From the NCBI RefSeq assembly GCF_006345805.1, contig NC_042998.1, positions 62,062,001 through 62,126,000 of the forward strand: a stretch of 64,000 nt of DNA, in the 5' to 3' direction. The stretch comes from Octopus sinensis (lineage: Eukaryota). How positions within the stretch are numbered: the stretch's first letter is position 1; every line of letters begins with the position of its first letter. Below the pieces are notes generated by a model. That model worked only from the letters and a program-made list of their open reading frames with translations. It was not told the origin of the DNA and searched no databases. The position numbers and the translations under genes are program-made. Of the stretch, positions 1 through 64,000 are shown piece after piece.

Positions 1-159
1 AGAGCATGGACAAAGAATTAAGAAGGGTGGGTGGACAAGTTCATTAGAGTGAAGGAGATGAGTAAAAGACAGAGGTGAATTTGATAGATAATGAATTAAG
101 GTGGTGATGGTTTCTTTCATATCCATTTTTTTATCTTGCAAGTACTCGGTGACCCCATT

Positions 160-558
160 AGTACAAGTGCCACTTAAAAGCACACAGTCCACACTGTGAA
201 GTGGTTGGTGTTTGGAAGGGAATCCAGCTGTAAAAACCTTGCCAAAACTTACCTCGCCTGTGCTTGTGCCACGTAAAAAAGCACTAAGTCCACTCAGCTG
301 AGTGGTTGGTGTTAGGAAGGGCATTCAGCTGTAAAAACCTTGCCAAAAGAGACCTCACTTGTGCTTGTGCCACATAAAAAGCACTAAGTCCTATCTGCTG
401 AGTGATTGGTATTAAGAAGGGCATCCAGCTGTAAAAATCCTGCCAAAACAGTCACAGAAGTCTGGTGCAGGCTTCTGCCTGGCTGCCTCCTATCAAACTG
501 TCCCACCCATGCTAGCATGGAAGACAGGTGTTAAACGTTGATGATAATGATGATGATG
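160..558 (+). mobile_element. Diverged RTE-LINE 3' end with three ~100-bp tandem units and (TGA)n tail
   Basis: Units gtgccac.taaaaagcac...gagtggttggtgttaggaagggcatccagctgtaaaa start near 167, 266 and 366. Ends acccatgctagcatggaa...gttaaac+(tga)n, like the other RTE 3' ends in the window. Confidence 0.75.
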
Positions 559-704
559 TCAATGTTAAACATCAGTATGGTGTATAATAGCATAACCAGG
601 TTCTAAAGTTAGGGAGAGTAAGCACATTAAAAAAATGGAGCTTGACACAAACCAAACAATTCTCAAGTCACTTTTCTTATGCCATGTGACATATTTCATT
701 AGTT

Positions 705-772
<68 letters not shown>
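705..772. repeat. (CAT)n microsatellite
   Basis: Perfect trinucleotide run. Confidence 0.95.
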
Positions 773-776
<4 letters not shown>

Positions 777-825
777 TGTTTTAAATCCAGGTTTTGTCCC
801 CATTAACAGAGGTGACTGAATTTAC

Positions 826-1075
826 CTCATCATCATCATCATCATTTAGCGTCCGCTTTCCATGCTAGCATGGGTTGGACGGTTCCACTGGTGTCTGGGA
901 AGCCAGAAGGCTGCACCAGGCCCAGTCTGATCTGGCAATATTTCTATAGCTGGATGCCCTTCCTAACACCAACCACTCCATGAGTGTAGTGTGTGCTTTT
1001 ACGTGCCAGACGAGGCTGGCATCGGCCACGATCGGATGGTGTTTTTTACATGCCACCGGCACAAGGCCAGTCGGG
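826..1075 (-). mobile_element. 5'-truncated RTE-LINE 3' UTR fragment
   Basis: (cat)n ttagcgtccgctttccatgctagcatgggttggacgg... is the reverse complement of the RTE 3' end. Confidence 0.85.
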
Positions 1076-1374
1076 GCACCTCAATGCCATACAAAATGAG
1101 GTAAGCAGGTGCAGCCAACCCCAACCTTTGGGCTGGTTAGTGCCCATTCTCCTTGCTATCATGAGGCTTTTTTGAAGCTAAATTTTCTACAGGGAGCATG
1201 CCCTTGCTTACTCCCAACCTCAGTTTCTAGGTATGAATGGTCCCGAGACCAAGACCACTACCATGATTTTTAAAGAACGTGGTGAAAAACTAGCTCAGGA
1301 AGGCTGGGATGCTACATAGTTATGATATACATAATTCTATTCTACATTAATTTCATGTTTCAGTAACAATATTA

Positions 1375-1535
1375 TTTCACTTGTTTCAGTCATTTGATTG
1401 CAGCCATGCTGGAGCACAGCCTTGAAGGGTTTTAGTCAAACAAATTGACTCCAGGAGTTATTTTTTTCTCAATCCTGGTACTTATTCTATCGGTCTCTTT
1501 TACCAAACTGGAGGGACAAACAGACATAAAGATAC
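1375..1535 (-). mobile_element. tRNA-derived SINE family A, 3' part
   Basis: cttgtttcagtcatttgattgcagccatgctggagcac matches the 3' end of full copies such as 48810-49201. Confidence 0.75.
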
Positions 1536-1543
1536 ACACACAC

Positions 1544-1608
<65 letters not shown>

Positions 1609-2020
1609 AATTGAGATAGGGGTTGTAAATGCAACCGTCCATGGGATAACATATATCCAATATACTGCTAGTGAAGTAGCCAACAAAGTTAATACATAAA
1701 TGTTAATGATTGCGATGCAATCAATTCATTTACTGTATTATATGGGCAAAGGTAAAATGATTTACCACAAATTACTAATACAAGATAAGAAAATGGAGAA
1801 ATACATCTAAATCAAATATCAATTACCAGATAATACTCAATCACATACTTTATTAAACCACCACATAAAAAACTGTAGGGTTAAATATAAAAAGCAGAAC
1901 AAATCAGTGTACATAAGAGAATGTACATTAAAAAGTGTACATAAAAGAGTAATGTTGTATAATAAGTAGAATATATATAAAAGAGAATATAAATATAAGT
2001 AAATATAAATATAAGTACAG

Positions 2021-2160
2021 ATTACATCTTACAGCTGTTTCGGCCATGTAGATAAGTATGTCTCATTTTACCAATATTAGCCCTTTATGGTTGGTCAATA
2101 TATAGATATAAATGAGACATTTACAAAAATATCATAAGGCCTCTTCGGAGATTATGTAAT
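2021..2160 (-). ncRNA. Minimal type-I hammerhead-like motif with long stem-II insertion (core CCGAAGA)
   Basis: Minus strand: atct CCGAAGA ggcc [~95 nt with atgtctcattt/aaatgagacat helix] ggcc GAAA CAGCTG TA agat. Confidence 0.6.
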
Positions 2161-2950
2161 ATAACTCAGTCTACATATATACCCACATGGGTGTGGGTGC
2201 ATACCCACAATATAACATATACATATACATATGAGTGCATATACTCACACTCTTATACATATAAAAATATACATTTACATAATGATATAAATAAATAATA
2301 TAAATTAGTAAACATATATATGTGTTCCACATTCAATGTCTCAGTTTTTCGACTTAATATTGTGATAATAAACATACACAAATTAGTACCTAGATGCAAA
2401 TATACATAGTCAATAGTACATTATATTACTTCATAATAATTTCTAAAGTGTCATTAAAGTTAGCATCATTATCGTTGTCAATATCATTAATGTTATCATT
2501 ATTATCATTCATAATATTATTAATAACACTTACATTAGGATCCAGAGCGGTATATATGTATGTCCGGGTTCCAGTTAACAATTTTCCTTATGACATAAAT
2601 ACACTATTGGATTTGAATTTAAAATTATCATTATCTTCCTCACGGTTGGTCAATTGAGAACCGCCCGACCTCCACCACACCGCACAAGCAAAACATACAC
2701 ATCCACATCTAACCCCAAACCCACACATCCACACAGAAACTCACACACACATGTACACACACATGAATACACCCCGACACATCTCTACACATTCAATAAG
2801 TTACAGAGTGCATGTCTGTCATCGCATGGTTTATAGACATATCAGTACAGGCAGCAGTGTCTAACACTAACAATACATATTCATAAAATATAGGGTAGAA
2901 ATTTCACTACCAGTGGCCTAGCATGTATAAAAAGTCAATAGACAACATAT

Positions 2951-3456
2951 TTTCCATATAAAATTAGTGTACATTTAAACACCAAAGAGGTGACCTTTAA
3001 CAGGTAGCCTTACATGCCAGAAGGAGCAGTCAAAATTACCAAAACTACATTTAATAGCAATTTCGAAAGGAATGAAAAACAAAAACTTTTACCTTGTTTG
3101 TTTACACCCAATTTCGGAAGATTAATTCGGCAATTTTTTCGTTTTCTGCTGACTGAAACCATGCTTATGTGGTGAATTTGAAAATTTATAATATATAATG
3201 ATGAAACATGTGTTATTCTGTCTCTAAATTACATGTTAAAGTTTTGGTGTGCCACTGAAGAGAACTCTACCGAGAAAATTATTTTATTAGAGTTTGAAAC
3301 CTGTAAAAAAACAAGGCAAAAGTTTTTATTTTTCATTCCCTTCGAAACTGCTCTTAAATGTGGTTTTGGTCATTTTGACTGCTCTGTCTAGCATGTAAGG
3401 CTGCCTATTAAAGGTCGCTTCTTTTGTGTTTAAATGTACACTAATTTTATATGGAA
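2951..3456. repeat. Imperfect fold-back (arms ~2951-3107 and ~3302-3456) with a decayed HHR core in the spacer
   Basis: ttccatataaaattagtgtacatttaaacac... pairs with ...gtgtttaaatgtacactaattttatatggaa. Spacer has CTGAAGA gaactcta..tagagttt GAAA at 3255-3299. Confidence 0.75.
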
Positions 3457-3463
3457 TATATAT

Positions 3464-3501
<38 letters not shown>

Positions 3502-3574
3502 CTTACATACATATTATACCATCTTAGCCATGCCAGCATGGGCAATGGATGTTAAATGATGATGATGATTATTA

Positions 3575-4228
3575 CCATCATCATCATCATCGTCATCATC
3601 ATTTAACGTCCATTTTCCATGCAGAATTGGGTTGGACAGTTTGACTGGGAACTGGCAACCCAGGAGGCTACACCAGGCTCCAATCTGATTTGGCATTTTT
3701 TCTACAGCTGGATGCTCTTTCTAATGCCAACCACTCCAAGAGTGTAGTGGGTGCTTTTTACATGCCACCGGCACAGAGCCAGTCAGGCAGCACTGGCATC
3801 AGCCACACTCAAATGGTGTTCTTTTACATACCACCAGCACAGGTGCCTGTCAGGCAGTACTGATATCAGCCATGCTTGAATGGTGTTTATTACATGCCAG
3901 CACGAATGGCAGTCAGGCGGTACTGGCATCAGCCAGAACTATGATTTCACTCAGTTCAACAGGTCTTCACAAGCATGACATATCAACCAACTATTGAAGG
4001 GTGCTTTTAAACGGGCCAATTATGCAACACTGGCATCAGCTATGACTATGATCCCACCTGGCTTGCTGGGTCTTCTCAAGCACAGCATACTTCCAAATGT
4101 CTCAGCCACTTATCATTGCCTCCGTGAGGCCCAATGTTCGAAGGTTAGCTTCACTACCTCATTCCATGTCTTCCTGGGTCTACACAGGCTTCCTCCACTG
4201 TTAGGGTGCGACACTTCTTCACACAGCT
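3575..4228 (-). mobile_element. RTE-LINE 3' fragment (end of ORF plus UTR)
   Basis: Same 3' terminus as other copies. 4070-4228 matches the RTE C-terminal coding region (GR.RKTW.EVV..DLRTLGLTE). Confidence 0.8.
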
Positions 4229-4435
4229 GACCAAATCCACTCACAGGGCTTTGGTCGGCCTGAGTCTATAGTTGAAGACATGACCAAGCTGCCGCACCAT
4301 AGGACTGAACCTAGAACCAAGTGCCTGAGAAGCAAACTTCTTACTACACAGCCACTTCTGTGCCTATTATGTATGAAACTTAACAACTTCTGATATAAGT
4401 GTGACATGAAAAAGATGCAACTCCACAGGATTGTC

Positions 4436-4845
4436 CTCTTTTACGCTCTTTTACTTGTTTCAGTCATTTGACTGTGGCCATGCTAGAGCATTGCCTTTAG
4501 TCGAGCAAATCCACCCCAGGACTTATTCTTTGGTAGCCTAGTACTTATTCTATCGGTCTCTTTTGCCGAACTGCTAAGTTACAGGGATGTAAACACACCA
4601 CTATCGGTTGTCAAGCAATGTTGGGGGACAAACACAGACACAGAAGCATATACACACACACATACATATATATATATACATATATACGACAGGCTTCTTT
4701 CAGTTTCCATCAACTAAATCCACTCACAAGGCTTTGGTCGGCCCGAGGCTATAGTAGAAGACACTTGCCCAAGGTGCCACGCAGTGGGACTGAACCCGGA
4801 ACCATGTGGTTGGTAAGCAAGCTACTTACCACACAGCCACTTCTA
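4436..4845 (-). mobile_element. Full-length tRNA-derived SINE family A (CORE-like ccttgggcaagt block)
   Basis: Head gtggctgtgtggtaagtagcttgcttaccaaccacatggttccgggttcagtccc (A/B-box-like), central (TA/TG)n, tail (gtaaaaga)n. Confidence 0.85.
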
Positions 4846-5199
4846 CACTGCCAAGAGGCTATGATGTCAGGGTTTGTTCGGATGTCAGTGGCCACCAACA
4901 CATCAAAGGAGATTTCCAGACAGATGAAAAAAAAAGGAAGGTTGGTCAAATAAAGAAATGACTCCAGAAAGTTCTTCCAAGGTCATCTGATCAACAAAAA
5001 TGTGATTTGACTTTTATTGCACAAGTGAACTAAAGAGTTTTTTGAAAAAAATTGTTGAAAGGCACCAATTATGAAAATTGTCCTCGGTGGGGAGTGGTCA
5101 CACCCCTTGCTCCCTTACTAACTATGTTCACAATGGTGAGAGAGTGGAGGTAAAAGAAAATCAGTGTGACACATATAGGAAGTCATTATTTAGATTGGA

Positions 5200-5392
5200 A
5201 TTTAGCATGCTGGGCAAAACGCTTAGCAGCATTTCGTCCATCTTTACATTCTGAGTTCAAATTCTGCTGAGGTAGACTTTGCCTTTCATCCTTTCAGGGT
5301 CGATAAATTAAGTACCAATGATACACTGGGTTGATGTAATCAACTTGTCCCCTCCCCAAATTTCAGGCTTTGTGCTTAGAGTAGAAAGAATT
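5200..5392 (+). mobile_element. SINE family B with Deu/Nin-like central domain
   Basis: gagttcaaattc B-box-like motif followed by gactttgcctttcatcctttcagggtcgataaattaagtacca. Copies at 8300-9085, 19765-19955 and 20786-21005. Confidence 0.7.
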
Positions 5393-5451
5393 ATGTAGAT
5401 TGGAATGGTTTGAAGCAGACACCAGGGAACCATTGTTTTGTTTTTATTTTT

Positions 5452-5660
5452 TATGTTTTACTTGTTTCAGTCATTAGACTGCAACCATGCTGGAGCACTG
5501 CCTTGAAGGGTTTTAGTCAAACAAATCGACCCCAGGAGTTATTTGTTTTTAAAGCCCGGTACTTATTCTATGAGTCTCTTTTGCCAAACTGGTAAGTTAC
5601 AGGGATGTAAACACACCAACACCAGTTGTCAAGTGATGATGGATGGACAAACAGACAAAA
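5452..5660 (-). mobile_element. SINE family A 3' half
   Basis: Matches the 3' half of family A. Confidence 0.75.
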
Positions 5661-5756
5661 AGATATACAAAGATATACATACATACATACATATATTTAT
5701 ATACCTACATGCATGCATATATATATATATATATATATACACATGTATATACATAT

Positions 5757-6170
5757 ACAATTGCAGCATGGAAGGTGTTTGTAAGCCATTTAAGAAACAC
5801 ACAAAAGCCGTTGGAATCACTTCAACATTTAAGTTTAATTTGTCAAAATATTTTCGGCGCTAAAATCCATGACTTGTTCACTGACAAAAATCTGTGTTGC
5901 ATCACGTGCTGCTAAGCATTTTGCCCAGCATGCTAAATTCCAATCTAAAAAATGACTTCCAATATGTGATAGCACGGATTTTTGTCAGTGAACAGGTCGT
6001 GGATTTTAGTGACGAAAATATTTTGACAAATTAAACTTAAATGTTGAAGTGAATCGAACGGCTTTTGTGTGTTTCTTAAATGGCTTACAAACACCTTCCA
6101 CGCTGCAATTGTTTTCGTTCCAGCACACAATCTCAGATCAAATCACTTGCTATGCGAGTACATCTCCGTA
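5757..6170. mobile_element. Fold-back (head-to-head) PLE-like non-coding element, with an HHR-like motif in each arm
   Basis: Arms 5757-5900 and 5971-6110 are reverse complements, flanked by (TA)n. Second copy at 17950-18308. Confidence 0.8.
5981..6030 (+). ncRNA. Minimal hammerhead-like motif with G3-C8 core (GTGAACA)
   Basis: tttgtca GTGAACA g gtcgt ggatttta gtgac GAAA atat TT tgacaaa. Mirror copy at 5839-5888 (-). Confidence 0.65.
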
Positions 6171-7129
6171 ATATATACATATATATATATATATATGTAT
6201 AAACACACACACACATGTATATATATTATACTATCCAAGCCATGCAGCATGGGCAATGGATGTTAAATTATGATGATGATGATAATGATGATGACGATCA
6301 TGATTATCATCATCATCATCATCATCATTGTCATTGTCATCATTTAATGTCTGTTTTCCATGCTGGCATGGGTTTCCAATCTGACTTGGCAAGGTTTCTA
6401 CAGCTGGATACCCTTCTCAACACCATTGTAAGTAATAATTAAAATATTTCTTTTCTGCTCCTTTTTCAAGTTTCTATTATTTTCTCTGCACTGATGAGTA
6501 TTTTGCTATTTTCAAATTCTAAAATAAATTTATACCTATGTACAAAACAATCGTATGCATGAATAAACTTCTTATAACTTTTTAACATCTTATCTCCTCC
6601 ATTTTTGACAAATATGATTGGATTTGTAGGACTTCTTGGTATGAATTAATCATACACTTAATATCAGAAGTAGATATATTTATGTTTTGTATTCAAGCCT
6701 ACATATTATTTAAATATTATCTAAATAATTAAATAAGAACATTTCTTCTGGCCAAATTCCATTCCTATGTCAACTGAAAATGTTGTTATTAATTCCTGTT
6801 GTTTTTGACATTGTTAACATTTTTAGCATAAATCTTGAGGTCATCCACAAAGAAATTATGGGTTACAATAATAATAATAAGTTGCAGACCCTAATATGTA
6901 GCTGCTTTTTTTTTTTTTGTGGAAATGATAATGAGTTTAATGCCAGATATGTACAGAAATACAGGGAGACCCTCTCTTTGGAATATTTGCTTCAAAATAT
7001 TTATGGTATTAGAGATGATCATTCCACTCTCTGTTCTCAGTGTGAGGATTGTGGCTCAGGTCTTTGTGAGCCCTTCAAGGGTGGAAATTAATGGTAGCAG
7101 GAGCTTTTGCCAAATGGAGACACTTCAGC

Positions 7130-7805
7130 AGTATGTATGCATGTATGTATGTATGTATGTATGTATGTATGTATGTATGTATGTATGTATGTATGTATGT
7201 ATGTATGTATGTATGCATGCATGCATGCATGCATGTATGTATGTATGTATGAATGCATGTATGTATGCATGCATGCATGTATGTATGTATGTATGTATGT
7301 ATGTATGTATGTATGTATGTATGTATGTATGCATGAATGTATGTGTGTATGTATGTGTGCATGTATGTGTGTATGGTTGTATATATGTGTATGTATGTAT
7401 GTATGTATGTGTGTGTATATATGTATGAATGTATGTATCTGTGTATGTATGAATGTATCTATGTATGTTTGTGTATATATATATGCATGTATGTGTGTAT
7501 ATGTATGCATGTATTTATGTATGTATGTTTGTATGCATGTATGTGTGTGTATGTATGTTTGTATGAATGTATGTATGTTTTTATGTATGTATGAATGTAT
7601 TTATGTGTGTATATACGTATGTATGTATGTATGTATGTATGTATGTATGTATGTATGTATGTATGTATGTATGTATGTTTGTATGAATGTATGTATGTGT
7701 GTATGAATGTATTTATGTGTGTATGAATGTATGTATTATGTATGTATGTGTGTGTATGTATGTATGCATTTATGTATGTACGTGCATCTCCATGTATGTG
7801 TGTGT
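7130..7805. repeat. Long compound (TATG)n/(TG)n microsatellite
   Basis: About 670 bp of tatg/catg/tgtg repeats, which generate the MYVC/HTYI ORFs. Confidence 0.95.
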
Positions 7806-8299
7806 AAATGTTTGCTTGCATTTGCATTTCTCCAAAGAATGCAAGCTACAACCATTGATGATGTCACTTCTATCAAGAAGCTGTTTGCTGGTTTTTCCCC
7901 TTCAAAGGCATGTCAAATAAAAGATCCATTACTCGAAAAATATGTAAAGGTTGTTAGTGACAAGAAAGGCATCTCACTATAAAAACAGTAATATATTCCC
8001 CCTAACCCATGCTAACATGGAAAAACAGACATAAAAACAAACAAACAAAGTTGACCTTGGTGCCAAGAATAAACACCTGGTCATCAGAGAACCTTATTCA
8101 GACCAGTCACAAGATTAGAAGAAGGAGCTTCTAACTAACTGGTTCTCAAACAGAGTCCATATGAACCCCTGAGGGTCCATATAGGATTTGGGTCTCCACA
8201 GTAGGATTTTAGAGGTCTTTGAGAAAGTTTTGCTTTAGATGCACTTGCTGCAAGAAACAAGTAGGTTTCTTTCTCTAACACTTAACATAGTTCTTCATA

Positions 8300-9085
8300 A
8301 TCCTTTCTATGATAGGCACAAAGCCTGAAATTTGGGGGAGGGGGCAAGTCAATCTCATTGACCCCAGTGCACTACTGGTACTTATTTCGTCAACTCCGAA
8401 AGGATGAAAGGCAAAGTTGACCTTGGTGGAATTTGAACTCAGAATTTGGACCTCACAGAGGCAATGGCAAAAGGCTGAGACCTCAGGAGATATGCTGTGA
8501 CTGAGAAGACCTGACAAATAAGATGAGTTCACAGCTGTAACCTACATCAGTGCCGCATAACCACCCCACTCAAAAGTACCTTGGATCGTAGGGCGACATG
8601 TTGTGCTTGAAGAGACATTGAGTCAAATACATCAACATGAATATCAAATCAAACCACAATCAAATGGAAATTGTAGTTGTGATCCCTGTGCAGGTGGCAC
8701 ATAGAAAGCACCACCCGAACGTGGCCGATGGCAGCGCCGCCTTGACTGGCTTCCATGCTGGTGGCACATAAAAAGCACCATCTGATTGTGGTCGATGCCA
8801 GCTCCCTCTGGCCTCTGTGCCAGTGGCATGTAAAAAAGCACCCACTACACTCTTGGAATGGTTGGCATTAGGAAGGGCATCCAGCTATAGAATCACTGCC
8901 AGATCAGACTGGAGCCTGGTGCAGCCTCCTAGCTTCTGAGACCCCAGTTGAACCGTCCAACCCATGCCAGCATGGAAAGCGGACGTTACACAATGATGAT
9001 GATGGTGATTATGTAACAATGGATGAAATGCCACTAAGTATTTTGCCTGGCATGCTAAAGATTCTGCCAGCTCATTGCCTTCAAC
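8300..9085 (-). mobile_element. SINE family B split by an RTE insertion
   Basis: 3' part at 8300-8445 and 5' part at ~9015-9085. Confidence 0.65.
8448..9010 (+). mobile_element. RTE-LINE 3' fragment
   Basis: gacctcacagaggcaatg...(gtggcac.taaaaagcacc)x3...acccatgccagcatggaaagcggacgtta+(tga)n. Confidence 0.85.
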
Positions 9086-9551
9086 ATAGTTTTACAAAGA
9101 AGTGGGTAAAACTAGCTGAGCAATGTTGACCACAAGGCTCACATTGAAATAGCAATAAAGTTATATCTCTTTTTGATAAATATATCTTTGTATATTCAGG
9201 TCTTGTTTTTCTAGTAAACATTCTTTTTCCATTGAATTTAGTTGCTAAAAGTTATGTCCAATAAACTGGTTATATTTATCATCCACACACCTACACATGC
9301 ACACACGCACACGTCAATGTCACCAGCCCCCTTCCACACATACATACATGCTCTCACATACACACACACATGCTCTCACATACACACACACACACACACA
9401 CACATGCACCTTCGTTTTGGGATCACCACTACTTTATTATCTCCTCTTCTTCCTAGCCCTCCTGTGTGACCTTCTCTGTCCAGCATTCGCCATATAGATC
9501 ACTAGCCACTAAGCCTTTTTCTATTTTCTCTCCCCGTATATTTCTGTGTTC

Positions 9552-9587
9552 CTTTCTGTTGAAGAGCATAGGCTCGAAACGTAAAAG
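9552..9587 (+). ncRNA. Minimal HHR-like motif, A6 mutated
   Basis: cttt CTGTTGA a gagc atag gctc GAAA CG TA aaag. Confidence 0.5.
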
Positions 9588-10299
9588 ACTTTCTCGCTTC
9601 CCGAGCGTTAAACTAATACATATGATTGTTGTTTACACACCTGTCTCTGTCTTTTTTGTAAATTCTCATTATATTTACATAATACACAAAATGTTTTAAT
9701 TTTTATACAATTCCTAACATTATTTATAGAAACACAACATATTTTCAGAATACCAAATAGTAATCGAGGTGATTCATAGGTTAAAAACGGTTGAGAACTA
9801 CTGTTCTAACTTGTTACTTGAAATGCTAAAAATAGCAGCCAAATCCCCCTCAAATATCACACTCCACTATCTTCAAAAAAAATTAAAATGACACATTTAA
9901 GACTGTAGATCCTATATAAGAAAAATATGCAATGATTACAGTTAGAACACCTTTGATAATAGGTTTGCTCAACCATGATTGACTTGGGGTTAAACAACAT
10001 AAGGAAGATGGAGTATCATATGTTAGGGAAGGGAATGGTATTTGACTCCTTGTTTATAGGTCTTGGGTTCAAATCTACTGCTGGCATTTCATAGTTTCTT
10101 TTATACCTTAATTCTGCCATACCTTGGTTTACATAGCTGTCAAGAATAAGTACCAGACGACCAGGAATTATATTCACCATTATGTACTAATAGGATAAGC
10201 TGTGACTTTTTTATTTATAAAACAATGGGTGTGAAAAACTACATGCAACCTGTCTGCCAAACCTTGTTCAGGATTGGAAATTTGCAGCACACATGATAG

Positions 10300-10720
10300 C
10301 AAACACACACACACACACACAGAGTCACTCACTCACTCACACATACATACACACACACACACATAGACACACACACGCACACATGGACACACACACACAC
10401 ACACACTCATTCACACATGAACATGGACACACACTCACTCACTCACACATGGACACATACACACACACACACACTCACACATAGACACACACACACACAC
10501 ATTCACTCACTCATACATGGGCACACACACACACACACTCATTCATTCACACATAGACACACACACACTCACTCACTCACACACAGACACACACACACAT
10601 GGGCACAAACACACACTCACTCACTCACACATGGACACACACCACACACACACACTCACTCACTCACACTCACACATGGACACACACACACACACACACA
10701 CTCACACATGGACACACACA
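10300..10720. repeat. Compound (CA)n/(CACT)n microsatellite with recurring catggacac
   Basis: Direct reading. Confidence 0.9.
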
Positions 10721-12934
10721 TTGGGAAATGATTGAATATGAATGGGATGGGTTGATATCACTCATGAAGAATTGCAATAAATACATTGGCAGAAAGAAAC
10801 CAAACTTAAGCTATGGGGAAAAACAGACTGGATATAGGAGGAGATAGTGTGGAGCTGAGCAACTGAGGTGATAGACTCACAATATGAGTGATGGGAGGAG
10901 GAGAGATGAGTAATTTGGAAAGGCCAGGGTGGAAGTGACATAGGATCAGCCAGCAACTTTGCAGAGTTTGTCGTTCTCAGTCTTTTTGATATCCAGGTCA
11001 TATCCAAAATCTGGAATCTTTTAGGCGTCTACACCCGCTAAAGTAAAACACTAGCCAATTAAAGGAAAATTTATTACATTTATAGAGAGAAGACTGACTG
11101 TCAAGCGCTTTGAGAAGGATGGTTGAGAACTGCATGCGGCCATGAGAGCTATAGCTGAGAACTGCTATTGTAGTAGCAGTAGAGAAAACAAAAGAAGACA
11201 GTATATCAGTCAGAACTGAGATTGGAACATGTGAGGGCGAGTGATTTCATACCAATCAGTTGAGTTAACCCCTCTCCTACACACACACACACACACACAC
11301 ACACAAATACTTTCTTTAATATGGTCCTGTCTGAGTGTGTGTGTGTCTGTCTGTGTCTGTGTGTGCAGCAGCAACATCATCCCCTGTTGTAGGAGCTACA
11401 CCCCATTCTAAGTTTCATCTGTTTCTTTGTTGAGGACTAAAAAACTGATCACAATGAAGTAGATTCTGGCCCCGAAGAGGAAAGCCAGTCTTTAGGACAC
11501 ATCATCATTTCACCATCAAGATTTTTTACATCTGCTTATCCTTGTTGGCATGGGTTGGGTGGGTTCTTATGGTCTAAGTCAATCCATATTTGGAATTACT
11601 AATTTCCCAGATGTGATGAGGGTGGATCATTTTTCATTTGTTTCTTTTATTTGGACATTGTTTCTATGGCTAGGTACCCTTTCTAACACTAACCTGTGCA
11701 TTGGACACATTTTATCATAGTGCCAGCACTTAAGTTGTTATCATATTCTCAAAAGGCAGGGCTAAGTGGTACTTTCAATCCTACATTGTCTCCACTTACC
11801 AATCACTTGTGGGAATGAGGTGAACCGGAAGGAAAGAACAGTGATGTCAATGGCTGCGGGACCCTACAGGAAGAGGAAGAGGCAGTGAGGAAGTGAGGGA
11901 AGCAGGACCAGCATGGGCCTCTTTTGGTCTCAGGTAGTGGTAGTGGATGGAAGAGTGTAGACATGTAAGCTAGACTGGCATTAGCGGTAGTTCTAGAGGC
12001 ATGTTAAACGGGTAGGGTGCATCTCGAGGTTAACCTAACTATGGCACCAGCACTAGTGAGGTTGCTTTGTATTATGCAAGACAAAAGGTTTCCCACCACT
12101 GCTTGTTATCTACATTCAGAGCACTACAATAAGTTCATTATTATTATTATTATTACTGCATACATGAGAATAATAAAATTATCGTGAGAAGAGTCCTGAC
12201 GTCTATTTACTAAGCTGTACACAAAAATAGAATTTTCAGTTAAATGTCAGTAATCGTGTCCAGATACTAGTTTTATTTTGACAGACTAGGTAGGAGAGAA
12301 GAAGAAGACTGCAGCAGATAAACTAATGTGGTGGGGACAGGGAGAGAAAGAAACAAGAGTTGTTCTAGTTCTTTATACCCTGAGTTCAAATCCCAACATA
12401 GTCTACTTGAATGGTAGAATTAATTCATAGCTCAGTTTGACACCAATGCATGACATTATTTGTGCTTTTAATGGAGGCCACTCCATTGCAAGCATTTTTG
12501 CTCGGTCTCTACTTCAAGGATATTTTCCTCTCTCCTTCCATCCCTACCATTTTCAGTCTTAGATACCTTGTGAAGCATCATGAGCTTTGCCTTCCTTCTA
12601 GACTAAAACAAAAAAAAAATTTATCTGTGTATGATGATCCAAAAATAGTAGAGGGATGTTCAAAGTGGTCACTTAAATATGCTAGAAATAACAACTGAAT
12701 TTTCCTCAGGGCAAACCCTACTGTCTTAAACAAAGAAGAGCACATTTTTATGATAGTCTTAGGTGTGTGATTAAGAAGCTCACTTTGTAATCTCATGGCT
12801 CTATGTTCAGTTCCATTGCACAGCACAGCACCTTGGGGGAGTCTCTTCAACTTTAGCCCCAGGCTGATCAATGACTTGCAAGTGAACTTGGAAACTTGGC
12901 AAAAGTTTATTGTGTGTATAAATTTATATATATA

Positions 12935-13082
12935 ATGGTTGTATACTGTCAATTTAACGTGACAGTAGGTGATTACACCACTGCTGTTTAGCCCAGGAAG
13001 CATCGAATGCTTCCTGTCGGCTTCGACACACTTACTGTGTCCTTATATATTTACGAAGGGGAGACAAATACCCCCAACAGCT
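12935..13082 (+). mobile_element. Diverged fragment of the 355-bp retrozyme-like family
   Basis: ttacaccact...gcccaggaagcatcgaatgcttcctgtcggcttcgacacatt.ctgtgtccttatat matches 23597-23758. Confidence 0.75.
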
Positions 13083-13223
13083 ATATATATATATATGCAC
13101 ACACATATATATATAGCTGTTAGACATTATATTATTTCTATTTATTTATTTTAAACAGTTCAGAAAATATACAAATACATGTGTAAAGTATTAGTAATTT
13201 CTAGAACAAAGAAAAAGAGCAAT

Positions 13224-13352
13224 TTCTTACAGCTGTTTCAGCCTAGAGGTCACAGTACCACATATGTTATTTCCATCTTTTCAGTGTATTGTAGTAATCT
13301 GTAGATAAAATTAGGGTACTTGGGTATGCCTCTAAGCTTTGTCAAAGAGTTT
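13224..13352 (-). ncRNA. Decayed HHR-like motif with long stem II
   Basis: Minus strand: ctct TTGACAA agcttagagg..cctctaggct GAAA CAGCTG TA aga. Related copy at 43401-43518 has CTGACAA. Confidence 0.45.
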
Positions 13353-13408
13353 TTATAAGATAGTCCAAGAAGTTCATAGGGTTAATTTATGCATATAAAT
13401 ATATATAT

Positions 13409-13475
<67 letters not shown>

Positions 13476-13488
13476 TTACATATATACA

Positions 13489-13536
<48 letters not shown>

Positions 13537-13985
13537 ATATATATATATATATAATATATATATATATTATATATATATATATATAATATATATATATATA
13601 TTATATATATACATTTACCTATATACATACACACCCATACATACATATACTTACACACATGCATGTATATATTCATGGATATGCTTATAACAGAATTAGT
13701 TATTAGTAGTTGTAATACAATATTTTTATTAGACCATATATAAAAAGAGAAATAGAAAGAGAAAGTAAAAGAGAAATAACAGTATAATCGAAGAAAATAA
13801 TGAGGTTTGTGGGGGTTACGGTTTTTTAGAACTGAAAACGTACATAAAAGGAGAAATACATATGTATACATACATGCAATAAAGACACATACATATATAC
13901 ATATACATATATACGCATATATGTACACACACATATTTCATGTGTTAGGTAAGATGTATTTCTGCAATGGTTTGTATTGTCCTTG

Positions 13986-14146
13986 CATGAGTGGCTGTGT
14001 GGTAAGTAGCTTGCTAACCAACCATGTGGTTCCGGGTTCAGTCCCACTGTGTGGCACCTTGGGCAAGTGTCTTCTACTATAGCCTCAGGCTGACCAAAGC
14101 CTTGTGAGTGGATTTGGTAGATGGAAACTGAAAGAAGCTTGTCGTA

Positions 14147-14218
<72 letters not shown>

Positions 14219-14440
14219 GTGTGTGTATATGTTTGTGTGTCTGTATTTGTCCCTCTAGCATTGCTTGACAACCAATGCTGGTGTGTTTATGTCCCCGTCA
14301 CTTAGCAGTTCAGCAAAAGAAACCGATAGAATAAGTACTGGGCTTACAAAGAATAAGTCCCGGGGTCGATTTGCTCGACTAAAGGCAGTGCTCCAGCATG
14401 GCCACAGTCAAATGATTGAAACAAGTAAAAGAGTAAAAGA
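13986..14440 (+). mobile_element. Full-length SINE family A
   Basis: Head, CORE-like block, internal (TA)n and gtaaaaga tail all present. Confidence 0.88.
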
Positions 14441-14509
14441 GAGAATGAATGAATGAACAAATGCACACACATAGATGTACCTCTACATATACACAAATAT
14501 ATCATGTGT

Positions 14510-14675
14510 TTCACTTGGTCTCACTTGGTTTACCAGGTCTTCTCAAGCACAGCATATCTCCAAAAATCTCAGTCGCTTGTAATCACCTCAGTGAGGCCCA
14601 ACATTTGAAGATCGTGCTTCACCACCCCATCCCAGGTCTTCCTGTTAGGGTGGGACACTTTTTTCACACAGCTGG
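14510..14675 (-). mobile_element. RTE-LINE C-terminal fragment
   Basis: ggtcttctcaagcacagcatat...gatcgtgcttcaccacc. Confidence 0.7.
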
Positions 14676-14967
14676 CACCACAACTTTCTGACAAGTTGTG
14701 GTGCACCTGAGCACTGTATACAATAATTTCATTATTATTATTATTTTTAAAAGATACATTCTTATTGTTTGTATTTGTAATTGTGTACCATGTTCTCCGT
14801 TTTTTTGTCTTTGTAATAAAAATTCATCAAATTGTTGAAATTCTCCACACTAGCAGTAAAACCCATCGTTGATCGGGTAATTACTTTTACTATTTATCAG
14901 GAGCCACTTTCAAAGTATTATTATATGTGTAATTTACTCCTCCTATATGTGTGCATTTTTAGAAGGG

Positions 14968-15250
14968 AAAAACCATGTAATAATTAAAGTAGAAGAAAGA
15001 TCAATATCATACATGAACTTGTGTTTGTTTATGATATGACAATAATAACTGAGCTATATGTCTTATTTTATTTATCTATACAGTAATGGCAATGATATAA
15101 TATTTTTATAAGTGAAAAAAATGTAATAATTGAAGTAGAAAAAAGATCATTTTTATACATGAAGTTCAATTTGTTTATTACATGATAATAGTAAGTGAGA
15201 TGTATGTGTTATTTTATTTATCAATTTAGTAATGACAATTATATAGTATA
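14968..15250. repeat. Diverged 145-bp tandem duplication
   Basis: atgtaataatt.aagtagaa.aaagatca at 14976 and 15121. Confidence 0.75.
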
Positions 15251-15631
15251 ATTCATTAAAATGGTTAATTTATTCATTCTAGAATGTAATGATAGTAATG
15301 GTAAATGATATTACTGAAGTATTCATGTTGCATTAAGAATGAATATTTCTTTATGAACAATGTTTTTGTTTTACTTCAGGGTAGGGTACATAAGCCTCTA
15401 CTACAAACAGTGAGAATGTTTGGGCCAATAAAGTTGGTGCACAATTAATCTTGTACCATTGCATAATTTTGGTTTGAGACAAAATATGGAATACTTAATC
15501 GGAGTCCTTTTTCTCAATTGAACACAATGAGGAACTGTACCTGGTGGTTGTAGTGAGTTAAAGAATTCGATGGGGTAGTTGACACTATCCTGATCATCAA
15601 CAACACTGTCAATTGAGTTATAAGTGAATAC

Positions 15632-15988
15632 TTACTCTTTTACTTGTTTCAGTCATTTGACTTGGGCCATGCTGGAGCACCGCCTTTAGTCGAGCAAATC
15701 GACCCCAGGACTTATTCTTTGTAAGCCTAGTACTTATTCTATCGGTCTCTTTTATGGAACTGCTGAGTTACGAGGACATAAACACACCAGCATCAGTTGT
15801 CAAGCGATGTTGAGGGGACAAACACAGACACACAAACGAAAATACACACATACATATATATATACATATATACAACAGGCTTCTTTCAGTTTCCGTCTAC
15901 CAAATCCACTCACAAGGCTTTGGTAGACTGAACCCGGAACCATGTGGTTGGTAAGCAAGCTACTTACCACACAACCACTCCTACACCT
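15632..15988 (-). mobile_element. SINE family A with internal deletion
   Basis: Tail and head present, CORE-like block missing at ~15925. Confidence 0.8.
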
Positions 15989-16099
15989 GGAAATTTATTC
16001 AATAGCATATTATTTATGGTATGTAGAGGAACATTTTTTGGCGCCAGGATAGCTCTGTCACCGATGTCTTGTTGTAATTATGCAGAAGATTAGGAAAGG

Positions 16100-16370
16100 T
16101 AACAGAAAGAGAGAGATTGACAGAAAGAAAGAGAGTGAGTGACAGAAAAAGAGAGAGAGAAGGAAGGAGAGACAGGAAGAGAGAGAGCAAGAGACGACAG
16201 AAAGAGAGAGAAGCATAAAGAGAGAGAAAGAGGAAAAGAGGGAGAGAAAGAAAGGGAGAAAAGAAGAAAGAGAAAGAAAGGAAGAGAGAGGGAGAAAGAA
16301 AGAAAGAGGGGGAATAGAGAGATAGAGATAGACAGGGAGAGAAGAGAGGTAGAGACAGAAAGAGAGGATA
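16100..16370. repeat. Purine-rich (GA/GAAA) low-complexity tract
   Basis: Direct reading. Confidence 0.9.
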
Positions 16371-16415
16371 CTCATGGTATTAAATGACTGAAACATGAAT
16401 ATATATATGTATATA

Positions 16416-16481
<66 letters not shown>

Positions 16482-16708
16482 TGTGGGTGTGGGTGTATTT
16501 TTAATTCTTGCTTGCGTATTTTGACAAAGAAATGTTTGATGTGTGTGTGTGTTCATTTAGTGAGGGAAAGAGAGAAAGAAAGAAGGAGGAGAAGAAGAAA
16601 GAGAGAGAAAATAGACAGATAGAGAAGAAAGAAAATCATAGAGATGGTGTCTGGTTTTACTTTGTGAGACAAACAGACAGAACCTCTCTTTTATATATAT
16701 ATATATAT

Positions 16709-17092
16709 ATGTGGCTGTGTGGAAAAAACTTGCTTCCCAACCACATGGTTCCGGCTTCAGTCTTACTGTGTCTTTTAGTATATCCTTGAACTGACCAAAG
16801 CCTTGTGAGTGGATTCGGTAGACGGAAACCAAAAGAAGTATATATATACACACACACACACACATTTACATATGTATATATTTGTATGTTTGTGTCTGTT
16901 TGTACCCACCGACCATCACTTGGCAACCAATGTTGGTGTTTTTACGTCCCTGTAACTTAACAGTTTGGCAAAAGAGACCAATAGAATCAGTTGCAGGCTT
17001 ACAAATAATAAGTCCAGAGGTTGATTCCTTCGACTAAAAGGTGGTGCTCCAGCATGGCCACAGACAAATGACTGAAACAAATAAAAGAATAT
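16709..17092 (+). mobile_element. SINE family A (diverged)
   Basis: gtggctgtgtgg...aaatgactgaaacaaataaaagaat. Confidence 0.8.
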
Positions 17093-17514
17093 AAAAAAAT
17101 AAACTAATCCTTCAGCATATCGCAGTTCACCTATCGCGCACTCATCACATCTCAGATTTCTCTGGCTATTATATGTAAATATATATCGCTGACTTCTCAG
17201 TATGTCCAGGTTTCTGCAGCCAATAGGCATTTATAGCTTTTTTGATTTTATTTATTTCTGTGGGAGGTTTTGGAACATAACATTCGCAATAGTTAAGAGA
17301 TTTGATCCACGTGAGTCCAAATACATAAATGTATGTTGGGAGATTGTCTTAACCTGATTTGCCTTCGATTGATTTCTGTAGTTATCATCAGTGTATTATG
17401 GTGATTTAATTAAGAGTTTTGACTGTTATTTCCAGCAGGTAGACATACTTAGTATGTCCTTTGATTAATTTTAATCCTTCAGATATATATATATGTATGT
17501 ATATACCTACACCA

Positions 17515-17885
17515 GTTTTGCATAACCAGCCCCAGCCCATTCAAAAGTACCTTGGATCGTAGCGTGAAATGCTGTGCTTGAGGAGACCTATTGAGTCAAG
17601 TACATCAACAACAAAATAAAAATCAAATGGAAATTGTAGTTGTGATCCCCGTGCCAGTGACATGTAAAATGCACCATCTGAACACGGCCAATGCCAGTGC
17701 TGCCTTGACAAGCTTCCATGCTGGTGGCACATAAAAAGCACCAACCAATTGTGGCTGTTGCCAGCCTCCTCTAGCCCCTGTGCCGGTGGCATGTAAAAAT
17801 CACCTACTACACTCACAAAGTGGTTGGTGTTAGGAAGGGCATTCAGCAGTAGAAACACTGCCAGATCAGACTGGAGCCTGATGAT
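17515..17885 (+). mobile_element. RTE-LINE 3' UTR fragment
   Basis: Three gtggcac.taaaaa units and ttaggaagggcat...gccagatcagactggagcctg. Confidence 0.8.
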
Positions 17886-17915
17886 AATGTATATATATGT
17901 ATATATGTATATATC

Positions 17916-17949
<34 letters not shown>

Positions 17950-17953
<4 letters not shown>

Positions 17954-18308
17954 GATGTACTCACATAGCAAGTGATTTGATCTGAGATCGTGTGCTGAAA
18001 CGAAAACAATTGCAGCGTGGAAGGTGTTTGTAAGCCATTTAAGAAACACACAAAAGCCGTTCGATTCACTTCAACATTTAAGTTTAATTTGTCTAAATAT
18101 TTTCGTCGCTAAAATCTGTGACCTGTTCACTGACGAAAATCCGTGCTGCAATTTGCCAAAGAGATGCAGCACGGATTTTTGTCAGTGAACAGGTCGCAGA
18201 TTTTAGCAACGAAAATATTTTGACAAATTAAACTTAAATGTTGAAGTGAATCGAACGGCTTTTGTGTGTTTCTTAAATGGCTTACAAACACCTTCCATGC
18301 TGCAATTG
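17950..18308. mobile_element. Fold-back PLE-like element (second copy) with G3-C8 HHR-like motifs at 18088-18137 (-) and 18178-18227 (+)
   Basis: Arms ~18007-18150 and 18165-18308, embedded in (TA)n. Confidence 0.82.
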
Positions 18309-18490
18309 TATATATATATATATATATATATATAAATTAAATTAGAGATAAAACCACTATTAGGAAACTCAAACAGTGATAGACATAAACCAAAACATAA
18401 AAAACAAAAAATAAATATAATTAATATAATATATAATATATATATAAAATATAAAATATAAATATTTTATATTTCTCCTTCTCCTCCTCC

Positions 18491-18521
<31 letters not shown>

Positions 18522-18819
18522 TCTTCTTCTTCTTCTTCTTCTTCTTCTCCTTCTTCTTCTTCCAATCAGGACTCATGTCATCAGCCACAATGAATAATCT
18601 CTAATTTGAGCTACTAAGAATGCACCCACCACACGCAATAGACTGGCGGTTGCACAGACGTGAAAGCTACATTGTTATCCTCATTCTGTAAACAGTGGCT
18701 TTTAAAGGGTGGAGAGCTGAACCATCCTGGGGTACAGAGGATTCGCAATCTAGACTAGGGTCTGAAAGTTTACCACACCATAGTGGGGTACACCATGGTT
18801 TCTCTGCTTTGTGGAAGAA

Positions 18820-19015
18820 GTAGGAAGAAAGATTGAGAGAAAGTTGTGATAAAAAAGTACAGTGGGGTTCACCCCACCCCCCACTCCCTGCCAGAGCCTC
18901 GTGGAGCTTAGGTGTTTTCTGCTCAATAAACACTCACAATGCCCAGTCTGGGAATTAAAACCACATTCTTATGACCACGAGTCCACTGCCCCAACTACTG
19001 GGCCATTGCGCCTCA
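18820..19015 (-). mobile_element. tRNA-derived SINE family C, 5' part
   Basis: Minus strand gaggcgcaatggcccagtagtt...cccagactgggcattgtgagtgtttattgagc, as at 50533-50818. Confidence 0.7.
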
Positions 19016-20785
19016 GCACTGCTGGTGATGGTTTGTTTAAATTCCATATCTTAGCAATTTGCCAAAGAGACTCATAAAATAAGCACCAATTTTTTTTTTA
19101 AATATATATAAGTACAGGGGTTGATTTGTTTGACTAAAACCCTTCAAACTGGTGCCCCAGCATGGCCACTGTCCAATGACTGAAACAAATAAAAGATAAA
19201 AGAGATGTTTTATGAAAGTATAAAACCAATTAGTCTGTTGGATCACTGTTGATCATAGATGAGCTCAATCAGAGCTAACCTAGGGTTAAACAGCAACAGC
19301 AAAAAAACAATAGTAAATGATATGTTTGTGATCACAGGTTATCTGTGACCTAAATCACTTGGCTATGCTATCATGTGTTGTGAGTATACCTGGATAAATT
19401 TACAAGTGAGTCATTGACACGATGGTGGCTTCCTCAATTACATACATTACAATGCAGTTTTCCTCTCAGTTTGCCTTTGCAAAAACAGTGAAACATTGAG
19501 CAATGTAAAAGAACTAAGATTAGAAGATTTTATTTGTTTATTTCTTTTATCGTCTCTCATGAAACATTCTCCATCTTTAAGCTTCCAGTTTTCTTCTTTT
19601 TTAACCCCGGGTATCAACTGTCTGTCTATCGAGTATTACATTGGTCAATCTGCTCATTGTGGTATTTAATCTGACCCTCTGCATCTTGAGTTCAAATCTG
19701 ATGAGGTCAAAATATGCCCTTTCATCGTTTTGAAGACAATCAAAATATACCACTCAGTATCTCAGGGTGGAAAGCTAGTAGAATTGTTAGGGCATTAGAC
19801 CAAATGCTTAGCAAAACTTCTGGTTCATTACATTCTGAGTTCAAACCCTGCTGATGCCAACTTTGCCATTCATTCAATAAAATAAATTTCCAGCAAAGTA
19901 TCTGGAGCAGTGTAATTGGCTTATCACCTCCCCTCAAAATTGTAGGCCTGGAACTCTGCAACAGACTGACATCCCACTCAGAGACAAAGTTGCAACTTCA
20001 CTTGTGTAAATGCCATAGAAACTGAATAACTGGCTTTATAAGTTTTAGGGCTCATCATCATCACTTAACTTTTGTTTTCCATGCTGGCATGGGCTGGACA
20101 GTTTGATGGGAGCTGGCAAGGCTAGGAGCCATTCTAGACTCCATTGTCTGCTCTGATATGGTTTCTACAATTGAATTCCCTTCTTACTTTACTAGGTGCT
20201 TTTTACGTGACACCAACACCAGGGCTTTTTATGTTGCACCAGCAATGGTGATTGCATGTGGCACCATAACCAATGGGGTCACCATTTACCTTGCAAGACA
20301 AAAGAAACAAAATCCCCCTCAATTGGAAGCAGGGAGCAGTATTAAGGGTAGAGAGTGGCTTTGTACCAGAGAAAAATTCAGGATGTTGGATTAACTATAA
20401 GAACATAAGAGAGGATGCATTTCAGTATCTGTACTGGATCTTTGCATTCTGAGTTCAAATTTCACCATGGCTTACTTGGGTAGCAAACATAGTTTGATGT
20501 CATTACCCAGTCCTTGGGTGCCTTTGAAAACATCTTCTCTGTTCCAGACTTCCAAGCCAGTCTGTGGATTAGCCCTTTAGCATTTAATCCAACCATATCC
20601 AGCCAAAATATTCTGCCTGTTTTATGCTTCAACTGGTCAGATCTGGCTTCCCATACCAACCCTACATTATCGTTCTAAAAATTAACAATTACTTCATCAA
20701 AATTTCAAAGCTACAAAATAATGCATGATTAATTGAAAATAATGTGAATAAATAAGCAATACTTTTGACAAAATAATGTGAATAC

Positions 20786-21005
20786 CTATTTCTTTATTAC
20801 CCACAAGGGGCCAAACATAGAGAGGACAAACAAGGACAGACATAGGTATTAAGTCGATTACATCGACTCCAGTACGTAACTGGTACTTAATTTATTGACC
20901 CCGAGAGGATGAAAGGCAAAGTGGACCTCAGCGGAATTTGAACTCACAACGTAACGACAGACAAAATACCGCTAAGCATTTCACCCAGCATGCTAACGAT
21001 TCTAC
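20786..21005 (-). mobile_element. SINE family B (Deu/Nin-like domain)
   Basis: tggtacttaatttattgaccccgagaggatgaaaggcaaagt...ggaatttgaactc. Confidence 0.8.
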
Positions 21006-21659
21006 CAAAGGGTTAAAGGTACCTTCCTCCCTCCCATCAGTCTCAAAGAGATCTTAGAAGGGCCACAGGGACTGCATTGCCTTCTGACTGAAAGATAAAT
21101 GAAAACAATAAAGAAAGCAAGATTATCATTTTTTTTTTAAATCATGTTCTTTTCTGCGACGCAAAAAATTATTGTCAGGTGAGTATTGTTTCAATGTGTG
21201 TTTTAGTGTGGGTTTTTCCCTCTCTTTGAAAATTACTATGATGTAATCAGAACTCATAAGATGCTAGAAACACATAAGGTGGCCACACCCATTTTACTTT
21301 TGTTTATACATGGCAGATCATCATCAGCAACAAGCTAGTGCAGGCAAGCTGTAACATATGTACCAATGCAGAGAACTTTCTAGAACATTGAAAGCATATA
21401 TTGAATAAACATCTTACTCAGCTTTTGCACCTGGTGAACTTTGCAACAAAAAAAAAATATGTAGATAAAAAAACACATCATCACTAACAACAACAACAAT
21501 AACTGTCTCATTGCTAGGAAGCTCATTGATTTGATGTAAATAACACTGAATTAGGTCAATTAACAAAAGTTATTGTCACGTAGCAATTTTGCAACCAGAC
21601 AGATAAAATAATAATAATAATAATGATAATGATAATAATTATGATAATAATAATTCAAC

Positions 21660-23551
21660 AGAACGAGTAGCAAAGAGGAGCCAGGGAATGAAGGATCAGC
21701 TCTTAATTGATAATCTAATTATCAGGGACTGCTAGAGAAGACATACAAACCTGAGAATGGCATGGGTTGACTATCATAAAGCATACAATATGATACTACA
21801 CTACTGGTTAATAAGAACAATGGAAATGTATGGAGTAGAAGAGAGACAGCAAGGAATCAGGTGTTAGGTGAGGTGAAAATTAAGAGAGGTATCTTCCCAG
21901 GGGAACAGTTTGTCCCCACTTATCTTCATGCTGGGAATGATCCCCTTGAGTGAAATACTACAGAATACAAAGTTGGGGTATGATTTGGAAAGAGGTAAGG
22001 GAAAACTGAACCACTGGCTATTCATGGATGACTTGCCAGTTATTCACAAAAAATGAGGCAGAACTAGACAGCCTAGTCTAGTCTGTGCAGATTTTCTCCA
22101 ATGATATTAAGATGGAGTTTGGGCTCCCAAAATGTGCTATGATGGTGATGAGACGAGAAAAGCTCGTCAAGACAGAAGGCATAGAGTTTCCAAGTGGTGA
22201 AATGATGAAGGCAATTCAACCTCAATCAAGCTATAAATATCTGGGAATACTTGAGGTAGATGGAATTAAACACAATGTCATGAAAGAAAATACAAAAAGA
22301 GAGTACCTGTGGTAAGTGAGAAAAATATTGGCTGAATACCAGAAACAATTTCAGCAATAAATTCCCGTGCAGTTTCAGTATGGCACTGGAATCATGAAGT
22401 GGATAGAGGAAACACTAAAGGAGATGGACAGGAAGTCAAGAAAGCTTCTAATGATGCATGGTGCCCATCATCCACATGTGGACACTGATCACCTATACAT
22501 GAAGAGAGCAAATGGAGGAAGAGGATTGATAAGTGTGGAAGGCTGCATGCATATCGAACTTGAGAGCTTAATGAAATACTTAGCCCAAAGTAAGGAAAAC
22601 TTGTTAGTATCAGTTAGGAACAAAGGAGTATTGAAAGCAGAGAAAAATGGGAAAATGAAGGGAAAAGTGCAAAAAGAACATGAAGAAGAATTATGCAAGA
22701 AGGGACTATATGATCAGTTCCGTGTAGCCACAACAGAACTTACTGGAAAAATAGGAAGGATTGGCTGAAGAAAGGAAACCAAGAGCACTATACTGGCAGC
22801 ACAAGACCAAGCTTTGGCCACGAACTGGAGGGTCAACCTTAGGAATGAGCAAGTGTCTCAGCTGTACCACATCTGCAATAGAGTGGATGAAACCATTGCC
22901 CATATCACAAATGTATGCATTAGACTTGCACAAAACCACTACAAGTTGTGTTGACAGGATTAGGTAGTGAAAGTGCTACACTGGAAACTGTGTGAAAGGA
23001 GGGGGCTAGAGAGAGGCAAGACATGGTACGAGCACAAACCACAGAGTGGTGGAATTGGAGACTAGCAAAATCCTCTGGGATTTCCTAATCCAAACAAATC
23101 AGATGCTAGAGCATAACAGACTAAACCTAGTGGTGGTGGAAAAGGTGCACCGCATATGCAATATAGTTGATGTTGCATGCCCCTTTGACCCATGAATACT
23201 CAAGAAGAAGGACTAAAAGCTGGATAGATAGATACAACCCTCTTAAATACGAAATAGCCCGGTTGTGGAAAATGAAGAAGGTGAAGATAGTGCCAATTAT
23301 TGTTGAGTCCTTGGGGTCAGTATCAGAAGGCATCATGAGGAATATAAAGGAAATTGGAATAGAGTACCCAGTAGAACTGTTACAAAAGGTTTGCCTCCTT
23401 GGCATGGCCAGAATAATCAGGTAAATATTAGACAGCTGAAAAGAACAAGTAGCATGGTAACATAGGCTGCAGGTATCAATCTCGCTATGCATATAAGACT
23501 CCAGGAGATCCAACAAAACCTGTGATAAAAGAAAGGGAAATAACAATAATG

Positions 23552-23595
<44 letters not shown>
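21660..23595 (+). mobile_element. Decayed R4/Dong-like non-LTR retrotransposon (RT, CCHC region, RLE endonuclease) in (TAA)n
   Basis: RGIF..SLSPLIF.LGMIPLS, LNHWLFMDDL, FSNDIKMEFGLPKCA, YKYLGILE, LYMKRANGGRGLISVE, KILWDFLIQT, IVDVACP, KIVPIIVESLG. Frameshifted. (TAA)n on both sides. Confidence 0.85.
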
Positions 23596-23596
<1 letters not shown>

Positions 23597-24138
23597 GAGT
23601 GGTTGTATAAAGTCAACATGACTTGACAGTCCTGTAAAGGGAATTACACCACCACTATATAGCCCTAGGAAGCATCGACGCTTCCTGTTGGCTTTGACAC
23701 ATTTCCTGTGTCCTTATATTTGCAAAGGGGAGGCAAGCACACCCACCAGCTAGGACTAGCAACCTGAAGACATGCATGTTTCTGAGTCTTGCCCGTCATC
23801 AGTCCAGGTTAGCGAGTCCCCGCTAGCAGTGATACTTGCCAAACCTTTGCAAATATATCTATTTACAGTGAAATCTATTGACTGATCACCGTAATTAGAA
23901 ATATTGAATTTCTAAATGTCTCAAAGAGACATGAGCGGTGGTGGAGCGACAGAGTGGTTGTATAAAGTCAACATAACGTGACAGTCCTGTAAAGGGAATT
24001 ACACCACCACTATATAGCCCTAGGAAGCATCGACGCTTCCTGTCGGCTTTGACACATTTCCTGTGTCCTTATATTTGCAAAGGGGAGGCAAGCACCCCCA
24101 CCAGCTAGGACTACATTTAGAAATTCAATATTTCTAAT
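23597..24138 (-). mobile_element. Retrozyme-like partial tandem element (355-bp period)
   Basis: Direct repeats 23597-23758 and 23952-24113, HHR at 23761-23810, short inverted copy at 24114-24138. Confidence 0.78.
23761..23810 (-). ncRNA. Type-I hammerhead ribozyme motif
   Basis: aacctgga CTGATGA cggg caaga ctca GAAA CATGCATG TC ttcaggtt: 8-bp stem I, canonical core, palindromic stem III, GUC site. Confidence 0.8.
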
Positions 24139-24149
24139 AATAATAATAA

Positions 24150-24232
24150 TAAGCCCACTACACATATAAGACACCAGGAGCTCCAACAAAACCTGTGATA
24201 AAGAGAAATAATAAAAACATAATAACAATAAT
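24150..24232 (+). mobile_element. Very short 3' tip of the R4/Dong-like element
   Basis: catataagac.ccaggag.tccaacaaaacctgtgataaa repeats 23490-23530, followed by a taa tail. Confidence 0.75.
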
Positions 24233-25160
24233 TCACTCTAGCTTTAGCACACGACTAGCAATCTTGAGTGGAGGAGAAAAGGAAACTACATCGATCCTCT
24301 AGTTTGCAACAAGTACTTTATTTTATTGTCGCACATGTGATACAAGTTTAACAGGTGTTCAACCTAAATGTCATTACCTGATCACTGAACACGTGTGTTC
24401 CAGGTGTGTATATCTCAAACAGATTCAGTCACTGGTTTCTCTCACACATCTGTAGAGTTTATTCCAAACAGGTAATGACTTCCTGTTGCAGTTCCAAAGC
24501 AATGACTTTTGAAAATTATTCATCAACTTCCACACCTAACCCTGGTGCTTGATTTGGTTGTACTGCTCATCTTTTGATCACTGAGTATAAAAATGTCTCT
24601 CATGAGACTTTTGGATGATTTTCCTGAGTCACCATCTCACCCTCATGACTTCCTTTCATTCATTTAATCTTTCCATATGCATGTTAGTTGTCCCTTTTTC
24701 TTCTTTTTTTTGTTTCTTACACAATACAGGACAGTTCTTCCACCCTTTGTCAGGTTTTGCCTTTTATTCTGCAGGGTGTCCCATAGTCATCCACCTCACC
24801 AAGCTCGATGGTGGCGTTGTTGTCTTAATTGCCAATGACCCAACAGTGCAACAGGTTGTACAGGGTTACATGTTACCAGTGTCACAAAAAAGCTACCTGA
24901 CAAATATTAGCACACAAGAGCGACCTCACAAATCTGATCTGGTAGAGTTTCTACAGCTGGATGCCCTTCCTAACACCAACCACTCTGAGAGTGTAGTGGG
25001 TGCTTTTTACATGCCACCGACACAGGAGTCAGTAAGGCTTTGGTTGGCCCGAGGCTATAGTAGAAGACACTTGCCCAAGGTGCCACGCAGTGGAACTGAA
25101 CCTGGAACCATGTAGTTGAGAAGCAAGCTTCTTACCATACAGCCACTCCTATATATATAT

Positions 25161-25204
<44 letters not shown>

Positions 25205-25264
25205 ATATACATATATATATACACATACATACACACACACACACACATACACACACACACACAC

Positions 25265-25300
<36 letters not shown>

Positions 25301-25369
25301 GGAGCTGCTGGCTCTCCAGACCTCAGTCTGTCCAACCCATACCAGTTTTTATCGATGATGATGATGATG

Positions 25370-25412
<43 letters not shown>

Positions 25413-25513
25413 TGTGAGGATAAAATTCTTTTCGAAAAAAATATATTTTCTCGAAAAAATTTTATCAATGGCCAGCATATTAAAATATACCTTTAACGGT
25501 TAAATTTATAAAC

Positions 25514-25981
25514 AATTCATAAATGAGGGCAAAGGAAAAAAATTCTAATGCCAAATATGCTGAAAAATTGGACATATTGTCCATTAACCATATAATTTTT
25601 TCATAATACGCACGCTACTCGAAAAAAGGTTGACAGAAATTTCTAAAAAATTCCATTATTACCATATCGGACCGATTTCAGAGTTAGCTGCTAAGAGCCC
25701 TCTCTTCGTCAGTGATACATGTGGCAAAAGAAATAAATGAGATACTTACTCATACCCATGGAATGAGTAAGTATCTTATTATTTCTTTTGCCACATGTAT
25801 CACTGACGAAGAGAGGGCTCATAGCAGCTAACTCTGAAATAGGTCCGATATGGTAATAATGGAATTTTTTAGAAATTTCTGTCAACCTTTTTTCGAGTAG
25901 CGTGCGTATTGTGAAAAAATTATATGGTTAATGGACAATATGTCCAATTTTTCAGCATATTTGGCATTAGCATTTATGAAT

Positions 25982-25982
<1 letters not shown>
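25514..25982. mobile_element. Near-perfect ~210-bp-arm palindrome, each arm with a minimal HHR motif (25665-25717 -, 25798-25850 +)
   Basis: Centre at ~25758. tatca CTGACGA agag..ctct GAAA t(c/a)gg TC cgata. Flanked by (TA)n. Confidence 0.85.
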
Positions 25983-26028
<46 letters not shown>

Positions 26029-26029
26029 A

Positions 26030-26066
<37 letters not shown>

Positions 26067-26880
26067 TAATCACCATTGTCATTGTTTAATGTTCAAACAC
26101 CAACCACTTAACAAGGTGTGCTGGGTACCTTTTATGTGTCACCAGTATGGGTACATTTAAGCAGCACTGGCACAGGTACTTACTATGTGGTACTGGCACC
26201 TGAAAGGACAAGCTTGTATGTGTGGAAGACAGAAATGTTTACTTAGTTTGCTATGTCTTATCATTTACAGCAAACCGCCATCTCCCCTGGTCCTTTGTCA
26301 TTTCCTCAATGAGGCCCAATGGGCTTTTTTCAGTTTCCATCCACCAAATCCATTCACAAGGCATTGGTCAGCCTAAGGTTATCGTAAAAGGCACTTACCC
26401 AAGGTGCCACACAATGGGACTGAAACCAGAAGCATGAGACTGGGAAGCCAGCTTCTTACCACACAGCCATGCCTGTTTTTTTTTTTTTTTGCTTAAATTT
26501 CAGAAATGTTGGGTTTTTCCCTGAGGTATTTTCAAGAAACTCATTTACACCTTTGTTTATGACTCCAAGTGTATCAATAACAACTGGGGTTATCCGTATT
26601 TTCAGTTGTCACATTCTGCTAACATCAATCTTTAATCCAGCTTTTCTCAACCAGGGTTCCCTAGAACTCTAGGCTTCCACAAAAGTTTCCCAGGGGCTCC
26701 GTGAGAAAGAGTGAGATAAGCTAATGCTAATTTCATGATCGTAATATTACTATATCTGCACAACATATTATTAGTTATTGTAATATTGTAATCTAGACAT
26801 CATCCTATCTAACCTATTATGTTAACAAAAAATATAACAACCATTGGGGTTATATTTAGTGATGTCTGTAATTTATGGAC

Positions 26881-26924
<44 letters not shown>

Positions 26925-27012
26925 ATTTAATATATACCGCTCGATTGGCTTGTATGTAATTGTATAATTGTATTTCTGTATTTGTTTTTTTTGTTTTTGC
27001 ATTATGGGAAAA

Positions 27013-27095
27013 CTTCCTGATGAGGGGAGTGTCAGTTTTAAAAATATGAAATATGTCATATTACTTGGTACGTCTCTGAAACGGCCTGTAGATAG
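27013..27095 (+). ncRNA. Decayed HHR-like motif
   Basis: ttc CTGATGA gggga..tctct GAAA cggcctg TA ga. Confidence 0.45.
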
Positions 27096-27544
27096 AATTT
27101 TTAAATTTTTGCAATATTTTTGTGGTATTTTAGTATGTTCTTTTCATGTTTTATCATCTTAAATTTTTATTACACCAATGTATTGTAACTTTTAGATCTA
27201 AAATTCTCTGTGCTTTATGTATCATATCGATATTTATCTATTTATATGTATTTTTATATTTATATTTTTGAAATTATTATATCAGTTTTATAAATGTAGA
27301 AGAATATATATACATATTTGATTTTGTGTGTGGTTATTAATTATGTTCCTCTAGTTTCTGCTTGCATTGCCTCCATTCAGATTATTAAATAGAATACAGC
27401 TCACTTGGAGCAATACAACTCTAGTCTGTATTTTATTTGCGAGTATTGTTAATATTGGGAATCTCAAAATAAAGCCGTATATTTTATATATATATATATA
27501 TGAATGGTTTTTTATTATGGCACCATGATTTACAATCCTGTAAA

Positions 27545-27812
27545 TAATAATAATGGTATTTTTATATAAGCTTAAAGCTTATGGTGATCACCGTACAATG
27601 ACTAAGGAAAATAGTCTAATAAAGGGACATATAAACCCTCAACAGAAAAAAGAAGGTAACACACTTAGTCGCATTAACAAAGGGATATGGATTTGTCTGC
27701 CACATGGATAGGAATGCCTTCTTTTTCTGCTGAGGGTTTATATGCCCCTTTATTAGACTATTTTCCTTATGGTGATTGCCATAAGCTTTAAGCTTATATA
27801 AAAATACCATTA

Positions 27813-27817
<5 letters not shown>
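27545..27817. repeat. Fold-back with ~105-bp arms between (TA)n tracts
   Basis: aataatggtatttttatataagcttaaagcttatgg... / ...ccataagctttaagcttatataaaaataccattatt. Confidence 0.8.
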
Positions 27818-27849
<32 letters not shown>

Positions 27850-27854
27850 TATAT

Positions 27855-28028
27855 ATACTACACTCACGGAGTGGTTGGCATTAGGAAGGGCATCCAGCCG
27901 TAGAAACACTGCCAGATCTGACTAGGCTTGATGAAGCCTTCCGGCTTCACAGACCCCAGTTGAACTGTCCAACCCATGCTAGCATGGAAAACGGACGCTA
28001 AACGATGATGATGATGATGATGATGATG
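27855..28028 (+). mobile_element. RTE-LINE 3' tip
   Basis: actacactcacggagtggttggc...acggacgctaaac(gat)n. Confidence 0.85.
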
Positions 28029-28990
28029 ATATATATATATAAATATATATATACATATGATATTCTCCATGTGAACTACAATGAAAAAAATATGAGAAAG
28101 ATATGGTATATAATTTTTTTTGTGCAGGGGTTCTTTCAGAATTCGGATTACAAAAGGTTAGAAAGGTTGAGAAACACTGCGCTAATTATTTGATTTTCCC
28201 AAATACATTTTCATCAGATATTATCACACGATTGAGTAAGCATGTTTTATTTTTAAAACCATTAACGATAATTAATAGGCCAATTTGGTGTTTACGGAGT
28301 GGTTTGTATAAAATCCTATGAAATTGTTGCATCTTATACCTTGTTTGATCATAGGATATGGTGCTGATACCAGTTTTTGACATGCACTAAAACCTGTTTT
28401 CATTAGTCTCTAGTGAATGACGATGACGATGATGATAATGATTGTCAACTTATTGCGCACTTCAGCTAGTTCTAAAAATAGATTTTGCTACATGACAGGG
28501 CATATGACAATATTATTGTCAATCTTCTTAGAAGTCATTTTGACCCATCTTGCTCTAATGCTTTTGATTCATTGCCATGATCTTAATATCTGCTTTTCTG
28601 TACTTGTATGGGTTGAACAGAGGTTACTGAAGTAAATTTTTCTGCTGCCAGATGCTATTCCTGTCACCAAACTTTGCCTGTTTTTGGTGTTGGATGAACT
28701 ATTGAGCAAAATAAGCACAAGCTCAGGGCATCAAAGGAAGTGTGTGTGTGTTTTGAACCACAGAAACGGTAAATGTTTTACAGCACAAAAGAAATCATTT
28801 TAAACTTGTTAAAATAATATTCAGAATGTTTTATCTCTACCAAGTATAGAAGCAGGTGTGTTACATAAGATTAATTTTGAGGATCTGATCAAATACTTTG
28901 AAATTATTAAAAACAGGAGAAAACTGGCGACACATAAAAGCACCCATTACACTTATTATTATTGTTATTATTATTCAGGTCACTGCCCAT

Positions 28991-29243
28991 GGGCATATGG
29001 CGTAGTGGTTAAGAGCACGGGCTACTAACCCCAAGATTCCGAGTTCGATCCCAGGCAGTGACCTGAATGATAATAATAATAATGATAATAATAATAACAT
29101 CGAAAAATACCTTAGGAATGAGAACCCAGGTTCGAAATTTCCCCAAGACACCTGATGAAGGCTGGAAGGTGTATCAGCCGAAACGTGTTAACAACAAGCA
29201 ATATGAGGACAAATATCCGTTAAATGTAAATAATGTAAATAAT
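28991..29243 (+). mobile_element. tRNA-headed short element carrying an HHR-like motif
   Basis: A box tggcgtagtgg, B box gagttcgatcc, (TAA)n, then gacac CTGATGA a ggctgg..tcagcc GAAA c gtgtt. Confidence 0.65.
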
Positions 29244-30204
29244 GCCCCTAACCCATGCCAAAATAGAAGATGATGATGATGATGATGCTGACAAAGACGA
29301 CAACGACGATGATGATGTTAGCCATATATTCTTCTTGGGCTATTCACAAGCTAGAAACCTAGCATGCGTAGACAATGACTACCACTAAACTTTTAGTTTC
29401 ATAATATATTTTATTAACTAGCATCATTATATTTGCAAATGTACCTTCAATAAATAAATACATCGATATCCAGTGACCATAACAGTAATCTTTTGTATAT
29501 AGCTCGTCAGATAAAGTAATGAAGGCGGTTCAAGGAAATGAATCACTGCATATAATTGATGATATGTGTTTATTGAACACAAGCAAAGATTAGAACCATT
29601 TGTTGACAATGACATAAGCATGTTACTTAAAAGTGAAAGAAAGGTAAAGGGAGCAATTTATTAAGACATGAGACGTAGTCTACTTGAGATAAGTTGGATT
29701 GCATTTGCCAGTCTTCCAATAGTTGTTGGCTATCCTTGTGAAATCTTCAGTTAGACTGGTGTGGAAAGTTTTGCCGCCTCGACCATAAGTCAACTAGTGC
29801 TGATTGGTTAAATATTATTTACTGTAAGTGTTAATACCTTTTATGGTAATGCTTTTCCTTTTATGGAAATATATCAGTTTGTGATTCTAAACCAGGGAAA
29901 TCTGAGATCAATGGTTCAAATCTCTGCTGTGATTTCACTACAACGGTATTAAGAGTGTGGGAAAGTGGATATGTAGACTCAATGGGAATACATTGGGTGA
30001 GAGACCGCAATATTATATTTCTCACTCTTTATCACAGCCGTCACTTCAACATTCACTTTTTTCCAACATGCATATTATTGTGGTCTTTTGTCATTCTTTT
30101 TCAGCTTTACAAAACTAGCATTTATATATATATATCATTAAGTTTGAAAATGGAGAGATTCAATGGATATGAGGATATAAACTAATTTATTTATTAATTT
30201 TCAT

Positions 30205-30530
30205 TGTCTACAACTGTTTCATTTAACATCCAATTTAAATTACAAAACATATAAATATATGAGTTTGCATTTCAAAATACCTTGAGTGGAAAATCTTCAG
30301 GGCATGAAAAATTATATATGTATGTCATTTTTGTATCCTCTCCATTTTCTCATTTGCCATATAAATTAGAGGTAAACCACTTTTTACCCCTGCCCATATA
30401 TAACACTCAATTGTGAAATTGCCAAGCAATAACCAGCACTTGGGTATGAATAATTGGGCACACAACTAGCAGTATATTGGATAGGTACAATTCCTTAGTT
30501 GGTTGGCTTCCCAACCTCTAACTCACACAG
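30205..30530 (-). mobile_element. PLE-like terminal-repeat family fragment with decayed HHR
   Basis: ccaactaagg...tatccaatatactgct motif shared with 1610-1800, 35497-35650 and 39590-39780. Minus-strand CTGAAGA...GAAA CAGTTG TA at 30205-30305. Confidence 0.5.
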
Positions 30531-30543
30531 ATATATATATATA

Positions 30544-31049
30544 CCATAAATCCTCGAGTATAGTCCGCCCTTGTGTATAATATGCAGGGGATTTGTAGGG
30601 GGCTGTACCTCTGAAAAACCTAAACCTTGTGCATAATACGCACCCCTTCTCTAATTTGAGTCAAGGAGGTCTATATAACGCCCTTGGTTTGTAAAAATAT
30701 ATACGGTAACGTCCTTTATTATTATTGTACATATAACATAATGCAAACGTGTAGCTTTTTTGTGCATTTTGTTTGGAGAAAATAAAGAAATAGCAGTAAT
30801 AATAGTAATAACATTTAATAAATGTTGCTTACTGCAAGTTATGGATGATTCTTTTCTGACTTCATTGCTTTCAGGCTTAGCTTAAGGTATTTTCACGCCT
30901 GACATCGCAAAATGCATCTGGACAGCAAATAGAGACTCAGACATTGCTTAGAAAATAATTTTCATTTTTAACCTCATATATAGTACGCAGTAGGGATTTT
31001 GACCTTTAAATTTGGGAAAAAAATGTGGATTATACTCGAGGATTTACGG
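30544..31049. mobile_element. pogo/Tigger-like MITE
   Basis: TIRs cc(a/g)taaatcctcgagtata(g/a)tcc, TA on both sides. Confidence 0.85.
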
Positions 31050-31055
31050 TATATG

Positions 31056-31096
<41 letters not shown>

Positions 31097-31100
<4 letters not shown>

Positions 31101-31313
31101 TTGTCGTTGTCATTAACGTCCACTTTCCATGCTGGCATGGGTTGGACGTTGTTGACAGAGGACCGCCAAGCCAGGAAACTGCACCAGGCTCCAATCTAAT
31201 TTGGCAAGCTCTCTACAGCTGGATGCCCTTCCTAATGCCAACCACTCTGAGATTGTAATGGGTGATTTTTATATGCCACTGGCATGGGAGCCAGTCAGGT
31301 GGCACTAATATCA

Positions 31314-31316
<3 letters not shown>
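31097..31316 (-). mobile_element. RTE-LINE 3' fragment
   Basis: ttaacgtccactttccatgctggcatgggttggacg... Confidence 0.8.
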
Positions 31317-31360
<44 letters not shown>

Positions 31361-31434
31361 TTCTATACAAAGTCAACAGAAAAGTTTATAGGCTGATCCA
31401 AGACACTCTCATGTAATGTGACCAGACATTAAAA

Positions 31435-32428
31435 TCATTGAAAGGAGGAGAGTGTTATAAGTATCTAGGAGTATTATAATCTGACAAAGTACTAACTATA
31501 AAAATAAAAATGAAAACTGAGAAGGAGTACATCAGAAGGGTGAAGAAGCTAATGAAGTTAAAGCTAAATGGTCCGAATCTTGTGAAGGCTGTTGATACTT
31601 GGGCAGTTTCATTACTTAGATACTCAGCAGCTTTTATAGATTGGACAAAAACTGAATTTTCAGAGCTAGACAGAAGAACTAGGAATGAATTCAATATGAA
31701 TGGAAAGCTCCACCCAAGGGCAGGAGTAGTAAGATTATACATACCCAGAAAAGAAGGTGGAAGAGGGTTACTATCAGTAGAACACTCCATGGAGTTAGCT
31801 AGAATAGATATAGATTCCTGTGTAGGTAATAGGGAAGAAAATTTACTAAAAGCTGCTAGAGTCACAGCAAGACATGGGGAAACCAAAAACCCAAACGATG
31901 TTAAAAACCAGAAAAAAGAACAGAAGTTATCTGACTGGCAGGAGAAGGTGTTGCATGGTAGATTCCCAAAGATAGTTGCAGCAAATAATAGTAGTGAGAC
32001 ATGATTATGATTGCATAAAGGAAAGCTGAAAAGGGAGAAAGAAAGTTTGTTAGTAGCTGCACAAGTTCAAGCACTAAGGACTAATTGGATAAAAGCCAAG
32101 ATAGATAAAAACCAAGTAGATTCCCAATGTAGGTTATGGAAATCAAAAGAGGAAAGCATTACGCATATAGCAAGTGAATGTAGCATGCTGGCATAGAAAA
32201 TACACAAGAAAAGATATGATAACCTAGGGAGAGTAATCCATTGGTAGTTATGTAGAAAGTTAGGATTTGACCATACTGATAAATGGTATGAACATGAACC
32301 TACTAAAGTACTAGAAAGTAAGTACAAGGTGTTGTGGTACTTTAACATTCAGACTGACAGTTAACAGAAGCTAGAAGGTCTGATTTGGTTGTAGTAGATA
32401 AAGAGAATAGAAAGTGCCAAATAATTTA
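31435..32428 (+). pseudogene. R4/Dong-like LINE ORF fragment (post-RT region, CCHC, start of RLE)
   Basis: YKYLGVL, EYIRRVKKLMKLKLNGPNLVKAVDTWAV, RLYIPRKEGGRGLLSVE, LLVAAQVQALRTNWIK, CRL..EESITHIASECSMLA, VLWYFNIQTD. Confidence 0.85.
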
Positions 32429-32469
32429 CCTTAGCATGGAAAGCGGACGTTAAATGATGATGATGATGA

Positions 32470-32503
<34 letters not shown>

Positions 32504-32671
32504 GACAGGCTTCTTTCAGTTTCCATCTACCAAATCCACTCATAATGATTAGGTCAGCCTGAGGCTATAGTAGAAAACACTTGCCTAAGGTGTCACGCAG
32601 TGGGACCGAACCCAGAACCATGTGGCTGGTAAGCAAACTACTTACCAATCCTGTGCCTATGTATTATTATT

Positions 32672-33195
32672 AGAGTGTAAATACCTTGAGAGAAAAGTCA
32701 GACCTAAGAAGCATCAGATGTGGTGTACAAGAGAGACGACTGCGCTGGTATGGCATGTGATGAGAATGGATGTGGATAGCTGTGTAAAAGAGTGCCACAC
32801 CCTAGCGGTTGAGGAAACCTGTGGAAGAGGTAGACCCAGGAAGACCTGGGATGAGGTGGTGAAGCATGACCTTCGAACATTGGGCCTCACCGAGGCAATG
32901 ACTAGTGATTGAGACCTTTGGAAATATGCTGTGCTTGAGAAGACCCGGCAAGCCAAGTGAGACCATAACCTTGTGGCATATGCCAGGAGTGTAACCAGCC
33001 CACTTATGTGTACCTTCCTTCATTGGACACTAAGCTCTGCTTGTGAAGACCTTTTGAGGCAAGTGAAATTGAAATCGAAATCAAATTCGATGACTGGCAT
33101 CCATACTAGTGGAGCACTAAGAGTACCATACAAGTGTGATCATTGCCAGAGCAACAAGCTGGCTTCCATGCTGGTAGCACGTAAAAAGCACCACT
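32672..33195 (+). mobile_element. RTE-LINE 3' fragment
   Basis: VKECHTLAVEETCGRGRPRKTWDEVVKHDLRTLGLTEAMT followed by UTR. Confidence 0.88.
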
Positions 33196-33664
33196 TCCAA
33201 AAGTTGGAAGTTCAAGTTGGTGTTATGACTGGGATGCTATATATTTGGTTTTGCACAACGTATTGTTCAGGGTATTTTTCAAAACATAAGTAAATTAGAA
33301 GTTTGTTTTAAATGTAATTTGATTATAAAATGATTGTCTGATGTTAAGATGACAGTAAAGGGTGATTTCTGTTTATTATTCTTAATGTGGTTAATAAAGA
33401 AATTAGCATTATCATCATTATTATTTTTATTCCTTCTTTCTACAAATTTTCTTCCAATTCTCGCCGAGTGTTTTCTGTACACTTAGGGCAGAGAAGCTCA
33501 TTGTATGCATTCCCAGATTACACATGCAAATTCACAGGTAAAATATGTATTTAAAAATATTAATAAACAAATACATTCATGAATTGATGTTGTTTTCACA
33601 GCGATAATGCTCTTCTCAGTACATGAGTCATTCCAGTTAACACGATATTTTGCACTTTTTTTAA

Positions 33665-33717
<53 letters not shown>

Positions 33718-34259
33718 GAGTGAGAAAGCAGTGCATGCTATCAAAGTGACACTGGGGTAAAGTATACCCATCATGACTATCCATCTGATAAGAGTACATC
33801 AGGCACATGCATCACAACCATATGTGTGCGACATGGTGATCTCATATCAAGATAAACAGCACATGACTTTGCAGGTGGGGGCCAAGTTAGAATTTTCTTC
33901 TGGTCAAGTAACCCATTCCACTCAAAAGGTCCCCGAATAACGGTTGTTTAAGGATGTTGAAAAAACCAGCCATGTTTCCAGAGGTGAATTATTGAAACCC
34001 CAAAGAATCCCTCCCAACACATGGCTATGATGCTCCCCCACTACTTCTGCTCATGATCAGAGATGCACATGTCGTCAGCCACTGAGGGACATGCTCAACT
34101 GGTTAAGATCAAACAACTGATAAGTAAATCTGTGGTATTGAGCAGAATATTTGCTGTAGCCCATCTTTTTGTACCAAGACAAAACAATGTACATGATAAC
34201 ACTTCCAATCAGCTAAGATCAGAAGCCATGAGAGCCACTGCCTAGTACTGCATCAGGGC

Positions 34260-34260
<1 letters not shown>
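33718..34260 (-). mobile_element. ~540-bp non-coding element inserted in (TAA)n, plus a 44-bp terminal copy at 34312-34355
   Basis: Long (TTA)n on both sides. gagtgaga.agcagtgcatgctatcaaagtgacactggggtaaa is repeated. Confidence 0.6.
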
Positions 34261-34311
<51 letters not shown>

Positions 34312-34367
34312 GAGTGAGAGAGCAGTGCATGCTATCAAAGTGACACTGGGGTAAAATATTATTATTG

Positions 34368-34425
<58 letters not shown>

Positions 34426-35196
34426 CATTATTATTATTATTATTATCATTATTATTAGCTAAACAACAGGTTTAGCTAATAATACAAAAAAAGTTACTAG
34501 CCAAGTAATTATTCATACTGAGGAAATACCTTTGGGTGAGGAGTGGCACTACGATTTTGTTAGTGAGAGTATGAAGCTGATGGTGGTGAACAGGTCATGG
34601 GCTGGGGTGGCAGGAGAGAACTATAGACATATTATCAGTAAAAGTAAATGAGGTAGGAAGGGAGACAAGGGGAGGTGTAGGAAGAGAAGGTGTTTCTACA
34701 GACTTCCACAGGAGTCCTAGTTTGGCTGGGCAGCACTGAGTCATATGAACAATATTATTGAAACATCCAGTATTTGGAAGTAAACAACCAAGAAAGCAAG
34801 GAAACCTTAAAAACAAAGAGTCATGTAAAAAGAATTTGATAACAGTCATCAAAGAGTGAGGGAGAGACAGACAGACAGACAGAGCGTGGTGAGGAAGAAA
34901 TAGAAAATATAATCATAAAATGTAAGCGAGTGAGGAGAAAGGAGGAAACGCTTCTCACTTGACTAAACATGGAAAATTTGGAGGGAAAAAAAACCCAAAC
35001 AACATCTATTTATAAAAATTATCTATCAAAGTAGGCACAAGAGTGGCTATGTGGTAAGCAGCTTGTTTACCAACCACATGGTTCCAGGTTCAGTCCCACT
35101 GCATAGCACCTTAGGCAAGTGTTTTCTACTATAGCCTCAGGCCGACCTAATCCTTATGAGTGGATTTGGTAGATGGAAACTGAAACTATATATATT

Positions 35197-35460
35197 ATCA
35201 TCATCATCATCATCATCATCATTTAATGTCCGCTTTCCATGCTAGCATGGGTTGAACGATTTGACTGAGGACTGGCAAACCAGATAGCTGCACCAGGCTC
35301 CAATTTGATCTGGCAGAGTTTCTACAGCTGGATACCATTCCTAACGCCAACCACTCCGAGAGTGTAGTGGGTGCTTTTACGTGCCACCGACACAAGGGCC
35401 AGTCAGGCGGCACGCTCAAATGGTGTTTTTTACGTGCAACCTGCTCAGGAGTCAGTCCAG
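35197..35460 (-). mobile_element. RTE-LINE 3' fragment (preceded by SINE A head at 35030-35186)
   Basis: Shared RTE terminus. Confidence 0.8.
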
Positions 35461-35655
35461 ATATATTTATTTCTGTGTGAATTAGAGGCTGAGAAACCAA
35501 CTAAGGGATAGTACCTATCCAATATACTGCTGGTAGTGTACCCAGTTATTCATACCCAAGTGCTAGTTATTGCGTGACAATCTTGCATTTGAATATAATA
35601 TGGGCAGGGGTAAGAAGTGGTCTACCCTTCATTTATACAGCAAATAAGAAAGAGG

Positions 35656-36113
35656 ATATGAAATCGACAGATATCAGCCAGTAAACATTCTAGTATGTTT
35701 ATTTATTCCAATGTATTGGTTTGGTTCGCACACATGTATTAGTGATATAGATAATCAAGTGGAAAGAGCTAGTAATTGCAAAAATATGGGTGTGGAAGCA
35801 TATAAGCAGATAGGAATGAGTGATCAATTGAGCAGATGAGCAAATGAGCAGATTGTCTATAAAACCGAATGGGTGTGTAGGTGCTAGTTCCTACACACCC
35901 ATTCGGTTTTATAGACAATCTGCTCATTTGCTCATCTGCTCAATTGATCACTCATTCCTATATACTTCCACACCTTTGTTTTTGCAATTATCAATTACTA
36001 ACTCCTTCTACTTAATTATCTGTACCACTAATACATGTGTGTATATCAATCCAATACATTGGAATAAATAGCTATACAGGAATGTTTACCAGCTGATGTC
36101 TGTCGATTTCATA
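35656..36113. repeat. Fold-back with perfect inner ~70-bp arms and diverged outer arms
   Basis: taggaatgagtgatcaattgagcagatg...gggtgtgtagg [tgctagtt] cctacacaccc...ctcattccta. Confidence 0.85.
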
Positions 36114-36143
36114 TTGTCTCCACTTCCTCTTTTATAGATATAT

Positions 36144-36175
<32 letters not shown>

Positions 36176-36176
36176 G

Positions 36177-36207
<31 letters not shown>

Positions 36208-36215
36208 GTATATAT

Positions 36216-36325
36216 AATCAAAATAAGCAACAAGGATATCCAGAGGTAATGCAGAACGATCATTTCATGCAACTAAATGATCGTATTGCATCACCTCTGG
36301 ATATCCTTGTTGCTTATTTTGAATT
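36216..36325. repeat. Short fold-back, ~50-bp arms
   Basis: tcaaaataagcaacaaggatatccagagg / cctctggatatccttgttgcttattttga. Confidence 0.85.
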
Positions 36326-36439
36326 ATATGGATAATACCATACTAAATTCTGGTGCTTTTAACTTAAGTATCATATTCAACTGAATCTAAATTTTACTAA
36401 ATATATGTGTGTGTGTGTGTATGTATATATTCTTTTTTC

Positions 36440-36856
36440 TTTTTATTCTTTTATTCGTTTTACTCATTTGACTGCAGCCATGCTGGAGCACCACCTTTAG
36501 TCGAGCAAATTGACCTCAGGACTTATTCTTTGTAAACCTAGTACTTATTCTATCGGTCTCTCTTGCCGAACTGCTAAGATGGGGACATAAACACACCAGC
36601 ATCGGTTGTCAAGCGAAGTTGGGGAGACAAACACAGACACACAAACATATACATACACACACACACACATACATATACATATAAATATATATGATGGGCT
36701 TCTTTCAGTTTCCGTCTACCAAATCCACTCACAAGGCTTTGGTCAGCCTGAGGCTATAGTAGAAGACACTTGCCCAAGGTGCCACGCAGTGGGACTGAAC
36801 CTGGAACCATGTGGTTGGTTAGCAAGCTACGTACCACACAGCTACTCCTGCACCTA
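36440..36856 (-). mobile_element. Full-length SINE family A
   Basis: All diagnostic blocks present. Confidence 0.88.
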
Positions 36857-36963
36857 TATATATATATATATATATAATTAAAAATGTGTTTTGAGTATTA
36901 TAGGATAGAATCCTACATAAGCCCAACTAAAAGTTAAAAAATGGAGAAGAGAAGATGTTAACA

Positions 36964-37009
<46 letters not shown>

Positions 37010-37457
37010 ATATCTGTGTGTGTATGTGTATGTTTTTGCGTCTGTCTTTGTCCCCCACACCACCACCACCACCACCACCATCGCTTGACAACTGATGCTG
37101 GTGTGGTTACATCCCCATAACTTAGCGGTTCGGCAATAAGTGACCGACAGGATAAGTACTAGGCTTACAAAGTATAAGTCCTGGAGTTGATTTGTTTGAC
37201 TAAAGGTGGTGCTTCAGCATGGCTGCAGTCAAATGACTGAAACACGTATAAGAATAAAAGAATGTGTGTGTGTGTGTGTTTGTGTGAGAAAAATTAGTTC
37301 AAGTAGAACAATTTGAACTTTTTGGAGGGTCCAAAAAGTTAGATTTCTAATAAAGATTCTTCATATCAAAATAGTAACTTGCTATTACAGGTATTTAAAA
37401 TATGAAAATTAGACAATTGAAAATGTGTTATGAGTATTATAAGATAAAATCCTATTT

Positions 37458-37571
37458 AAACCCAACTAACAATTAAAAAATGGAGAAGAGAAGATGTTAA
37501 AAGGTTTTATAAATTTTTAATCCACTTTTAACATCTTCTCTTCTCCATTTTTTAACTGTTTGTTGGGTTTT
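37458..37571. repeat. Short fold-back; left arm also repeated at 36880-36962
   Basis: ttaaaaaatggagaagagaagatgttaaaag / cttttaacatcttctcttctccattttttaa. Confidence 0.8.
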
Positions 37572-38101
37572 AATTATATATATATAGGTGCAGGAGTGGC
37601 TGTGCAGTAAGCAGCTTGTTTACCAACCACATGGTTCTGGGTTCAGTCCCATTGTATAGCACCATGAGCAAGTGTGTTCTACTATAGCCTTGGGCCAACC
37701 AATGCCTTGTGGGTGGATTTGGTAGACAGAAACTGAAAGAAGCCTGTCATGAGTTCATGGCTCACTGGATGGTCTGCTGTGCTTACCTTGGATTGTAGGG
37801 CGACCTGCTGTGCTTGAGGACACCTATTAAGTCAAGTACATCAACATCAAAATAAAAATCAAATGGAAATTGTAGTTGTGATACCCGTGATAAATGAAAA
37901 ATAGAGATATATATAGATAAATTCTGGAATGTTCCTGTAACTTGTTGTTGCTCTTTGGGCCACCTCCTCAGGTTTGCCTGTTGTGACTGTGAAACTTACT
38001 TCAACTATGACTAACTCATATTTATGCGTGTGTGTGTGTATGTGTGTGTGTATGTGTGTGTGTCTGTGTATGTGTGTGCATAAATATATATATATATGTG
38101 C

Positions 38102-38151
<50 letters not shown>

Positions 38152-38165
38152 ATGTATGTATGTAC

Positions 38166-38229
<64 letters not shown>

Positions 38230-38253
38230 TATCTTTATCTAATTATATATGTA

Positions 38254-38296
<43 letters not shown>

Positions 38297-38303
38297 GCAT
38301 ATA

Positions 38304-39559
38304 TCATCATCATCATCATCATCATCGTTTAACGTCCGCTTTCCATGCTAGCATGGGTTGGACGGTTCAACTGGGGTCTGGCAAGCCCGAAGGCTGCACC
38401 AGACCAGTCAGATCTGGCAGTGTTTCTACAGCTGGATGCCCTTCCTAACGCCAACCACTCCGAGAGTGTAGTGGGTGATTTTATGTGCCACCGACACAGG
38501 TGCCAGACGAGGCTGGCAGACGGCCACGCTCGGATGGTGTTTTCTTATGTGTCACCGACACAGGTGCCAGACGGGGCTGGCGGACGGCCACGCTCGGATG
38601 GTGTTTGTTATGTGCCCTCAGCACGGAGGCCAGTCGTTGCGGTACTGGCTACGATCACGTTTGGATGGTTTTCTTATGTGCCACCGGCACTGGTACCACA
38701 AGGATACAAATTCCATTGATGTTCATCTATTTTGATTTGGTTCGATTTGATTTGATTTGATTTGATTCGATTCTCACTTGCCTCAACAGGTCTTCACAAG
38801 TGTCACAAGAAGGAAGGTATGCACAGGTGGACTGACTACGTCCCAGGTAGGGGCCACGGATTATGGCTTCACTAGTCTTGCCGGGTCTTCTCACGCACAG
38901 CATACTTCCATAGGTCTCGGTCTCTAGTCATTTCCATGGTGAGACCTAACGTCCGAAGGTCGTGCTTCACCACTTCGTCGCAGGTTTTCCTGGGTCTACC
39001 TCTTCCACGGGTTCCCTCAACTGCTAGGGATTGGCACTTTCTCACACACCTATCTTCATCCATTCTCGCCACATGACCATACCAGCGCAATCGTCTCTCT
39101 TGCACACAACAACTGATGCTTCTTAGGTACAACATTTCTCTCAAGGTACTAACGCTCTGTCGACTAAGTACACTGACATTACAATCCATCGGAGCATACT
39201 GGCTTCGTTCCTCACAAGCTACGCATGTCCTCAGCAGTCACGGCCCATGTTTCACTGCCATGTAGCATAGCTGTTCGTACACATGCATCATACAGTCTGC
39301 CTTTTACTCTGAGCGAGAGGCCTTTAGTCACCAGCAGAGGTAAGAGCTCCCTAAACTTTGCCCAGGCTATTCTTATTCTAGCAGTTACACTTTCAGCGCA
39401 CCCGCCCCCACTACTGACTTGGTCACCTAGATAGCGGAAGCTATCAACTACTTCTAGTTTTTCCCCTCGGAAAGTGACGGAAGTTGTTTTCTGCAGATTT
39501 TCAGAGGTCAATGCTCCAGAGCATCTGCCACATACAAAAACTATCTTCCCAGTTAGCCT
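38304..39559 (-). mobile_element. Young 5'-truncated RTE-LINE
   Basis: LEVVDSFRYLGDQVSSGGGCAESVTARIRIAWAKFRELLPLL...RRLRWYGHVARMDEDR...GRPRKT, UTR repeats and (TGA)n tail. Confidence 0.92.
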
Positions 39560-39900
39560 ACTTAATAGGTGTCCTCATGTATATATATAATTCCAAGGGA
39601 GAGGTTGTGAATCCAACCAACTAAGGGATAATATCTATCCAATATACTGGTGGTCGAATACCCAATTATTAATACACAAGTGTTTTTTCATTGCATAGCA
39701 ATTACATTACCGAGTGTAATAAATGGGTGATGGTAAAAAGATATTTTACCCTTAATTAATATATCATTAAGAAAATGGAGTTAATCAAGAGTTGGTATTT
39801 ATCAACTTATAGACATTATATTATGTCTACTTATTTTTTTTTTAAAAAAGACAATTATAGCAATATATATACATGTATAACCTATTATGCTTTAAATATA

Positions 39901-40393
39901 TCTATATATATAAAACTCTAGTTGTGTGAGTGTCTGTCCCCTTCGATTTAGATTCCTAACTCCTCCCACATTTTGCGGTGCAGTTTAACCAAATTCGGGT
40001 ATCTTATAGTCGTGATTCATATCGAGCCCGTCTGACTATTAGCGCGCGTCAACGATGAGTCTACGATTTTAAAAATAATTTAACATAATTTTTTATTCCA
40101 TTTTAATGTATAAAATGCATTGTGTGTCGATGGCGGCGGAGTTGGCGTCCACGCTCACAGCTGCACCTGTTTGCTTCTCCCCCTTCCCTCCCTCGTGAAG
40201 CTGTGGGGAAGGGAGTGTAAAGAAATCAACGTTGTAAAGCGTTGTGAAGGAGACCAGCGTTCTTTTAGAACAACGACTTCATGGCTTGAAGACACCAAAA
40301 CAAAAATGGCTAAGAAAGCCCGAATTGGCATCTAAAAATGCTTATATAGTTATTTCCCTTACAAACCCGAGCAACGCCGGGTGATACTGCTAG
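39901..40393 (+). mobile_element. Non-autonomous Helitron
   Basis: A|TCtatatatataaaa ... subterminal hairpin cccgagcaacgccggg ... CTAG|T, no TSD. Confidence 0.85.
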
Positions 40394-40516
40394 TAATATA
40401 TAAAATATAAAATATAAAAATACCAGTAATTATTAAAATATATAATGTAGAACATAGAAAGAAGGATAAAATCTTACAGGCATAGGAGTGGCTGTGTGGT
40501 AAGTAGCTCACTTACT

Positions 40517-42499
40517 GCTACCAAGTTGTCGTGTTGTTTTTTGTCGCAGTGGAACATTTGAAGCACAACCACAGGTAAAGCATTTGTTTTTGGGAGCTTA
40601 GTGAAGTCTGTTGTCCGTATGGTTATTATTTTTTCGAACAAGGGTCTCCACTGGATTCCAGAAATTTGTTTGCCAGTGGTTGTACTAAAAGACTCACGTT
40701 TTAGTGAGAATTGTGTGTTTTTGGGAGGCGTGTCACTTTGAAAATTTTTTGAAAATTTCTGTGACTGTGTTTATGCCCTTTCAAGTGGATTTTTACCATA
40801 AAGGATAGGAGTACAGCCAGAGTTGGATGGAATACTATTTGTGCTACGAAGGACTACCAGTTTTGATTACCAGAGTAGCAGAATTGTGTTGTGTTGTGTT
40901 GCCATTTTGGATTATCTTCCTTTGCTCTTTCTTCTCATGTCTGTCTTTCTGATCTTTTTTGAGTTTCTTTATAGACTTTCATTTGAACATTTTGATTTTT
41001 CTTTGTGGATTTTAATTTTTGTTTTGACTATCAACATGGCAACTAGGAAATCCACTTTGGAGTGGAAAACTTTGGCCCCCAAAGAACGGTTGAAAAATTA
41101 TACGGGAAGAACAATGGTGTTAAGGACCTGTTCCAGGGTCCTTGACACCATCAAGGCCTTCTCTGACGAAGAAATTGAGGAGTTGGCAGACTATCTGTCA
41201 ACTGCTAGGTTTATCCGCAGGGGTGCGAAGTATGGAACTGTGTGTGTACTTTTTGAGGCCCTTGCAGAGGCTCATGATTTTGCGAGCATGCCTTTGGAAG
41301 GGGAAAAAATTTTGTTTCTCCCTACTTATGGCAGTAGAAAGTTGACAAGAGCCTGGGTGGTGGGCTGCCACCTGGCATAGAGGCCAAGTGGATAGAAGAC
41401 ACTATCTGTCGGGGCCTGGGTGGCAGCCCTGCCAGGCTCTTAAATGTAAAAATGTTGCCTGCAGTTGATTGGGTTGAGTCAAAATCTGGTTTTACCAGAT
41501 TTTTTAACAATGGCTAGTTCAAGGTACCTGGTGGTGGTTGAGGGACGTCCCCCTAAGTGTCACCTGTGCCTGGAATCAGGCCATATAAAAAAGAACTGTC
41601 ACCAGGACCAGGCAAGGGTCCTGGAATAATTAATTGACCAGGTGTCCCCTGCGCTCCCAGAGGAGGAAAAAGTCAAGGAGGAGGTAACCTCCTTGAAAAC
41701 AAAGGGGAAGAAAAGAAAGAAGGTGGATAACAATGGTTGCCCACCGATGGATCCTGACACAGCGAGGGGGAGGTAGGGTCCTCTGGCGATGTCGGGGAAA
41801 TTCCACCCTCTCGTCATAAAAGGAAAAAAGAAGAGAAAAAAGAAAAACAGGGCATTGCCGGTGACAGCATCTCTCAAAACCCCTTCGGTGGGATGTGTGC
41901 CACCGGAGGGGGGGAGAAGATTGAGGGAGTTAAGGCCCTTCCCAGTGAAAGTGGTGAAGAATATATGTTCTTCTGTCTCAGGGAGGGGCTATTGATAGTT
42001 TTGTGGAGAATGATATGGATAGTCAGATCCTGAGGGACCCGACTTGTATTGATAGCCCAGAGTGGCCTTCGCAGGTGGCTGCTCTGGTGCTGGAAAGAAA
42101 GTACTGTGATCTTATAATTGACTCATGTGAAAATGAGAATTATAGAATTCTTTTTTGGAGCCCCGGATTGCGGTTGCAGGAATGCTTGAAAGTTGCAAGA
42201 AAACTGCTCAGGGAGGAATTGTAGAGATTTATCACCTCTAATTTGTGTATAAATTATGTCTTGTATTTGTGTGGACTTTTGAGTCCAAATATATTGTATT
42301 TTAAATTGTAAGAGGGTCAATACTTCTGTATACGTGTTTTTAAAGAACAATGTTTTAGAGAAGCAGAGGGTCAGAGGGCGCTTTCTGTCTTCTCTCATCC
42401 TTATCATCTTGTATTATTATCATTTACTTCATCAATGTCTTGTCCAGCCCACAAAGCTACCCGTCTCTGTACTGCCTCTATGTCAAATGAAATGAATAA
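40517..42499 (+). mobile_element. ORF1-only L1/Tx1-like retroelement inserted into a SINE A head
   Basis: 16-bp TSD aagtagct(ca/tg)cttact at 40501-40516 and 42500-42515, aataaa 3' end, broken gag-like ORF, no RT. Confidence 0.72.
41036..42224 (+). pseudogene. Disrupted gag-like ORF1 with CCHC zinc knuckle
   Basis: MATRKSTLEW...FLPTYGSRKLTRAWV, then after frameshift LVVVEGRPPK-CHLCLESGHIKKNC (CX2CX4HX4C, ~41558-41599) and a basic K/R-rich stretch. Confidence 0.7.
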
Positions 42500-42617
42500 A
42501 AGTAGCTTGCTTACTAACCACATGGTACCTTGGGCAAGTATCTTCTACTATAGCCTTGGGCCAACCAAAGCCTTGTGAGTGGATTTGGTAGACAGAAACT
42601 GAAAGAAGCACCTCGTA

Positions 42618-42667
<50 letters not shown>

Positions 42668-42670
<3 letters not shown>

Positions 42671-43183
42671 TCATCATCATCATCATCGTTTAACGTCCTT
42701 TTCCATGCTAGCATGGTTGGACGGTTCGACCGGGGATCTGGGAAGCCAGAAGGCTGCACCAGGCTCCGGTCTTATCTGGCAATGTTTCTACAGCTGGATG
42801 CCCTTCCTAACGCCAACCACTCCGTGAGTGTAGTGGGTGCTTTTTACATGCCACCGACACGGAAGCCAGTCGAGGCGGCGCTGGCATCGGCCACGATTCG
42901 GATAGTGCTTTTTACGTATCTCCAGTCCAGGGGTCCTGGCATCTGCCGGGTGCCAGTCATAGGATTGGTTCAATTTCGATTCCGATTTCACTTGCCCCAA
43001 CAGGTCTTCGCAAGCAAGGGGGGTAGGCATAGGTGCCTGTCGTCGGATGAGGTTCGATATCGACTTCGCTTGCCTCAACAGGTCTTTGTGTGTTCAAGGA
43101 AGGAAAGGCATGCATAAGTGGGCTGGACTCACTTGTCCTGCCTGGTCTTTTCACGCACAGCATATTTCCAAAGGTCTCGGTCA
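42668..43183 (-). mobile_element. RTE-LINE 3' fragment inside the SINE A microsatellite
   Basis: SINE A resumes at ~43185-43402. Confidence 0.82.
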
Positions 43184-43718
43184 TGTGTGTGTGTGTCTAT
43201 GTTTGTGTGTCTATTTGTCCACCCCAACATCGCTTCACAACAGATGCTGGTATATTTATGTCCCCGTAACTTCATGGTTCAGCAAAAGAGACCGATAAAT
43301 TAAGTACTAGACTTACAAAGAATAAGTCCTGGCGTCGATTTGCTCAACTAAAAGCAGTGCTCTAGCATGGCCACAGTCAAATGACTGAAACAAGTAAAAG
43401 AGCTGTTTCAGCTGAGAGACCATAGTACCCCATCCTACTTTTATCCTGCCAGCAAACTGAAGTATTTTGTAGATAAGATTAAGGTACTTAGGTGTGTCTC
43501 TAGGCTTTGTCAGAGAGTTTACACCTAATAATAATAATAATCATTGATTACTTTGTATGCATATACATATACATATGCATATACATTTTAATATATCTAT
43601 ATGTGATTATATATATTTATATATATGTGTGTATATGTAAAAGTATGTATATATGTATGTATTTATATTTATAACTTAACCTTATGAACTTTCTAAACTC
43701 TCTGACAAAGCTTAGAGA

Positions 43719-44270
43719 TATACTTATTTCGTACTTTTCTCTAAAATAATTCCTTCTTATTTGCTCTAGCTCTTAAAATGACCTTTAGTATTGGTGGCCG
43801 ATGAAACTTGAAAATATTCACAGCTAAGCTAAGAATCTCTCTTGTTTTTTAATCCCCTTATTCAATTGAACTCATCTATTCTCTAAAAATAATCCTTTAT
43901 TGTTTGTCCTGACCCTACAATGACCAACCTTGTTTCTTGGCGCCATGTATATGCTTATTTCGTACTTTTCTCTAAAATAACTCCTTATTTACTCTAGCCC
44001 ATAAAATGACCTTTAGTATCGGTGGCTGATGAAACTTGAAAATATTCACATCTAAGCTAAGAATCTCTCTTGTTTTTTAATCCCTTCGTTCATTCAAACT
44101 CATCTATTCTCTAAAATAATCCTTTTTTGTTTGTTCTAACCCTACAATGACCAACCTTGTTTCTTGGTTACATGTATATACTTATTTCGTGCTTTTCTCT
44201 AAAATAACTCCTTATTTGCTCTAGCCCTTAAAATGACTTTTAGTGCCGGTGGTAACCTTTAGTATCGGTG
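43719..44270. repeat. ~229-bp tandem repeat, ~2.3 units
   Basis: cttatttcgt.cttttctctaaaataa at 43723, 43954 and 44181. Confidence 0.85.
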
Positions 44271-44664
44271 GTTGCGCCCACCCTTTCCCACCCCACCTCC
44301 AATACCAGAAATCTCTTTCTCTCTCACTCTTACTGGAAATCTCTCTTTCTCTCCCTCTCTCTGTCTTACTGGAAATCTTTTTCTCTCACCAAGCACCCAT
44401 TTGCCCTTCCTCTCTTTCCTTTCTCTCCCCCCCCCCCCATCTCTAGACTAACTGAACCAGATAGTAACCCACTTACTTTTTTTTATTTATTTATTTACAC
44501 ATTTATATCTGCAGCATCAATAATGCTTCACCCACTAGGCTCATAATGCTTATATTTACAATACCCCAAACACTTTCATATACGATGCTTCCTCACTCCC
44601 CCCACCCAGAAGAGGTAACAACCTTAACAATTCTAACATGTTTCAATGGCGGTAGGTTAAAAGC

Positions 44665-44988
44665 AAGGTTAAAATTCATCCTACGGAACAACTTCTTCAA
44701 CTTCAGCGAGAACACTTATAGACAGTAATCAGGCACAGCGATGGGAATGAAGGAAGCCCCTACTTTTGCCAACCTTGTCATGGCATACTTGGAAGTCCAA
44801 ATATATGAGCATGTTAGACTGAAATTTGGAGACACTTACTCACCAACTGGAAACACTACCTGGATAATTGCTTCATTCTGTGGCCACACAACCTTAAACA
44901 ACACTCAAAATTTCAAAACTTAATTGACAGCATTAACTGCAGTATCCAGTTCACGTTGGAATACAGCCACAAATAACTACCCTTCCTT
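44665..44988 (+). pseudogene. Penelope-like element reverse transcriptase fragment
   Basis: FILRNNFFNF...YRQ*SGTAMG...APTFANLVMAYLE, WKHYLDNCF, IQFTLEYS...LPFL, motifs typical of PLE RT. Confidence 0.8.
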
Positions 44989-45284
44989 TTTTACCATAGA
45001 TAAACAAAAAATATTGCAGAAACTAGTTTAGTATATATGTAAATAAATTTATTTCAAAACAATTACAAGTTTTTCAAATTTAGGTGCATTTTCAACAACA
45101 AATTTGCCTATATAAATATGTATGTCTGCATGTGTGTGTTTGTGTGTGTATACATATACACATATATATATATATATAATATATATATATATCTATATGA
45201 TGTGTGTGTGTGGTGTGTGTGTGTGTGTGTGTGTGTATACACACACAAACACACATATATACATATACATACATATATATATAT

Positions 45285-45628
45285 AAAGGGTAAAGACCCC
45301 CTTCGGTCATGAATGACCATGGGATTGCACCTAGAAAGTTACCCTCCTAGACACAAGTCCGGGCAAGGTTGTTTATGGAAGGCCAGCAGTCGCCCATGCA
45401 TACCAGCCTCCCCTCTCCACGCCACCAGTGTTATCCAAGGGAAAGACAGAGGTCGATACAGTTTGGCACCAGTGACATCGCAACTCATTTCTACAGCTGA
45501 GTGAACTGGAGCAACGTGAAAATAAAGTGCCTTGCTCAAGAACACAACACGCAGCCCGGTCCGGGATTCGAGCTCACAACTTCATGATCGTAAGCTCAAC
45601 GCTCTAACCACTGAGCCATGTGCCTTCA
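45285..45628 (-). mobile_element. tRNA-derived SINE family D
   Basis: tggctcagtggttagagc...gagctcgaatcccgg, then gtgttgtgttcttgagcaaggcactt...cactcagctgtagaaatg (V/Meta-like central domain). Confidence 0.75.
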
Positions 45629-45650
45629 CACACATATATATATATATATA

Positions 45651-46381
45651 TACTAAGTAATTAAGGGTTTAGCAACGAATTGCCTCACCAACACACGAAT
45701 TTAGGAAATAGCAGTCAAAGAGATATAGCTATCCTTCTACTAAAAGGGGGATCTCCAGTAAAAACACAGCACTTGAAAGGCAAACACAGACAGGTAAGAA
45801 AGAAAGAATGAAATGACGGCAATCCATCATGCAATTTTACTTACCTACGGACGTACGTTTCGAGATCAAGTTTTAGGATAGCGTAAGAATTAGAAAATTC
45901 TACTTTACCGTACTTCTTCTCTCATCGGCGCAGGATACTACAATTATGAATAATTGTATATTAATTTTGAGATACTAGAATGCATCATCTCAACTCAGAG
46001 CGAGCTAAAGCATGACCAGTACCACGAAATTCAAAGTTTGAATGAAAGTTTGTGTCACCAGCCCCCTTCCACCCGCGTGTAGCCAAGACAAAATGCTGTG
46101 GTCATTTACTGGGATAAAATATGGTTATCAGTAATAATAAAAGGTGAAATTAATTAATTAGGGATAATTATCAATTAACCAAGTAGATTTCAGCATGTAA
46201 AAGCCCCATTCGAGGAAAATTTAAGTAATACTAAGTAATTAAGGGTTTAGCAACGAATTGCCTCACCAACACACCGAATTTAGAAATAGCAGTCAAAGAG
46301 ATATAGCTATTCCTTCTACTAAAAGGGGGATCTCAGTAAAAACACAGCACTTGAAAGGCAAACACAGACAGGTAAGAAAGA
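45651..46381 (-). mobile_element. Retrozyme-like partial tandem element (578-bp period) in (TA)n
   Basis: Direct repeats 45651-45803 and 46229-46381, HHR at 45844-45934. Confidence 0.78.
45844..45934 (-). ncRNA. Type-I hammerhead motif (core CCGATGA)
   Basis: cctgcg CCGATGA gaga [52 nt] tctc GAAA CGTACG TC cgtagg. Confidence 0.72.
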
Positions 46382-46386
46382 TATAT

Positions 46387-46458
<72 letters not shown>

Positions 46459-46547
46459 GTATTATATATATAACATCCAACTGTAACATCCCAGATAAAT
46501 TCTTATATTAAACTATACTATTTTCTTCTGTTTAACTCGCTCATATC

Positions 46548-46595
46548 GTCTCTGATGATGGGATATCTTTTATATCCTTGAAACAGCTGTAAGAC
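46548..46595 (+). ncRNA. Minimal type-I hammerhead motif
   Basis: gtct CTGATGA tgggatat ctttt atatcctt GAAA CAGCTG TA agac. Confidence 0.78.
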
Positions 46596-46684
46596 TACCT
46601 TTCTCTTTATAAATGTCTTAGAAATTTCACACTGCCTTGGCTTTGTTGTCTCATTTTATTTAACTTGTATATAGAGAGTGACTT

Positions 46685-47368
46685 TGTGTTGGTATGGTCA
46701 TGTACTGCAGATGGACGAGGAGAGCTGTGTGAAGAAGTGTCACTCCCAAACAGTGGAAGGAATCCAGGGTAGAGGGAGACCCAGGAAGACATTGGATGAG
46801 GTGGTGAAGCATGACCTTTGAACATTGGCCCTCACAGAGGCAATGACAAAAGACTGAGACCTCTGGAGGTATGCTGTGACTTAGAAAACCCGGCTGTAAC
46901 ATACACCAGCATCGTATAACCAGCCCACTCAAAAGTACCTTGGATCATAGGGCAACATGCCGTGCTTGAGGTGAACTATTGAGTCACATACATCAACATC
47001 AATATCAAAATCAAATCTAATCAAATTACAATCAAATAGAAATTGCAGTTGTGACTCTCGTGCTGGTGGCACGTAAAAAGCACCATCTGAACATGGCCGA
47101 TGCCAGTGCCACCATGACTGGCTTCCATGCCGGTGGCACATAAAAAGCACCATCTGATCATGGTCGATGCCAGCTCCTCTGCTCCCTGTGCCGGTGGCAC
47201 ATAAAAAGAACCCAATACACTCTTGGAGTACTTGGCGTTAGGAAGGTCGTCCAGCTGTAGAAATACTATCAGATCAGATTGGGGCCTGATCTCCTGACTT
47301 CCCAGACCATAGTCGAACTGTTCAACCCATGCCAGCATGGGAAACGGACGTTAAATGATGATAATGAT
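46685..47368 (+). mobile_element. RTE-LINE 3' fragment
   Basis: WYGHVLQMDEESCVKKCH..GRGRPRKT, UTR and tga tail. Confidence 0.85.
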
Positions 47369-47373
47369 AGATA

Positions 47374-48607
47374 TTAGGGTGTGTTCAGAAATTAATTGCA
47401 TTTTTTCTACCACTATGAAATATGAACCAACCAAACACATCAGAGCCAAGGTCAAACGTCTAGAAATAGTATATCATCCTTTCTGTCACACAACATGTCA
47501 TTGGTAGTTCTTTCAGTAATTAACCTCATGGAGGAAAAGAACTTTATGAAACAATATATTCACCATTGCTTACTGTATAAGTTTTGAAAGAAAAGTACCA
47601 CTACAAAAGCAATGAAAAATATTTGTGAAGTGTATCCGGATATAGTGAAAGCTCATACATGTCAGCTGTGATTTAAAAGGTTTAAAGATGGCGATTGTGA
47701 TGCATCCAACAAGATTTGCTCTAGAAGACAACCCACTGTAAATGACAGCCTTTTGAATGAGATTATTGTATTGGTTCCATGTCAAAGCACCAGAGATTTG
47801 GCACAAAAATTTAATGTGCCATGTTCAACTATTCATAAACATTTCAAGTAAACTGAGAAAACATGCAAAGAGGGAATTTGGGTTCCACATGAGATTATGC
47901 TTGAGAACCAAACACAGCATTCCACTATCTGCAGCAGTCTTCTAACCAAGAATAACAACCTGCAGCGCATTATTATAGATGATGAAAAATGGATTTTGCA
48001 TCACAATAGAATATGAAAAAGTCAATGGTTATTATGTAATGAGAGGCCAGTGTCAACACCAAAACCAGAACTTCATCCACAAAAATCCTTGCTCTGTGTT
48101 TGGTGGAATATGAAAGGTATTGTTCATTATGAGCCACTGGAACATGGAAGGATCATCAATTAAGATATCTATCGCCAACAACTTGATCAGGTAAATAAAA
48201 AATTACGTCAATAGTGGCCAGCTTTGGTAAATGGTAAAGGTGTTATTCTCCAGCATGACAATGCACAGCCACACTATTCAAAACAAACCCAAGAAAAAAA
48301 TAAGATCATTTGGATGGGAAGTTCTTAAACATCCTCCATACTCACCTGATTTAGCACCTACAGATTTTCATCTGTTCCAATCACTAGAACATTTTATAAG
48401 AGGCAGAGCATTCAGAAACAGAGAGGAAGTGGGAAACAGTCTTTCAGACTTTTTTCAGGAAGAGAAATAGATTTCTTTGAATGTCATATAAGAAGGTTAC
48501 TTTCCTGTTGGGCTGCAGTTGTTCTTTAAAACTATTCAGACAAATATAGTTTACATTAATTTTTATATCCTTTCTGGTGAAATGCAATTAGTTTCTGAGC
48601 ACCCTAA
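47374..48607 (+). mobile_element. Full-length decayed mariner (DD34D) transposon
   Basis: TIRs ttagggtg(tg)ttcagaaattaattgcattt / aaatgcaattagtttctgagcaccctaa, TA TSD. WVPHE, DEKW, LLCVWWNMKG, QHDNA.PH, HPPYSPDLAPTDFHLF. Confidence 0.93.
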
Positions 48608-48809
48608 TAAATAAGCAAGTATGTTGATGCAAACAGGAAACATAGAACTCAGAATATGAGTATATGTGTATTTTTATTAATATTTAGCAGTAGCAACAGA
48701 GTGACTCAAGGGCTGACAGTTTCATGCGTTGATAAGTGCCAACACATGAAATTCATGGCTCGTGAGTCACCCAATTGCTTCTGCAAAATATTAATAAAAA
48801 TATGCATAT

Positions 48810-49201
48810 GGTACAGGAATGGATGTGCGGTAAGTAGCTTGCTTACCAACCACATGGTTCCAAGTTCAGTCACACTGCGTGGCACCTTGGGCAAGTGTGT
48901 TCTACTATAGCCTCAGGCCAACCAAAGCCTTGTGAGTGGATTTGATAAAGAGAAACTGAAAGAAGCCCATCGTATATATGTATATATGTGTTTGTGTGTC
49001 TGTGTTTGTCCCCCAACATCGCTTGACAACCGATACTGGTGTGTTTATGTCCCCCGTAACTTAGCAGTTCGGCAAAAGAGACTGATAGAATAAGTACTGG
49101 GCTTACAAAGAATAAGTCCTGGGGTCGATTTGCTTGACTAAAGGCGGTGCTCTAGCGAGGCCACAGTCAAATAACTGAAACAAGTAAAAGAGTAAAAGAG
49201 T
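48810..49201 (+). mobile_element. Full-length SINE family A
   Basis: Complete head-to-tail copy. Confidence 0.9.
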
Positions 49202-49363
49202 ATGGTCAACCCAAGATGAAAAACCTGCTTAAAGTGCCACACATTGTTACCAAACCTGAAGGCACATGAATGCCTAGTAGGCCATGCAAAATTGATCCCA
49301 GTAAGATTTGAACTCAGAATAAAAAGAGCAAAATTTAAATTCATTACCACCATCCACCAACAA

Positions 49364-49788
49364 CAGCGCTGGATTAACCATTATGCAAAATAAGCTCATG
49401 CTTAGGGCACCAAGGAGAGGAGGGGGCACCACAGAAATGGTAAATGGTTTACAGCACAAAAGAAATCACTTTAAACTTGCTTAAGTAATATTCGGGGTGC
49501 CTTTATCTCTATTAAGTATAGATGCAGATGTGTTACCGATGAATAATTTTGAGGATCTGATCAAAGACTTTGCAATTCAAAAATGTAGAAGGAAATTTTT
49601 CAAATATAAATAAAGTGGAAGTATACAAAAATAAACATTATTTTCCTTCTTAATATTTTGTTTTGTTTTGAAAATAAAAATTTATTTTATGATTTGTTAT
49701 TGTTTATATTTTGAATTTCATAATATTTTATAGAGGCACCAAAACCTTTTAAGTGCTTAGGACCTTGATGGTTCTTAATCCAGCCCTG
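49364..49788. mobile_element. hAT-like MITE
   Basis: TIRs cagcgctggattaa / ttaatccagccctg, 8-bp TSD accaacaa/atcatcaa. Related fragment at ~28700-28915. Confidence 0.75.
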
Positions 49789-49916
49789 ATCATCAACATT
49801 TTTTAGTTACTTCTCTATGTTTTGACTGAGTCAGACATATATATATATACATATAATATGTATATATATATATGTATATGTATATGTATGTGTGTATATA
49901 TATATATGTGTGTGTA

Positions 49917-49948
<32 letters not shown>

Positions 49949-50532
49949 TGTGTGTGTGTGTGTATGAGTGTGTGTGTGTATCTGGGTCAGACAAATTATT
50001 GAGGCAGATTTTCTATGATCAGATACCCTTCCTGTTGCTACCCTCATCTATTTCCATACAAAGCAATATTTACCCATAACCAAGCGTGTTTCCGCAGGAT
50101 GCTGGGAATGAATGACGCTATTATGACAATGACAATTACAACAGTGATGCAATGTCATGACAATGAGGCACAAAATATACAATTAAAACTTGTACCTCTT
50201 TCTGTATATGCTAGACAATAAGCACAAACGGAAGACAGCATGGGAGGAACAAGTTTTAATTGTGTGTCTGTTTGTGCCACTTTGTCTTGACCTTTGCATC
50301 ATTGTTGGAGCTAGGTGTCACTGTCATCACACTAATGACATTCATTTCCAACATTCTGTGAAAACATGAATGGCTATGGGAAGATATTACTTTCTTTAGA
50401 AGCAAGATAAAGGTGGCAACAGGAAAGGTATCTGACCATAGAAAATCTACCGCAATAATTTGTCTGACCCAGATACACACACACACATATATATATACAT
50501 ATACATAGATATATATATTTATATATATATAT

Positions 50533-50815
50533 CACTGTGACTGACCAGACCATCAGATGTTGTTACACATCGCTGGTCACAATGCGTTCGCATTGTTTTA
50601 GCCTTCATATGACGCCACCCCGCTGGCTAAGCGAGCAGGCCAACAGAAGAAAGAGTGGTGAAAGATGACAGCAGGGATCACCACCCCATGCCGGAGCCTC
50701 ATGGAGCTTTTAGGTGTTTTCGCTCAATAAACACTCACAACGCCCGGTCTGGGAATCGAAACTGCGATCCTGCGACCGCGAGTCCGCAGCCCTAACCACT
50801 AGGCCATTGTGCCTC

Positions 50816-50818
<3 letters not shown>
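50533..50818 (-). mobile_element. tRNA-derived SINE family C
   Basis: tggcctagtggttagggc...gtttcgattcccag A/B boxes, flanked by (TA)n. Confidence 0.8.
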
Positions 50819-50847
<29 letters not shown>

Positions 50848-51208
50848 CTAGCTGAAGGTGACCCACTCTACGCGCGGGTAAGAGTGTGGTTGTTACTTTC
50901 TGTTGCTTCCTTTCAGCACGTAAAAAGCACCATCCGAACGTCGCGGATTGCAGCGCCGCCTTGACTGGCTTCTGTGCTGGTGGCACGTAAAAAGCACCAA
51001 CCGATCGTGGCCGCTGCCAGCCCCCCTGGCACCTGTGCAGGCGGCACGAAAAAAGCACCCACTACGCTCACAGAGTGGTTGGCGTTAGGAAGGGCATCCA
51101 CCTGTCGAAACACTGCCAGATCAGACTGGAGCCTGGTGCAGCCTCCTGGCTTCCCAGACCCCTGTCAAACTGTCCAACCCGTGCTAGCACGGAAAACGGA
51201 CGTTAAAC

Positions 51209-51239
<31 letters not shown>

Positions 51240-52669
51240 CTCCCTCTTTGTTTCTTTCTCCTTTCTCTCTCACTTTCCCACTCTCTTACTCTTCCTTTCT
51301 CTCGGACTCTCCCTCGCTTTCTCTTACTCTCTATCTTATGTATCTCTCTCCCATTTATAAACAACAAAAGATCTTGAGTAAGTTGAGAAAAAAAATATTT
51401 AGAAAGATCAATCATAAATATCAGGCAGTTACAAAGGAAAGGTCTGCTTCAAGACAGACAGCAAAACACTAACATTTAAAAGGGACAGACGAACTTGCGA
51501 GCTGAATAAAAATAATAAAATATTGGAAACAAAAGTTTGAAGGGATAGAATTTGAGGATAGTAGAGTCACCATGGCTGGCATTTCTTAACGATGGACAGC
51601 AACGTATTGACAGTTCAACGGCTGGCGTAAAAGTTTGAACTTGATGTAAAAGAAAATCCCTAAAAACCAAGTTTTGACTTGATTCTTTCTGACGACAGTA
51701 GACTCACGATGGCAAGCATTCTGAATAAAAATAATAAAATATTGGAAACAAAAGTTTGAAGGGATAGAATTTGAGGATAGTAGAGTCACCATGGCTGGAA
51801 TTTCTTAACGACGGACAGCAACGTATTGACAGTTCAGCGGCTGGTGTAAAAGTTTGAACTTGATGTAAAAGAAAATCCCTAAAAACCAAGTTTTGACTTG
51901 ATTCTTTCTCACGACAGTAGACTCACGATGGCAAGCATTCAAAACTTCTTCATCATGGACGGCAACACATTGACGATTAAAAGGCTGGAGCAAATTTTTT
52001 AGCTTGATGTAACAGAGAATTGCTAAACACCCGCTCCTTTAAATTTTAATCCCCTTCCAGCCCCATTTATACCCCTTTTCACCTTTTGGTTAATATAACC
52101 CGATTTAATTGGGTCTACTGGGGCCACATTTTATAAGATGAGGATACAACCAAGTTTCCCAAGTTCTGGTCATAGACCATAGAACACTCAACCAAGTTTC
52201 CCGATTTCTGGTCATAGACCATAGAACAGTGAAGCAAGTTTCCCGAGTTCTGGTCATAGACCATAGAACACTCAACCAAGTTTCCCGAGTTCTGGTCATT
52301 TACAGAATAAATAGAGACGGCGGAGGTGGCAGACGTCGTTGCAATGTAAACATGATTTGTTATAAGAGAAAGATTGTCCAGATTGTGTGTTGGTGGTGTT
52401 GGTGGTGGCGATGATAATTATCATTAGGAAAAAGAGTGAGTGAGTGAGGAAGACATACATAAGTTGTGGCGATGATAATTGTAGACCCCTTTTCACATTT
52501 TGATGAAGAGAACCCGATTTCATTTGGGTGTACTGGGGCTACATATAGGTGTGTGTGTGTGTGCACGCTGTAGAAATTAAATTAGAGATAAAACCACTAA
52601 TAGGGAAATGAAACAGTAAAAAACCAAAAACAAAAACATAAAAATAAAAATATAATATTAGATATATGA

Positions 52670-52701
<32 letters not shown>

Positions 52702-53119
52702 TGACAGGTAGACAATAGAATGCGATGGCGATGGGGATGGCGAGTAATATTTGTTACTGTCCATGAACGCTGAGAGATACATGAGTAAAATGTATAGGAA
52801 GGTAAGAGATAGAGTGAGTGAAAATGTTCTTGGAAGAGAGTAAATAGCTACAGAGTGATTTGAGGAAGACTTTACATTAAATAACGGTAGTTGCATTGTC
52901 AAATGAAGAGGAGTGACAGAGTACTGGAGGAAATAGGGTGAGGTAGGAAGATGGCCCCTAGCAACCACACCTTTTAAGATAGGGATTTCTAAGGTAGCCC
53001 ACGCGCATCGTCACCTCATTCTACATGTCCCTGTAAATTTTGGATTGAATCGGACGGGATGTAGTGGCATTGAAAGCGAACCAAGCGGTAAAAACGCATT
53101 TCAGTTTTATATAGAGAGA
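50848..53119 (-). mobile_element. Non-autonomous Helitron with internal minisatellites and an RTE insertion (50915-51237)
   Basis: Minus strand A|TCtctctatataaaa ... acccgcgcgtagagtgggt hairpin ... CTAG|T. Internal 218-bp and ~43-bp tandem repeats. Confidence 0.72.
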
Positions 53120-53126
53120 TATATAT

Positions 53127-53760
53127 GTGCATACCTTCCTTCTTGTGACACTTGTGAAGACCTGTTGAGGCAAGTGAAAATCAAAAAATCAAAAAATCAA
53201 ACAAAATCAAAATAGATGAACATCAATGGAATTTGTATCCTTGTGGTACCAGTGCCGGTGGCACACAAGAAAACCATCCGAACGTGGCCGTAGCCAGTAC
53301 CACACCGACTGGCCTCCATGCTGTGGGCACGTAACAATCACCATCCGATCATGGCCGATCGCCAGCCTCATATGGCTCCTGTGTCGGTGGCACATAAAAA
53401 ACACCATCCGAGCGTGGTCGTCTGCTAGCCTTGTCTGGCACCTGTGTCGGTGGCACATAAAAACACCATCCGAGCGTGGCCGTTCGCCAGCCTCAATTGG
53501 CACCTGTGTCGGTGGCACATAAAAACACCATCCGAGCGTGGCCGTTCGCCAGCCTCGTCTGGCACCTGTGTCGGTGGCACATAAAATCACCCACTACACT
53601 CTCGGAGTGGTTGGCGTTAGGAAGGGCATCCAGCTGTAGAAACACTGCCAGATCTGACTGGCCTGGTGCAGCCTTCGGGCTCCCCAAACCCCAGTTGAAC
53701 CGTCCAACCCATGCTAGCATGGAAAGCGGACGTTAAATGATGATGATGATGATGATGATG
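53127..53760 (+). mobile_element. RTE-LINE 3' UTR with six ~62-bp units (duplicate at 56117-56750)
   Basis: gcacctgtgtcggtggcacataaaaacaccatccgagcgtggccgttcgccagcctcgtctg repeats. Confidence 0.9.
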
Positions 53761-53768
53761 ATATATAT

Positions 53769-53838
<70 letters not shown>

Positions 53839-53839
<1 letters not shown>

Positions 53840-54199
53840 TAGCTGAAGGTGACCCACTCTACGCGCGGGTAAGAGTGTGGTTGTTACTTTCTGTTGCTTC
53901 CTTTCAGCACGTAAAAAGCACCATCCGAACGTCGCGGATTGCAGCGCCGCCTTGACTGGCTTCTGTGCTGGTGGCACGTAAAAAGCACCAACCGATCGTG
54001 GCCGCTGCCAGCCCCCCTGGCACCTGTGCAGGCGGCACGAAAAAAGCACCCACTACGCTCACAGAGTGGTTGGCGTTAGGAAGGGCATCCACCTGTCGAA
54101 ACACTGCCAGATCAGACTGGAGCCTGGTGCAGCCTCCTGGCTTCCCAGACCCCTGTCAAACTGTCCAACCCGTGCTAGCACGGAAAACGGACGTTAAAC

Positions 54200-54230
<31 letters not shown>

Positions 54231-56109
54231 CTCCCTCTTTGTTTCTTTCTCCTTTCTCTCTCACTTTCCCACTCTCTTACTCTTCCTTTCTCTCGGACTC
54301 TCCCTCGCTTTCTCTTACTCTCTATCTTTATGTATCTCTCTCCCATTTATAAACAACAAAAGATCTTGAGTAAGTTGAGAAAAAAAATATTTAGAAAGAT
54401 CAATCATAAATATCAGGCAGTTACAAAGGAAAGGTCTGCTTCAAGACAGACAGCAAAACACTAACATTTAAAAGGGACAGACGAACTTGCGAGCTGAATA
54501 AAAATAATAAAATATTGGAAACAAAAGTTTGAAGGGATAGAATTTGAGGATAGTAGAGTCACCATGGCTGGCATTTCTTAACGACGGACAGCAACGTATT
54601 GACAGTTCAACGGCTGGCGTAAAAGTTTGAACTTGATGTAAAAGAAAATCCCTAAAAACCAAGTTTTGACTTGATTCTTTCTGACGACAGTAGACTCACG
54701 ATGGCAAGCATTCTGAATAAAAATAATAAAATATTGGAAACAAAAGTTTGAAGGGATAGAATTTGAGGATAGTAGAGTCACCATGGCTGGAATTTCTTAA
54801 CGACGGACAGCAACGTATTGACAGTTCAACGGCTGGTGTAAAAGTTTGAACTTGATGTAAAAGAAAATCCCTAAAAACCAAGTTTTGACTTGATTCTTTC
54901 TCACGACAGTAGACTCACGATGGCAAGCATTCAAAACTTCTTCATCATGGACGGCAACACATTGACGATTAAAAGGCTGGAGCAAATTTTTTAGCTTGAT
55001 GTAACAGAGAATTGCTAAACACCCGCTCCTTTAAATTTTAATCCCCTTCCAGCCCCATTTATACCCCTTTTCACCTTTTGGTTAATATAACCCGATTTAA
55101 TTTGGGTCTACTGGGGCCACATTTTATAAGATGAGGATACAACCAAGTTTCCCAAGTTCTGGTCATAGACCATAGAACACTCAACCAAGTTTCCCGATTT
55201 CTGGTCATAGACCATAGAACAGTGAAGCAAGTTTCCCGAGTTCTGGTCATAGACCATAGAACACTCAACCAAGTTTCCCGAGTTCTGGTCATTTACAGAA
55301 TAAATAGAGACGGCGGAGGTGGCAGACGTCGTTGCAATGTAAACATGATTTGTTATAAGAGAAAGATTGTCCAGATTGTGTGTTGGTGGTGTTGGTGGTG
55401 GCGATGATAATTATCATTAGAAAAAGAGTGAGTGAGTGAGGAAGACATACATAAGTTGTGGCGATGATAATTGTAGACCCCTTTTCACATTTTGATGAAG
55501 AGAACCCGATTTCATTCGGGTGTACTGGGGCTACATATAGGTGTGTGTGTGTGTGCACGCTGTAGAAATTAAATTAGAGATAAAACCACTAATAGGGAAA
55601 TGAAACAGTAAAAAACCAAAAACAAAAACATAAAAATAAAAATATAATTTTAGATATATGAATATATGTGTGTGTGTGTGTGTGTGTGTGTTGACAGGTA
55701 GACAATAGAATGCGATGGCGATGGGGATGGCGAGTAATATTTGTTACTGTCCATGAACGCTGAGAGATACATGAGTAAAATGTATAGGAAGGTAAGAGAT
55801 AGAGTGAGTGAAAATGTTCTTGGAAGAGAGTAAATAGCTACAGAGTGATTTGAGGAAGACTTAACATTAAATAACGGTAGTTGCATTGTCAAATGAAGAG
55901 GAGTGACAGAGTACTGGAGGAAATAGGGTGAGGTAGGAAGATGGCCCCTAGCAACCACACCTTTTAAGATAGGGATTTCTAAGGTAGCCCACGCGCATCG
56001 TCACCTCATTCTACATGTCCCTGTAAATTTTGGATTGAATCGGACGGGATGTAGTGGCATTGAAAGCGAACCAAGCGGTAAAAACGCATTTCAGTTTTAT
56101 ATAGAGAGA
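53839..56109 (-). mobile_element. Second copy of the non-autonomous Helitron
   Basis: Same termini as 50848-53119. Confidence 0.72.
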
Positions 56110-56751
56110 TATATATGTGCATACCTTCCTTCTTGTGACACTTGTGAAGACCTGTTGAGGCAAGTGAAAATCAAAAAATCAAAAAATCAAACAAAATCAA
56201 AATAGATGAACATCAATGGAATTTGTATCCTTGTGGTACCAGTGCCGGTGGCACAGAGGAAAACCATCCGAACGTGGCCGTAGCCAGTACCACACCGACT
56301 GGCCTCCATGCTGTGGGCACGTAACAATCACCATCCGATCATGGCCGATCGCCAGCCTCATATGGCTCCTGTGTCGGTGGCACATAAAAAACACCATCCG
56401 AGCGTGGTCGTCTGCTAGCCTTGTCTGGCACCTGTGTCGGTGGCACATAAAAACACCATCCGAGCGTGGCCGTTCGCCAGCCTCGTCTGGCACCTGTGTC
56501 GGTGGCACATAAAAACACCATCCGAGCGTGGCCGTTCGCCAGCCTCGTCTGGCACCTGTGTCGGTGGCACATAAAATCACCCACTACACTCTCGGAGTGG
56601 TTGGCGTTAGGAAGGGCATCCAGCTGTAGAAACACTGCCAGATCTGACTGGCCTGGTGCAGCCTTCGGGCTCCCCAAACCCCAGTTGAACCGTCCAACCC
56701 ATGCTAGCATGGAAAGCGGACGTTAAATGATGATGATGATGATGATGATGA

Positions 56752-56805
<54 letters not shown>

Positions 56806-56808
56806 CAT

Positions 56809-56980
56809 ATCATCATCATCATCATCGTTTAACGTCCGCTTTCCATGCTTGAATGGGTTGGACGGTTCAACTGGGGTCTGGGAAGCCCAAAGTCTGCACC
56901 AGGCCAGTCAGATCTGGCAGTGTTTCTACAGCTGGATGCCCTTCCTAACGCCAACTACTCCGTGAGTGTAGTGGGTGCTT
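56809..56980 (-). mobile_element. RTE-LINE 3' tip
   Basis: Shared terminus. Confidence 0.85.
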
Positions 56981-56984
56981 TATA

Positions 56985-57019
<35 letters not shown>

Positions 57020-57061
57020 TATATATATATATATTATATATATATATATATATATACATAC

Positions 57062-57126
<65 letters not shown>

Positions 57127-57160
57127 ACATATATATATATATATACACACATATATATAC

Positions 57161-57193
<33 letters not shown>

Positions 57194-57495
57194 TACATAC
57201 GTAAATTTTGCTTAATTGGAGTTTAAATTTTAAAAACTGGACCTGGCATGACCCGATGCATTCTACTCTTAAAAATGCTAGGTAAATTGTAATTGAAGAA
57301 ATCCTATATTGTAGTTTTCTATAAGTTACAAAGGGAGGCAGATGAAATCTGCCTTTTATAATAAGAGATACATAAACATATATATGTATGTATATATATA
57401 TATATGTATATATATATATAAATTTTAAGTCCCCCGTACTAAGAATGAAAAGAATCATAAATTGAAAAGCCAGACATACCTGTATATATATATAT

Positions 57496-59029
57496 AGCCT
57501 AGTCACCCGTATAGTTAATCAGGTGATACATGAAGGAGTCATACCCAATGACTGGTGTAGCAGCATAATAGTCAACTGCTACAAAGGTAAAGGTGACGCC
57601 CTAGATACAAATAATTACAGAGGTATCAAGCTATTGGATCAGGTAATGAAGGTTACGGAGAGGGTCATAGCCCAACTAATTAGAGAGAGAGTTAGTTTAG
57701 ATGAGATGCAGTTTGGGTTCGTGCCAGGGAAAAGTACCACTGATGCTATATTCCTGGTAAGGCAGCTGCAGGAGAAATACCTAGCCAAAGATAAGCCCCT
57801 GTACCTGGCTTTTGTTGACTTGAAGAAAGCCTTCGACAGGGTCCCCCGATCCCTTATCTGGTGGTCAATGAGGAAACTAGGAATAGATGAATGGTTAGTG
57901 AGAGCTGTGCGAGCCATGTACAGGGACGCTGCTAGTGAGGTGAGGGTTGGCAACGAGTACAGTGAAGAATTCCGGGTAGAGGTAGGAGTCCACCAAGGCT
58001 CAGTCCTCAGCCCCCTCCTATTTATCATAGTCCTCCAGGCAATAACGGAGGAATTCAAGACAGGATGCCCTTGGGAGCTCCTCTATACTGATGACCTTGC
58101 TCTAATTGCTGATTCACTATCAGAACTGGAGAAGTTTCAGGTGTGGAAGCAAGGATTAGAATCGAAGGGCCTTAGAGTCAATCTAGCTAAAACCAAAGTC
58201 CTAATAAGGTAGACAAATCACAAACGCCTTCAGGTAGATGGCCCTGCTCAATCTGTAGAAAAGGTGTAGGTAGAAACTGTATAAGATGCACCAAGTGTAA
58301 GCTATGGACACATAAGAGGTGCAGCAATGTCAAAGGAAGGCTAACTAGGAAGATGGTTTTTGTATGTGGCAGATGCTCAGGAACAATAAACACTGAAAAT
58401 GCTCTGAGACCAACTTCTGTCACTTTCCTGGGAGAAAAACTAGAAATAGTTGATAGCTTCCGTTACCTAGGTGACCAAGTCAGCAGCGGGGGTGGGTGTG
58501 CTGAAAGTGTAACTGCTAGAGTAAGAATAGCTTGGGCAAAGTTCAGAGAGCTCTTACCTCTGCTGGTGACAAAAGGCCTCTCGCTCAGAGTAAAAGGCAG
58601 ACTGTATAACACGTCTGTACAAACAGCCATGCTACTTGGCAGTGAAACATGGGCTGTGACTGCTGAGGATATGCGTAAGCTCGCAAGAAATGAAGCCAGT
58701 ATGCTCTGATGGATGTGTAATGTCAGTATTCATACTCGACAGAGTGTAAGTACCTTGAGAGAAAAGCTGACCTAAGAAGCATCAGATGTGGTGTGCAAGA
58801 GAGACGTTTGCGCTGGTATGGACATGTGGTGAGAATGGATGAAGATAGTTGTGTGAAAAAGTGCCACACCCTAGCAGTTGAGGGAACCTGTGGAAGAGGC
58901 AGACCCAGGAAAACCTGGGACGAGGTGGTGAAGCACGACCATCGAACTTTAGGTCTCACCAAGGAAATGACTAGAGACTGAGACCTCTGGAAGTATGCTG
59001 TGTGCAAGAAGACCCGGCAGGACAAGTGA
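57496..59029 (+). pseudogene. RTE-clade LINE ORF, 5'-truncated: RT domain, PHD finger and C-terminal region
   Basis: NYRGIKLL, QFGFVPGKSTTDAIF, AFVDLKKAFDRV, GVHQGSVLSPLLF, LLYTDDL, GLRVNLAKTKV, RRLRWYGHV. Frameshifts near 58208 and 58768, stop at 58707. Confidence 0.95.
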
Positions 59030-59349
59030 GACAATAGCCCGTGGCCTTCTACATGGGATGTAGCCAGCCCACTTATGCATACCTTCCCTTCTTGGAACAC
59101 AAAACTCTGCTTGTGAAGACCCGTTGAGGCAAGTGAGAATCAGAATCGAAATCGATCAATGGAAATTGCAGCTGAGTTACCAGTGCCGGTGGCACGTAAA
59201 AAGCACCATCCGTTCGTGGCCATTCCCAGCCTCACCTGGCCCCCGTGCCGGTGGCACGTAAAAAGCACCATCCATTCGTGGCCGTTGCCAGCCTCGCCTG
59301 GCCCCCGTGCCGATGGCACATAAAAAGCACCATCCGATCGTGGCCGTTT
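59030..59349 (+). mobile_element. RTE-LINE 3' UTR, truncated after three repeat units
   Basis: Contiguous with the ORF, showing that the abundant gtggcac/(TGA)n repeat is the LINE UTR. Confidence 0.88.
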
Positions 59350-59412
59350 TCCAGAAGAAAGAAAGCCAAAACTTTCAGATAGGGACCATATATGTATGTA
59401 TGTATACATATA

Positions 59413-60679
59413 CAGGGGTTGGACAAAATAATGGAAACACCTAACATAGCATCATAATTTTGAAATGTCTATAAAATCGTCAAAAGCTTGTTTATTTTTA
59501 TGTTTTTTTATTTATTATTAGTGTTGCTTAATATGTTTTGCTGAAATTGCTGTTTCTTTTCAGATATCATCAGAAAAGGGTAATTAAAATTCATTAAAAT
59601 TACAGATCTATCGGACTTTCACAGTGGTCAAATTGTTAGTGCTCATATGGCAGGCACTAGCATAATGAAAACAGCCAAAATCTTTGGTGTATCAAGAAGT
59701 GTCTCAAAAGTAATGACAGCCTTTGAGAAAGATGTAAAACATCCTCATCAAAACAAAACTCCAGAAGAAAGCCAAAACTTTCAGATAGGGACCATTGGAC
59801 TCTTACAGGAATTGTTAGAAAGGATCACAAAAGTACAACTCCCAAAACTACTGCAAAGCTTAATGACCACCTCGAGAACCCAGTTTCCACAATAACTGTT
59901 CGCCAGGAGCTGCACAAAGTTGCATTTCACAGGAGGGCTGCAAACAGAAAACCACTACTTTCAAAAACAAATGTTGCAATGCGTTTAGAGTGGAGTAAAA
60001 ACCTACAGAATTGATCCCTAGAGCAGTGGAAGAATGTTATTTTCTCGGACGAGTCATCTTTTACTGTATTTCCAACCACCAGCCAAGTATATATGTAGAG
60101 ACAGCCAAAAGAAGCATTTGACCCAGATTGCCTTCTTCCAACTGTTAAACATGGAGGAGGATCTGTGATGATCTTGTGGGGGCTATATCTTGGAAATCCA
60201 CTGGCTCAATGGTTTCCCTTCATGGCAGAATTAATAGTCAAGACTATTTAAGCATTTTATCTGATCAAATTCATCCTATGGTTGTGGAACTGTTTCTGGA
60301 GGGAAACACAATCTTTCAGGATGATAATGTACCAATTCACACAGCTAAAGTTATTACTAAATGGCACGAGGAACATTCTAGTGAAGTTGAACATCTTATT
60401 TGGCCACCACAGTCCCCAGATCTCAATATTATTGAACATTTATGGTGCATTTTAGAAAAACAAGTTAGGAGTTGAGATCCTCCACCATCATCTCTACAAG
60501 AACTGGAGACTGTTTTAGCTGAAGCATGGACAAATTTTCTCTGGAAACAATTCAAAATTTGTACAAGTCCATACCTTGTAGAATTCAAGCTGCAATTATG
60601 GCCAAAGGCAATCCTACCCAATATTAAAATAAATTTGTTTGAAATTTTAAGGTGTTTCCATTATTTTGTCCAATCCCTT
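59413..60679 (+). mobile_element. Full-length decayed Tc1 (DD34E) transposon
   Basis: 30-bp TIRs caggggttggacaaaataatggaaacacct, TA TSD. VIFSDES, PTVKHGGGSVM, IFQDDNVPIH, WPPQSPDLNIIEHLW. Confidence 0.95.
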
Positions 60680-60688
60680 TATATACAA

Positions 60689-61053
60689 CTAGCACTATGA
60701 CCCGGCAACACTGGGTCATAGTGCTAGTGTATGCATATACAGCTGTGTGCGTGTGCACATAAACACGAGTACTAGCCAAATCTCCTGCCAATCACATACA
60801 GCTAGCTCGCATTCAATTGGCATATCAAGTTTCGGGCATTTTGATTGGGTTTTGGATAGAAAATTCACAAAAAAGTTACTTCTATTGATTTTTTAATGGC
60901 TTTGCGGGGTGACTGGGGAAATGTAAAGATATGCACGACCACCCTTGGATGGTTTTAAATGACTATAGAAAATGCGAGCCCCTTTAACTAAAAAATTGTG
61001 GATTTGTATAAAGGACACACACACAGACATTTTGCTGTTTATATATATAGAGA
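60689..61053 (-). mobile_element. Non-autonomous Helitron
   Basis: Minus strand A|TCtctatatatataaa ... hairpin ... CTAG|T. Confidence 0.78.
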
Positions 61054-61084
61054 TGATAAGATTAGCTAAATCCTTTTAAAGTCA

Positions 61085-61410
61085 AGTTTTGTGGTATCAT
61101 GGTTCATTCGAGTAGGGAGTTCATGTTGAGTGAGTAGTATGCAGCTATAGGTTGCTTATCTAGTATTTCTTGAAGAAATTTGTCCAGATTCCGTTTAAAG
61201 GTAATGGGATCCTTCTCCTCTTTGATCTGTTTTGGGACAATGTTAAAGAAGGCAGGGCCTGTTGAGGAAAAGAAATTGTGCTGCAGTATGTTTATGTGTT
61301 GGGATCCTGAACTGGGTAGGGGATGTATGGCTCATGGTCCTAGCCTTGGATGAATTTTGAAGCTAATGCTGAGATCATTTGGGAGGTACTGGTGGTATAT
61401 TCTCCACATT
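61085..61410 (-). pseudogene. CR1-group LINE ORF2 C-terminal fragment
   Basis: YSLQ..WRIY..LPN..HPRLG...NFFSSTGPAFFNIVPKQIK..FKRNLDKFLQEILD..NSLLE*. Confidence 0.6.
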
Positions 61411-62219
61411 GGCAGCACTGGAGAGAATAAAGTATATATATGATGTAGATTGAAAAGGTCACTTAAACTAAATGATGAACTACTACTTATGAAATTACTA
61501 TTTTGCTAGAAATATTTTGTGCGCAAACTGGTGTGTGTGTGTGCATGTATGTGATATTAGACGTTATATTCATCACATTCACTAACAATATTTAAAGTAG
61601 ACATCCTTCACTTTCCAACCAACAGCATGACTGATTGTTATAATACAAACCACCTGTCAATTCTTCCCTCACATCAATTTTATTCTTTTTTTTTATTTTA
61701 CAGATTTCTTTTTATTTTTTTAGCAATTCTATTTTTATCTCTTTAAGATAACAGAGAAGTTACTTAGTGCATCAGAACATACTAAAATCTATAAATGTAT
61801 AAATATCATTCATAAGATTTACACGTGTCCTATATAGCAAAATGCATTTTTTCGATTTTTAAGTTTACAATGACAAATATCCTCATGACTCATATTGTGA
61901 ATGAAGGCAAAACTTTATCTGCAAATGTTTCCTCTGTAAAATTGCAATGGACATTATTGAAGCCAGTTTAAGAGACACGCCTCAGTATTTGTACAGCTTC
62001 CTTTTCTTCCAGCTGTTACATATTTTTACATGCCACTGGGTCCAGAGTGGGGACAAAGATGAGAATATGTTTGTGTCTGCTTGTGATTATAAGGCCTCCT
62101 AAAACAGTTTGTGGAAGCATGTGTGTATGTCTCTTCTGTTTTTTAATTATTATAAATCTTCCACTGAGGAGGGTGCTGGTCTCCAACAAAGATACAAGGC
62201 TTTATCTTTGGGATATAGT

Positions 62220-62715
62220 TAATACAGACAAATTCACATTCGTAACTTGAGAAAAATCTTGCATATTTTTACTGTTCCACTCACAGATTGCACTTGTAAT
62301 GTACGAATCAGCCAGTCAATTTCTCTTTCGGAAAATCTCAGTTTATCTCGATTCTCCTTTAATCATTTACTGACAAGACCTAGTGCTCCAATTATTATTG
62401 GTATGAATAGGAATTCATAGTCTGGAGGTTTTGAAGCAGTTATCCATAGATATCAATTTTTCCTTTGATTTTCAAAGAAATGTTTATATCTGCAGGGTAG
62501 CTGACCTCTATGATGGTAGATACCTTTGAATCTCTGTCCCAAACAACAATATCTGGCCTGTTGTATTTACATTTGACGGAAGTTTTGATGGGAATATTCC
62601 ACCAGTATTCCTTGTGTTGGTGTTAATGAATGTAACAGAGGGATTTTCTAAGTTTATTTCAGGACAGTCTTTTTAGCGGATGGCATTGTAAATTGTTTTA
62701 GCAACAACATCGTGC
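62220..62715 (-). pseudogene. RLE-type LINE endonuclease fragment
   Basis: HKEYWWNIPIKTSVKCKYNRPDIVVWDRDSKVSTIIEVSYP...FIPIIIGALG (PD..E motif). Confidence 0.75.
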
Positions 62716-62754
62716 CACATAGGGAGTTAGTATTGTGGTGCATATGTGTGTGCG

Positions 62755-62808
<54 letters not shown>

Positions 62809-62844
62809 TGTGTGTGTATGTATGTGCATATGTATGTATGTATG

Positions 62845-63235
62845 TCATTCAGTTTTATTCCAAGATTTCTTGCCAATACAGAAAGAGCCAGTCTCTAACC
62901 TAGATCTAAGGCTCCTTCATTGGAATTTCAACATCAACAACAGGGTATGTATGTATGTATGTATGTATGTATGTATGTATGTATGTATGTATACATGCAG
63001 ATTTGAATGTTTTGTCTTATATCTTCTCATGCATATAGTTGCATATCTAGACATAAATGTTAATCTTCTGGAAAGTTTTACAGATTTTTACAGTTCCAGT
63101 GATGGCTTGGATCTGTAGTCTTCAAATCAGCTTTCTCCTTTCTGGTCTCAAGATTGATATTAGGGGTAGTGTGCTACATATCCTAGTGCCCCAATAAGTA
63201 CAGATATAAGCTTGAACTTGTAATCTGAATAAAGT
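62845..63235 (-). mobile_element. 3' end of a related RLE-type LINE in (TATG)n
   Basis: LYSDYKFKLISVLIGALGYV...RLQIQAITGTVKICK followed by UTR. Confidence 0.6.
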
Positions 63236-63332
63236 ATGTATGTATGTGTTTGTGTGTGTGTGAGTGTGTGTGTACAGTGTGTTCAAGCTGAATTTGACAG
63301 TTTCACATAAAAGGAAAAGGGAACACAATATC

Positions 63333-63620
63333 TCATCATCATCATCATCATCATCGTTTAATGTATATTTTCCAGGCTGGCATGGGTTGGACGGTTTGAC
63401 TGAGGTCTGGAAAGCCAGTGGCTGCACCAGGCTCTAATCTGATCTGGCAATGTTTCTACAGCCTGATCTCCTTCCTAATGCCAACCACTGCAAGAATGTA
63501 GTGGGTGCTTTTTATGTTTCACTGGCACAGGAGCCACTCAGCACTGGCATCAGCCATGTTAGGATGGTGCTTTTTACATGCCACCAGCATAGGAGCCAGT
63601 CAGGCAGCACTGGCATCTCA
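63333..63620 (-). mobile_element. RTE-LINE 3' fragment
   Basis: Shared terminus and UTR units. Confidence 0.8.
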
Positions 63621-63687
63621 TCCAAAAATAAAAGTATTTTAGAATATCAAAAAAATATCAACTAGATTATAGCTGGGGGATAACTGT

Positions 63688-63985
63688 TTCCTCTAAGTAT
63701 CCACTCCCAGCTTCCACCATAGCCTCAAGATGGCCCTGGAACCTGGCACATGCATTCCTCACTGTGTTTCTGGGAAGATCTTCAAAAACGTCCTTCATCA
63801 TGGCCACCAGCTCAAGCATTTTGTTGTCAGCAGAGCAGTCTTTCTCAACTGCACCTGATGCATAGTAATGTATGGGATTACAATCAGAGGAATTAGCAGA
63901 CTAGAAATTGGGGCTGGTGAAGTCATAGAAGTTCTCCAACAACCACTTCTGAATCTTTCTGGAAGTATGGCAACAAGCCAAAACC
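63688..63985 (-). pseudogene. Tc1/mariner-superfamily (maT-like) transposase C-terminal relic
   Basis: ACCHTSRKIQKWLLENFYDFTSPNF*SANSSDCNPIHYY...RNACARFQGHLEAMVEAGSGYLE resembles APCH..WPPNSPDCNPLDY. Confidence 0.65.
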
Positions 63986-64000
63986 TCCTCAAAAGAAAGC

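What the first reader, a model, noticed from the sequence alone, without database searches (positions are those of the whole stretch)
5839..18227. Hammerhead family with a naturally swapped G3-C8 catalytic-core pair
Seen in 4 copies (5839-5888 -, 5981-6030 +, 18088-18137 -, 18178-18227 +), consensus tttgtca GTGAACA g gtcgc ggatttta gcgac GAAA atat TT tgacaaa. This gives a 7-bp stem I, a 5-bp stem II, GAAA, a palindromic AATATT stem III and a UUU site, exactly the minimal type-I topology, but the core is G3-U4-G5-A6-A7-C8-A9 instead of CUGANGA. GTGAACA and GAAA are invariant in all four copies while the stems vary. Known: C3-G8 is a tertiary Watson-Crick pair and the engineered C3G/G8C double mutant rescues cleavage. 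Inference: a natural compensated ribozyme that standard CUGANGA searches would miss. I cannot confirm whether it has already been catalogued.
Basis: partly seen in the sequence, partly recalled or inferred. Interest (0 to 1): 0.88.

Follow-up and report, generated by a model that had tools for sequence, protein, structure and literature searches.

The report
Swapped-core hammerhead of a Penelope retroelement
The four motifs are truncated ends of a jumping gene (a Penelope-like retrotransposon) found in thousands of copies in this genome; they carry a small hammerhead-shaped RNA in which two paired core letters are swapped compared with sister elements, so intact copies likely still cut themselves, though cutting is untested.

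Summary
The four motifs are two inverted pairs of 5'-truncated ends of a Penelope-like retrotransposon (RT, CxxxCxxC linker, GIY-YIG), probably from an octopus. In a full-length copy the motif lies in both pseudo-LTRs, just before the ORF start, where these elements carry minimal type-I hammerheads.

G3-C8 is the family-wide state: 6,903 genome matches against 3 in the control, and 47 of 50 copies sampled without regard to the core. An older relative also has it. A sister family (54% protein identity) has the same architecture with C3-G8, so the swap is a true compensated change at a tertiary pair.

Activity is untested. Against strict selection, a large sister subfamily carries A9C and about 2% of copies are G3-G8.

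Engineered G3-C8 and natural U3-A8 are published. I found no published natural G3-C8, but two key papers were unavailable. This scan noted G3-C8 before, in phages and protist elements. Verdict: new variant of a known kind.

The parts
5757..5903 (-). 5'-truncated 3' end of the Penelope-like element, inverted copy without tail
   Evidence: blastn to the full element, 91% over 147 nt; inverted arm
5839..5888 (-). G3-C8 hammerhead motif, decayed (two stem II mismatches); predicted cut 5846|5845
5971..6172 (+). 5'-truncated 3' end with the ~58-nt tail; holds the first codons of the element ORF (ATG at 6080)
   Evidence: 95% over 202 nt to the full element; ATG and tail end; two element ends seen as depth steps and loose ends
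5981..6030 (+). G3-C8 hammerhead motif, all pairs kept (two G-U wobbles in stem II); predicted cut 6023|6024
17948..18150 (-). 5'-truncated 3' end with tail (ATG at 18038)
   Evidence: 95% over 203 nt
18088..18137 (-). G3-C8 hammerhead motif, one stem II mismatch and two stem I mismatches including the first pair; predicted cut 18095|18094
18162..18309 (+). 5'-truncated 3' end without tail (ATG at 18277)
   Evidence: 95% over 148 nt
18178..18227 (+). G3-C8 hammerhead motif, one stem II mismatch; predicted cut 18220|18221
5715..5756 (.). (TA)n-rich target microsatellite; similar runs flank the other ends at about 6171-6200, 17920-17950 and 18310-18334
   Evidence: sequence

Best explanation
The motif is the minimal type-I hammerhead in the pseudo-LTR of a high-copy Penelope-like retrotransposon, its core pair is swapped from C3-G8 to G3-C8 across the family, and in intact tandem elements it likely self-cleaves slowly, predicted as a dimer or with help from the element's protein. 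Shown: the element (RT, Zn-finger-like linker, C-terminal GIY-YIG, two pseudo-LTRs), the motif's place in both pseudo-LTRs about 50 nt before the ORF start, the family-wide G3-C8 state, and C3-G8 at the same place in sister families. Inferred: a transcript from the upstream pseudo-LTR carries two motifs 4.36 kb apart; the self-complementary AAUAUU segments pair between two motifs to form stem III; G3 pairs with C8 and holds nucleotide 8 in the active geometry; the cut falls after U17. The window's four copies are by-products of 5'-truncated, inverted insertion into (TA)n and are probably inert.
For: Full element with two 635-660-nt direct repeats (94% identical), a motif in each, and an ATG 92 nt after G3 leading into the RT-EN frame. 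A 1042-aa open frame with YVDD, CxxxCxxC and GIY-YIG motifs; Pfam GIY-YIG 24.1 bits, cut-off 22.6. G3-C8 in 47 of 50 core-unbiased copies and in 23 of 24 ORF-bearing loci with a readable motif, of 30 examined, some of them duplicates. Sister family at 54% protein identity: C3 in 91 and G8 in 98 of the first 100 listed of 3,531 matches, C8 in none (counted by hand). It shares U4-G5-A6, the extra G, G10.1-C11.1, GAAA and U16.1, with compensatory changes in stems II and III. An older relative (copies about 71% like their majority) has G3-C8 with a different N7, loop II and stem III length. Subfamily-diagnostic changes fall on 0 of 41 structured and 10 of 59 unstructured sites (p=0.005). An intact copy folds into stems I and II with the core unpaired. 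Literature: in a PLE hammerhead C3G and G8C each abolish cleavage, the double partly restores it, and cleavage needs the PLE protein (PMC11167929); in a saturation study the G:C swap was the only rescue in this motif (PMC9901934).
Against: No cleavage data. Published rescue by the double mutant is only partial, and metazoan minimal hammerheads are already slow. The swap is one evolutionary event in this genome, not repeated covariation. The largest sister subfamily has C at the normally invariant A9 (66 of the first 100 listed) and still amplified. G3-G8 copies are 36 of the first 100 listed of 484 G3/non-C8 matches (about 2% of the family) and include several pseudo-LTR/ORF junction loci. Hammerhead mutants do not affect PLE insertion in vitro. 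The unconstrained dimer prediction paired stems I and II between the two strands and did not form the AAUAUU helix. The old family was collected by a pattern that demanded G3-C8, so its other core states were not sampled. The 0/41 versus 10/59 test is post hoc and the loop II sites are not independent.
Confidence: 0.68

Rival explanations
1. A hammerhead descendant that no longer needs to cut. The helices are kept for another job (protein binding, RT start-site folding, translation start), and the 3-8 swap was fixed while catalysis was under relaxed selection.
For: Cleavage is dispensable for PLE insertion in vitro and no RNA ends were seen at the site in Anolis data (PMC11167929). Naiad PLEs thrive without canonical hammerheads (PMC8557442). 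The A9C sister subfamily amplified. G3-G8 copies occur at junction loci.
Against: The 3-8 pair is a tertiary contact of the catalytic core. By a rough calculation (inference), two random changes among about 13 conserved positions would hit 3 and 8 and stay complementary with probability near 0.4%. G3-C8 persists in an old and a young family while N7, loop II and stem III change.
Confidence: 0.26
2. A free-standing ribozyme family that acts at these loci, for example cutting a host transcript as a monomer or as the local pair.
For: Two motifs lie 40-90 nt apart at each locus; one window copy keeps all pairs.
Against: The paired motifs are on opposite strands, so one transcript carries a motif plus its antisense and folds into a 140-bp hairpin (-237 and -247 kcal/mol). 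Three of four copies have broken stems. The arrangement is the known inverted, 5'-truncated PLE insertion.
Confidence: 0.03
3. Terminal inverted repeats of a MITE-like DNA transposon; the hammerhead likeness is chance.
For: Long inverted arms; no Rfam hammerhead match.
Against: The arms are the 3' end of an RT/GIY-YIG element, with variable 5' truncation and a one-sided tail. Rfam also misses the canonical C3-G8 sister motif. Sister families show the canonical core at the same place.
Confidence: 0.01

Closest known systems
Minimal type-I hammerheads (min-HHRs) in pseudo-LTRs of metazoan Penelope-like elements (Cervera & de la Pena 2014, PMC4209133)
   Same: Location in the pseudo-LTR, type-I topology, G10.1-C11.1, one extra nucleotide after A9, short palindromic stem III, many solo and opposite-strand copies.
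   Different: Core is G3-C8. The 3-8 variant described in the parts I read is U3-A8 (Schistosoma, about 1,300 hits). The extra nucleotide is G here, H in their consensus; the canonical sister families share this G.
PAc (Poseidon, Anolis) hammerhead and its engineered C3G/G8C double mutant (Frangieh et al. 2024, PMC11167929)
   Same: PLE hammerhead at the pseudo-LTR/ORF junction; two element ends inside the ORF start define a tail; the double mutant has the same 3-8 state.
   Different: Here the swap is natural and fixed. The element has a CxxxCxxC linker (Neptune/Nematis type, absent in Poseidon), the ORF starts after the hammerhead rather than in stem II, and the tail is about 58 nt rather than 30-40.
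Natural U3-A8 hammerheads (Perreault et al. 2011, PMC3088659)
   Same: Natural covariation at the 3-8 tertiary pair.
   Different: A different pair (two transversions here). No G3-C8 in the passages seen.
C-terminal-EN Penelope-like elements of Neptune/Nematis type (Craig et al. 2021, PMC8557442)
   Same: RT, CX2-5CxxC linker, GIY-YIG with CCHH, partial tandems, inverted 5'-truncated copies, one-sided tail, (TA)n targets.
   Different: Clade not fixed by a tree here. They report canonical hammerheads in such elements.

Membership tests
Minimal type-I hammerhead of PLEs | Literal CUGANGA core (C3, G8) | tested here: not met
   Core is GUGAACA. So it is filed as a core variant, not as a canonical member.
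Minimal type-I hammerhead of PLEs | Watson-Crick complementarity of positions 3 and 8 | tested here: met
   G3-C8 in 47 of 50 copies; C3-G8 in sister families. The pairing geometry itself is inferred.
Minimal type-I hammerhead of PLEs | U4, G5, A6, A9, G12, A13, A14, A15.1-U16.1 conserved | tested here: met
   Majority state in 52 aligned copies.
Minimal type-I hammerhead of PLEs | Stem I and stem II with G10.1-C11.1, one extra nucleotide after A9 | tested here: met
   7-bp stem I and 5-bp stem II in the predicted fold of an intact copy; 22 of 50 copies fully intact.
Minimal type-I hammerhead of PLEs | Short palindromic stem III and an NUH cleavage triplet | tested here: met
   AAUAUU then U17.
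Minimal type-I hammerhead of PLEs | Dimer through the stem III palindrome | tested here: inconclusive
   The palindrome allows six intermolecular pairs, but the unconstrained two-strand prediction did not form them.
Minimal type-I hammerhead of PLEs | Location in the pseudo-LTRs of a PLE | tested here: met
   One motif in each of two direct repeats flanking the ORF.
Minimal type-I hammerhead of PLEs | Self-cleavage after N17 | not testable with these tools
   Only assembled contigs were available; they cannot show RNA ends.
Rfam hammerhead families | Match to a covariance model | tested here: not met
   No match for this motif, and none for the canonical sister motif, so the miss reflects the minimal form, not the swap.
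C-terminal EN+ Penelope-like element (Neptune/Nematis type) | RT followed by C-terminal GIY-YIG with CCHH in one ORF | tested here: met
   1042-aa open frame read by eye; Pfam GIY-YIG above cut-off on the C-terminal piece. Pfam RT matched only the sister protein, below cut-off (E=0.0022), and the full-length protein matched nothing; homologues carry PF00078 and PF01541.
C-terminal EN+ Penelope-like element (Neptune/Nematis type) | CX2-5CxxC linker before the endonuclease | tested here: met
   CxxxCxxC in this family, CxxxxCxxC in the sister.
C-terminal EN+ Penelope-like element (Neptune/Nematis type) | Pseudo-LTRs, inverted truncated copies, one-sided tail, (TA)n targets | tested here: met
C-terminal EN+ Penelope-like element (Neptune/Nematis type) | Placement in Neptune versus Nematis by RT phylogeny | not tested
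   No reference set of named PLE proteins was at hand; no tree built.

The most novel reading that the evidence does not exclude
An active natural G3-C8 hammerhead in an animal genome, at more than 7,000 copies and stable over an old and a young element family. Its fixation beside canonical sisters would show that Penelope-element ribozymes are selected for catalysis in vivo, and that CUGANGA-based surveys have missed a whole high-copy class.
Probability: 0.45. Interest if true: 0.66.

Novelty: new variant of a known kind. Interest (0 to 1): 0.5.

Why it matters
Whether PLE hammerheads cut for a purpose is open: they are slow, need protein, and are dispensable for insertion in vitro (PMC4209133, PMC11167929, PMC8557442). 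A compensated double change at a pair that belongs to the catalytic core is about the best sequence evidence that evolution has kept the active fold. This genome also supplies a natural allelic series in one homologous scaffold (C3-G8, G3-C8, G3-G8, A9C), which makes the question directly testable. In practice, descriptors should allow any Watson-Crick 3-8 pair: in this genome G3-C8 matches (6,903) outnumber matches to a looser canonical descriptor (2,519 with 378 in the control). The chemistry is not new, since the engineered swap and natural U3-A8 are published.

Tried and rejected
Copy-level conservation of core versus flank: no difference; rejected as a test of selection because inserted copies decay neutrally.

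Rfam scans: no hammerhead hit for this motif or for the canonical control; uninformative.

Expression and cleavage ends: no RNA holder listed; runs only guessed to be RNA, and held as contigs, showed no ends or splice joints; no conclusion drawn. DNA contigs of runs under three coded organism labels showed no listed difference of 3% or more at core positions 3-9 except none at all, with thinner cover there; weak.

A core-unbiased search meant to sample the old family was swamped by the sister family. tblastn found no ORF within 1.5 kb of the 30 old-family candidate loci, so their link to a PLE rests on 73% DNA identity to this family through the tail. An exact 47-nt pattern returned one match although more exist, so pattern counts are lower bounds. 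The unconstrained dimer fold did not give the catalytic dimer.

Literature on natural G3-C8: six full-text searches and three on PLE or octopus ribozymes found only engineered G3-C8. Lunse et al. 2017 (about PLE hammerhead variants) and Przybilski & Hammann 2007 (3-8 exchanges) were not held, and file 1 of the Cervera 2014 supplement was not searchable; a prior report could be in these, in figures, or in repeat databases. No earlier scan note exists for this sequence or genome.
Full report
Observation. The four 50-nt motifs are present as described. They form two inverted pairs with 140-145-nt arms, set in (TA)n runs. Pair by pair, only 5981-6030 is intact; the other three have stem II mismatches, mostly at CpG sites.

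What the repeat is. A search of the genome with one arm gave 1,406 candidates, and the 40 scored included many at 97-99%. Longer copies run upstream into an ORF. [quoted passage not shown] Locus L367 shows the whole unit: two direct repeats of 635-660 nt, a motif in each 4,361 nt apart, and an ATG 92 nt after G3 that leads into the RT-EN frame, with one frameshift in that copy. Copies end at two places about 58 nt apart inside the ORF start. Partial tandems, inverted truncated copies, a one-sided tail and (TA)n targets are the hallmarks of Penelope-like elements (PMC8557442, passages). The window arms match the unit's end at 91-96%. The nearest named protein hits are from Octopus vulgaris, so the host is probably an octopus (inference).

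Is G3-C8 the family state? Exact patterns gave 6,903 G3-C8 matches (control 3), 484 with G3 and another base at 8 (control 8) and 481 with another base at 3 (control 31). By hand count of the first 100 listed, holds 46 U8, 36 G8, 13 A8 and 5 non-family rows; one search holds 33 A3, 20 C3, 14 U3 and 33 non-family rows, with no C3-G8. For an unbiased sample I anchored on a downstream 28-mer (7,720 matches) and took 70 loci from the start of one contig. They held 79 anchored copies; 27 were truncated or rearranged before stem I, and I dropped one junction artefact and one local duplicate. Of the 50 left, 47 are G3-C8, 2 G3-G8 and 1 G3-U8; 22 are fully intact. Core and flank decay alike (10/450 versus 56/1906, p=0.52), as expected for neutral copies. 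Differences that mark subfamilies (second allele at 15% or more) fall on 0 of 41 structured and 10 of 59 unstructured sites (p=0.005; post hoc, sites not independent).

Is it a true swap? A sister PLE family with 54% protein identity has a motif at the corresponding place. A pattern blind to positions 3, 7, 8 and 9 gave 3,531 matches (control 0); of the first 100 listed, 91 have C3, 98 have G8 and none has C8 (hand count). These sisters share the extra G, G10.1-C11.1, GAAA and U16.1, and differ by compensatory changes in stems II and III. An older family with core GUGACCA (177 matches, control 80) is homologous through the tail. I aligned 20 of the 30 loci, leaving out 5 young copies with C7 and 5 unrelated or doubtful ones; they average 71% identity to their majority, which is 73% identical to the young family. 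It has a different N7, loop II and a shorter stem III palindrome, yet keeps G3-C8; note that it was selected on that core. Since C3-G8 is the general state of PLE hammerheads (PMC4209133, parts 1-2 of 4 and a keyword search of supplement file 2), G3-C8 is the derived state, fixed once in this lineage.

How it likely works. Shown: anatomy, position and family-wide swap. From the literature: such minimal motifs cut slowly and probably as dimers; in the Anolis PLE, C3G and G8C each abolish cleavage, the double partly restores it, cleavage needs the element's protein, and insertion in vitro does not need cleavage (PMC11167929, parts 1-2 of 4); the G:C swap was the only rescue of this motif in a saturation screen (PMC9901934, passages). 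Inferred: tandem transcripts carry two motifs, the AAUAUU palindromes supply stem III, and the cut falls after U17, about 50 nt before the start codon, trimming the element RNA. An intact copy folds with stems I and II and an open core, but the unconstrained two-strand fold did not form the palindrome helix. The window copies are probably inert, since each pair folds into one long hairpin.

Results against. The largest sister subfamily has C9 (66 of the first 100 listed, A9 32, U9 2), so an off-consensus core did not stop amplification. G3-G8 copies occur on several subfamily backgrounds and at several pseudo-LTR/ORF junction loci, some of them duplicates. The swap is one event. No activity or RNA-end data exist. 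I put the chance that intact G3-C8 motifs cleave at about two in three.

Comparison and novelty. It works like a PLE minimal hammerhead and fails only the literal CUGANGA consensus. Rfam misses it, but also misses the canonical sister. Natural U3-A8 is published (PMC3088659, passages; PMC4209133). Nine searches found G3-C8 only as an engineered variant (PMC3884650, passages). Passages of PMC10085705 and PMC12192606 and part 1 of 5 of bioRxiv 10.64898/2026.07.22.740005 added nothing on it. Lunse et al. 2017 and Przybilski & Hammann 2007 could not be read, so a prior report is not excluded. Earlier notes of this scan describe G3-C8 in phages and, with an extra core base, in protist PLEs (not checked here). 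What this case adds is an animal example with an otherwise clean core, thousands of copies, and canonical sisters in the same genome.

Verdict. Real; new variant of a known kind; interest 0.5.

Noticed in passing
L368-L397 (e.g. L370:1503-1509); G000-wide: The largest subfamily of the sister PLE has C in place of the normally invariant A9 (66 of the first 100 of 3,531 matches): a second natural core variant at high copy number.
   Followed up: partly
L153, L155, L157-L159, L165, L166; G3-G8 (uncompensated) copies are more common than G3-A8 (36 versus 13 of the first 100) and sit at several pseudo-LTR/ORF junctions; a mobile sublineage or a mutation hotspot.
   Followed up: partly
L367:3520-3547; L015 just upstream of 1500: A branch-point-like ACUAAC, a pyrimidine tract and an AG lie just 5' of stem I in long copies, suggesting an intron in the pseudo-LTR as in Drosophila Penelope. 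Splicing was not seen in the contigs laid.
   Followed up: partly
L117-L146: At least three further canonical minimal-hammerhead repeat families in the genome, unrelated in sequence to this one.
   Followed up: no
L059; G000:C2:155795200: Two copies with A3-U8, another complementary pair; probably two independent transitions.
   Followed up: no
window 57466-58709 (+) and 31480-32004 (+): Fragments that look like non-LTR (LINE-type) reverse transcriptase genes, by eye.
   Followed up: no
window 56664-56891 and 35825-35946: Other long inverted repeats that draw spurious miRNA-family hits in Rfam.
   Followed up: no
window 5897-5970 and 5157-5231: The spacer between the first pair of arms holds a 76-nt piece of another repeat that recurs at 5157-5231 (91%).
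   Followed up: no
protein P0100: An annotated Octopus vulgaris protein named as a dynein regulatory subunit matches 19% of the PLE protein at 66% identity; possibly a gene model that swallowed an element fragment.
   Followed up: no

Follow-up and report, generated by a model that had tools for sequence, protein, structure and literature searches.

Two fold-back copies of an octopus Penelope-like element, lying in a 64,000-nucleotide stretch of the Octopus sinensis genome (the window), each carry between their inverted arms a short spacer that is a copy of sequence from the same locus. The family is represented in the window by four arms, which make up these two fold-backs, copy 1 (5757-6172) and copy 2 (17948-18309). 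Our preferred reading, which we consider somewhat probable, is that both ends of the target primed cDNA and that the ends were then bridged by a copy of local sequence, its synthesis primed through microhomology. The coordinates of the features are collected in Table 1.

The spacer of copy 1 is the reverse complement of 5170-5231, ungapped and identical at 59/62 positions (mismatches at 5918, 5950 and 5961), as an earlier note on this DNA had read it, with three mismatches in about 62 bp. The match has an E value of 7.6e-24 in the window (a binomial estimate over 128,000 sites gives about 1.7e-25), and the runner-up ungapped site for the 62-nt spacer in the 64-kb window reaches 37/62. The source is still present, 675 nt away (5231 to 5907), and the match ends abruptly at its left. 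The earlier note had also placed the source across a junction of unique DNA and a SINE some 700 bp off and had called it locus-specific, and both descriptions stood up to closer analysis, where we use "SINE" for dispersed repeats that end in simple-repeat tails, not as a library name, and "unique" is judged within the 64-kb window. The paralogs of this SINE align only from about 5198-5202, so the junction is genuine, and the SINE is flanked by a target-site duplication (5185-5201 vs 5390-5406) that is 16/17 identical. A 24-mer spanning the junction has 0 edits at 5189 and no other site with 5 edits or fewer in the window. Taken by halves, the SINE part of the spacer matches the source at 30/31 positions vs 26/31 for the paralogs in the window, and the non-SINE part matches it at 29/31, the next best site (21/31) being the second copy of the target-site duplication. 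At mismatch 5950 both copies of the duplication disagree with the spacer, and at 5918 three SINE paralogs agree with it. Because the source crosses both the junction and the target-site duplication, the source and the direction of copying are fixed, and because it is continuous with its own SINE and duplication, the SINE was there first and the spacer was copied from the locus later. Copying in reverse, from the loop to the flank, was rejected on this same continuity. The final 3 nt of the spacer (5966-5968) can be assigned equally well to the right arm, and neither the source nor what is known of the arm accounts for base 5906.

Table 1. Features of the two fold-back copies and their surroundings (positions in the window).
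Feature	Position (strand)	Remarks
Candidate pairing site	5157..5172 (+)	Beside copy-1 template end; resembles element cDNA end
Copy-1 local template	5170..5231 (+)	Unique DNA, left target-site duplication and first ~30 nt of 5'-truncated SINE
Left target-site duplication of source SINE	5185..5201 (+)	Right copy 5390-5406
5'-truncated SINE-like repeat	5202..5392 (+)	Predates spacer; paralogs 20851-20996, 8292-8445, 19802-19873, 9011-9059
SINE-like repeat	5449..5756 (+)	(TA)-rich tail is the insertion target; matches 10 other places in the window
Copy-1 short, tail-less arm	5757..5905 (-)	Ends at ORF nt 33 (codon 11)
Copy-1 spacer	5907..5968 (-)	Inverted copy of 5170-5231; last 3 nt common with long arm
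Copy-1 long arm, part common with short arm	5966..6112 (+)	2-nt deletion beside junction
Minimal type-I hammerhead-like motif	5981..6030 (+)	7-bp stem I, G3:C8 core variant, extra base before stem II, palindromic stem III
Penelope-like ORF, first 31 codons	6080..6172 (+)	28/31 to P0002
One-arm tail, copy 1	6113..6172 (+)	ORF nt 34 to 92/93, then (TA)n
Copy-2 long arm	17948..18150 (-)	Tail 17948-18005
Copy-2 spacer	18148..18164 (+)	12 nt plus 3 and 2 nt common with arms; direct copy of 19054-19070
Copy-2 short arm	18163..18309 (+)	Same end base as copy-1 short arm, then (TA)n
Copy-2 local template	19054..19070 (+)	Within diverged SINE copy with private variants

The spacer of copy 2 is unlike that of copy 1 and matches its own template at 17/17 positions, the sole match in the window; relative to the templates, the copy-1 spacer is inverted and the copy-2 spacer direct. 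Repeats are abundant here, and 6.3% of 3000 random 28-mers had an exact 17-nt match 0.2-2.2 kb away, so the case for copy 2 rests on the private variants of its SINE, as the spacer has 0 edits to the local SINE copy vs 4-7 edits for 10/10 paralogs in the window. A SINE subfamily elsewhere in the genome may be an alternative source of this spacer. The comparison that the earlier note had proposed, of family spacers against their own flanks, came out in favor of local origin within the window, since the two spacers differ and each matches its own flank better than 51/51 other 4-kb windows (loop scores of 53 vs a maximum of 20 elsewhere for copy 1, and 17 vs a maximum of 9 for copy 2). The loop test took in 11 of the 22 inverted matches, with 2/11 positive; those left out were a SINE pair flanking a microsatellite (56574), short or simple matches, and pairs 256-571 nt apart, which we regarded as separate dispersed repeats. 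For the loops of the other fold-backs a local template was found in 0/9 cases, of which 4/9, with loops of 9 nt or less, are not judgeable. A scan of bacterial and archaeal genomes returned 0 stray copies of the family.

The arms are identified by sequence comparison as the repeat and ORF start of an Octopus Penelope-like element with a C-terminal GIY-YIG domain. This assignment was made by a chain leading from the window peptide to P0002, then to P0003, and from there to longer relatives. The ORF start in the long arm matches P0002, an O. sinensis gene model, at 28/31 amino acids from its first Met, and a search of 1.84 billion representatives with the ORF-start peptide gave a single match, an Octopus bimaculoides record. 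P0001 and P0002 overlap P0003, an O. vulgaris protein carrying KF and DK-G motifs, and P0003 leads to 29 longer relatives, with a Y/F-x-DD motif in 29/29 and the DK-G motif in 23/29. A Pfam search of 12 relatives gave RVT_1 in 2/12 and GIY-YIG in 1/12, all under the cut-off and with both in one protein; the GIY-YIG pattern occurs in 1/29 relatives, and a GIY-YIG-like motif can be read by eye at the C-terminus of P0005. The Neptune/Nematis clade is recognized by a CX2-5CxxC linker before the endonuclease and by its place in an RT tree; P0005, a single relative, shows a cysteine linker C-x4-C-x2-C, and the element is perhaps of Neptune/Nematis type. Both window copies are truncated and non-autonomous, and tblastn with 6 family proteins found no family RT or endonuclease coding region in the window, only the two ORF starts being matched. 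The short motifs of the family had 0 occurrences in an exact-word search of the available PMC8557442 supplement (Naiad_Obim, Naiad_Ovul, Naiad_Omin and Hydra-1_Obim), in which line breaks may hide matches, and a comparison of five other fold-backs with the same portion of the supplement gave one match, in unrelated GC-rich sequence. We also considered a MITE or fold-back DNA transposon and rejected it, as the ends are asymmetric by 59 nt, the center varies between the copies, and the arms encode the start of a retroelement ORF. The public model of P0002 joins the N-terminus of the element to unrelated methyltransferase exons and is likely a mis-annotated intronic copy.

In 2/2 copies the arms lie head-to-head in (TA)n, one with a 59-nt tail and the other without it, and 4/4 outer ends adjoin (TA)-type repeats. 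Both short arms stop at the same ORF position and both long arms at about nt 92/93, while the inner ends of all four arms cluster in a span of about 8 nt, on a 12-mer with 10/12 self-complementary positions. The two arms of copy 1 are identical at 132/141 positions, the arms within a copy are 94-96% alike, and the arms are predicted to fold into near-continuous stems (about -157 and -169 kcal/mol). In each copy the dinucleotide at columns 28-29 is copy-specific and common to both arms, which is in line with one template per insertion. At column 129, a CpG, the short arms agree on one base and the long arms on another, a pattern that fits one template per insertion only via parallel CpG decay.

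A candidate hammerhead-like motif lies in the long arm of copy 1. A hammerhead descriptor, written after the motif was seen, matches 1/4 arms and gave 0.04 matches per simulated window (n=150). Rfam returned 0 matches at the gathering score for the window and so lends the motif no hammerhead support, and over the two copies, at E values up to 10, it returned generic hairpin families only, which we read as chance. An extra base before stem II together with a palindromic stem III has also been described in the available text of PMC4209133, and a G3:C8 pair is reported to give partial rescue of hammerhead cleavage (PMC11167929). A short open frame (5969-6031) crosses the motif and stops right after it; it may be the C-terminus of an upstream ORF in a tandem element.

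Arm and template overlap by 3, 3, and 2 nt at 3/3 readable junctions, for which the joint chance is about 6e-4. The fourth junction (5905/5907) leaves base 5906 over and has several readings, among them a 2-nt overlap if the element continues as a palindrome and a 6-nt overlap after a 12-nt slip. The candidate pairing site has a 3'-anchored score of 8, ranking 1/523 among local sites for the short-arm end and tied at 2/523 for the long-arm end; with the short-arm query, 30/7380 sites of the window reach at least this score. The 2-nt deletion in the long arm is at the copy-1 junction where this extended pairing site sits. For copy 2 no extended pairing site was found, the ranks being 194/479 and 30/575. 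The templates lie 523 nt (copy 1) and 744 nt (copy 2) from the edge of the insertion, and 675 and 889 nt from the junction; the intervening DNA is partly repeat and could be younger. Spacer and template differ at 3/62 and 0/17 positions vs 9/141 and 5/141 between arms (Fisher p=1.0, low power), and this lack of difference is, with weak power, in line with a single event. The side and orientation of the templates are uninformative as evidence of resection, as every combination fits.

The window contains further fold-backs and a variety of other repeats. A second fold-back family at 25405-25975, probably another Penelope-like family, has arms that are 98% alike, a left tail, a position in (TA)n and a near-palindromic center, as well as a hammerhead-like motif with a canonical core in both arms (25712 on the minus strand, 25803 on the plus strand). 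Seven more (2947-3461, 27541-27822, 35656-36114, 36212-36329, 37454-37574, 48662-48809 and 49949-50505) lie mostly beside (TA)n and have loops of 8-195 nt with no local template, and the one at 37454 has relatives at 36876-36982 and 6565-6606. The fold-backs at 25540 and 35656 join through imperfect central palindromes (22/27 and 20/24), as the self-priming model in the available text of PMC3846280 expects. At 28953-29088, a 56-nt loop that by eye resembles the head of a tRNA-derived SINE sits between inverted arms of 40 nt that terminate in (ATT)n, and at 56574-56981 two copies of a SINE-like repeat, 92% alike, stand tail to tail across (TA)n. A 3.0-kb tandem duplication (50819-53819 and 53810-56810, 99.4% identity) is either recent or an assembly artefact. 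A Pfam search of 150/338 ORFs found LINE RT, zf-RVT, PHD, Tc1-type transposase, and Pif1 fragments, with no GIY-YIG and no host exon among the 150 scanned. These include LINE fragments with RT and a PHD finger that occur twice in opposite orientation (57466-58709 and 39215-39574), decayed RT pieces near 21877-22951 and 31480-32193, a broken Tc1/mariner-type transposase with HTH and DDE pieces (59584-60472), and a Pif1 helicase 2B domain fragment on the minus strand (15404-15631, E 2.8e-06) that is perhaps Helitron-derived.

These observations can be arranged in a sequence of steps. As extrapolated from the enzyme work in the available text of PMC11167929, the element's endonuclease would cut both strands of (TA)n. 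Each target end would then prime reverse transcription at one of two fixed sites, ORF nt 33 and nt 92/93, the positions at which the arms end, and two such start sites within the first 100 nt of the ORF would give one tail-less and one tailed arm; fixed outer end-points in both copies are what they would be expected to produce. Both cDNAs appear to stop no more than about 8 nt apart, at the near-palindromic 12-mer upstream of the hammerhead-like motif, where the inner end-points lie. Rather than annealing cleanly to each other, the two 3' ends, which have the same sequence, would next part ways: one of them would find a match of a few bases elsewhere in the locus, at a distance of 0.5-0.75 kb, be extended by the 12-59 nt seen in the spacers, be released, and pair with the other end through the 2-3 nt of overlap seen at the junctions. 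The polymerase would most likely be one of the host's that act in end joining or template switching, in the manner of Pol theta or MMBIR, with the element RT as an alternative that the sequence fits equally. The spacers hint that two hairpin halves were made separately and then joined by repair, and the spacer itself is probably a repair scar without function. Part of this had been proposed in the earlier note, which held that two cDNA arms were bridged by synthesis on neighboring chromosomal DNA; the arms as retroelement cDNA, with a Penelope-like ORF start, and the local copying of the spacer both stand, while timing at insertion, a DNA template, and the enzyme are inferences. Against the preferred mechanism are the sample of two copies, the one unexplained base at the fourth junction, the lack of an extended pairing site in copy 2 and the unusual distance of the templates, as well as the 0/9 other fold-backs with a local template, two of which join through a central palindrome.

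A distinctly less likely account is that a near-perfect palindrome was inserted first, by self-priming or by pairing of terminal near-palindromes, and that its center later broke as a hairpin or cruciform and was patched by host repair from a local template. Palindrome centers are unstable and subject to repair. The self-complementarity of the element's inner end (10/12) and the near-continuous stems predicted for the arms would suit such a history, and the left junction of copy 1 can be read as a perfect center interrupted after 3 nt. However, with 4/4 inner ends within about 8 nt, hardly any arm sequence has been lost, the spacers are not detectably younger than the arms (a weak point), and two fold-backs in the window with centers of 3-9 nt persist unrepaired.

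It is rather unlikely that each copy stems from a single RT run, in which tail-primed cDNA reached the inner end, jumped to local DNA or a nascent host transcript, copied 12-59 nt and returned onto its own cDNA, with the endonuclease setting the short end. Template jumps have been proposed for Penelope (PMC3846280), as has endonuclease resolution for the tail (PMC8557442), in the available texts. One arm type as primer and one template strand will do for either spacer (a chance of one half), the extended pairing site of copy 1 and the 2-nt deletion coincide at the long-arm junction, and the variants common to both arms of a copy fit as well. Yet this account requires two jumps and, in both copies, a cut at the identical base, which follows directly from two RT start sites as in the available text of PMC11167929; nor did a host gene turn up that would orient a transcript, with 0/150 scanned ORFs (of 338) read as a host exon. 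Very improbable is an origin of the spacers from SINE RNA made elsewhere, from part of the element, or by chance or assembly artefact: SINE sequence makes up part or all of each template and random 28-mers match nearby at the rate given above, but the copy-1 spacer includes the junction together with 31 nt of flank outside the SINE, which refutes it for copy 1, the copy-2 spacer has the variants private to the SINE copy closest to it, the two spacers differ, and the arms are 94-96% alike, where a fold-back of the read would be identical.

Much of this structure has been seen before, as far as the available portions of the cited sources go. Inverted repeats of which a single arm is tailed are described for Penelope-like elements (PMC8557442, PMC3846280), and our copies share with the Penelope pLTR (Pen2a_Av in PMC3846280, PAc in PMC11167929, and PMC8557442) the head-to-head repeats, one-arm tail, AT-rich or (TA)n target, and inner-end palindrome, and perhaps the hammerhead-like motif. 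As in Pen2a_Av, the repeat takes in the beginning of the ORF, with 11 aa in our copies (31 with the tail) and 12 and 22 in Pen2a_Av (PMC3846280), and in vitro the anole enzyme cleaves the two strands and extends each of them, its two start sites bounding the tail (PMC11167929). In contrast to the published pLTRs, our copies have no ORF body, a tail of 59 nt rather than 30-40, and a copy of local flank at the inverted junction. For Penelope inverted junctions, self-priming on an antisense template has been proposed (PMC3846280), and the available text describes overlap through a palindrome; in Pen1_Av, host DNA of 0.9-1.5 kb has been captured between direct repeats, and the available text gives no local origin for it. 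Our search of the open literature found no account of locally templated spacers at the inverted junctions of Penelope elements.

The closest parallels to the joining step come from L1 and Pol theta, again in the available parts of the sources. As in L1 twin priming, both target ends would be primed, inverted cDNAs joined by microhomology, and genomic segments of less than 250 bp copied (10.1101/2024.08.27.596794; PMC11702581; PMC2912911), and L1 twin-primed inversion junctions carry end-joining features, and templated genomic inserts are known for L1 (PMC11702581). L1 is a retroelement of another class, however, and its two arms come for the most part from different stretches of the RNA, whereas here one stretch is duplicated. 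Its templated inserts number 22 among about 3,600 insertions (10.1101/2024.08.27.596794; PMC11702581; PMC2912911), with templates typically within 15 bp of the site (10.1101/2024.08.27.596794, main text), vs 2/2 here at 523 and 744 nt. Pol theta inserts (PMC5068794; PMC11292364) resemble our spacers in being short copies of the flank, direct or inverted, with overlaps of 1-3 nt at both ends; they are mostly less than 25 bp, the inverted ones 3-30 bp, and about 85% prime within 10 bp (PMC5068794), whereas here up to 59 nt were copied from hundreds of bases away. We do not class the spacers as a Pol theta product, the template distances being 523 and 744 nt vs a typical 10 bp or so (PMC5068794).

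The finding is a variation on known processes, replicated once (n=2) and tied to a named element class. The origin of Penelope inverted repeats is named as unresolved in the available text of PMC8557442, and the steps after priming are unvalidated in that of PMC11167929. That the arms enclose sequence of the destination locus shows an inverted junction that was open at the chromosome, and self-priming prior to integration would not lead one to expect this. A bolder and rather doubtful proposal is that local-template bridging is a regular step of this Penelope family, carried out by its telomerase-related RT, which would work 0.5-0.75 kb away from the cut on chromosomal DNA or on a nascent host transcript. 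If this were true, each spacer would record a dual-priming route to inverted repeats and how far the enzyme can reach, and the capture of host DNA by Penelope-like elements could have its explanation in this step. The orientation of spacers within introns would separate DNA from RNA templates, and as the spacer signature is easily counted across octopus genomes, the question of how Penelope elements insert becomes testable.
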